DNA of 32,000 bases from Phycisphaera mikurensis NBRC 102666 (GTDB lineage: Bacteria; Planctomycetota; Phycisphaerae; Phycisphaerales; Phycisphaeraceae), in contig NC_017080.1 in the NCBI RefSeq assembly GCF_000284115.1, forward strand, positions 3,240,001 to 3,272,000, in the 5' to 3' direction. A program made the translations under genes and the position numbers. Of this stretch, positions 1 to 32,000 are shown piece by piece (within the stretch, counting starts at the first letter, position 1; each line of letters begins with the position of its first letter). The notes below the pieces were generated by a model, which was given only the letters and a program-made list of their open reading frames with translations, was not told where the DNA came from and searched no databases.

Positions 1-432
1 TTCGCGAGCGCGCCCGACCCGACGATCAAGCAGATCCAGATCGCCGACATCCTCGACGCGCCCGGAACGCTGACCTACGCCGAGCACCACATCCCCAAGA
101 ACGTGCAGGGGGCATTCGACTTCCAGAGCGGCTGGCTCATCGAGCCCGGCGTCCAGTACATGACGGACCGCAACGCGACCGGAGCCGCGGACGCGCCGGT
201 CCAGCACCTCCCGCACGGCTCCCGCACCGGCGCGGTGGGGGATCCGCTGGACACGGTCAACGGCCTCTTCAACTACGCCTTCGCCGACGGCCACGCCTCC
301 ACCCTCGGCAGCCGAGAAACGTACCGCTACGACCGCGTCGGCACCGTCGCGAAGGAGCAGAACGTCGGGGGCGCCTGGACCCGCGCCTCCGGCGACGTCG
401 ACCCCTCCACCTTCAACTACGGCCGCTACTGA
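1..432 (+). CDS. C-terminal fragment of a prepilin-type/DUF1559-like protein (5' end lies outside the window)
   Basis: Frame 1 is open from base 1 to TGA at 430-432. The tail '...GLFNYAFADGHASTL...' parallels the '[13 protein letters not shown]' tail of the complete prepilin-like gene at 19031-19942. This is the position of the H-X9-DG-type C-terminal motif of planctomycete DUF1559 proteins. Confidence 0.55.
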   Translation, partial: FASAPDPTIKQIQIADILDAPGTLTYAEHHIPKNVQGAFDFQSGWLIEPGVQYMTDRNATGAADAPVQHLPHGSRTGAVGDPLDTVNGLFNYAFADGHASTLGSRETYRYDRVGTVAKEQNVGGAWTRASGDVDPSTFNYGRY

Positions 433-647
433 GCCACCTCGGCCTCCTCGGCCCGCCGCCGGGGGCACCGCCACGCCACGCCGCGCCGCGGGCCGCGCGC
501 GGGACTTTGCCGCGTGGCCGCAAGGCCCGCCCGCCTCCCCGGCGGAGGCCGCCCGAGGCCGAACCGTAACGCCCGCACGCCCCCCCGCGGCCGCGCGGGT
601 TCGGATCCGCCGCCACGGGGGCGAGCGTTTGTCTCCCGGACCTCTCC

Positions 648-2570
648 ATGAAGAATCTCCTCCTCGCGAGCCTCACCCCGCTGCTCCTCGCCGCGGCCAC
701 CGCCGCGGCCTCCCGCACGACCGCCTCCGCCGCTTGGCTTGCCGCCGCTGGAGGCGCGCAGATCGCCGGCTCGCCCGTGGAGGCGGAGAAGGCGACGCGC
801 GGCACGACGGAGGTGGAACCGCGGACCAACCCGATCGACCGCGACCTGGTGGAGCGGCTCGGGCCGGACGCCGAGCTCGTCATCGCCGGGAACCGGCCCG
901 CCGACTTCCGCGGCCCCGGGCCGGACCCGACCTCGCGGCTGACGCTCGTGCCCGTGGCGGGCGAGGATTTCGTGCAGGCCGCCCGAGTGAGCGTCGGCGA
1001 GGCGACCGACCCCATCTGGGACGCGCAGCTGACCTCGCCGCCGTCCACCGCCGCCGTGAAGAAGGGCGACGTGCTCTTCGGCTCGCTGGACCTGCGGGCC
1101 GTGAGCGAGAAGGAGTCCGGCGGCGGCCAGTTCGTCGGCTGGCTCCAGAACGGCGGCAGCGACTGGCACGGCTTCCGCAAGCTCGAGGGCGCCCCGGGCG
1201 CCGCCTGGCAGCGCCGCCACTTCGCGCTGAAGGCGGACGCGGACGCCGCGGCGGGCGAGATGGATTTCGTCTTCCAGCTGGGCATGATCCCGCAGGCGTT
1301 CGAGGTCGCCAACGTGCTGCTGTGGAACCTCGGCCCCGACGCCGAGCTCGACCGCCTGCCCAAAACCCGCCTGACCTACGAGGGCCAGGCCCCCGACGCG
1401 CCCTGGCGGGCGGAGGCCCGGCGGCGGATCGACGCGCACCGCAAAGCGGACCTGCGGGTTGCCGTCGTCGACGCGGCGGGCGAGCCGGTCCGCGGGGCAC
1501 GCGTCCGCGTCGCGATGGACAGGCTCGGCTTCGGCATCGGCACCTTCCTTTCCGACAGGCACGTCGCCGCCGACGACGCGACCGCGCAGCGCTACAAGCG
1601 GACGGTGCTCGCGCACTTCAACCGGGTCACCGCGCCGAGCTACGGGGCCCAGGCCTGGGGCTGGCCCGATCCGGCGTCCCGCGAGCGGTACCTGGCCACC
1701 CTCGCTTGGGCGTCCGAGCAGGACCTGACCCTCAAGGCCCACCCGATCGTGTGGTCCCGCTTCGACTGGATGCCGCGGTCGTTCAGCGAGGCCAGAGACG
1801 ACCCCTCGGCGTTGCGGGCGGAGATCGAGCGCTACATCACCGAGGTCGCGACGATCCTCGCCGAACACCGGGTGGAGGAGGTCGACGCGCTCAACGAGCC
1901 GGTGCTCTTCCACGAGTTCGACGACGTCATCCGCGCGCCCGGCCTCCGCGCGGCGTGGTTCGAGGCCGCGCACGACGCGGCGCCGCGGATGCGGCTCTTG
2001 ATCAACGAGCACGGCGTCCTCTCCGCGGGCGGGCGCAACCGCATCAAGCAGGACAAGTACGCCGCCATCATCGAGGACCTGCTCGGACGCGGCGTCCCGC
2101 TGGGCGGCATCGGGTTCCAGGGCCACATCGGCGAGGACTTCACGCCGCCGGAGAAGCTCTGGGAGGTGCTCGATCGGTTCGCTGCCTTCGGCCTGCCGCT
2201 GCACGTCACCGAGTTCGACATCAACACCGAGGACGAGGACACGCAGGCGGATTACCTCCGCGACTTCGTCACCGCGGTGTACGCCCACCCCGCGGTCGAG
2301 AGCGTCACCTTCTGGGGTTTCTGGGGCGGGGCGATGTGGATCCCCAACGCCCAGCTCTGGCGGGAGGATTGGACCATGAAGCCCGGCGCCGAAGCGCTGG
2401 TGGAGCTCACCGGCGAGACGCTCCGCACCGACGAGCGTGTGGTCACGGGCGCGGACGGCACCGCCACCGTCCGCGGCCACCTCGGGGCCTACACCGCGAG
2501 CGCCGGCGGCGTCTCGCAGAGGGTCGAGCTCGGCGGAGGCGGCGCCACCGTCACGCTCCGCCTCCCGTGA
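648..2570 (+). CDS. Secreted glycoside hydrolase family 10 (endo-beta-1,4-xylanase-like) with an N-terminal carbohydrate-binding (CBM4_9/22-like) domain
   Basis: Signal peptide MKNLLLASLTPLLLAAATAAA. GH10 acid/base motif 'VDALNEPV' and nucleophile motif 'LHVTEFDI'. 'GIGFQGH' and 'TFWGFWGG' segments are typical of the GH10 TIM barrel. The first ~230 aa are beta-rich and CBM-like. Confidence 0.85.
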   Translation: MKNLLLASLTPLLLAAATAAASRTTASAAWLAAAGGAQIAGSPVEAEKATRGTTEVEPRTNPIDRDLVERLGPDAELVIAGNRPADFRGPGPDPTSRLTLVPVAGEDFVQAARVSVGEATDPIWDAQLTSPPSTAAVKKGDVLFGSLDLRAVSEKESGGGQFVGWLQNGGSDWHGFRKLEGAPGAAWQRRHFALKADADAAAGEMDFVFQLGMIPQAFEVANVLLWNLGPDAELDRLPKTRLTYEGQAPDAPWRAEARRRIDAHRKADLRVAVVDAAGEPVRGARVRVAMDRLGFGIGTFLSDRHVAADDATAQRYKRTVLAHFNRVTAPSYGAQAWGWPDPASRERYLATLAWASEQDLTLKAHPIVWSRFDWMPRSFSEARDDPSALRAEIERYITEVATILAEHRVEEVDALNEPVLFHEFDDVIRAPGLRAAWFEAAHDAAPRMRLLINEHGVLSAGGRNRIKQDKYAAIIEDLLGRGVPLGGIGFQGHIGEDFTPPEKLWEVLDRFAAFGLPLHVTEFDINTEDEDTQADYLRDFVTAVYAHPAVESVTFWGFWGGAMWIPNAQLWREDWTMKPGAEALVELTGETLRTDERVVTGADGTATVRGHLGAYTASAGGVSQRVELGGGGATVTLRLP

Positions 2571-2668
2571 AGCCGCGGACCGGAGGCGGGAACGGCTTCT
2601 TCGGCCCACGGTCCGCGGGTCCGGGGCCTACGCCGCCCGCGGCCGCTCCCGCGGCTTTACGCTAGACC

Positions 2669-5167
2669 ATGCCCCTGGGACCCGCCCCGCCCGCCGACCA
2701 TCCGATCCGCCGCGCCTCGTGGATCTGGCCGGAGCCGGCCCACCTGCCGCGGCACAACGTGCACGCCCACTTCCACCGGGTCCTCCGGCTCGACGAGGTG
2801 CCGGCCTCGGCCCCGTGCCACGTGACCGCCGACGCGCAGTACGTGCTCCGGGTCAACGGCCGCTACGCCAACCGCGGGCCCGCCCGCGGCTTCCAGACGG
2901 CGTGGCCGTTCGACACGCACGACATCACCCGCCTGCTGCGGCCCGGCGAGAACGTGGTCGCCGCGACGGTCTACTGCCCCGGCCACGGCACCTTCTCGCA
3001 CGTGGATGCCGCGGCGGCCGGGCTGCTGATGGCGATCGAGCTGCCGGGCGGGGACGTCCTCACCGACGGGTCCTGGTCGACGCGGCTGGACCCCACGCAC
3101 GGCCGGCTCACGCCGATGCTGTCGGTCCAGATGAGCCACCAGGAGCAGGTCGATCTCCGCGCCGCGGACGGCTGGGAGGAGGCGATCACGCCGACCGACG
3201 ACGCCGCGCCCGACGCCCCCGACCCGCTCGGCGCCCCCGCCTCCGCCTACGCCTGGCACCCGCCGGGCAACGTCCACCCCTTCGGCCGCCCGCCGTGGAA
3301 CGACCTCACGGAGCGCGGCGTCCCGCCGCTGACGTCGAACGTCCTGCCCTACGGCGACGCCGTGGCCACGGCGACCGGCCCCGCCGACGCCGCGGCGGAT
3401 CCGACCGCGGCGTGGTGGGCGTACCACCGCGCGCTCTCGTGGGACCCGGCACCCGCGGCCCCCGCGCCGGTGCCCGCCGGCGGGGTCGCGGTCCGCCTCT
3501 ACGACCTCGGCCACGTCCGCCTCGGGACCGCGATCGTCGAAGCGCCCGCCGCCGAGGGGGTGCGGGTCGACCTGCTGTACGTGCAGGCGGTGGACGAGAG
3601 CGGCGTGCCGATCCTCGACGACCCGGGCGTCGGCAGCCGCATCTCGCTCGCCAACCGCCTGATCCTCGGGCCCGACCCGCACGATTGGGAGGCCTTCCTC
3701 CCCATGGGCCACCGGCAGCTCGCCGTCGTCGTGCACGGGCCGGCCCCCGCGATCGACCTCGCCCCCAAGCTCCGCGAGACGGTCTACCCGCTCAACGCCG
3801 AGGGCTCGTTCGACACCGACGAGCAGAGCCTCAACGAGATCTGGAACCTGTGCCGGGTGACGCAGCGGGCCTGCCTGTCCGACGCGTACACCGACACCCC
3901 CTGGCGCGAGCAGGCCCAGTGGTGGGGCGACGCGCGGGTGCAGTCGCAGAACACCTTCCACCTCGTGCCCGACGACCGCCCGCTCGTGCGCGGCGTCCGC
4001 CAGATCGGCCACCAGCGGCTGCCCAACGGCCTCACCTACGGCCACGCCCCCACGGTGGCGCACAGCTGCGTGCTGCCCGACTTCACGCTCACCTGGCTGC
4101 TCACCCTCTGGGACCACTTCTGGCAGACCGGCGACCCCTCGCTGCTGCTCGAGCAGGAGGACGGCGTCCGCCGCGCCCTCGATTACTTCCGTCCCGGCGG
4201 CGGCGGCATGGGCGACGACGGGCTGCTGAAGGCCGACCCGCGCTACTGGCTGTTCCTGGACTGGTGCGACGTGCACAAGGAGGGCACGCCCACGCTGCTG
4301 AACCTCTGGCACGCCTGGGCCCTGGACGCCGTCGCCGGCGTGTACGCCGCCGCCGGCCGGGACGCCGACGCCGCGGCGCTGCGGGCCGAGCGCTCGGCGC
4401 AGCTCACCCGGATGGACGAGCTGCTCTTCGACGCGGAGCGCGGCCTCTACCGCGACGGCCTCGCCGACGACGGCGAGCCCGTCGACCGCTTCAGCGTCCA
4501 GAACCAGACCCTCGCCCTGCTCGCCGGCCTGCACGATCCCGCACCCCTGCAGCGGCGTGTCGCCGACTGCCTCGGCGGCGAGCTGCACGGCGGCGCCAAC
4601 CCGTCGAGCTACTGGATCACCTACCTCTACGACGCCGCGGAGCGGGCGGGCCTGGAACGTCCGATGCTCGACCACATCCGGCGGCACTGGACGCCGATGC
4701 TCCCACACGGCGGCTGCTGGGAGTCCTTCGAGACGCCCGCGAAGATCCGCCAGGAGAGCGTCAGCCACGCCTGGGCCGCCCACCCGCTGTTCCACCTGAT
4801 GCGTGCGCTGGGCGGCGTCCGCCAGGCGGCGCCGGCGTGGAGCGAGGTGCTCTTCCGCCCGGTGCTCGACCGGCCCGAGGCCTCGCGCGCGGCGACGGCC
4901 TGGCCGACGCCGCGGGGGGTCCTCCGGTCGCGGTGGAGCCGGGACGGGGGCACGGCCGCGGTGACCCTGGAGGTTCCCGAAGGCGTCACCGCGAGGATCG
5001 AGCTTCCCGGCGTGCCGCCGGCGAGCGTCGGAGCCGGCACCCACCGCTGGTCCGTCGGGATCCAGAGCGTCGTGCGGCACGAGGCGGCGAGGGCCTCGCC
5101 GCCCGCCCCCGCCGCGGCACGGTCCGAAGCGTCGCGGTCCTCCGGACAAACCCCCGCGGAGTCTTGA
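2669..5167 (+). CDS. Glycoside hydrolase family 78-like (alpha-L-rhamnosidase family) protein
   Basis: N-terminal 'ASWIWPE...HFHR...YVLRVNGRYANRGP' resembles the bacterial rhamnosidase N-domain. 'YTDTPWREQAQWWGDARVQ' resembles the (alpha/alpha)6 catalytic-domain signature (DCPxRxERxGWxGD). The size (832 aa) fits. Confidence 0.65.
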   Translation: MPLGPAPPADHPIRRASWIWPEPAHLPRHNVHAHFHRVLRLDEVPASAPCHVTADAQYVLRVNGRYANRGPARGFQTAWPFDTHDITRLLRPGENVVAATVYCPGHGTFSHVDAAAAGLLMAIELPGGDVLTDGSWSTRLDPTHGRLTPMLSVQMSHQEQVDLRAADGWEEAITPTDDAAPDAPDPLGAPASAYAWHPPGNVHPFGRPPWNDLTERGVPPLTSNVLPYGDAVATATGPADAAADPTAAWWAYHRALSWDPAPAAPAPVPAGGVAVRLYDLGHVRLGTAIVEAPAAEGVRVDLLYVQAVDESGVPILDDPGVGSRISLANRLILGPDPHDWEAFLPMGHRQLAVVVHGPAPAIDLAPKLRETVYPLNAEGSFDTDEQSLNEIWNLCRVTQRACLSDAYTDTPWREQAQWWGDARVQSQNTFHLVPDDRPLVRGVRQIGHQRLPNGLTYGHAPTVAHSCVLPDFTLTWLLTLWDHFWQTGDPSLLLEQEDGVRRALDYFRPGGGGMGDDGLLKADPRYWLFLDWCDVHKEGTPTLLNLWHAWALDAVAGVYAAAGRDADAAALRAERSAQLTRMDELLFDAERGLYRDGLADDGEPVDRFSVQNQTLALLAGLHDPAPLQRRVADCLGGELHGGANPSSYWITYLYDAAERAGLERPMLDHIRRHWTPMLPHGGCWESFETPAKIRQESVSHAWAAHPLFHLMRALGGVRQAAPAWSEVLFRPVLDRPEASRAATAWPTPRGVLRSRWSRDGGTAAVTLEVPEGVTARIELPGVPPASVGAGTHRWSVGIQSVVRHEAARASPPAPAAARSEASRSSGQTPAES

Positions 5168-5351
5168 CGCGGCGGGCCCGCAACGTCCGATAGTGGCGAG
5201 CCTCGCCGGGGCGGCCGCAGCGGCCGCTCCCGGCTAGTGTTTCCAACCGGTTCCGAGCGTCGCGTGGACGATTCGGCGCCCCCCGCTCCGGCGGGAGCAG
5301 GCGAAACACCGGCCCCCGGGCCCAGCGCCCAGCTCCAGAAGAAGGACCCCC

Positions 5352-6035
5352 ATGTTCGGTTTCCGTGCATCCCATGTCTCCGCTTTCGCCGCCGGCCTCG
5401 CCCTCACCGGCGCCGCCACCGCGCAGAACGATCCGTACGTGCAGCCCGCCGGCGTCGAGCCCGACCCCGGGATGATCGAGGCCCGCGAGGGCGTCACCGC
5501 CCCCGGCGTCTACGAGACCACCGACTACTCCACCACCGTCGACGCCGACTACACCCGCGAGCGCAGCAGCCGCGACGTGCTCACCGGCCCCTACCAGGGC
5601 GCCTGGGAATTCCTGATCGGCGGCTCGGGCTCGAGCGACCAGGACTTCGACAGCAACAACGTCACCGTCGACGTGACGCTGGGCTACTACCTCACCGACA
5701 CCGTCGAGGTCGGCGTTCGCCAGAACGTCAGCGTCGCCGGCAACGAGGACGACACCAGCTGGAACGGCGCCACCACCGGCTTCGCCGACTACGTCTTCGA
5801 CTTCGACGCCTTCCGCCCCTTCGTCGGCGTCTCGCTGGGCTACCTCTACGGCGACGACACCAACGACACGTTCATCGGCGGCCCCGAGGCCGGCGTCAAG
5901 TACTACCTCAAGGACGACGCCTTCATCTTCGGCCGCGTGAACTACGACTTCCTCTTCGACTCCGGCGACGAGATCGACGACAACTTCGAGGACGGCCGCT
6001 TCGTCTACTCGATCGGCCTGGGCATCAACTTCTAG
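5352..6035 (+). CDS. Small outer-membrane beta-barrel protein (OmpW/OmpA-barrel-like)
   Basis: Signal peptide ending 'TGAATAQ'. Alternating aromatic/Gly-rich strands. C-terminal 'YSIGLGINF' ends in Phe, the classic OMP terminus. AAGGA lies 5 nt upstream of the ATG. Confidence 0.65.
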   Translation: MFGFRASHVSAFAAGLALTGAATAQNDPYVQPAGVEPDPGMIEAREGVTAPGVYETTDYSTTVDADYTRERSSRDVLTGPYQGAWEFLIGGSGSSDQDFDSNNVTVDVTLGYYLTDTVEVGVRQNVSVAGNEDDTSWNGATTGFADYVFDFDAFRPFVGVSLGYLYGDDTNDTFIGGPEAGVKYYLKDDAFIFGRVNYDFLFDSGDEIDDNFEDGRFVYSIGLGINF

Positions 6036-6118
6036 TGCCGCGGCTGCCGCCGATCTGCGGGTGAGGCGTGTAGCGTCACCGTGCACGTGTTCACCACCAA
6101 ATGCAACGGAGGCCAAGG

Positions 6119-6583
6119 ATGGCTGCGAAGCTCAAGAATCGGAAGCTCTACCACGTCCACCTCACCGACGACGAGCGGGAGCAGCTGACCACGCTGGTCC
6201 GCAGCGGCCGCGTCGCCGGCTGGAAGATCCAGCGGGCGCAAGCCCTGCTCAAGTGCGACGAATCGCCCGGCGCTCCGGCCTGGACCGACGAGCAGATCGC
6301 CGAGGCTTTCGACGCGGGTGTCCGCACTGTGGAGGGCTGGCGGAAGAAGGCTGTCGAGGAAGGTCCGCTCTCGTTGCTCGAACGCAAGCCTCAAGACCGC
6401 GCGATGCAACGCAAGCTCGACGGCGTAGGCGAAGCTCAGCTGGTGACGATCGCCTGCTCGGACCCGCCCGAGGGCCATGATCGCTGGAGCCTCCGCCTCC
6501 TGGCCGGCCGGCTGGTGGAGCTGAAGGTGGTGGACTCGATCAGCCGCGAAGCGGTGCGGTGCGCTCTTCAAAAAACGGTCTGA
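6119..6583 (+). CDS. IS630-family transposase OrfA (HTH DNA-binding part)
   Basis: 'LTDDEREQLTTLVRSGR...' and '...TDEQIAEAFDAGVRTVEGWRKK' are the two HTH units typical of the IS630/Tc1 N-terminus. GGAGG at 6108-6112 favours ATG 6119 over ATG 6101. Confidence 0.8.
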   Translation: MAAKLKNRKLYHVHLTDDEREQLTTLVRSGRVAGWKIQRAQALLKCDESPGAPAWTDEQIAEAFDAGVRTVEGWRKKAVEEGPLSLLERKPQDRAMQRKLDGVGEAQLVTIACSDPPEGHDRWSLRLLAGRLVELKVVDSISREAVRCALQKTV

Positions 6584-7272
6584 AGCCGTGGAGGAAGAAG
6601 ATGTGGTGCATCCCGCCGGAGCAGTCCGCGGCGTTCGTGGCGGCCATGGAGGCGGTGCTGTGCCTGTACGCGCTCGCCTACGACCCGGCGTTGCCGGTGG
6701 TGTGCATGGACGAGCAGCCCAAGCAGCTCATCGGCGAGACCCGCCGCCGCTTCACCGACTCCACCGGCCGTCGGATCGAGGACCACGAGTACGTGCGGCA
6801 CGGCACCTGCAACCTGTGGATGTTCACCGAGCCGTTGGCTGGGTGGCGGGACGTTCGGACCAGTCGGCGACGCACCGCGGCGGACTGGGCCCACCAGATC
6901 CAGGCGTTGGTGGACGCCCCGCGTTATGAGTCAGCGACGCGGATCCGCCTGGTGTGCGACAACCTGAACACCCACAGGATCGCGTCGTTGTACGAAGCAT
7001 TTGAGGCAGCAGAGGCGCGGCGGATCGCTGAGCGGATCGAGCTGGTGCACACGCCGGCCCACGGTTCGTGGCTGAACATCGCCGAGTGCGAACTGAGTGT
7101 GCTCTCAAGGCAATGCCTCGGCCGACGGATCGACACCATCCAGGAGATCGATCGCGAGGCCCGAGCCTGGGCGGCCGCTCGCAACCAGAGCCAGCGAGGC
7201 GTGCACTGGCAGTTCACCGCCGATGACGCCCGGATCAAGCTGCTGAGCCTCTACCCGCGGATCGCGGCGTGA
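6559..7272 (+). CDS. IS630-family transposase OrfB (DDE catalytic part), probably made as an OrfAB fusion by a -1 frameshift
   Basis: 'NGLKPWRKKMWCIP', 'VVCMDEQP', 'LVCDNLNTH' and 'GSWLNIAECELS' match the DDE triad regions of IS630 transposases. The ORF is in the -1 frame relative to OrfA and overlaps it by 25 nt. Confidence 0.8.
   Translation: MRSSKNGLKPWRKKMWCIPPEQSAAFVAAMEAVLCLYALAYDPALPVVCMDEQPKQLIGETRRRFTDSTGRRIEDHEYVRHGTCNLWMFTEPLAGWRDVRTSRRRTAADWAHQIQALVDAPRYESATRIRLVCDNLNTHRIASLYEAFEAAEARRIAERIELVHTPAHGSWLNIAECELSVLSRQCLGRRIDTIQEIDREARAWAAARNQSQRGVHWQFTADDARIKLLSLYPRIAA
6570..6575 (+). other. Candidate -1 programmed frameshift site (A6 run) joining OrfA and OrfB
   Basis: In the OrfA frame the sequence reads CAA AAA ACG. 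A Lys-tRNA slip back onto AAA gives ...ALQK-NGLKPWRKK..., restoring the conserved junction seen in single-ORF IS630 transposases. Confidence 0.5.
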
Positions 7273-7288
7273 CGCGGCACTAGAGCAT

Positions 7289-7430
7289 CGTGCGCAATTC
7301 TCCGATCGGCCTGCGTCCGCGAGTCGTGTCCCTCGTGAGGAGGCGAAGCAGCCCTGCCCCTGCAGGGCGATGCAGCCGACGAAGCGAGGGGCACGACTCG
7401 CCCGCAGAGGCGATCGGAAAACTGCGCACG
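7289..7430. repeat. Large imperfect palindrome (about 47-nt arms, 49-nt centre with its own small hairpin)
   Basis: The left arm 7289-7335 (cgtgcgcaattctccgatcgg...gagtcgtgtccctcg) is the near reverse complement of the right arm 7385-7430 (cgaggggcacgactc...cgatcggaaaactgcgcacg). The centre contains a gccctgc/gcagggc stem (7351-7368). Confidence 0.6.
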
Positions 7431-7542
7431 GTGCGATAAGGCCCGCCGCTCCGCGGAGTGCTCCGGCCTCCGACGGATCGATGGTTCCTACCCGGGTCGG
7501 TCCAACGGCTGCGGCCGGCGAGGCCCGGGGAACTGAAAAGCG

Positions 7543-7577
7543 AAAGACCGGCCCGCCTGGCGGGCCGGTCTTTTCTC
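7543..7577. terminator. Bidirectional rho-independent terminator
   Basis: A perfect 12-bp GC stem, agaccggcccgc (7545-7556) / gcgggccggtct (7560-7571), has a 3-nt loop. It is preceded by an A-run and followed by TTTTCT, and the opposite strand reads TTTCGCTTTTC after the stem. Confidence 0.6.
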
Positions 7578-7631
7578 GCGCCGGCACCGCAGAGACGCCG
7601 CGGCCGGGGCCCATTTGCCCTAGGTTTCGCC

Positions 7632-8054
7632 GTGGCCCACGCACCCATCCGCTTCAACAACGCCGCCGGGAACCCGTCGCTCGCGGGCGGCCCGGGCGAG
7701 CCGGAGGTCACGCCCGCGGACCGGGGCGTGACACCGGTGGACCTCGACCTCAAGAAGGACGAGGCGCTCACCGTCCGCTGGTCGGACGGGCGGACCAGCG
7801 TGTTCCCGGTGGCGGCGCTGCGCCGCTGGTCGCCCTCGGCGGAAGCTTCCGAGTTCCGCAAGGCGCAGGCGGACAACCCGCTGGCGGTTCTGCCCGGCGG
7901 CGACGCCACCGGCCCCGTGACCGCGACCTCGGCGGAGCTCGTCGGGAAGTACGCGCTGCGGATCGGCTTCTCCGACGGGCACGCGACGGGGCTGTTCTCT
8001 TGGGATTACCTGCGGGCGCTGGACCGCCACCTGGGCAAAGCCGGATCGTCATGA
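7632..8054 (+). CDS. DUF971 (gamma-butyrobetaine hydroxylase N-terminal-like) family protein
   Basis: 'LTVRWSDGRTSVFPVAALRRWSPSAE' and 'YALRIGFSDGHATGLFSWDYLRAL' are the two repeated DUF971 strands. The start is uncertain: GTG 7632 was chosen as the first start after the terminator, and the ORF is open from 7458. Confidence 0.55.
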   Translation: MAHAPIRFNNAAGNPSLAGGPGEPEVTPADRGVTPVDLDLKKDEALTVRWSDGRTSVFPVAALRRWSPSAEASEFRKAQADNPLAVLPGGDATGPVTATSAELVGKYALRIGFSDGHATGLFSWDYLRALDRHLGKAGSS

Positions 8055-8056
8055 TC

Positions 8057-8072
8057 CTCACGCAACGCTCAC
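8057..8072 (+). promoter_or_regulatory. Candidate Pho-box-like direct repeat (CTCAC-N6-CTCAC, 11-bp phasing)
   Basis: ctcac occurs at 8057-8061 and 8068-8072, about 90-105 bp upstream of the porin ATG and next to phoBRU. PhoB boxes are 7-bp direct repeats with an 11-bp period. The match to the E. coli consensus is weak. Confidence 0.2.
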
Positions 8073-8161
8073 TCCGGCGTTTTACGGTCCGGCCCGCCGG
8101 GCTGCGCCCGGCTCTGAGGCGGCCCACCCGGGCCGCCCGCCTGTCACCCCGGAGCCCCAAG

Positions 8162-9535
8162 ATGAATCGGACGCTGCCCACCCGCCCCCTCGCGCTCGCC
8201 GCCGCTCTCGCGGCTGTTTCCCCCGCCCTCGCCCACGGCCAAGCGACCGCGGCCAGCGAGGCCGAGATCCTTCGGCTGCAGGCCGAGGTCGCCGCGATGC
8301 GGGCCGAGATGGACGCGATGAAGGCCGGTGACGCCACGTGGATGGACGCGGACCGCGAGGCGCAGACCCGCCGCGTCGTGGAGGAGGCGATCGCCGAGGC
8401 GGACGTCACCGCCGGCAACACGGGCGCCGGTGGCGCGGTGGAGGGCGGCATGTCGGCCGGCTACAACGGCAAGAAGTTCGTGCTCGAGGGCGAGGGCTAC
8501 ACCATGGAGATCGGCGGGCAGCTGCAGTTCCGCTACGCCTTCAACCGCGACGCCGGCCGCGACGCGGGCACCGGCGACGCGTCCGACCTCGACGGCTTCG
8601 AGATGCGGCGGACCAAGCTCGGCTTCGAGGGCACGCTGCTCGACCCCGACCTGGAGTACACGCTGGTCTTCGCCGCCCCGCGCAACGGGGGCGACTTCTT
8701 CATCGAGGACGCCATCATCGGCTACACCTTCGAGAACGGCGTGGGCCTCCAGGCCGGCCTCTTCAAGCTGCCCTTCGCCTTCGAGGAGCTGCTGTCCAGC
8801 AAGCGGCAGCTCGCGGCGGACCGCGGCCTGTCCACCGAGTTCTTCACGCTCAACCGCGCCGAGCAGGTGCAGCTCTCGGTCCCGGTCGCGGACGTGGCGA
8901 AGACCTACCTCAGCTTCAGCGACGGCGGCAACCGCGCCAACACCGGGGCGCTGAACGACGCCACCGACTACGCCCTCACCGGCCGCGCCCAGTTCCGCCT
9001 CGCCGGGGACTGGGGCCAGGTGAAGGACCTCGTCGCCTTCGAGGACGAGTTCGCGCTCTTCGCCGGCGTGGCGGGCCACGTCGAGAAGGCCAAGGACCAG
9101 GGCGGCCTCGACGGCGACACCACCTTCGCGTACACCGGCGACGCGGTGATGAAGGTGCAGAACCTCGCGCTGATGGGCGCCTTCTACGGCGCCAGCGCCG
9201 ACGACGCCGACCTCAATCAGCTCGGCTTCCTCGCGCAGGCCGGCTACAACCTGACCGAGAAGCTGCAGCCCTTCGCCCGCTACGACTTCGTGGACAACGA
9301 CGTCACCGACGTCTCGGCCGTCACCGCCGGCTTCAACTACTTCTTCAACGGCCACAAAGCCAAGTTCACGCTGGACGGGATCTACGTGATCGAGCCCGAC
9401 GGCGACGTCGACGCGGGCGCCCTGGGCGGCCTCAACGGCGGCACCTACTCCAGCGGCCTGGGCCTCGACGACGACGGGCTCAACGGCGACGACTCGATGT
9501 TCGCGGTGCGGGCACAGTTCCAGCTGCTGTTCTAA
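8162..9535 (+). CDS. Putative phosphate-selective porin (OprO/OprP-like) with an N-terminal coiled coil
   Basis: Signal peptide 'LALAAALAAVSPALAHG', coiled coil 'EAEILRLQAEVAAMRAEMDAMKA', then a beta-strand pattern rich in aromatic/Gly/Asp residues ending 'FAVRAQFQLLF'. It lies immediately upstream of phoB-phoR-phoU. Confidence 0.6.
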   Translation: MNRTLPTRPLALAAALAAVSPALAHGQATAASEAEILRLQAEVAAMRAEMDAMKAGDATWMDADREAQTRRVVEEAIAEADVTAGNTGAGGAVEGGMSAGYNGKKFVLEGEGYTMEIGGQLQFRYAFNRDAGRDAGTGDASDLDGFEMRRTKLGFEGTLLDPDLEYTLVFAAPRNGGDFFIEDAIIGYTFENGVGLQAGLFKLPFAFEELLSSKRQLAADRGLSTEFFTLNRAEQVQLSVPVADVAKTYLSFSDGGNRANTGALNDATDYALTGRAQFRLAGDWGQVKDLVAFEDEFALFAGVAGHVEKAKDQGGLDGDTTFAYTGDAVMKVQNLALMGAFYGASADDADLNQLGFLAQAGYNLTEKLQPFARYDFVDNDVTDVSAVTAGFNYFFNGHKAKFTLDGIYVIEPDGDVDAGALGGLNGGTYSSGLGLDDDGLNGDDSMFAVRAQFQLLF

Positions 9536-9740
9536 GGAGGACGCGACCGCAAGCGAGCGAAGCCGGGAGGCCCGAAGACGCGGAGCGTCGGGCAAGGTGC
9601 GGCGGCGACGCCGGCCGCCCCGTGTCCCGGATCCCGGATCCCGCCACCCGCACGACGCTCCGCTCGGCTCTTCAGGGGCTTGCCCCCCAGTCCCCGGCGT
9701 CTTCCCCACCGGAACACGCCGCATTTTCCAGAGCGACGCC

Positions 9741-10442
9741 ATGTCCGATCCCGCCCCCGCCCGCATCCTTCTCGTCGAGGACGAGCTCGACCTGCTCGAG
9801 CTCCTCCGCTTCAACCTCGAGCGGGAGGGGTACGACGTGGTGGCGGCCCAGACCGGCGCCGCGGCGCTCGCCGCCGCCCGGGCCGAAGCCCTCGATCTCG
9901 TCCTGCTCGACCGCATGCTCCCGGGCATGGAGGGCCTGGAGATCTGCCGCACGCTGCGCAAGCGCACCGAGACGGCGCGGGTGCCGATCATCATGCTCAC
10001 CGCCAAGGGCGAGGAGGCCGACGTCGTCAAGGGGCTCGAGGCCGGGGCGGACGACTACGTCACCAAGCCGTTCTCGCCGCGGGTGCTGCTCGCGCGGATC
10101 CGCGCGGTGCTCCGCCGGGGCGAGGCGGGGGAGAACGATCCCGCCAAGCTCAGCGCCGGCGGGGTGAGCCTCGACCGCGAGCGGCACGCGGTGACGGCCG
10201 ACGGCGAGCCGGTGGACCTGACGGCGACGGAGTTCAAGCTGCTGGCGCTGCTGCTGTCGCGGCCCGGACGCGTCTTCACGCGTCAGCAGATCATCGAGCG
10301 CATCCACGAAGGCTTCGCCGCCGTCACCGACCGTAGCGTGGACGTGCAGGTCGTCGCCCTGCGACGGAAGCTGCTCTCGCGCGGCGATCGGCTCGAGACG
10401 GTCCGCGGGGTGGGCTATCGCTTCGCAGAAGACCGAGACTGA
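9741..10442 (+). CDS. phoB: OmpR/PhoB-family response regulator
   Basis: The receiver domain has 'ILLVEDE', 'LVLLDRMLPGMEG' and 'DDYVTKPF'. The winged-helix output has 'LTATEFKLLALLLSRPGRVFTRQQI...TVRGVGYRF'. The phoR/phoU context supports the call. Confidence 0.85.
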   Translation: MSDPAPARILLVEDELDLLELLRFNLEREGYDVVAAQTGAAALAAARAEALDLVLLDRMLPGMEGLEICRTLRKRTETARVPIIMLTAKGEEADVVKGLEAGADDYVTKPFSPRVLLARIRAVLRRGEAGENDPAKLSAGGVSLDRERHAVTADGEPVDLTATEFKLLALLLSRPGRVFTRQQIIERIHEGFAAVTDRSVDVQVVALRRKLLSRGDRLETVRGVGYRFAEDRD

Positions 10443-10444
10443 CC

Positions 10445-11869
10445 GTGGCCAGCCCTTCTTCGCCGATCATCGCCGTTGCGACCCCGTTCCTCGCGGCGGC
10501 AGTCGCCGCGGGCGGGCTGCTCCTGCTCGCCGCCGCGGCGGCGCTCGTCGCTTCGCTGCTTGGGCGCCTCGGGGAGGCGCGGCGCCAGGCGGCGGACGCC
10601 GCCGCCGAGGCGGCGCGGCTGCGCGACCGGCTCGGCAGCGAGAGCCTGCGGCGGGCCGAGGCCGACGCGACGCTGGCCTCGATGAGCGACGCGATGATCG
10701 CCGTCGACACCGGCGGCGCGGTGCTGCGGATCAACCGCTCCGCCGGCCGCCTGCTGCTGGTCGCTCCCGACGCCGCCCGCGGCCGGCCGCTGACCGAGGT
10801 GGCGCGCGACCCGGCCATCTCCGCCCTCTTCGCCGACACGCTCGACCGCCGCGCGGTCGACGACCGCGAGCTCAAGCTGGCGGTGGCCGACCAGCCGCTG
10901 GACCGGCCCCGCCGCCTGTCCGCCCGCACCGCGGTGCTGCACGACGAGGCCGGCGCCCGCATCGGCGCGATTGCGGTGCTGCGTGACGTGACCGAGCTGC
11001 GGCGGCTCGAGGGCGTCCGCAAGGACTTCGTCGCCAACGTGTCGCACGAACTCAAGACGCCGATCGCCGCGATGAAGGCCGCCGTGGAGACGCTGCTCGA
11101 CGGCGCCGACGAAACGCCCGCCGACCGGCTCCGCTTCCTGCGGATGGCCGCGCGCCAGGCCGAGCGGCTCGACGCCATCATCGAGGACCTCCTGACGCTC
11201 GCCCGCCTCGAGGGCTCGCCCCGGCGGCTCGAGCTCGCCGCCGAGTGGGTCGGTCCGATCCTCGCGGCCGCCGCGGACGCCTGCGCTCCCGCGGCCGAGG
11301 AAGCGGGCGTGCGCGTGGTCGTGAACTGCGAGCCGGGCCTGCTCGCGCTGGTGCAGCCCAACCTCGCCGAGCAGGCGGTCGTGAACCTCCTCGACAACGC
11401 CATCAAGTACGGCCCCGCCGGCGGCACCGTCCGCGTCGACGCCGGCCCCGGCGCCTCCCCCGGGTCCACCGCGATCCGCGTCCACAACGGCGGCCCGGGC
11501 ATCCCCGAGGACCACCTCGCCCGCCTCTTCGAGCGGTTCTACCGGGTCGATCCCTCGCGTAGCCGATCCGGCGGCGGCACGGGCCTGGGCCTGTCGATCG
11601 TGCGGCACGTGGCGGAGGCGTGCGGCGGCGGCGTGGCGGTGGCCTCGCCCCCGGGCGAAGGCACCACCTTTACCCTCACCCTCCTGGGCCCCCCGGAGCC
11701 CGCGGGCGCAGAGGAAGCCGCGGTGGCGAAGAAGACCGATCCAGGAGGCGAAGCGCCGCGGGACGAGCCGGCCGCGCCGGCCAGAGCGCGCCTTGGTTCC
11801 CTCGCCTCCCTGCTGACGCCCTCCATCGTTCTCGTGCTCGCTCTCCCCTTCCCCACCGACCTCCTATGA
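10445..11869 (+). CDS. phoR: PhoR-like sensor histidine kinase (TM, PAS, HisKA, HATPase_c) with a C-terminal extension
   Basis: H-box 'FVANVSHELKTPIAAM', N-box 'LLDNAIKYG', G-boxes 'GGPGIPEDHL' and 'GTGLGLSIVRH'. A PAS-like segment lies upstream. The GTG start is 2 nt after the phoB stop, and the stop overlaps the phoU ATG (ATGA). Confidence 0.8.
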   Translation: MASPSSPIIAVATPFLAAAVAAGGLLLLAAAAALVASLLGRLGEARRQAADAAAEAARLRDRLGSESLRRAEADATLASMSDAMIAVDTGGAVLRINRSAGRLLLVAPDAARGRPLTEVARDPAISALFADTLDRRAVDDRELKLAVADQPLDRPRRLSARTAVLHDEAGARIGAIAVLRDVTELRRLEGVRKDFVANVSHELKTPIAAMKAAVETLLDGADETPADRLRFLRMAARQAERLDAIIEDLLTLARLEGSPRRLELAAEWVGPILAAAADACAPAAEEAGVRVVVNCEPGLLALVQPNLAEQAVVNLLDNAIKYGPAGGTVRVDAGPGASPGSTAIRVHNGGPGIPEDHLARLFERFYRVDPSRSRSGGGTGLGLSIVRHVAEACGGGVAVASPPGEGTTFTLTLLGPPEPAGAEEAAVAKKTDPGGEAPRDEPAAPARARLGSLASLLTPSIVLVLALPFPTDLL

Positions 11870-12588
11870 GCGTTTTCCTCCAGAAACAGATCGACAAGCT
11901 GAAGAAGCAGGTCCTCGAGATCGGTGCCTGCTGCGAGGAGGCGCTGCGGGACGCCGTGGTGTCCGTGCTCGAGCGGGACCCCGACCTTGCCGAGCGCGTC
12001 ATCGCGCGCGACACGCGGATCGACCTGCTCGAGGTCGAGCTCGAGGAGGAGTGCCTGCACACCCTCGCGCTCCACCAGCCCGTCGCGTTCGACCTCCGCT
12101 ACGTCGTCGCCGTCCTCAAGATCAACAACGACCTCGAACGCATCGGCGACCACGCCAAGAGCATCGCCCAGCAGGCGATCTTCCTGTGCGACGAGCCCGC
12201 GATCGACCGGCCGCCCTTCGATCTCCGCGAGATGAGCGGCGTCACCGCGAAGATGCTGCGCAGCGCCCTGGATGCGTTGGTCGGCCTCGACGTCGACGAG
12301 GCGAAGGCGGTCCGCAAGCTCGACAAGACGGTCGATCGCATCAACGCCGCGATGTACGACGACGTCATCGCCGCCATGCGGAAGTCGCCTGAGCACATGG
12401 AGCAGCTGGTTCACTTCATGAACATCTCGCGGCAGCTCGAGCGAACCGCCGACCACGCCTGCAACGTCGCCAAGGACGTGCGGTACATGGCCGAGGGCGA
12501 GATCTTCCGGCACATGCGGAAGCGGCGGCAGGCCGCCGAGCAGGCCGAAGCGATCGCTGCGGCGGAAGCGGATCCGGCGGAAGACTGA
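11866..12588 (+). CDS. phoU: Phosphate signalling complex protein PhoU
   Basis: There are two PhoU repeats: 'RDTRIDLLEVELEEECLHTLALHQPVAFDLRYVVAVLKINNDLERIGDHA' and 'DKTVDRINAAMYDDV...FMNISRQLERTADHACNVA'. Confidence 0.9.
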   Translation: MSVFLQKQIDKLKKQVLEIGACCEEALRDAVVSVLERDPDLAERVIARDTRIDLLEVELEEECLHTLALHQPVAFDLRYVVAVLKINNDLERIGDHAKSIAQQAIFLCDEPAIDRPPFDLREMSGVTAKMLRSALDALVGLDVDEAKAVRKLDKTVDRINAAMYDDVIAAMRKSPEHMEQLVHFMNISRQLERTADHACNVAKDVRYMAEGEIFRHMRKRRQAAEQAEAIAAAEADPAED

Positions 12589-12742
12589 GCGGCCCCGAGG
12601 GCGGCGCCGGCGACGCGCCGCCCGGCCGCGGAGGGGAGGAACGCGCGACGGAGAAGCCACGCGCTTCCCGCAGCGTCCGCCTGCGCGCCCGCGGCGCTTC
12701 CGGACCCGCCCCGGCCGCGACGACGCTCGCGACTCGCAGAAA

Positions 12743-12792
12743 AGCCGCGGACCGTGGGCGTTCTCGACGAAAACACGCCACCGTCCGCGGCT
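12743..12792 (+). terminator. Strong GC hairpin downstream of phoU (possible U-tract-less terminator)
   Basis: agccgcggaccgtgggcgt (12743-12761) pairs with acgccaccgtccgcggct (12775-12792), with one bulge and one mismatch. The loop is 13 nt. No T-run follows. Confidence 0.3.
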
Positions 12793-12842
12793 CGGTCGCG
12801 GGCGCCGCACGGACACCCCGCAAGCGACCGCCGGCACGCCGC

Positions 12843-12870
12843 TTGACCCGCGGCGGCGACGAGGTATGAT
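12843..12870 (+). promoter_or_regulatory. Near-consensus sigma70-type promoter for the PEP-CTERM gene
   Basis: TTGACC (12843-12848), a 16-nt spacer, then TATGAT (12865-12870). It sits at the edge of the only markedly AT-rich stretch of the window. GGAG at 12911-12914 lies 8 nt before the ATG at 12923. Confidence 0.5.
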
Positions 12871-12878
12871 ACAAAAGC

Positions 12879-12903
12879 TGTTACACATTGTGCATTTGTC
12901 ACA
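12879..12903. promoter_or_regulatory. 25-bp dyad-symmetric candidate operator just downstream of the -10 element
   Basis: TGTTACACAT-N5-ATTTGTCACA. The outer 10 nt of each half match their reverse complement at 8 of 10 positions, and each end is itself a TGT-N-ACA unit. Confidence 0.35.
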
Positions 12904-12922
12904 TCCTTTCGGAGACCTGGAA

Positions 12923-13744
12923 ATGAAGATCGTCCCCACCACCCCCGCCCTCCTGCTCGCCGCCGCCACCGCCGTGCCCGCCGCGGCGGCCCCGGTGACG
13001 CTGGGTGACTTCACCCGCCTCGGAGCCGACACCGACGCCACCGTCTCGTTCAGCGGCAACACCGGCGGGACGGTGGCTTACAACGCCAACGGCGAGCCGC
13101 GGGTGGACGTCGGCATCGTGTCGTCGCTTACCGAGGCGGCCACCTTCACGCAGGTCGGCGACAAGATCACCTTCAGCGGCACCTACGACAGCATCACCAC
13201 GAGTGCTTCTTCGAACAACGCGTTTTACAACGGCTTCCTGTTCAACAGCGTCGCGGCGCCGCGCAACGGGAGCGGCGAGGTGCTGAAGGTCAACCTGGGC
13301 TACGGCTCCGACAGCGCCGGCGACGCCCGCTTCACGAGGATCGGCAACAACAGCGCCTTCGCCGGCGGCAGCGCCTTCGCCGGCGAGGTCATCTTCGAGG
13401 ACGACCAGAAGTTCGCCACGGGCAATGCGGTCGATTTCGTCTACACCCTCGAGCTGACGGGCATCGGGGCGGGCACCTCGGCTTCCTTCGACTACCAGTT
13501 CACCGCGGAGTTCGCCGCGACGGCGACGTCGGGTGCCGCCTCGATCACGGCGGCCGTCAACGGCGTGGGCACCGACACCGTCACCGCCGTGTACGCGGCG
13601 ACCAACAACGGCAGCTTCTTCAACCCGAACGACACGTGGACGCTCGGCAACGCCGCGGTCGACTTCACCCCCGTTCCCGAGCCCGCCTCGGCGCTCCTCC
13701 TCGCCGCCGGCGGCCTGGTGATGCTGCGTCGCCGCTCCGCCTGA
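12923..13744 (+). CDS. PEP-CTERM sorting-domain protein (secreted/surface, function unknown)
   Basis: Signal peptide 'MKIVPTTPALLLAAATAVPAAAAP'. The C-terminus 'VPEPASALLLAAGGLVMLRRRSA' is a PEP motif, a TM helix and a basic tail. The body is Gly/Ala/Thr/Asn-rich. Confidence 0.8.
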   Translation: MKIVPTTPALLLAAATAVPAAAAPVTLGDFTRLGADTDATVSFSGNTGGTVAYNANGEPRVDVGIVSSLTEAATFTQVGDKITFSGTYDSITTSASSNNAFYNGFLFNSVAAPRNGSGEVLKVNLGYGSDSAGDARFTRIGNNSAFAGGSAFAGEVIFEDDQKFATGNAVDFVYTLELTGIGAGTSASFDYQFTAEFAATATSGAASITAAVNGVGTDTVTAVYAATNNGSFFNPNDTWTLGNAAVDFTPVPEPASALLLAAGGLVMLRRRSA

Positions 13745-13787
13745 GCGTCGCGGCCTGCCGCGGCCGGACCGGCAAGACCCAGATCGC

Positions 13788-13820
13788 AAGAGGGGCCGTC
13801 TTCCGGGGGCGGCCCTTCTT
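13788..13820 (+). terminator. Hairpin after the PEP-CTERM gene (possible terminator)
   Basis: aagaggggccg (13788-13798) pairs with cggcccttctt (13810-13820), including one G-U pair. The loop is 11 nt. The hairpin starts 44 nt after the stop. Confidence 0.35.
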
Positions 13821-14001
13821 CATGCGCGGGGAAGCCGGAACACAGCAGGCGGCGCCGGACCTCTTCGCGTCCCGCCCCCCGCGGGGCAGGTCGGCGACCC
13901 ACCCCGCGGACCGGAGCCGCGACGCCCCGGCCGACCGCGACGCGTTCCGCACGCCCGGGGGCCGCTTCTCGCCACCACTTCCGCCGCTCCGACGATCCGG
14001 C

Positions 14002-14187
14002 TCACGCCGGCTCGGCGTGGCGCTCGGGCCTGGAATCCGGCACCGGATCCGGCTCCGGTGCGTGCTGCGGCTCCGGCCGCGCGGCCTCCGGGCGCGGGTC
14101 GCCGGCCGGCGTGACGAGAAGCCCGGACACGCCGGCGGCGAGGAGCAGCGCGCTTCCGGAGAGCTCCCGGAGCGGTGGGAGGTGCAT
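14002..14187 (-). CDS. Possible 61-aa single-TM small protein, translationally coupled to the upstream gene
   Basis: The ATG (14187-14185) overlaps the upstream TGA by 1 nt (TGATG), the same junction used between the two preceding genes. There is a hydrophobic segment 'SGSALLLAAGVSGLLV' followed by a Pro/Glu-rich tail. Chance ORFs are common at this GC content. Confidence 0.3.
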   Translation of the reverse strand: MHLPPLRELSGSALLLAAGVSGLLVTPAGDPRPEAARPEPQHAPEPDPVPDSRPERHAEPA

Positions 14188-16373
14188 CACTCGGTGGGAG
14201 CCCGCTGGCTGCCGGAGGCCGCGAGGGGGAAGACGTCCTCGTAGAAGGGCGTCGCGGCGGCGTGGTCGGCGGGGTCGTCGCTGAAGACGACGACGGCGTG
14301 GCCGTGCGGCGGAAGCTCGAAGCCGAGGTCGACGGCGCCGCCCTCCGCCCGCCGCGTCTCCGCCCCGGCGGCGTCCTCCCGCTGCACCGAGGCGAGCGCG
14401 TGCGCCGTCGCCGCGGTGGCGGCGTAGGCCTGCGGCCGATCGGTGAGGTTGTGGACGAGCCGGAACGCCCGCCCCGCTTCGGCGACCTCCAGCACGGCGA
14501 AGCGGTCGTCGCCCGGCAGGAGGTTCTCGGCGCGGTCAGCCGCGGGCCAGCCGGCGTGGTGAGACTCGAGGATCGCCCAGCGGGTGCTGCCGCCCGTGTA
14601 CGCCGTCCGCTCCTCCGCGGGGAGCGCCGCCTGGTCCGACAGCGTCAGCTGCACGGCGAAGTCGTCCGCGGGGCTGCCGGTGATGCCGAAGCGCTCGACG
14701 GAGACGAGCCCGCCGAAGGAGGAACCGCGGACCGCGAGCCGCAGGTCGCCGAAGGACCAGCGGTCCGCGGCGGTCTCCACGAAGTCGCGCCGCTCCCCGC
14801 TGACTTTCCGCCGGCCGGACGTCAGCATCACGCGGGCATCGGTGCCGTAGGCGTCGGTGTCCTCGTCCGCCCGCAGCTGCACGAGGCCGACCACCCGCTG
14901 CGGCGTCATCAGCCAGAGCTGCCGGCCGGTCCAGGGGATGCCGGGACCCCAGGGCCCATCCGCCCGCGACGAGGTGCGCTCCGACAGCGTGTAGGCGGTG
15001 GCGAGGGAGCCGAAGCCCGGGCGGGCCAGGGTGGCGGTCTCCTCGTCCTGCGCAAGAAAGCGGTGCTTCCTGCCGCGGGCGCGGTCGGTCTCCTCGCCGC
15101 GGGCGTGGCGGACGCGGACGGTGACCGCGTCCAGCGCCGCGTGCAGCGAGCCGTTGCGCAGCATCGGGCCGGTGAGGAAGGCCCCCACGAAGGTGCCCTT
15201 GCCGCACATCGCACCCTCCACGCCGGCCGGCTCCCCGGGGTGCTCGGGCGGCCGCACCTGCGGGTCGCGGCCCACGCCCACGAAGCCCCACGAGCCGAAC
15301 CGGCCGCGGGGGCCGGCGATCGACCGGTCGTGCACCACGAAGCCGTCGGGCGGAGCCAGCGGCTCGACCCCCGGGCGGAAGTGGATGGCTTGGAGCAGCG
15401 TGTACTCCGGGTGCGGCTCCGCCTCCACCTCCTGGCCGAAGAAGCGGTTGAGGCGATCGCCGAAGAGGTGGCTCTTGAGCAGCGCCGCGTGCCGGCCGCG
15501 GATGCCGTTGTAGCTGTGCTTGTAGGCGATGGAGGACGACTGCTCCTGGAAGCCGCTGGGCTCCACCGACAGCGGGACGTGCGGGAGCGTCGCTTCCATC
15601 GCGGCGTGCATCGTCGGCGAGCCCGAGAGCGTCCACCACCACGCCATCGCGGCGATGCTCACGTTGTGGTAGGTCGGGCATTCGGGGTGGAAGCCCACGT
15701 AGTGCGTGCCGCCGTCGCCGGTGACGGCGCGGGTCATGAGGCCGTCGAGGGCGGCGGCGGTCGCCCGCCGGACCTCCGCGTCGCCGAGCGCGACGCCGGC
15801 GAAGTGAGCCCCGAGCGTGAGGCGGATGTCGCCGTTGAGCCAGAGGTCGGCGAGCAGGCCCCCGCCGCGGAAGAGGGTCGCGCGGTCCTCGAGCACGAAG
15901 TCGGCGTGGGCCCGGGCCCCCGCGTCCCAGGCCTCCGCCACGCCGGCGACCGCCTCGGGGCGGTGCCGCTTGAGCAAGGCGTACGCGTACATCGTCTGGA
16001 AGACGCCGCTGATGTCGTTGAGCCGCTCGCCCGCGGCGTGCGCGTCGAAGCGCAGCCCCAGGAGTCGAAGCAGCCGGTCGAGCACCGCGTCGTCGCCGAG
16101 CCGCGGGCTCTGCGGGTGCAGGAAGGCGTACGCGGCGAGCAGGATCTCGTCGCCCTCCTTGAAGCCCCGGCCCGTGGCCTCGGCGTCCCCCGCTCGGACG
16201 CCGTCGAACACCCGCGCGAAGTGCGGGGCTTCGGCGTTCAGCGGCGGGAAGGCCAGCACGTCGCGGCCGGGCGCGGGCTCGAAGCGGGCGTGGGCGGGCA
16301 GCACGGAACCCAGCGCCGCGACGGCGAGGATCACGAGCCCGAGCGTGCGGGGGCGGCGTTGCTTCGGCTTCAT
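14187..16373 (-). CDS. Secreted 728-aa protein of unknown family (helix-rich N-half, beta-rich C-half; lyase/hydrolase-like architecture inferred only)
   Basis: Signal peptide 'MKPKQRRPRTLGLVILAVAALGSVLPAHA'. The start overlaps the upstream stop (TGATG at 16375-16371). Third-position GC bias is consistent throughout. I recognise no family motif. Confidence 0.7.
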   Translation of the reverse strand: MKPKQRRPRTLGLVILAVAALGSVLPAHARFEPAPGRDVLAFPPLNAEAPHFARVFDGVRAGDAEATGRGFKEGDEILLAAYAFLHPQSPRLGDDAVLDRLLRLLGLRFDAHAAGERLNDISGVFQTMYAYALLKRHRPEAVAGVAEAWDAGARAHADFVLEDRATLFRGGGLLADLWLNGDIRLTLGAHFAGVALGDAEVRRATAAALDGLMTRAVTGDGGTHYVGFHPECPTYHNVSIAAMAWWWTLSGSPTMHAAMEATLPHVPLSVEPSGFQEQSSSIAYKHSYNGIRGRHAALLKSHLFGDRLNRFFGQEVEAEPHPEYTLLQAIHFRPGVEPLAPPDGFVVHDRSIAGPRGRFGSWGFVGVGRDPQVRPPEHPGEPAGVEGAMCGKGTFVGAFLTGPMLRNGSLHAALDAVTVRVRHARGEETDRARGRKHRFLAQDEETATLARPGFGSLATAYTLSERTSSRADGPWGPGIPWTGRQLWLMTPQRVVGLVQLRADEDTDAYGTDARVMLTSGRRKVSGERRDFVETAADRWSFGDLRLAVRGSSFGGLVSVERFGITGSPADDFAVQLTLSDQAALPAEERTAYTGGSTRWAILESHHAGWPAADRAENLLPGDDRFAVLEVAEAGRAFRLVHNLTDRPQAYAATAATAHALASVQREDAAGAETRRAEGGAVDLGFELPPHGHAVVVFSDDPADHAAATPFYEDVFPLAASGSQRAPTE

Positions 16374-18946
16374 CAGGGCAGCTCGATCAGGGCACGGCCG
16401 TCGCGGAAGAGCCCCACGCGGGTCCGCCCGTCCTCGTGAGCGGTGAAGGAGATCCGGTCGGCCGGCCCCCGGGGCCAGGTCAGCTCGACGACCCCGGACG
16501 CGGGCGAGCCGACCTCCGGCAGCGCGTCCACGCCGTGCCGGTGCGGGAACAGCAGGACGCGGAAGGCCGCCCCCACGCCCCGGCGGGGCACGATCAGGCG
16601 GCGGTCGAGGCCGAAGGTCCGGCCGCTGGGCCCGTCGTAGGTGTCCTTCTTCTCGAACGTCTCGACGCGCGGGGCGGGTGTCGCGTCGAAGCGGTCCAAC
16701 GGCAGGGGGTCGCCGTGGAGGACGCGGACGAGCAGCAGCGGCTCGCCCTCCGCCGGCTTGTAGCGCAGCGTCCCGGGCACGCGGTCGATCGTGTCGCGGC
16801 CCAGGAGGACGTCGGTGTAGACGAGCGGCGGGGGGCCGTCGCCCGCGTCGGGCGCGAGCCCGCGCGGGTTGTCGTGCTTCGTGATCGACAGCGCCGTCAG
16901 GTCCGGCTCCAGCATCATCGTCCACGCGTGGAGCCGCTCGCGGCCGTCCTTCATCACGTCGTCCACGACCAAGGCGTAGTCGCGTTCGCCACGCACCAGG
17001 CCCATCGTGCGGAAGGCGTGCTCCACCGGGTTGTGGGCGACGCGGACCGTCCAGGGGTCCTCGTCCCACATGCCCGAGTCGCGGAGGTCGAAGCCCTCGA
17101 AGGCGGCGACCACGTTGGGGTGCGTCTCGTGCTCCCACGCCACGCCGCGGTCGACCCAGTCCTGCGCCCGCTCGCGGTACACGCCGAAGCGCTCGATGGC
17201 GTGCTTGGGTGCGTCGACCGGCTGCGCGTAAGCGGCCTTGGGCCAGCGCCAGGCGTAGGGGTACGCGAGGTCGGCGATCAGGAACGCGGCGTCTTCGGTG
17301 TGCTCCATCGCGATGACGTCGGCGGGCGCGGCGGGGTAGCCCTGCCCGCGGCCGTCGATCAGCACGAGGTTGTGGTGCCGCGACTCCACCGAGCGGAACC
17401 CGTCGGCGGACCAGGGCCGGCCGAGCGCGAACAGCTGGAAGCCGCCACGGTCGGCGTGGTCGTGGTTGGTGTTGAAGCCGTCGGTCCGCGCCGCCATCGG
17501 CATCACGGTCGCGTCGTCGGCCCAGCGGTCCCGCGCGATCATCAGGCCGCGGCCGGCGTCGGTGAACGTGGTGGTGAGGCCCAGCTCCGCGGCCAACGCC
17601 GCCGCCGCGCCCGGCTCGGCGTCGGCGTCGTCGGCGAAGACCAGCGCGTCGATCAGCGTGAAGTGGCCGCGGTCGCCGCGGTCCAGCAGCTGCGCGGCGA
17701 CCTCGGCGTAGATCGCGTCGACGAGCGGGTCGTCGGGGTAGAAGAACTTCCGCACCATCAGCTCGTGGTGCGTGGGCGCGTGCGAGCCGCCGTCGCCGGG
17801 GCTGTTCCACCGGTCGGTGCCGGGGATCATCGTCTGCAGCTGCCACCGCGGGATCGCCCGGTAGCGGTCCATCGCGATGAGGTTCTCGCCGCGGCGGGTC
17901 ATCGCCGCCAGCGCCGGCGACCCCCACAGCCAGCCGAAGCTGGTGTAGCCGACGGCTTCGGTGCTCACGCCGTTCTGGGTGTACCCGTGCGACAGGTAAT
18001 CCCGCATCATCTCGACGCCGACCTCGTACACGCGCGGGTCGTACCCCTCCTCGCCCTCGATCGCCAGCGACAGCAGCGTGAAGTGCTGGGCGACGTTGAT
18101 CCAGTTCCAGTCGCGGAGGTGCGGCGGCAGGTTCATGCCGAAGGCGAAGGCGCCGCGGGTGATCCGCGCGATCACCCGCCGCGTCGCGTCGCGGTCCGCT
18201 TCGGCCATGTGCGGGGCCGCGAGGTCGTAGGCGTAGCCCAGCTGCTGGTAGCCGAGCCGCCGGTGGTTGTGCTCGGGGTGGCGGTCGGGCCAGCGGCCGG
18301 CGTCGTCGCCGTACGGCCCGGCCCGCCAGGCCTCCACCAGCGGCTCCATCTTCCGCGCCCACTGGGCGATGGCCTCCGCCGCCCGCTCGCCCTGCGTCGC
18401 GTCCTCGCGGAGCAGCGCATCGAGGGCCGCGAGCTCGAGGTCGTACAGCACCGGCTCGCGGTTGTAGCCGCCGCGGCCGGCGGGCTCGGGCGCGGCGAGC
18501 AGCGCCTCGACGGCGGCGAAATCGCCGGCGATCAGCGCCTCCACCGCCCGGTGCGTCCAGCTGCCGGGGGCGCGGAAGCCGGCGTCGAGCCGCCGGGTCA
18601 TCAAGCCGCGGAGGCGGCGGCCCACGGCCGTTTCCTCCGAGCGGCGGCGGAGGTCCGGCAGGTCGTCGGGCCCGAAGAGGATCCGCGGGTGGACGCCGGG
18701 CGCGGGCACCGGGCCGAGGCGGTCGCGCGCGAGCCCGGTCTGGTCGTACGCGACCTCGACGGCCGGCGACACCGGATACCCCAGGTCCCGGTTCAGCACC
18801 GCCTCGCCGTCGAAGGGCCGGTCGGAGACCCGCTTCGCGGGGTCGGGCGTCGGCGTGGGCGCGGGCTCCGCCGCGGCGGCGGGGGCGAGCGAAGCGGCGG
18901 CCGCGAGCGTCGCGGAGAGGGCGAGCGGGCGGGAGCGTTTTCTCAT
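16373..18946 (-). CDS. Secreted heparinase II/III-like polysaccharide lyase family protein
   Basis: Signal peptide 'MRKRSRPLALSATLAAAASLAPAAAA'. 'HPRILFGPDDLPDLRRR' is an alginate-lyase/DUF4962-type N-domain opening. 'FNTNHDHADRGGFQLFALGRPWSADG...HHNLVLIDGRGQ' matches the heparinase II/III C-domain signature. Confidence 0.75.
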   Translation of the reverse strand: MRKRSRPLALSATLAAAASLAPAAAAEPAPTPTPDPAKRVSDRPFDGEAVLNRDLGYPVSPAVEVAYDQTGLARDRLGPVPAPGVHPRILFGPDDLPDLRRRSEETAVGRRLRGLMTRRLDAGFRAPGSWTHRAVEALIAGDFAAVEALLAAPEPAGRGGYNREPVLYDLELAALDALLREDATQGERAAEAIAQWARKMEPLVEAWRAGPYGDDAGRWPDRHPEHNHRRLGYQQLGYAYDLAAPHMAEADRDATRRVIARITRGAFAFGMNLPPHLRDWNWINVAQHFTLLSLAIEGEEGYDPRVYEVGVEMMRDYLSHGYTQNGVSTEAVGYTSFGWLWGSPALAAMTRRGENLIAMDRYRAIPRWQLQTMIPGTDRWNSPGDGGSHAPTHHELMVRKFFYPDDPLVDAIYAEVAAQLLDRGDRGHFTLIDALVFADDADAEPGAAAALAAELGLTTTFTDAGRGLMIARDRWADDATVMPMAARTDGFNTNHDHADRGGFQLFALGRPWSADGFRSVESRHHNLVLIDGRGQGYPAAPADVIAMEHTEDAAFLIADLAYPYAWRWPKAAYAQPVDAPKHAIERFGVYRERAQDWVDRGVAWEHETHPNVVAAFEGFDLRDSGMWDEDPWTVRVAHNPVEHAFRTMGLVRGERDYALVVDDVMKDGRERLHAWTMMLEPDLTALSITKHDNPRGLAPDAGDGPPPLVYTDVLLGRDTIDRVPGTLRYKPAEGEPLLLVRVLHGDPLPLDRFDATPAPRVETFEKKDTYDGPSGRTFGLDRRLIVPRRGVGAAFRVLLFPHRHGVDALPEVGSPASGVVELTWPRGPADRISFTAHEDGRTRVGLFRDGRALIELP

Positions 18947-19030
18947 GGGGAGCCCGGGAGCGGCCGTGCGGCCGGGGGAAGCGGCGGTCGCCCGCGCGTG
19001 CGGGACCGCCACGCGACGACGCGGACCGCC

Positions 19031-19942
19031 TCAGAAGCCGTTGGAGGTGTCGCTGCCGTTCCCGTTCCAGAAGCGGTTCCACTCGGCGCGATCGCCGAAG
19101 GCGGGCAGCGTGAAAGGGTGGCTGGCCTTGAAGGTCACCGACTCCTGGTCGCGGCTCTCGGCGTGGCCGTCGAGGAAGATGTAGTTCCCCGTGCCGCCCT
19201 GGTAGTAGAAGCGGTCGGTGGCGGGCTCGACGATCTGATCGCCCGCCCCGCCGTGGGGCTGCAGGGCCGGCGTCGAGCCGTTGCCGCTGCCCGGGGCGCC
19301 GCGGCCGTTGATCTCGGGGTGCCACCACAGCGTCCCGCCGCTCCAGGGCCGCGGCCAGCCGCCGGCGTCGGCGAAGAGCATCAGCTCGCTCGCCGAGTCG
19401 GGGCCGTCGATGGTCCTGAGGCTCCCGAAGGAGTCCCGCCCGCTGAAGAGGCGGCCGATCTGGATGTTGATCGCGAAGGTGCCGCGGTAGCCCGGGTTCG
19501 TCGGGGTCCGGCCGACGTCGCCGATGCCGAAGGCCGATTCCGCCTCCTGGCAGGTGAAAGCGCCGCCCTGCGACCAGTTGCCCAGCTCCTCGTTGTTCTT
19601 CTGGTAGCCCGGGGAGAGCGCCGGGTCCGTGCCGTCGAGGAAGGGCGCCCCCATGTACTCGGAGTAGACGTACCAGTTGGTCGGCTCCCCCGTGCCGTCG
19701 GGCTCGAGGCCCGGGCCGCGGTACTGGCCGTAGGCGATCGCGCCGTCGCGGTCGACGGCGTAGGTGTTCACCGCGATGCCCATCTGCCGCATCTGGCTCA
19801 GGCAGACCACGCCGCGGGCCGCCTTGCGGGCGGCCCCCAGCGCCGGCAGCAGGATCCCGATGAGCAGGGCGATGATGCTGATGACCACCAGCAGCTCGAT
19901 GAGCGTGAAGGCGCGACGGCGTGAGGGAGCGTTGGAGGACAT
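19031..19942 (-). CDS. Prepilin-type N-terminal cleavage/methylation domain protein, DUF1559-like
   Basis: '[48 protein letters not shown]' is a class-III signal plus the conserved planctomycete DUF1559 N-domain. The C-terminal region '[13 protein letters not shown]' is at the H-X9-DG position, with Gln where His is expected. Confidence 0.85.
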
Positions 19943-20017
19943 GACGAAAGCTGGAAGAGAGGGAGAATCGACCCCGGAGCGGGAGCGGGAGGCAGGGCGC
20001 GGGAAATGTTGCATGGA

Positions 20018-20046
20018 ATGTTACCTTTGTTACGGACGCGAGTCAA
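20018..20046 (-). promoter_or_regulatory. Candidate sigma70-type promoter of the pilin-like/lyase operon
   Basis: On the minus strand: TTGACT (20046-20041), a 17-nt spacer, then TAACAT (20023-20018). It lies about 75 nt upstream of the ATG at 19942, in a locally AT-enriched patch. Confidence 0.4.
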
Positions 20047-20170
20047 CCGTCCGACCGATCATGAACCGGCCCCATGCCCGAAGAACCCCCGTCTCGCTTG
20101 AAACCAGCCGCATCCGCTCCGAGACCGCTGGGTGCGGGCCCTACGCTGTCCCGCCGCCACCGCGCCCGCG

Positions 20171-20194
20171 GATGTGACAGCCCTGGGACACATC
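20171..20194. promoter_or_regulatory. Palindrome GATGTG-N12-CACATC in the divergent LacI/operon control region (candidate operator)
   Basis: The 6-bp arms are perfect, with partial inner complementarity (cag/ctg). It lies about 100 bp upstream of the lacI-family start. Confidence 0.3.
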
Positions 20195-20291
20195 GGTCCG
20201 GGCCCGCCGTCCTCCGCACTACGCTGCCGCGGACGCGGCGCTCCGCCCTCCCGCCGCGGCCTGTCTCCACCCCTCCCCCCGCCCTTCGCCG

Positions 20292-21311
20292 ATGAGCACC
20301 CGCTCCCCGACCGCCGCCGAAGTCGCCGCCCGTGCGGGCGTGAGCCGGATGACGGTCTACCGGGTGATGAAGGAGGACCCGCGGGTGTCTTCCTCCACCG
20401 CGACCTCGGTCCAGCGCGCCATCCGCGACCTCAACTACCTCCCGCCGGGCCAGCGGAACGCCGAAGCCGACGCCGCCGGCGCGGGCGGGCGGCACGGCCG
20501 GCTGGCCTTCCTGATCCCCGACGCCGACGTCGCCGCCCTGCGGACGGCCCTGACCGGCCGGCTGCTGCACGGGATCGACGCCGTCCTCACGCCCCGCTCG
20601 CTGGAGCTCTCGCTGACGCGGCTGCCGGCCCCCGGCCAGCTCCCCGGGCTCATCACGCGGCGGAAGGTCGACGGCGTCATCGTGCGTTCGAGCCACCGCG
20701 ACGAGTTCCCCGCCGAGCGGATCGAGCGGGTGCCCTGCGTCTGGCTCATGGAGAGCCGCCGGCCGGCGCCACCCGGCGACGTGGTGCACACCGACGACGT
20801 CGAGATCGGCCGCCTCGCCGCGGAGGCGTTCTGCCGCCGCGGCCGCCGGCACGTCGCGATCCTCAACGAGAACGCCGAGCACACGTCGTACAACGAGCGG
20901 GTGAGGGGCCTGCAGGTGTCGCTGTCCGGCGGGCCGGTGGCCACCGAGCCGGTCGACGCGGCCGGCCTGTCCGGCTCGACCCGGCAGGCCGCGGCGTGCA
21001 TCGACCGCCTGCTCGATCGGCACCCCGGCCTCGACGGCTTCTTCCTGCCCGGCACCGTGCCCTTCGTCAGCCTGCTCCACCAGGCACTCGCAGCCCGCGG
21101 ACGCGATCTCGGCGGCGTCACGATCGTGAGCGCCAGCTACGACGCCGACCTCAACGCCTCGCTGCGGCCGCGCCCGGTCCACATCGACGCCCGCCCCGAG
21201 CAGCTGGGCGAGGCCGCGGCCGAGCTGCTGCTCTGGCGGCTGTCCCACCCCGCCGCCGCCCGCCGCCGCGTCACGGTGGTGCCCGCGGTGATCGAGCCCG
21301 AGAACGATTGA
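20292..21311 (+). CDS. LacI-family transcriptional regulator
   Basis: N-terminal HTH 'PTAAEVAARAGVSRMTVYRVMKEDPRVSSSTATSVQRAIRDLNYLP', followed by a periplasmic-binding-protein-like sugar-binding core. Confidence 0.85.
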   Translation: MSTRSPTAAEVAARAGVSRMTVYRVMKEDPRVSSSTATSVQRAIRDLNYLPPGQRNAEADAAGAGGRHGRLAFLIPDADVAALRTALTGRLLHGIDAVLTPRSLELSLTRLPAPGQLPGLITRRKVDGVIVRSSHRDEFPAERIERVPCVWLMESRRPAPPGDVVHTDDVEIGRLAAEAFCRRGRRHVAILNENAEHTSYNERVRGLQVSLSGGPVATEPVDAAGLSGSTRQAAACIDRLLDRHPGLDGFFLPGTVPFVSLLHQALAARGRDLGGVTIVSASYDADLNASLRPRPVHIDARPEQLGEAAAELLLWRLSHPAAARRRVTVVPAVIEPEND

Positions 21312-21437
21312 GCCGCCGGGCCGCGGACCGCGGGCTCGGAGGGCTCCGCGGCCCGCCGGTCCGCGGGGCGAGACGCCGCCGCGCGGGAAGCCGGAACCGG
21401 CGGGTCGCGGCCGCGGCCGCTCTACGCTCGGTGGCCC

Positions 21438-23333
21438 ATGTCCCCGGACGCAGCCCCCACCGAACCCGTGCCCGCCGCCGCGCGCCAGCTGCTGGGGCTC
21501 GGCGGGGCGGGCGGGCAGGTCTCCCCGGGGCCCAAGCCGATCGCGACGCGGTCGCCGCGGCGGTCCGGCGAGGGCTCCGACTCGGTGGACCTCCCGCCCC
21601 GGCAGCTCTCGCTGACCGACTTCCTGGACCTCGAAACGCTGCAGGCGGTGCAGGACGGCTTCGTCTCGATCACCCGCCTGCAAGCGCAGATCCTCGACGC
21701 CGCCGGCCGGCCCGTCACCCGGCCCACCGACGCGAAGGTCCGCAGCGCGGCCGACGCGGCGACGGGCCTGCTGCTCGAGGAAGACGGCGGCGGCGAGCTC
21801 GCCGCCGGCGGCCGCTTCGTCGCGCCGATCGCCGTGGGGCCCGAGCGGCTGGGGTCGATCGTGATCGACGCGCCGCGGCACGCCAGCGACGCGGGCATCG
21901 GCCACGACGAGCTCGAGCGGCTCGCCGCCAGCCTCGGCCTGGGCCCCGAGGAGCGGCAGACGCTGTTCGAGGCCGCCGAGCCGGCCTTCGCCGCCAACCG
22001 CGGCGCCTCGGTGCAGTTCCTGTTCCTCATCGCCAACGCGATCACGCGGCTGTGCTACCAGGCGTGGGAGGGGCAGACACACGTGCAGGAGCTCGAGGCG
22101 CTGTACCGCGTGTCGACGGCCCTGGCCGCCGCCTCGGACGTGCAGGTCGTGCTCGACACCGCCGCGAAGTCGATCGCCGAGGTGCTCGACGCCGACGGCG
22201 TGGTCATCCGCCTGCTGCAGGAGGGGCCCGACGGGCCCGAGCTGGTCCGCCGCGCGAACCACGGGCTCTCCGCCTCCTACATCAACTCCGGCCAGCTGCT
22301 GGTGAACAAGAGCGAGCTCTACAGCAAGGTGATCCGAGGCGAGATCATCTACATCGAGGACCTGCCCGGCGACGCCCGGACCTACTACCCCGAGCTCGCC
22401 CGGGAGGAGGGGCTGGCCTCGATGCTGGCGCTGGGCCTCGCCGACCACGACCAGCCGATCGGCTCGATCCAGGTGTACACGGTGGAGACCCGGCGCTTCA
22501 GCCGCGACCTCGTGCGGCTGGCCCGCGCCGTCTCTCAGCTGGTGAGCGCCGCGATCTCCAAGACCCGCCTGGAGCAGGACCGCAACCGGAACTCGGCGAT
22601 GGTCCGCCAGATGCAGCTCGCCGCCGGCGTGCAGCGGAGGATGCTGCCCCAGCGGCTGCCCGAGCTGGCGGGCTTCGACGTGGCCGCCCGGTACATCCCC
22701 AGCTTCCAGCTCTCCGGCGACTTCTACGACTTCGTCCGCCTCGGCGACGGGAACGTGGGCTTCGCCATCGGCGACGTCGCCGGCAAGGGCATCGCGGCGT
22801 CGCTGCTCATGGCCTCGGTGCGGGCCTCGCTGCGGGCGTACGCCCACGACCTCTACCACCTCGACGAGGTGATCCGGCGGGTGAATCTTGCGCTGTGCCG
22901 CGACACCCTCGACGGCGAGTTTGCCACCCTGTGGTACGGCGTGCTCGACCCGACCGCCCGCCGCTTGACCTACTGCAACGCCGGCCACGAGCCGCCGATC
23001 CTGGTGCGTGACGGCCACATCATCCCGCTGGACGCCGGCGGCATGATCGTCGGGGTCGACCGCGACCAGGACTACGACAAGGGCGTCGTCGACCTGCAGC
23101 CCCGCGACCTGCTGCTGCTCTACACCGACGGCCTGCCCGACGCGATGAACGCCGAGCAGAAGCGATTCGGCCGGGTGGCGATGGAGGCGATGCTCCGCGA
23201 GATCGCAAACCGCGAGGGGCCACCGCGGCCCGCCGCCGAGGGCCTGCGGGAGATCGAGACCCACCTCCGGAACCACGCCGGCGCCCGCCGCGGCAGCGAC
23301 GACACCACGCTGGTGCTGCTGCGCTGCACCTGA
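21438..23333 (+). CDS. PocR-like sensor / GAF / PP2C (SpoIIE-RsbU type) serine phosphatase
   Basis: The N-terminus 'LETLQAVQDGFVSITRLQAQILDAAGRPVT...FVAPIAVGPERLGSIVI' is PocR-like. A GAF-like middle region follows. The C-terminus 'QRRMLPQ...YIPSFQLSGDFYDF...FAIGDVAGKGIAASLLM...LLLYTDGL...GSDDTTLVLL' carries PP2C motifs. Confidence 0.8.
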   Translation: MSPDAAPTEPVPAAARQLLGLGGAGGQVSPGPKPIATRSPRRSGEGSDSVDLPPRQLSLTDFLDLETLQAVQDGFVSITRLQAQILDAAGRPVTRPTDAKVRSAADAATGLLLEEDGGGELAAGGRFVAPIAVGPERLGSIVIDAPRHASDAGIGHDELERLAASLGLGPEERQTLFEAAEPAFAANRGASVQFLFLIANAITRLCYQAWEGQTHVQELEALYRVSTALAAASDVQVVLDTAAKSIAEVLDADGVVIRLLQEGPDGPELVRRANHGLSASYINSGQLLVNKSELYSKVIRGEIIYIEDLPGDARTYYPELAREEGLASMLALGLADHDQPIGSIQVYTVETRRFSRDLVRLARAVSQLVSAAISKTRLEQDRNRNSAMVRQMQLAAGVQRRMLPQRLPELAGFDVAARYIPSFQLSGDFYDFVRLGDGNVGFAIGDVAGKGIAASLLMASVRASLRAYAHDLYHLDEVIRRVNLALCRDTLDGEFATLWYGVLDPTARRLTYCNAGHEPPILVRDGHIIPLDAGGMIVGVDRDQDYDKGVVDLQPRDLLLLYTDGLPDAMNAEQKRFGRVAMEAMLREIANREGPPRPAAEGLREIETHLRNHAGARRGSDDTTLVLLRCT

Positions 23334-23440
23334 CGCGAGACCGCGGCGGCGGACCTTTGCGTCACCCGCGTCGTCCGCGGCTCCTCTCGGCCCGGGAGGG
23401 GCTCCTCGAGGCGTTCGGATTGTCTCTCAAGCGTCCGATG

Positions 23441-23618
23441 CCCGGGTGTCACGCCCTTGGGGGGTGGCCGCATCCCGACGACCTCCCGCGTTCGCCACCC
23501 CGCAAGCGGCGTGGCACCCGAGACCTCCGCTCGTTCGCGGCTCCCGGGTGCCACGCCCCTTGGGGGGTGGCCGAATCCCGACGGCCTCCCGCGCTCGCCA
23601 CCCCGCAAGCGGCGTGGC
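23441..23618. repeat. Two tandem REP-like hairpin units (period 102 bp) between convergent genes
   Basis: Unit 1 has arms 23443-23468 / 23494-23520: 26 bp with one mismatch and one bulge, and a 25-nt loop. Unit 2 has arms 23545-23571 / 23597-23618. The units are near-identical. The right arm of unit 1 can also pair with the left arm of unit 2. Confidence 0.7.
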
Positions 23619-23623
23619 GGGCG

Positions 23624-24280
23624 TCAGGTCGCGGGCCGGATCCCGAAGACGAAGATCCCGCACCACCGGTTGCCGACGCGGTCGGTGAGGGGGAAGCCGC
23701 GGACCGAGGGCAACTCCACCATGAGCCCCGCCGACAGCGCTTTCTCATGCCACACGCCCGCGTCGTGCACGGCCGTCTCCTCGTCGGCGGTGAACAGCAC
23801 GAGCAGGAGGCCGGCGTGGCGGACGCCCCGGTCGCGGGCCAGCTTCCGGGCGTCGGCCAGCAGCGTCCGCCCCAGCTCGGCGGCGTACCGCTTGGCGAAG
23901 CCCTCCTCGCCGAACTGCGCGGTGGTCTTCACCTCCAGCCAGAACGCCTCCTCGGGCGCGACCCCCGCCCCGCCGGGGTCGCCGAAGAGCGTTCCGGCCA
24001 GCTCGCCGTCGAGCACCGGCCGGCCGCCCGGCGTCAGCACCACGTCGCACCGCTCGCCCTCGCTGCGCTTGCGCCTCGACCACCCGCCGGGGAGCTTCTG
24101 CTCCGGCCACACGCCCCACCGCGCGTCCGCCGCCCGCAGCGCCGAATGCAGGAAGGGGTGCAGGTCGATCTCGCGGAGCACGTCGAGCCCGGCGACCGCC
24201 TGCTCGGCGTCGAGGGCGGCGGCGTCGGCCAGGAGTCCCGCCTCGATGGCGTCCGCGACGTCGGAGGGGGAGGGCGTCAT
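23624..24280 (-). CDS. Hypothetical protein with a PD-(D/E)XK nuclease-like motif pattern
   Basis: The ORF has consistent GC3 bias. 'REIDLHP' (E), 'ERCDVVLTP' (D) and 'FWLEVKT' (E-x-K) occur in the order and spacing of the restriction-endonuclease-like fold. The start was taken at ATG 24280 (MTPSPSD...). No partner gene is present. Confidence 0.5.
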   Translation of the reverse strand: MTPSPSDVADAIEAGLLADAAALDAEQAVAGLDVLREIDLHPFLHSALRAADARWGVWPEQKLPGGWSRRKRSEGERCDVVLTPGGRPVLDGELAGTLFGDPGGAGVAPEEAFWLEVKTTAQFGEEGFAKRYAAELGRTLLADARKLARDRGVRHAGLLLVLFTADEETAVHDAGVWHEKALSAGLMVELPSVRGFPLTDRVGNRWCGIFVFGIRPAT

Positions 24281-24371
24281 GAAGAAGATGTGACCAGGAA
24301 ACGCGGCGGAAGGATCAACGCCCGGCGCACGCCGCCGCATTCAAGCCCGACACGAGGCCAACGAGACATCG

Positions 24372-24484
24372 GCACAGAGGCGAAGAAACGCGAACGAGCA
24401 AGACCCCCATACCGAGCACAGCGACGGCCCCACCTGCCCGCCTCCGTCTCTCCGTCTCTTCGTCTCTTCGTCTCTCCGTCTCTT
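24372..24484. repeat. Hairpin repeat element, copy A, ending in a 5-unit octamer array (CGTCTCTY)5
   Basis: Homologous to 27149-27264, sharing 'cagagRcgaaga', 'ccgagcRcagcgacggccc' and the octamer array. The array is at 24445-24484. The element ends 22 nt downstream of the stop of the minus-strand gene 24507-25526. Confidence 0.65.
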
Positions 24485-24506
24485 AAGCGTCGAAGCCGCT
24501 GCTCCT

Positions 24507-25526
24507 CTACCACCGCAGCAGCTCCCCCACCACCGGCTCGACAAGGTCTTTCATCGTCACCACGCCCAGCGGGCGGTCCGCGGTCCCGACCACGGCAATC
24601 GTCCAGCGTCGCTTCTGGAAGCGCTCGATCGCGGTGTAGACCGGCATCGTCGGGTCGAGGAAGGGCACGCCGCGGCGCAGCTCCGCCAGCCTCACGTTCT
24701 CCGCCGGGTCGCTCCGGAGCACCTCGAACAGGTCGACCCAGCCGGTGACGCGGCCGTCGGCGTCCACGATCGGCAGGTGCGAGCGTGAGGTGTGGCCCGC
24801 CCGCTCGCGCAGCACCGCCACCGTGTCGCCGGGACCGGCGGTGACGACGTCCGCCCAGGGCGTGGCCTCGCCGCCGACCGTCCGGCCCTCTGCGCGGAAG
24901 ACCCGCTCCAGCAGGTCGCTCTGCTCGCCCGTGAGCACGCCCTGGCCGAGCCCCTCGCGGACCAGCGCCTGCACCTGCCGGCGCGGGTGGCGGACGGAGG
25001 CTTCCTTCCCGCCGTCGCCGCTCCCCGAGCCGGGTCCCTCGCCCACGAGGCGGAGGGCGATGCGTCCGAAGACGCTCACCAGCGGCACGCCGCCGGTGAG
25101 CGTGAACAGCCGCTCGAAGGCGTAGATCGTCCCGGACAGGCGGTACAGCAGCCGGTCTCCGTGCGCGGCGAAGAGGTCCTTGGGCAGCGTCTCCCCGAAG
25201 ACGAAGAGCATCGGCGTGACGAGCCCGACGTTGAGCAGGATCGCCCACCAGCCGGAGATCCCGCCCGCCTCCAGCAGCACCGCCAGCGCGAACGTGCCCA
25301 GGTAGTTCGCGGCGTTGTTGCCCACCAGCAGCACCGCAAGCAGCCGCGCGGGGTCCTCCACGAGCCGCCGCAGCCGCACCGCCGCGGGCACGCCGCGCGC
25401 GTCGAGCAGGTGCAGCCGGACGCGGTTGAGCGTGTACACGCCGGTCTCCACGCCCGAGAAGTAGGCGCTGCCGGCGAAGCCCAGCAGCATGAGCGGGATC
25501 CAGAACGCGAGATCGGCGGCGTTCAC
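24507..25526 (-). CDS. CNNM (DUF21) transmembrane domain plus CBS-pair protein lacking a CorC_HlyC domain
   Basis: 'YFSGVETGVYTLNRVRL', 'LLVGNNAANY' and 'VFGETLPKDL' are DUF21 motifs. A CBS pair lies in the C-half. The GTG start overlaps the upstream stop (GTGA at 25526-25523). Confidence 0.8.
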   Translation of the reverse strand: MNAADLAFWIPLMLLGFAGSAYFSGVETGVYTLNRVRLHLLDARGVPAAVRLRRLVEDPARLLAVLLVGNNAANYLGTFALAVLLEAGGISGWWAILLNVGLVTPMLFVFGETLPKDLFAAHGDRLLYRLSGTIYAFERLFTLTGGVPLVSVFGRIALRLVGEGPGSGSGDGGKEASVRHPRRQVQALVREGLGQGVLTGEQSDLLERVFRAEGRTVGGEATPWADVVTAGPGDTVAVLRERAGHTSRSHLPIVDADGRVTGWVDLFEVLRSDPAENVRLAELRRGVPFLDPTMPVYTAIERFQKRRWTIAVVGTADRPLGVVTMKDLVEPVVGELLRW

Positions 25527-26920
25527 GCGTGCTCCTCGGGCCGTGCCGCCGCCTCGGTTGCGCCCGCCGCGGACCGCGCGGCCCCGTCGGCTCTCTGGAC
25601 CTCGATCCGCGTGATGCGGTGCCCCTCCATCGCCTTGACCTCCAGGCGGATCGGCCCGGCCACCAGCCCGTCGCCCACGGCGGGCAGGCGGTCGAGCTCG
25701 GTCATGACCAAGCCGCCCAGCGTGGCGACGTCGCTCTCGCGGGCCAGCTCGGACTCCGGTTCGGGCAGGTCCAGGCGGTCGGGCCAGTCGATGAGCATCA
25801 GGTTCGCGTCGACCTCGTAGACGCCCTCGCGGCCCCGGACCTCCGTCACGCGCGAGAGGCCGCGGGGTTCGTAGCTGCCGGGGATGTCGCCGAAGAGGTG
25901 CTCGGCGAGGTCCTCGAGGGTGATGAGGCCCGCGGTCCCGCCGAACTCGTCCACGACGATCGAGAAGGTGCGGCCGGTCTTGCGCATCTCCACGAGCATG
26001 CGGTCGGCCCGCTGCTGCTCGGGGACGAAGTGCGTCTGCCGGACGAGCTTGCCGATGCCGCCCTCCGCGGCGGTGCCCGCCGCGGCCGGGTCGAGCCCGC
26101 CGCGGGCGAGCAGGACCTCGCGGGCGTACACCATGCCCTCGATGTGGTCGAGCCCGCCGCGGTGCACGGGGACGTGCCGCAGGCGGCGGCGCGTGACCAG
26201 ATCGAGCAGCTCGCTCACGGGCTCTTCGAGGTCGTAAGCGGCGACGTCGACACGGGGGACCATGAGGTCACGCACCCGCAGCCGCGACAGCTCGATGGCC
26301 TGCCGGAGCAGCAGCGCCTCGCCGTCGGCCAGCACGGCCTGCTCGCCGGAGGTCGACACCAGCTGATCGATCTCCTCCACGCTGAGCGTGTCGGCCTGGG
26401 GCGAGGGCGCGATCAAGCGGGCCAGCGGCGCGATCACGCCCGCCGTGGCGGCGATCCGCACCGGCGAGATCGCCCGGTGCACCAGCAGCATCGGCACCGC
26501 CACCGCCGACGACCAGCGCTCGGCCAGCCGCGCCGCGACCAGCTTGGGCAGCACCTCGCCGAGCAGGATCATGACCACCAGCGGGACCAGCGACAGCACG
26601 ACCAGCAGCCACGCCGGCAGCCCCGCCGCCTCGCCGCGGATCAGAAGGACGGAGGTGATGACGAAGAAGGTCACGTTGATCGTCATGTTGCCCAGCAGCA
26701 GCGTCACCAGCAGGCTCCGCTGCTCCCCCGCGTCCGGCCCGGCCCGCGTGCCCATGAGCGTGCCGAGCGCGCGGCCGGAAGCGCTCGCCCGCCGCGTCAT
26801 CTTCAGCCGCTGCGCCCGCGTCAGCGAGAAGAACGCGGTCTCGCCGCCGGAAAAGAACGCGCTGCCGATGAGCAGCAGCGGCAGCAGGCCCAGGAGCAGG
26901 AGCGTGGAGAGGGAGGGCAT
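25523..26920 (-). CDS. CNNM/CorB-type hemolysin-family protein (DUF21, CBS pair, CorC_HlyC); putative Mg2+/divalent cation exporter
   Basis: 'FFSGGETAFFSLTRAQ', 'LLLGNMTINV' and 'LLGEVLPKLVA' are DUF21 motifs. CBS pair 'RDLMVPRVDV...RHVPVHRGGLDHIEGMVYAREVL' and 'FSIVVDEFGGTAGLITLEDL'. C-terminus 'YEVDANLMLIDW...GHRITRIEV' is CorC_HlyC-like. Confidence 0.85.
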   Translation of the reverse strand: MPSLSTLLLLGLLPLLLIGSAFFSGGETAFFSLTRAQRLKMTRRASASGRALGTLMGTRAGPDAGEQRSLLVTLLLGNMTINVTFFVITSVLLIRGEAAGLPAWLLVVLSLVPLVVMILLGEVLPKLVAARLAERWSSAVAVPMLLVHRAISPVRIAATAGVIAPLARLIAPSPQADTLSVEEIDQLVSTSGEQAVLADGEALLLRQAIELSRLRVRDLMVPRVDVAAYDLEEPVSELLDLVTRRRLRHVPVHRGGLDHIEGMVYAREVLLARGGLDPAAAGTAAEGGIGKLVRQTHFVPEQQRADRMLVEMRKTGRTFSIVVDEFGGTAGLITLEDLAEHLFGDIPGSYEPRGLSRVTEVRGREGVYEVDANLMLIDWPDRLDLPEPESELARESDVATLGGLVMTELDRLPAVGDGLVAGPIRLEVKAMEGHRITRIEVQRADGAARSAAGATEAAARPEEHA

Positions 26921-26928
26921 GGGGGAGG

Positions 26929-27150
26929 GCCGCTGCGCGGCCGGCTTCTTCGAAGGAGACGAAGACGCGCGGCGGGAGGGCCCCGCGGCTGCGGCTTCGT
27001 GGCCGCGACGGTAGAAGCCGGGAGCGGAGTGAGGCGGAGGCCGCTGCGCGGCCGGCTTCTTTGGAAGAGACGGAGATGCGCGGCGGGAGGGTCCTGCGGC
27101 TGCCGCGCCGTGGCCGCGACGGCAGAGGCCGGGAGCGGAGCGGTCGGGGC
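26929..27150. repeat. Tandem duplication of a 111-bp GC-rich structured unit in the leader/promoter region of the CNNM operon
   Basis: Unit 1 (26929-27039) and unit 2 (27040-27150) share the first 22 nt exactly and most of the rest. Each contains an outer stem ccggcttct / aga(a/g)gccgg and inner GC stems. Confidence 0.75.
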
Positions 27151-27264
27151 GCAGAGACGAAGAGACGGAGACGGGCAGAAGAGCGGAGCAGACCGAAGGC
27201 CGAGCGCAGCGACGGCCCGTCTTGCCTGTCTTCGTCTCTTCGTCTCTTCGTCTCTTCGTCTCTT
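27149..27264. repeat. Hairpin repeat element, copy B: purine-rich arm, spacer, then (CGTCTCTT)4 array
   Basis: agagacgaagagacggagacg (27154-27174) is complementary to the octamer array 27233-27264. It is homologous to copy A in the same orientation. It ends 11 nt downstream of the stop of the minus-strand gene 27276-28670. Confidence 0.65.
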
Positions 27265-27275
27265 TCCCTCCCCCC

Positions 27276-28670
27276 CTACCCCCCCGCCAGCGCCACCAAC
27301 GCCCCCGCCACCTCCCGGTCTTCCGCCTCCGCGATCACGCGCACGACCGGCTCGGTGTTGCTCGGGCGGACGTGGACCCAGCCGCGGGGCAGATCGACCC
27401 GCACGCCGTCCTGCCGATCGACCACGGCGGCGGGCTCGCCCTCGGTGACGCGACGCTCGGCCGCCCCGAGAAAGCCGGCGACGCCGCCGGGCACGCCGCC
27501 GACGGGCTGCTTGGTCTTCACCACGGCGTAGGCGGGAACGCGGGCCACCAAATCGGCGAGGCTCGCGTTCTCCCGGGCCATCCGCCGCAGCGTGGCGGCC
27601 ATGCCGACGACGCTGTCGCGGACCTGGCTCACGCGGGCGTCGATGATGCCGCCGTTGCCCTCCCCGCCGACCCTGGCGCCCTCCCGCCGCATTGCCGCCG
27701 CGACGTTGGCTTCGCCCACGGGCGAGCGGACCACGCGGCCGCCGACGGCCTCGGCCACGTGGTCGATCATCCGGCTGGTCGACAGGTTCGCCGCGACGGC
27801 GCCGCCCGGCTCCAGCAGCGCCATCGCCCCGATCACCAGGGTGTACTCCTCGCCCACGAAGCGGCCGCCGGCGTCGACGAGCGCGAGCCGGTCGGCGTCG
27901 GGGTCCAGGGCGAATCCCGCCGCCGCACCCCCCTCCCGCACCGCCTCGCAGAGCCCGGTGAGGTTCGCGGCGACCGGCTCGGGGTCGTGCGGGAAGTCGC
28001 CGGTCGGCTCGCGGTGCAGCAGCTCGGCCTCGACGCCCAGGGCCGCGAGCAGGAGCGCCGCCTCCGCGCCGCCGGCGCCCGCGACGCAGTCGACGACGAC
28101 CCGGAAGCCCGCCGCCCGCACCGCCGCCCGCTCGTTGGCGGGCACCGTCGCGAGCACCGCGTCCACGTGCCGCTGGGCGGCCCCGCCGTCCCGCACGTCC
28201 TCGCCCGCGGCGTCCGCGGCCGGCGCGGCGGCCCCGTGGAAGTCGGCGACGATCCCGGCCACCGCGTCCGGCGGCGGGGCCACGCCGTCGTGCCGCAGCG
28301 GCTTCACGCCGTTCCAAGGCGAAGGGTTGTGGCTGGCGGTCAGCACGAGCCCCCCGTCGGCCCCCGCCGCCTGGAGGGCCACCGCGACGCCGGGCGTCGA
28401 GAGGATGCCCACGCGGCGGACCCGGCAGCCCGCGGCGTGCAGCCCCCGGACCGCAGCTTCCTCGAACGCCGCCCCCGAGGGGCGCGAGTCGCGGCCTACG
28501 ACGACCAGGGGGCGGTCCGTGCCGCGTTCCCCCGCCAGCCACCGCCCCACCGCCGCCGCGTAGCGGGCGACGACGGCCTCCGTCAGCGACCCGCCGACGA
28601 TCCCCCGCATCCCGCTGACGCCGAGCATGAGCGGGGAGGGGGAGGCGTCGGCGGGGGCGTCGTGGCTCAT
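27276..28670 (-). CDS. Alpha-D-phosphohexomutase family protein (phosphoglucosamine/phosphomannomutase-like)
   Basis: Active-site loop 'LTASHNPSPWNGVK', metal loop 'FALDPDADRL', sugar loop 'GGEGNGGII'. The N-terminus has 'GVSGMRG'. An alternative start at ATG 28628 is possible. Confidence 0.85.
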   Translation of the reverse strand: MSHDAPADASPSPLMLGVSGMRGIVGGSLTEAVVARYAAAVGRWLAGERGTDRPLVVVGRDSRPSGAAFEEAAVRGLHAAGCRVRRVGILSTPGVAVALQAAGADGGLVLTASHNPSPWNGVKPLRHDGVAPPPDAVAGIVADFHGAAAPAADAAGEDVRDGGAAQRHVDAVLATVPANERAAVRAAGFRVVVDCVAGAGGAEAALLLAALGVEAELLHREPTGDFPHDPEPVAANLTGLCEAVREGGAAAGFALDPDADRLALVDAGGRFVGEEYTLVIGAMALLEPGGAVAANLSTSRMIDHVAEAVGGRVVRSPVGEANVAAAMRREGARVGGEGNGGIIDARVSQVRDSVVGMAATLRRMARENASLADLVARVPAYAVVKTKQPVGGVPGGVAGFLGAAERRVTEGEPAAVVDRQDGVRVDLPRGWVHVRPSNTEPVVRVIAEAEDREVAGALVALAGG

Positions 28671-28750
28671 GGCGGGTTCGGGTGGGCGGCCCGGCGGCCG
28701 CGCGGGCGAAGATAGAGCGGGACCGGGTCGCGCGACGCGGCCGCGGGGCC

Positions 28751-29458
28751 TCAGCGGCCGCCGTTTGGGAACCCGCGGAGCAGGGCCGCCGGCTCCAGCC
28801 CGCCGAGGGCGGGCTCCACGCGCTCCGCGCCGGCGGCGCGGAGCGTCGCGGCGTCGTGAGACTGGCTGAGGCCGAGGGTCCGCATGCCCGCACCGAGGGC
28901 GGAGCGGAGCCCGGCCCGGGTGTCCTCGATGGCGAGGCAGGCGGCGGGCGCGACGCCGATCCGCTCCGCGGCGAGGCGGAAGGTCTGGGGGTCGGGCTTG
29001 CTGCGGGCGACGTCGTCGGCGCTGACGATGACGTCGAAGGCGTCGGCGAGGCCGATGAGGCCGAGCATCAGCACGATGTCGGCCCGGGTCGCGCCGCTCG
29101 CGACAGCGCGGGGGATGCCCGCGGCGACGGTGCCGCGGACGAAGGCGACCGAACCCGCGAAGGCGAGGCGGTCCGCGGCGGCGGCGGCGGCCGCGAGCCG
29201 CTCGAAGCGCGGGCCCTTCTCGCGGGTCATGCGGGCGACGCGGTCGGGCTCGGCGGGCTCGCCGGCCTCGGCAAGCAGCGTCTCGAAGGCCTCGCGGTCG
29301 TCGAAGCCGATGTACGTCTCGAGGTAGCGGCCGTAGGTCAGCGTCACGCCGAGCTCGCGGGCGACCTCCTCGAAGGCGGCGAAGTGCAGGGGCTCGGAAT
29401 CGACGAGGACGCCGTCGAAGTCGAAGACGATGGCTCGGAGGTCGGCGGGGTCGGGCAT
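28751..29458 (-). CDS. HAD-superfamily hydrolase, subfamily IA (beta-phosphoglucomutase/phosphatase-like)
   Basis: Motif I 'VFDFDGVLVDSEPLH', motif II 'AVASGA', motif III/IV 'K...PDP' and 'CLAIEDTRAGLRSALGAGM'. Confidence 0.85.
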   Translation of the reverse strand: MPDPADLRAIVFDFDGVLVDSEPLHFAAFEEVARELGVTLTYGRYLETYIGFDDREAFETLLAEAGEPAEPDRVARMTREKGPRFERLAAAAAAADRLAFAGSVAFVRGTVAAGIPRAVASGATRADIVLMLGLIGLADAFDVIVSADDVARSKPDPQTFRLAAERIGVAPAACLAIEDTRAGLRSALGAGMRTLGLSQSHDAATLRAAGAERVEPALGGLEPAALLRGFPNGGR

Positions 29459-29706
29459 GGGCCGAAGCTAGGCCGCGTCCAGAACGCCCTCGAAGCCGGA
29501 GCGGAAGCCGGAGGGTTCGCCGCCGGGGAGGCCGGAGAACCGGGGCTTGGCGCGAAGCCGCGGAAGCGTCGGGACCGCCCCCATCCCGCGCGGCGCAGGC
29601 GTCACGGCCGGGCGATGCGCTTCAGTCGGGCGTGCGGCCGGCCGATGGAGCGGGCACCTCCCGGCACGGCCGGCGGAGGCATCCCCGCAACCCGACCGAG
29701 AGAAGC

Positions 29707-30291
29707 ATGCCGTCCACCCGCACCAAAGAGATCCTGACCACCGGCGAGGTCGCGAAGATCTGCAGCGTCGCGCCCCGCACCGTCAGCAAGTGGTTCGACA
29801 ACGGCTCGCTGAAGGGCTACCGGATCCCCGGCTCCAAGGACCGGCGGATCCCGATGGCTCAGCTCGTCCGCTTCATGAAGCAGCACGAGATCCCGCTCGA
29901 CGGGCTGCAGTCGGGCAACACCCGCGTGCTGTTCGTGGACACCGCCAGCGAGTCGCTGGACGTGCTGGCGAAGGTGCTCAGCGAGCAGGCCCACTACGCG
30001 GTGGAGATCACCCACGGCGGCTTCTCCGCCGGCATCACGGCGGAGAAGTTCCGCCCCCACGTGATCCTCGTGGACCTGCACCTGGACACCATCCGCGGCG
30101 AGGACGTCGTCAAGCTGGTCCGCTCCACCGACGACCTGCAGATGAGCAAGGTCATCGCGATGAGCTCCAAGCTCACCGACGGGCAGGCGGGGGCGCTGCT
30201 CTCGCAGGGCTTCGACGGCTACCTGCGGAAGCCCTTCCACGCCCGCAGCGTCATCGAGCAGATCGAGAAGGCGACCTCCTTCGTCTACTGA
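29707..30291 (+). CDS. Regulator with an N-terminal excisionase/MerR-type HTH and a C-terminal receiver (REC) domain
   Basis: 'LTTGEVAKICSVAPRTVSKWFDNGSLKGYRIPGSKDRRI' is HTH_17-like. The REC domain has 'RVLFVDT', 'VILVDLHLD', 'VIAMSS' and 'YLRKPF'. Confidence 0.75.
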   Translation: MPSTRTKEILTTGEVAKICSVAPRTVSKWFDNGSLKGYRIPGSKDRRIPMAQLVRFMKQHEIPLDGLQSGNTRVLFVDTASESLDVLAKVLSEQAHYAVEITHGGFSAGITAEKFRPHVILVDLHLDTIRGEDVVKLVRSTDDLQMSKVIAMSSKLTDGQAGALLSQGFDGYLRKPFHARSVIEQIEKATSFVY

Positions 30292-30416
30292 AACGCGCCG
30301 ACCTCCGAGGCGCGAAGCGGAAGAGCCGGCCGGGCCCCGCCCGCCGGCTCTTCGCGTGCGCGGCGGGCCGCTGCGCCGCCGCCTTGGAGCCAGCAGCGGC
30401 CTGCTAGGTTGCGGCC

Positions 30417-32000
30417 ATGCCCAGCGGGAACGCCGAACTCCAGGCCGACACGGCCCAACGCCTCGCGGACGCGGGATCCGAGGAGGCCACGGCGGACAGC
30501 GAGTTCTACGACCCGATGCCCGCGGGCTACGTCCGCGGCCGTCACCGCTACGTGATGGTTTTCGGCACGGTGATGTCGGGGCTGGGCAAGGGCATCTTCG
30601 CCTCCTCCCTGGCGAAGCTGCTGAAAGACAAGGGCCTCACGGTCGCGCCCATCAAGCTCGAGGGGTACCTGAACCTCGACTCCGGGACGCTGTCGCCTTA
30701 CCGCCACGGCGAGGTGTTCGTGCTCGACGACGGGCTCGAGACCGACATGGACCTGGGCACGTACGAGCGGCTGCTCGACCAGGACCTCACCCGGCAGAAC
30801 TACGCGACGGCCGGCCGCATCTTCCAGGAGGTTCTCAACAAGGAGCGCGCGGGCGACTACCTCGGCCGCGACGTGCAGATGATCCCCCACGTCACCGGCA
30901 GCGTGAAGCACATGCTCCGCTCGCTCGCGGTGGAGACCGGGGCGGACGTCGTCTTCATCGAGGTCGGCGGGACCGTCGGCGACTACGAGAACGCCTTCTA
31001 CATCGAAGCCCTGCGGCAGCTGGCCTTCGAGGAGGGGCCCAGCTCGGCCTCGATGGTCGCGCTCACCTACGTGATCGAGCCGCCCGCCCTGGGCGAGCAG
31101 AAGACCAAGGCGGCTCAGCTGGGCCTCAAGAAGCTGCTCGAGGCGGGCGTTCAGCCGCACATCGTGGCGACACGCTCCGCCGAGCCGCTGACCGATCCGG
31201 CCCGCGAGAAGATCGCGATGTTCTCGGGTGTGCCCGTCGCAAACGTCTTCTCGATGCACGACCGCGAGAGCATCTACACGATCCCCGAGGACCTGCACGA
31301 GATCGGGCTCGACACCGAGGTTCTCACGAGGCTGCGGCTGCTCGACCGGGTGAGCGTGGAGAAGGAGGAAGCGGCGCGAGCAAGGTGGCAGCGCTTCGTG
31401 GGCAAGCTCAAGGGGGAGCGGCGGTTCTCGCTGAAGCTCGGCCTCACCGGCAAGTACGCCGCGCTCCGCGACGCGTACGCCTCCGTCGACAAGGCCATCG
31501 AGCACGTCGGCGCCCGCCTCTCCTGCGACATCGACGTCGACTGGCTCGACACCACCACCTTCGAACCCGACGAGGCGGCCGGCCGCCTCGCCGAGATGGA
31601 CGCGGTCATCGTCCCCGGCGGCTTCGGCCAGCGGGGCACCGAGAGCAAGATCGGCTGCGTCCGCCACTGCCGCGAGAGCGGGACGCCGTACCTGGGCATC
31701 TGCCTGGGCTTCCAGATGGCGGTCATCGAGCACGCCCGCCACGTCGCGGGCCTGCCGGGCGCCGGCTCCTCGGAGCTGAGCCCCGGCTGCGAGGACAAGG
31801 TCGTCGACATCCTCCCCGAGCAGAAGGCCATCGAGGGCCTCGGCGGCAACATGCGGCTCGGCGGGCAGTCCGTCCTCGTCCAGCCCGACACGCTCGCGGC
31901 GTTCCTGTACCGCGTCCGCGAGCAGGACGGGGGCGGCGTGAAGGGCGGCGGGCCGCACGAGCCCTTCACGGTGCGCGAGCGCTTCCGCCACCGCTACGAG
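30417..32000 (+). CDS. pyrG: CTP synthase (3' end lies outside the window)
   Basis: Manual translation of frame 3 gives 'RYVMVFGTVMSGLGKGI', 'LDSGTLSPYRHGEVFVLDDGLETDMDLGTYERLL', 'GGFGQRGTESKI', 'YLGICLGFQM' and 'RERFRHRYE'. The frame is open to the window end and is absent from the ORF track for that reason. The start may be 30417 or the internal ATG at 30516. Confidence 0.85.
   Translation, partial: MPSGNAELQADTAQRLADAGSEEATADSEFYDPMPAGYVRGRHRYVMVFGTVMSGLGKGIFASSLAKLLKDKGLTVAPIKLEGYLNLDSGTLSPYRHGEVFVLDDGLETDMDLGTYERLLDQDLTRQNYATAGRIFQEVLNKERAGDYLGRDVQMIPHVTGSVKHMLRSLAVETGADVVFIEVGGTVGDYENAFYIEALRQLAFEEGPSSASMVALTYVIEPPALGEQKTKAAQLGLKKLLEAGVQPHIVATRSAEPLTDPAREKIAMFSGVPVANVFSMHDRESIYTIPEDLHEIGLDTEVLTRLRLLDRVSVEKEEAARARWQRFVGKLKGERRFSLKLGLTGKYAALRDAYASVDKAIEHVGARLSCDIDVDWLDTTTFEPDEAAGRLAEMDAVIVPGGFGQRGTESKIGCVRHCRESGTPYLGICLGFQMAVIEHARHVAGLPGAGSSELSPGCEDKVVDILPEQKAIEGLGGNMRLGGQSVLVQPDTLAAFLYRVREQDGGGVKGGGPHEPFTVRERFRHRYE

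What the first reader, a model, noticed from the sequence alone, without database searches (positions are those of the whole stretch)
14002..21311. A prepilin-like (DUF1559-type) gene heads a tightly coupled secreted-lyase operon with a divergent LacI regulator
Seen in sequence:
- One minus-strand chain runs 19942 to 14002. It starts with a protein carrying a type IV pilin-style N-terminus ([17 protein letters not shown]).
- 84 bp later comes a signal-peptide heparinase II/III-like lyase.
- A 1-nt TGATG overlap leads into a 728-aa signal-peptide protein of no family I recognise.
- A second TGATG overlap leads into a 61-aa TM ORF.
- A LacI-family gene diverges from a shared control region that holds a TTGACT-N17-TAACAT promoter.

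Established knowledge: the N-terminal motif is the prepilin peptidase/methylation class-III signal, and LacI regulators normally control sugar-catabolic operons.

Inference: the pilin-like protein is co-expressed with the enzymes and works with them. Possible roles are a substrate-capturing fibre subunit, a pseudopilus component for their export, or glycan uptake. I know of no described mechanism linking DUF1559-type proteins to CAZyme operons.
Basis: partly seen in the sequence, partly recalled or inferred. Interest (0 to 1): 0.72.

Follow-up and report, generated by a model that had tools for sequence, protein, structure and literature searches.

The report
Pilin-like gene in glycan-lyase operon
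In the marine bacterium Phycisphaera mikurensis, a pilin-like gene of a large family of unknown function sits with two secreted lyase-fold enzymes, a surface-anchored protein and a sugar-type repressor, and related bacteria keep this grouping, which gives a concrete setting for testing what these pilin-like proteins do.

Summary
The window is Phycisphaera mikurensis. On the minus strand lie a prepilin-type gene (19942-19031), an 84-bp gap, an 857-aa gene (18946-16373), a TGATG overlap and a 728-aa gene (16373-14187). A LacI gene diverges from a TTGACT-N17-TAACAT site.

Corrections:
- The 857-aa protein matches no Pfam family. It is a distant heparinase II/III-clan relative by fold and by an invariant H-x-H-x-D motif.
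- The "unrecognised" 728-aa protein is a second lyase-fold protein.
- The 61-aa ORF is probably not a gene.

All five examined orthologues of the pilin-like gene (42-66% identity) lie within a few genes of a member of the 857-aa family, in different gene orders. They usually also have the LacI orthologue, a PEP-CTERM protein and a sodium:solute symporter. In a sample of 76 DUF1559-type genes from PVC genomes, downstream genes were not obviously rich in CAZymes. The link therefore belongs to this subfamily, perhaps to Phycisphaerae.

Best reading: a LacI-repressed locus for an acidic glycan. The pilin-like and PEP-CTERM proteins act as dedicated envelope accessories, in substrate capture or enzyme export. 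Their role is unproven.

The parts
12843..12870 (+). Promoter-like site TTGACC-N16-TATGAT upstream of the PEP-CTERM gene
   Evidence: one of 3 sites in 12500-21500, against 0.2 expected from shuffles.
12879..12903 (+). Two TGTNACA heptamers (TGTTACA, TGTCACA) 18 bp apart, just downstream of the -10 element. Candidate operator.
   Evidence: the whole 32-kb window holds only 3 TGTNACA sites, and all 3 lie in the two control regions of this cluster; naive binomial P about 1e-5. The same motif occurs in the control regions of L009, L001 and L002.
12923..13744 (+). PEP-CTERM-anchored secreted protein of 273 aa, convergent with the operon.
   Evidence: TIGR02595 scores 19.4 bits against a cut-off of 16. 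It is 34-38% identical (E about 1e-28) to the PEP-CTERM proteins inside the L002 and L012 clusters. HMM hits also occur in L009, L010 and L093. It is annotated BAM04887.1.
14002..14187 (-). 61-aa ORF that overlaps the 728-aa gene's stop (TGATG). Probably not a gene.
   Evidence: One search shows the junction. Codon-position GC is 0.87/0.60/0.89, against about 0.7/0.53/0.97 for the real genes. No tblastn hit in related loci. Singleton cluster under one accession only.
14187..16373 (-). 728-aa secreted protein with an alpha-helical domain plus a beta-sandwich, the polysaccharide-lyase fold. It belongs to a rare family with no Pfam, NCBIfam or PDB sequence match.
   Evidence: No Pfam, NCBIfam or PDB sequence hit. 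AlphaFold model pLDDT 86.6. Foldseek against PDB: PL39 6jp4 E 4.8e-13, then heparinase II, Atu3025, PL17 and PL8 lyases. Only 19 homologues among 5.8 billion sequences, some carrying CBM6/CBM35 or T9SS domains. UniRef calls it 'Alginate lyase domain-containing protein'.
16373..18946 (-). 857-aa secreted lyase-like protein: an alpha/alpha toroid (about residues 93-454) plus a beta-sandwich. It is a distant relative of the heparinase II/III clan.
   Evidence: No Pfam hit at E<=10. Model pLDDT 88.5. Foldseek: PL15 exoHep 6lja E 7e-18, then PL35, PL15, PL39, PL17, PL21, PL12, PL40 and PL33 lyases and dermatan sulfate epimerase. Family profile against PDB: 8khv E 2.2e-4, Atu3025 2.4e-3, heparinase II 4e-3. 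H495 aligns with Atu3025 H531. H495, H497, Y334, N281 and the H86-P87-R88 motif are invariant in 52 homologues. The family holds 535 clusters at E<=1e-30.
18947..19030 (-). 84-bp gap between the pilin-like gene and the lyase-like gene
   Evidence: No promoter-like or terminator-like site. Folding z-score +0.35.
19031..19942 (-). 303-aa prepilin-type protein, a divergent relative of DUF1559 / H-X9-DG proteins. It is the first gene of the chain.
   Evidence: PF07963 scores 32.5 bits. Ala at -1, Phe at +1 and Glu at +5 are read directly from the sequence. Full-length matches of 30-35% identity to DUF1559 proteins. Orthologues of 42-66% identity exist. D258-G259-H260 and C47 are invariant, and the His of H-X9-DG is replaced by Tyr or Phe. 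PDB matches cover only the N-terminal helix.
20018..20046 (-). Promoter-like site TTGACT-N17-TAACAT. Two GTAACA hexamers (20019-20024, 20028-20033) overlap the -10 element.
   Evidence: All 4 GTWACA matches in the window lie in this site or in the control region of the PEP-CTERM gene.
20173..20179 (.). Third TGTNACA heptamer (TGTGACA), 113 bp upstream of the LacI start codon
20292..21311 (+). LacI-family regulator of 339 aa, divergent from the operon
   Evidence: PF00356 E 6.7e-12 and PF13377. Orthologues of 47-58% identity sit next to the cluster in L001, L002 and L009, and one of 39% in L010. Annotated BAM04892.1.

Best explanation
This is a LacI-repressed utilisation locus for an acidic, uronate-containing glycan in Phycisphaera mikurensis.

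One promoter (TTGACT-N17-TAACAT) probably drives three genes: the pilin-like gene, an 857-aa enzyme and a 728-aa enzyme. Both enzymes have Sec signal peptides and the toroid-plus-beta-sandwich fold of beta-eliminating polysaccharide lyases. They most likely cut the same polymer at different linkages or in different modes.

A convergent gene with its own promoter encodes a PEP-CTERM surface protein that belongs to the same conserved set. Both promoters carry TGTNACA elements, which are candidate operators for the LacI protein.

The pilin-like protein is inferred to be a dedicated envelope accessory of this locus. Prepilin peptidase would process it. It would then be anchored by, or polymerised through, its N-terminal helix. 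Its subfamily-specific C-domain would bind the glycan or its fragments and pass them on toward a transporter, as the class-III-signal sugar-binding proteins of the archaeal bindosome do. In relatives that transporter is a sodium:solute symporter encoded in the cluster.

Shown here: gene structure, protein folds, conserved motifs and conserved gene neighbourhood. Inferred: lyase activity, the substrate class, a single transcript, the LacI operator, and every role assigned to the pilin-like and PEP-CTERM proteins.
For: Anatomy and identity:
- Gene anatomy was verified. The organism is P. mikurensis.

The two enzymes:
- Both models are confident (pLDDT 88.5 and 86.6). Their 40-50 best PDB matches are almost all polysaccharide lyases.
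- The 857-aa family keeps an invariant H-x-H-x-D motif. Its first His aligns with the His mutated in the Atu3025 H531A substrate complex (3afl). The family also keeps invariant Y334 and N281.
- Homologues of the 857-aa protein sit beside GH88, an ABC sugar importer and an AraC regulator in Paenibacillus. In Verrucomicrobiota they sit among GH95, GH43, GH29 and GH2 genes. One metagenome cluster adds GH28, beta-helix proteins and acetyl/GDSL esterases.
- The two enzyme families co-localise in about 10 of 14 non-redundant loci, across phyla.

The pilin-like gene:
- The five orthologous loci are the window, L002, L009, L008 and L010. Each has a member of the 857-aa family within a few genes, in different orders.
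- In neighbourhoods of 76 other DUF1559-type genes, that family hit only 1 of 1029 called genes.

Other conserved partners:
- LacI orthologues sit next to the cluster in four loci.
- PEP-CTERM homologues occur in or near the cluster in the window, L002, L009, L010 and L012.
- An SSF symporter is in the cluster in L002, L009, L010, L012 and L001.

Control regions:
- Two of only three promoter-like sites in 9 kb precede the two transcription units.
- All 3 TGTNACA sites of the window lie in the two control regions. The motif recurs in the orthologous control regions.

Precedents:
- Archaeal bindosome (PMC3047682).
- Pilin-like MUL2 genes, which the paper links to mucin uptake in Akkermansia (PMC13174399).
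Against: - There are no expression data, so a single transcript and LacI control are unproven.
- No classical LacI-type palindrome was found in the control region. TGTNACA enrichment may partly reflect the lower G+C of intergenic DNA.
- The window cluster has no transporter, and none was found in the 32 kb.
- Neither enzyme reaches any curated family threshold. The same fold includes a non-lyase, dermatan sulfate epimerase.
- One related MAG (GCA_038747275.1) encodes the pilin-like, 857-aa-type and 728-aa-type orthologues on three different contigs.
- Verrucomicrobial and Paenibacillus clusters with the 857-aa family have no pilin-like gene, so the enzymes do not need it in general.
- The P. 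mikurensis paralogue P0150 is coupled to a 948-aa protein with two beta-lactamase domains, not to a CAZyme. This fits an enzyme-linked role, such as export or display, at least as well as a glycan-binding role.
- There is no structure or ligand evidence for the pilin-like C-domain.
Confidence: 0.55

Rival explanations
1. The pilin-like protein is a cargo-specific pseudopilin. It would join a type II secretion or type IV pilus-like machine and help move or dock the co-encoded enzymes, and perhaps the PEP-CTERM protein, across or onto the outer membrane. It would not bind glycan.
For: - Both enzymes carry only Sec signals (ORF translations). In a diderm such as this they need a further step to leave the periplasm.
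- The N-terminus resembles GspG and type IV pilins.
- The P. mikurensis paralogue P0150 overlaps the start of a 948-aa hydrolase with two beta-lactamase domains. The common denominator is therefore a large secreted enzyme, not a glycan.
- A metagenome cluster (L097) places three short pseudopilin-like genes, one of them GspH-like, ahead of GH28, esterase, 728-aa-type and 857-aa-type genes.
Against: - From my own knowledge, characterised T2SS use one fixed set of five pseudopilins for all cargo. No cargo-specific pseudopilin is described in the papers I could search.
- Half of the sampled DUF1559-type genes had no co-directional downstream gene, and few of the rest had an enzyme there.
- The same enzyme families occur without any pilin-like gene in Verrucomicrobiota and Paenibacillus.
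- In relatives the pilin-like gene lies close to an SSF symporter, which fits an uptake role better.
Confidence: 0.22
2. The adjacency has no functional meaning. DUF1559-type genes are so numerous in these genomes that one simply happens to sit upstream of a lyase operon and is carried along by inherited synteny.
For: - DUF1559 is the largest paralogue family in a planctomycete, with 68 copies in Planctopirus limnophila (PMC10632474).
- The PVC-wide sample shows no obvious CAZyme enrichment downstream.
- One MAG has the genes dispersed over three contigs.
Against: - The linkage survives rearrangement. Gene order differs in the window, L002, L009, L010 and L008, yet each keeps the pilin-like orthologue within a few genes of a member of the 857-aa family.
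- The background frequency of that family was 1 in 1029 genes.
- In the MAG with dispersed genes, the pilin-like orthologue sits in another cluster with 857-aa-type and 728-aa-type paralogues and a sulfatase.
- The orthologue group is distinct. E-values drop from 1e-42 to 1e-22 at its edge.
Confidence: 0.1
3. The locus remodels the cell's own exopolysaccharide or matrix rather than feeding on an external glycan. The lyase-fold proteins would trim self-made polymer. The PEP-CTERM and pilin-like proteins would be matrix or surface components.
For: - From my own knowledge, PEP-CTERM/exosortase systems are associated with exopolysaccharide production and flocculation. The window protein weakly resembles the flocculation-associated PepA (E 8e-4, far below its cut-off).
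- From my own knowledge, lyases such as AlgL act inside polymer-biosynthesis pathways.
- The window cluster has no transporter.
Against: - The regulator is LacI-type.
- In relatives the cluster has an SSF symporter and GFO/IDH/MocA plus DUF6807 genes.
- Other contexts include GH88 with an ABC importer and sugar-acid catabolic genes (MR_MLE, RraA-like, SDR).
- No glycosyltransferase or polymer-export gene lies next to the cluster in the window.
Confidence: 0.1

Closest known systems
Polysaccharide lyases with an (alpha/alpha)n toroid plus beta-sandwich: PL15 (Atu3025, exoHep), PL21 heparinase II, PL12 heparinase III, PL17, PL35, PL39 and PL8
   Same: Both enzymes have the same two-domain fold. 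The 857-aa family shares the HPR, YD[WF] and H-x-H-x-D motifs, and its H495 aligns with Atu3025 H531. A homologue in Paenibacillus has the GH88 neighbour expected downstream of a lyase.
   Different: Identity to any solved lyase is only 8-14%. Neither protein hits a Pfam model, and neither reaches an NCBIfam threshold. The two families are not detectably related to each other by profile comparison. Activity and substrate are unknown.
DUF1559 (PF07596) / prepilin-type H-X9-DG proteins of Planctomycetota and other PVC bacteria
   Same: It has the prepilin-type N-terminus, a similar size, a C-terminal DGH motif, and full-length similarity of 30-35% identity to proteins that carry PF07596.
   Different: It scores below the Pfam cut-off (17.3 against 23.3 bits). 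Tyr or Phe replaces the eponymous His. It forms a small, distinct orthologue group tied to one set of enzymes. The family as sampled is mostly stand-alone or followed by other paralogues. The literature I could search gives the family no function.
Archaeal bindosome: Sulfolobus sugar-binding proteins with class III signal peptides, assembled by the Bas system
   Same: A pilin-type signal is attached to a large non-pilin domain, and the gene is tied to sugar acquisition (PMC3047682).
   Different: It is archaeal and coupled to ABC transporters, and ligand binding was shown experimentally. Here the host is a diderm bacterium, the nearby transporter in relatives is an SSF symporter, and binding is untested. 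There is no sequence relationship beyond the signal.
Akkermansia mucin-utilisation locus MUL2 (a pilin-like protein plus a PilM protein)
   Same: It is a PVC bacterium, and the paper ties pilin-like components to import of a complex glycan (PMC13174399).
   Different: The proteins are different (an archaeal-type pilin fold and PilM). MUL2 is not embedded in an enzyme operon, and no LacI or PEP-CTERM partner is reported.
Bacteroidota polysaccharide utilisation loci (SusC/SusD type)
   Same: Both are regulated clusters that combine secreted enzymes, surface accessory proteins and, in relatives of this locus, a transporter for one glycan.
   Different: No SusC/SusD pair was seen among the called genes of the window or the related loci (Pfam columns). 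The accessory proteins here are prepilin-type and PEP-CTERM-anchored. CAZyme clusters of Planctomycetota have not been functionally characterised (PMC11131199).

Membership tests
Prepilin-type (class III signal) proteins: type IV pilins and T2SS pseudopilins | Match to the N-terminal cleavage/methylation domain above the curated cut-off | tested here: met
   PF07963 scores 32.5 bits against 21.2. TIGR02532 scores 25.5 against 16.3.
Prepilin-type (class III signal) proteins: type IV pilins and T2SS pseudopilins | Short basic leader, small residue at -1, Phe at +1, Glu at +5, then a hydrophobic helix of about 20 residues | tested here: met
   The sequence reads [11 protein letters not shown]|[24 protein letters not shown]. 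Position -1 is Ala here and Ala or Gly in orthologues. F12 and E16 are invariant.
Prepilin-type (class III signal) proteins: type IV pilins and T2SS pseudopilins | Processing by a prepilin peptidase and assembly into a filament by a T2SS or T4P machine | not testable with these tools
   No machinery genes lie in the 32-kb window. The rest of the genome was not examined.
DUF1559 (PF07596, SBP_bac_10) | Pfam gathering score over the C-terminal domain | tested here: not met
   It scores 17.3 bits against 23.3, and only residues 37-63 match profile positions 2-28 of 268. It is nevertheless 30-35% identical over 86-94% of its length to proteins that carry PF07596. It is a divergent relative, not a member at threshold.
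Prepilin-type H-X9-DG proteins (model number TIGR04294 recalled from memory) | C-terminal His-X9-Asp-Gly motif | tested here: not met
   The orthologue group has [YF]-X9-DG ([14 protein letters not shown]). More distant paralogues keep H-X9-DG. No hit to such a model appeared at E<=1.
Heparinase II/III-like lyases (Pfam Hepar_II_III_C, DUF4962; CAZy PL12/15/17/21 clan) | Match to the curated Pfam or NCBIfam models | tested here: not met
   The 857-aa protein has no Pfam hit at E<=10. NCBIfam HepB scores 23.6 bits against a cut-off of 600.
Heparinase II/III-like lyases (Pfam Hepar_II_III_C, DUF4962; CAZy PL12/15/17/21 clan) | (alpha/alpha)n toroid plus beta-sandwich fold | tested here: met
   857-aa protein: 40 best PDB matches with E 7e-18 to 1e-10, all from this clan. 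728-aa protein: PL39, PL21, PL15, PL17 and PL8 lyases with E down to 4.8e-13.
Heparinase II/III-like lyases (Pfam Hepar_II_III_C, DUF4962; CAZy PL12/15/17/21 clan) | Catalytic His in the H-x-H-x-D motif, plus Tyr and Asn/His in the toroid domain | tested here: inconclusive
   H495, H497 and D499 align with Atu3025 H531-S-H533-G-D535 and with the NHQHQD stretch of heparinase II. H495 and H497 are invariant. Y334 and N281 are invariant, but I assign them to the catalytic Tyr and Asn/His only from spacing that I recall from the literature. For the 728-aa protein only conserved N180, Y225 and Y235 are noted, with no alignment to a known site.
Heparinase II/III-like lyases (Pfam Hepar_II_III_C, DUF4962; CAZy PL12/15/17/21 clan) | Beta-elimination activity on a uronate-containing polysaccharide | not testable with these tools
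   This needs recombinant enzyme and an A235 or product assay. Membership of an existing CAZy PL family could not be checked here.
LacI/GalR transcription factors | N-terminal LacI HTH plus a periplasmic-binding-protein-like effector domain | tested here: met
   PF00356 scores 45.4 bits against 27. PF13377 scores 27.7 against 26.5.
LacI/GalR transcription factors | Palindromic operator in the regulated promoter | tested here: inconclusive
   No long palindrome was found. Short self-complementary TGTNACA elements are confined to the two control regions. Binding was not tested.
PEP-CTERM / exosortase-sorted proteins | C-terminal PEP motif, transmembrane segment and basic tail, with TIGR02595 above its cut-off | tested here: met
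   The C-terminus reads VPEPASALLLAAGGLVMLRRRSA. TIGR02595 scores 19.4 bits against 16. The Pfam model scores just below its cut-off, 17.2 against 20.7.
Bacteroidota-type PUL | Adjacent SusC-like TonB-dependent transporter and SusD-like lipoprotein | tested here: not met
   No such domains were found in the window genes scanned or in the called genes of related loci (Pfam columns).

The most novel reading that the evidence does not exclude
Divergent DUF1559-type pilin-like proteins, together with small PEP-CTERM-anchored proteins, form substrate-specific modules. Each module would plug into a shared type IV filament or T2SS-like machine to capture a given polymer, or dock its enzymes, and feed the products to a symporter. 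This would be the Phycisphaerae/PVC counterpart of SusC/D and a bacterial analogue of the archaeal bindosome. It would explain why these genomes carry dozens of such paralogues.

The recurring triad of PEP-CTERM protein, pilin-like protein and large secreted enzyme is the hint. It occurs here, in L002 and in L010. In the P. mikurensis paralogue locus L093 it occurs with a beta-lactamase-domain hydrolase.
Probability: 0.2. Interest if true: 0.85.

Novelty: new variant of a known kind. Interest (0 to 1): 0.6.

Why it matters
DUF1559-type pilin-like proteins are the largest paralogue family in planctomycetes, and no function is known for them (PMC10632474). CAZyme clusters of this phylum have not been functionally characterised (PMC11131199).

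This locus ties one small, distinct pilin-like subfamily to a defined set of partners. These are two lyase-fold enzymes, a LacI regulator, a PEP-CTERM protein and, in relatives, a symporter. P. mikurensis exists as a cultured strain (NBRC 102666, my own knowledge). The question of what these pilin-like proteins do therefore becomes testable through induction, deletion, localisation and binding assays.

The locus also flags two enzyme families as candidate new polysaccharide lyase families. The 857-aa family holds 535 clusters at 50% identity (E<=1e-30). The 728-aa family has only 19 known homologues.

Tried and rejected
- Pfam, NCBIfam and PDB sequence searches of the two enzymes gave nothing at curated thresholds. 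Only fold search and a family profile were informative.
- A profile-profile comparison of the two enzyme families gave 1% probability. I do not treat them as detectable paralogues.
- A search for a classical LacI palindrome in five orthologous control regions found none. I report the short TGTNACA motif only as a candidate.
- The 84-bp gap and the region after the 728-aa gene fold no better than shuffled sequence. No Rfam family matches in 12000-24500. I found no attenuator, terminator or RNA element.
- I considered the 61-aa ORF as a remnant PEP-CTERM tail of the 728-aa protein. The resemblance is 9 residues only, and homologues of the 728-aa protein have no such tail. Rejected.
- I tested family-wide enrichment of CAZymes downstream of DUF1559-type genes. 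The sample was 76 loci, with 58 downstream proteins and 120 control proteins. No clear enrichment appeared. The genes were called with my own simple caller, and only the 25 commonest families per set are visible. The test is therefore coarse.
- Literature searches for any described link between DUF1559 or pilin-like proteins and CAZymes in Planctomycetota, Phycisphaerae or Kiritimatiellota returned nothing relevant.
- I could not model the pilin-like C-domain because both structure-prediction jobs went to the enzymes.

Full report
**Source and anatomy**

The 857-aa protein is 100% identical to a hypothetical protein of Phycisphaera mikurensis on a 3.80-Mb contig. The window has about 73% G+C.

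- The pilin-like gene runs 19942-19031 (303 aa).
- An 84-bp gap follows.
- The 857-aa gene runs 18946-16373.
- A TGATG overlap leads to the 728-aa gene (16373-14187).
- A second TGATG overlap leads to a 61-aa ORF (14187-14002).
- The LacI gene is divergent at 20292-21311.
- TTGACT-N17-TAACAT lies at 20046-20018.

Codon-position G+C marks the three large genes as coding (GC3 0.96-0.98). The 61-aa ORF has values of 0.87/0.60/0.89. It has no homologue in related loci. It is a singleton cluster found under one accession only, and it is absent from the consecutively numbered BAM04887/BAM04888 pair. I regard it as probably non-coding.

**The pilin-like protein**

It passes the curated thresholds for the prepilin cleavage/methylation domain. 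It shows Ala at -1, Phe at +1 and Glu at +5.

It falls below the DUF1559 Pfam cut-off (17.3 against 23.3 bits). Tyr or Phe replaces the His of the H-X9-DG motif, while DGH stays invariant. It still aligns end to end at 30-35% identity with proteins that carry DUF1559. It is therefore a divergent relative.

It belongs to a small orthologue group of six relatives at 42-66% identity. Outside that group E-values jump from 1e-42 to 1e-22. Matches to solved structures cover only the N-terminal helix.

**The two enzymes**

Neither enzyme hits Pfam at E<=10, and neither reaches an NCBIfam cut-off.

The 857-aa protein:
- The AlphaFold model, built on 52 homologues, has pLDDT 88.5. It shows an alpha/alpha toroid followed by a beta-sandwich.
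- Foldseek returns only polysaccharide lyases and dermatan sulfate epimerase as strong hits, from PL15 exoHep at E 7e-18 downward.
- A family profile weakly reaches PL35, PL15 and heparinase II sequences (E 2e-4 to 4e-3). It aligns the HPR, YD[WF] and H-x-H-x-D motifs, and H495 falls on Atu3025 H531.
- H495, H497, Y334 and N281 are invariant across the family.

"Heparinase II/III-like" is therefore right at the clan level but not at the family level.

The 728-aa protein:
- Its model (pLDDT 86.6) has the same two-domain architecture.
- It matches PL39, PL21, PL15, PL17 and PL8 lyases, with E down to 4.8e-13.
- It has no sequence match to any solved structure.
- It shows no detectable profile similarity to the 857-aa family.

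UniRef already labels the two proteins "Heparinase II N-terminal domain-containing" and "Alginate lyase domain-containing". The 857-aa family holds 535 clusters at 50% identity with E<=1e-30. The 728-aa family has only 19 detected homologues, some carrying CBM6/CBM35 or T9SS domains.

**Conserved neighbourhood**

| Locus | Source | Arrangement |
|---|---|---|
| L002/L003 | metagenome | LacI, then divergently PEP-CTERM, pilin-like (66%), 285 aa, SSF symporter, 857-type (56%), 728-type (54%) |
| L009 | Planctomycetota MAG | GFO/IDH, DUF6807, LacI, then divergently pilin-like, 857-type, 728-type, SSF-Kelch/NANM symporter; a PEP-CTERM homologue lies 4 kb away |
| L010 | metagenome | SSF, LacI, 857-type paralogue with Laminin_G_3, PEP-CTERM, pilin-like (42%) |
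| L008 | MAG GCA_038747275.1 | two pilin-like genes, a sulfatase, two 728-type paralogues, one 857-type paralogue |
| L001, L011 | same MAG as L008 | the closest 857-type gene (with LacI) and the closest 728-type gene lie on other contigs |

All five pilin-like orthologues examined therefore lie within a few genes of a member of the 857-aa family. In the neighbourhoods of 76 other DUF1559-type genes, that family hit 1 of 1029 called genes.

The two enzyme families also travel together without any pilin-like gene. One case is Rubellicoccus, next to a PEP-CTERM homologue, an SSF symporter and sugar-acid catabolic genes. Several metagenome loci show the same pairing, including one from a human gut sample. 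The pair co-localises in about 10 of 14 non-redundant loci.

The window's own PEP-CTERM gene (12923-13744, +) is 34-38% identical to the PEP-CTERM proteins in the L002 and Rubellicoccus clusters. It passes TIGR02595.

**Substrate hints**

Relatives of the 857-aa family have these neighbours:
- GH88 with an ABC importer in Paenibacillus.
- GH95, GH43, GH29 and GH2 in Verrucomicrobiota.
- GH28, beta-helix proteins and acetyl/GDSL esterases in L097.

These point to a complex acidic, uronate-containing glycan. The substrate cannot be named.

**Regulation**

Only three promoter-like sites occur in 12500-21500, against 0.2 expected. Two of them precede the two transcription units. No promoter-like or terminator-like site lies inside the chain, and the 84-bp gap has no special structure.

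No long palindrome was found. All three TGTNACA heptamers of the 32-kb window lie in the two control regions. So do all four GTWACA matches, which are three distinct sites because one is counted on both strands. The naive probability is about 1e-5. TGTNACA also recurs in the control regions of L009, L001 and L002. It is a candidate operator and nothing more.

**Is the link general?**

A genome scan returned 80 loci with DUF1559-type genes, and 76 were usable.
- Only 38 had a co-directional gene within 300 bp downstream.
- Among 58 first and second downstream proteins, the commonest families were DUF1559 (6) and N_methyl (5). Two were Laminin_G_3, one was GH29 and one was Hepar_II_III_C.
- Among 120 distant control genes, 4 were sulfatases and 3 were DUF1559.

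There is no clear family-wide enrichment. Among the roughly ten Phycisphaerae loci in the sample, four have Laminin_G_3 or heparinase-type proteins in the same directional cluster, and one of those also has an SSF symporter.

A P. mikurensis paralogue (P0150) sits behind two PEP-CTERM genes. It overlaps a 948-aa protein with two beta-lactamase domains. The recurring module is a PEP-CTERM protein, a pilin-like protein and a large secreted enzyme.

**Interpretation**

The locus-level reading is well supported. It is a LacI-controlled utilisation locus for an acidic glycan with two lyase-fold enzymes.

A functional tie between the pilin-like gene and this locus is supported by rearrangement-resistant linkage. 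Its role is inferred. I favour a bindosome-like substrate-binding or hand-over function, on the precedent of PMC3047682. The pilin-like MUL2 genes of Akkermansia are a second precedent (PMC13174399). I place a cargo-specific pseudopilin role close behind, because of the beta-lactamase-coupled paralogue and the L097 pseudopilin trio.

The papers I could search give DUF1559 no function and describe no characterised planctomycetal CAZyme cluster.

**Verdict**

The locus is a new variant of a known kind, a glycan-utilisation locus with prepilin-type and PEP-CTERM accessory proteins, and it contains two candidate new lyase families. Interest 0.6.

Noticed in passing
window 648-5167 (+): Two further CAZyme genes lie 9-18 kb from the cluster. 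One is a GH10 domain protein (648-2570). The other is a GH78-type alpha-L-rhamnosidase (2669-5167). Whether they act on the same glycan is unknown.
   Followed up: no
window 6119-7272 (+): A DDE_3 transposase (E 1e-22) marks an insertion sequence between the CAZyme genes and the phosphate genes.
   Followed up: no
window 7370-12588 (+): A phosphate-regulon block lies directly upstream of the PEP-CTERM gene. It holds a porin O/P, an OmpR-type response regulator, a PAS histidine kinase and PhoU.
   Followed up: no
window 21438-23333 (+): A 631-aa PocR-GAF-SpoIIE (PP2C) phosphatase gene starts 126 bp after the LacI gene on the same strand. It may be co-transcribed with the regulator.
   Followed up: no
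window 23454-23618: A 62-nt sequence is repeated at 103-bp spacing (95% identity) and overlaps a 30-nt inverted repeat (90% complementary) in intergenic DNA. It may be a small repetitive or palindromic element.
   Followed up: partly
L093 8226-13695 (P. mikurensis, second assembly): The paralogous pilin-like gene P0150 sits in a row with two PEP-CTERM proteins ahead of it and a 948-aa protein with two beta-lactamase domains after it, with a 4-nt overlap. This is the same triad with a different enzyme class.
   Followed up: partly
L097 3917-21842 (metagenome; L099 and L106 are the same): Three consecutive short N-methyl pseudopilin-like genes, one of them GspH-like, precede GH28, a beta-helix protein, two 728-type proteins, an acetyl esterase, a GDSL esterase and an 857-type protein.
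   Followed up: partly
L009 16043-18859; L010 1542-4253; L012 18370-20811: The SSF symporters in these clusters are 810-940 aa and carry an N-terminal Kelch/NANM (mutarotase-like) beta-propeller fused to the transporter. This fusion is unusual.
   Followed up: no
L019, L023, L047, L048, L066, L067, L083 and others: In many Planctomycetia loci, the first co-directional gene after the DUF1559-type gene is a small ORF of about 90-185 aa. The identity of these ORFs was not examined.
   Followed up: no
L105 3343-8233 (human gut metagenome contig): A 728-type gene, split in two by the caller, lies convergent with an 857-type gene on a human gut metagenome contig. The enzyme pair is therefore not restricted to aquatic PVC bacteria.
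   Followed up: no
L002 4504-5361: The 285-aa protein between the pilin-like gene and the SSF symporter is weakly similar to the PEP-CTERM protein of the same cluster (25% identity over 167 aa, E 7e-5) but has no PEP-CTERM tail.
   Followed up: partly
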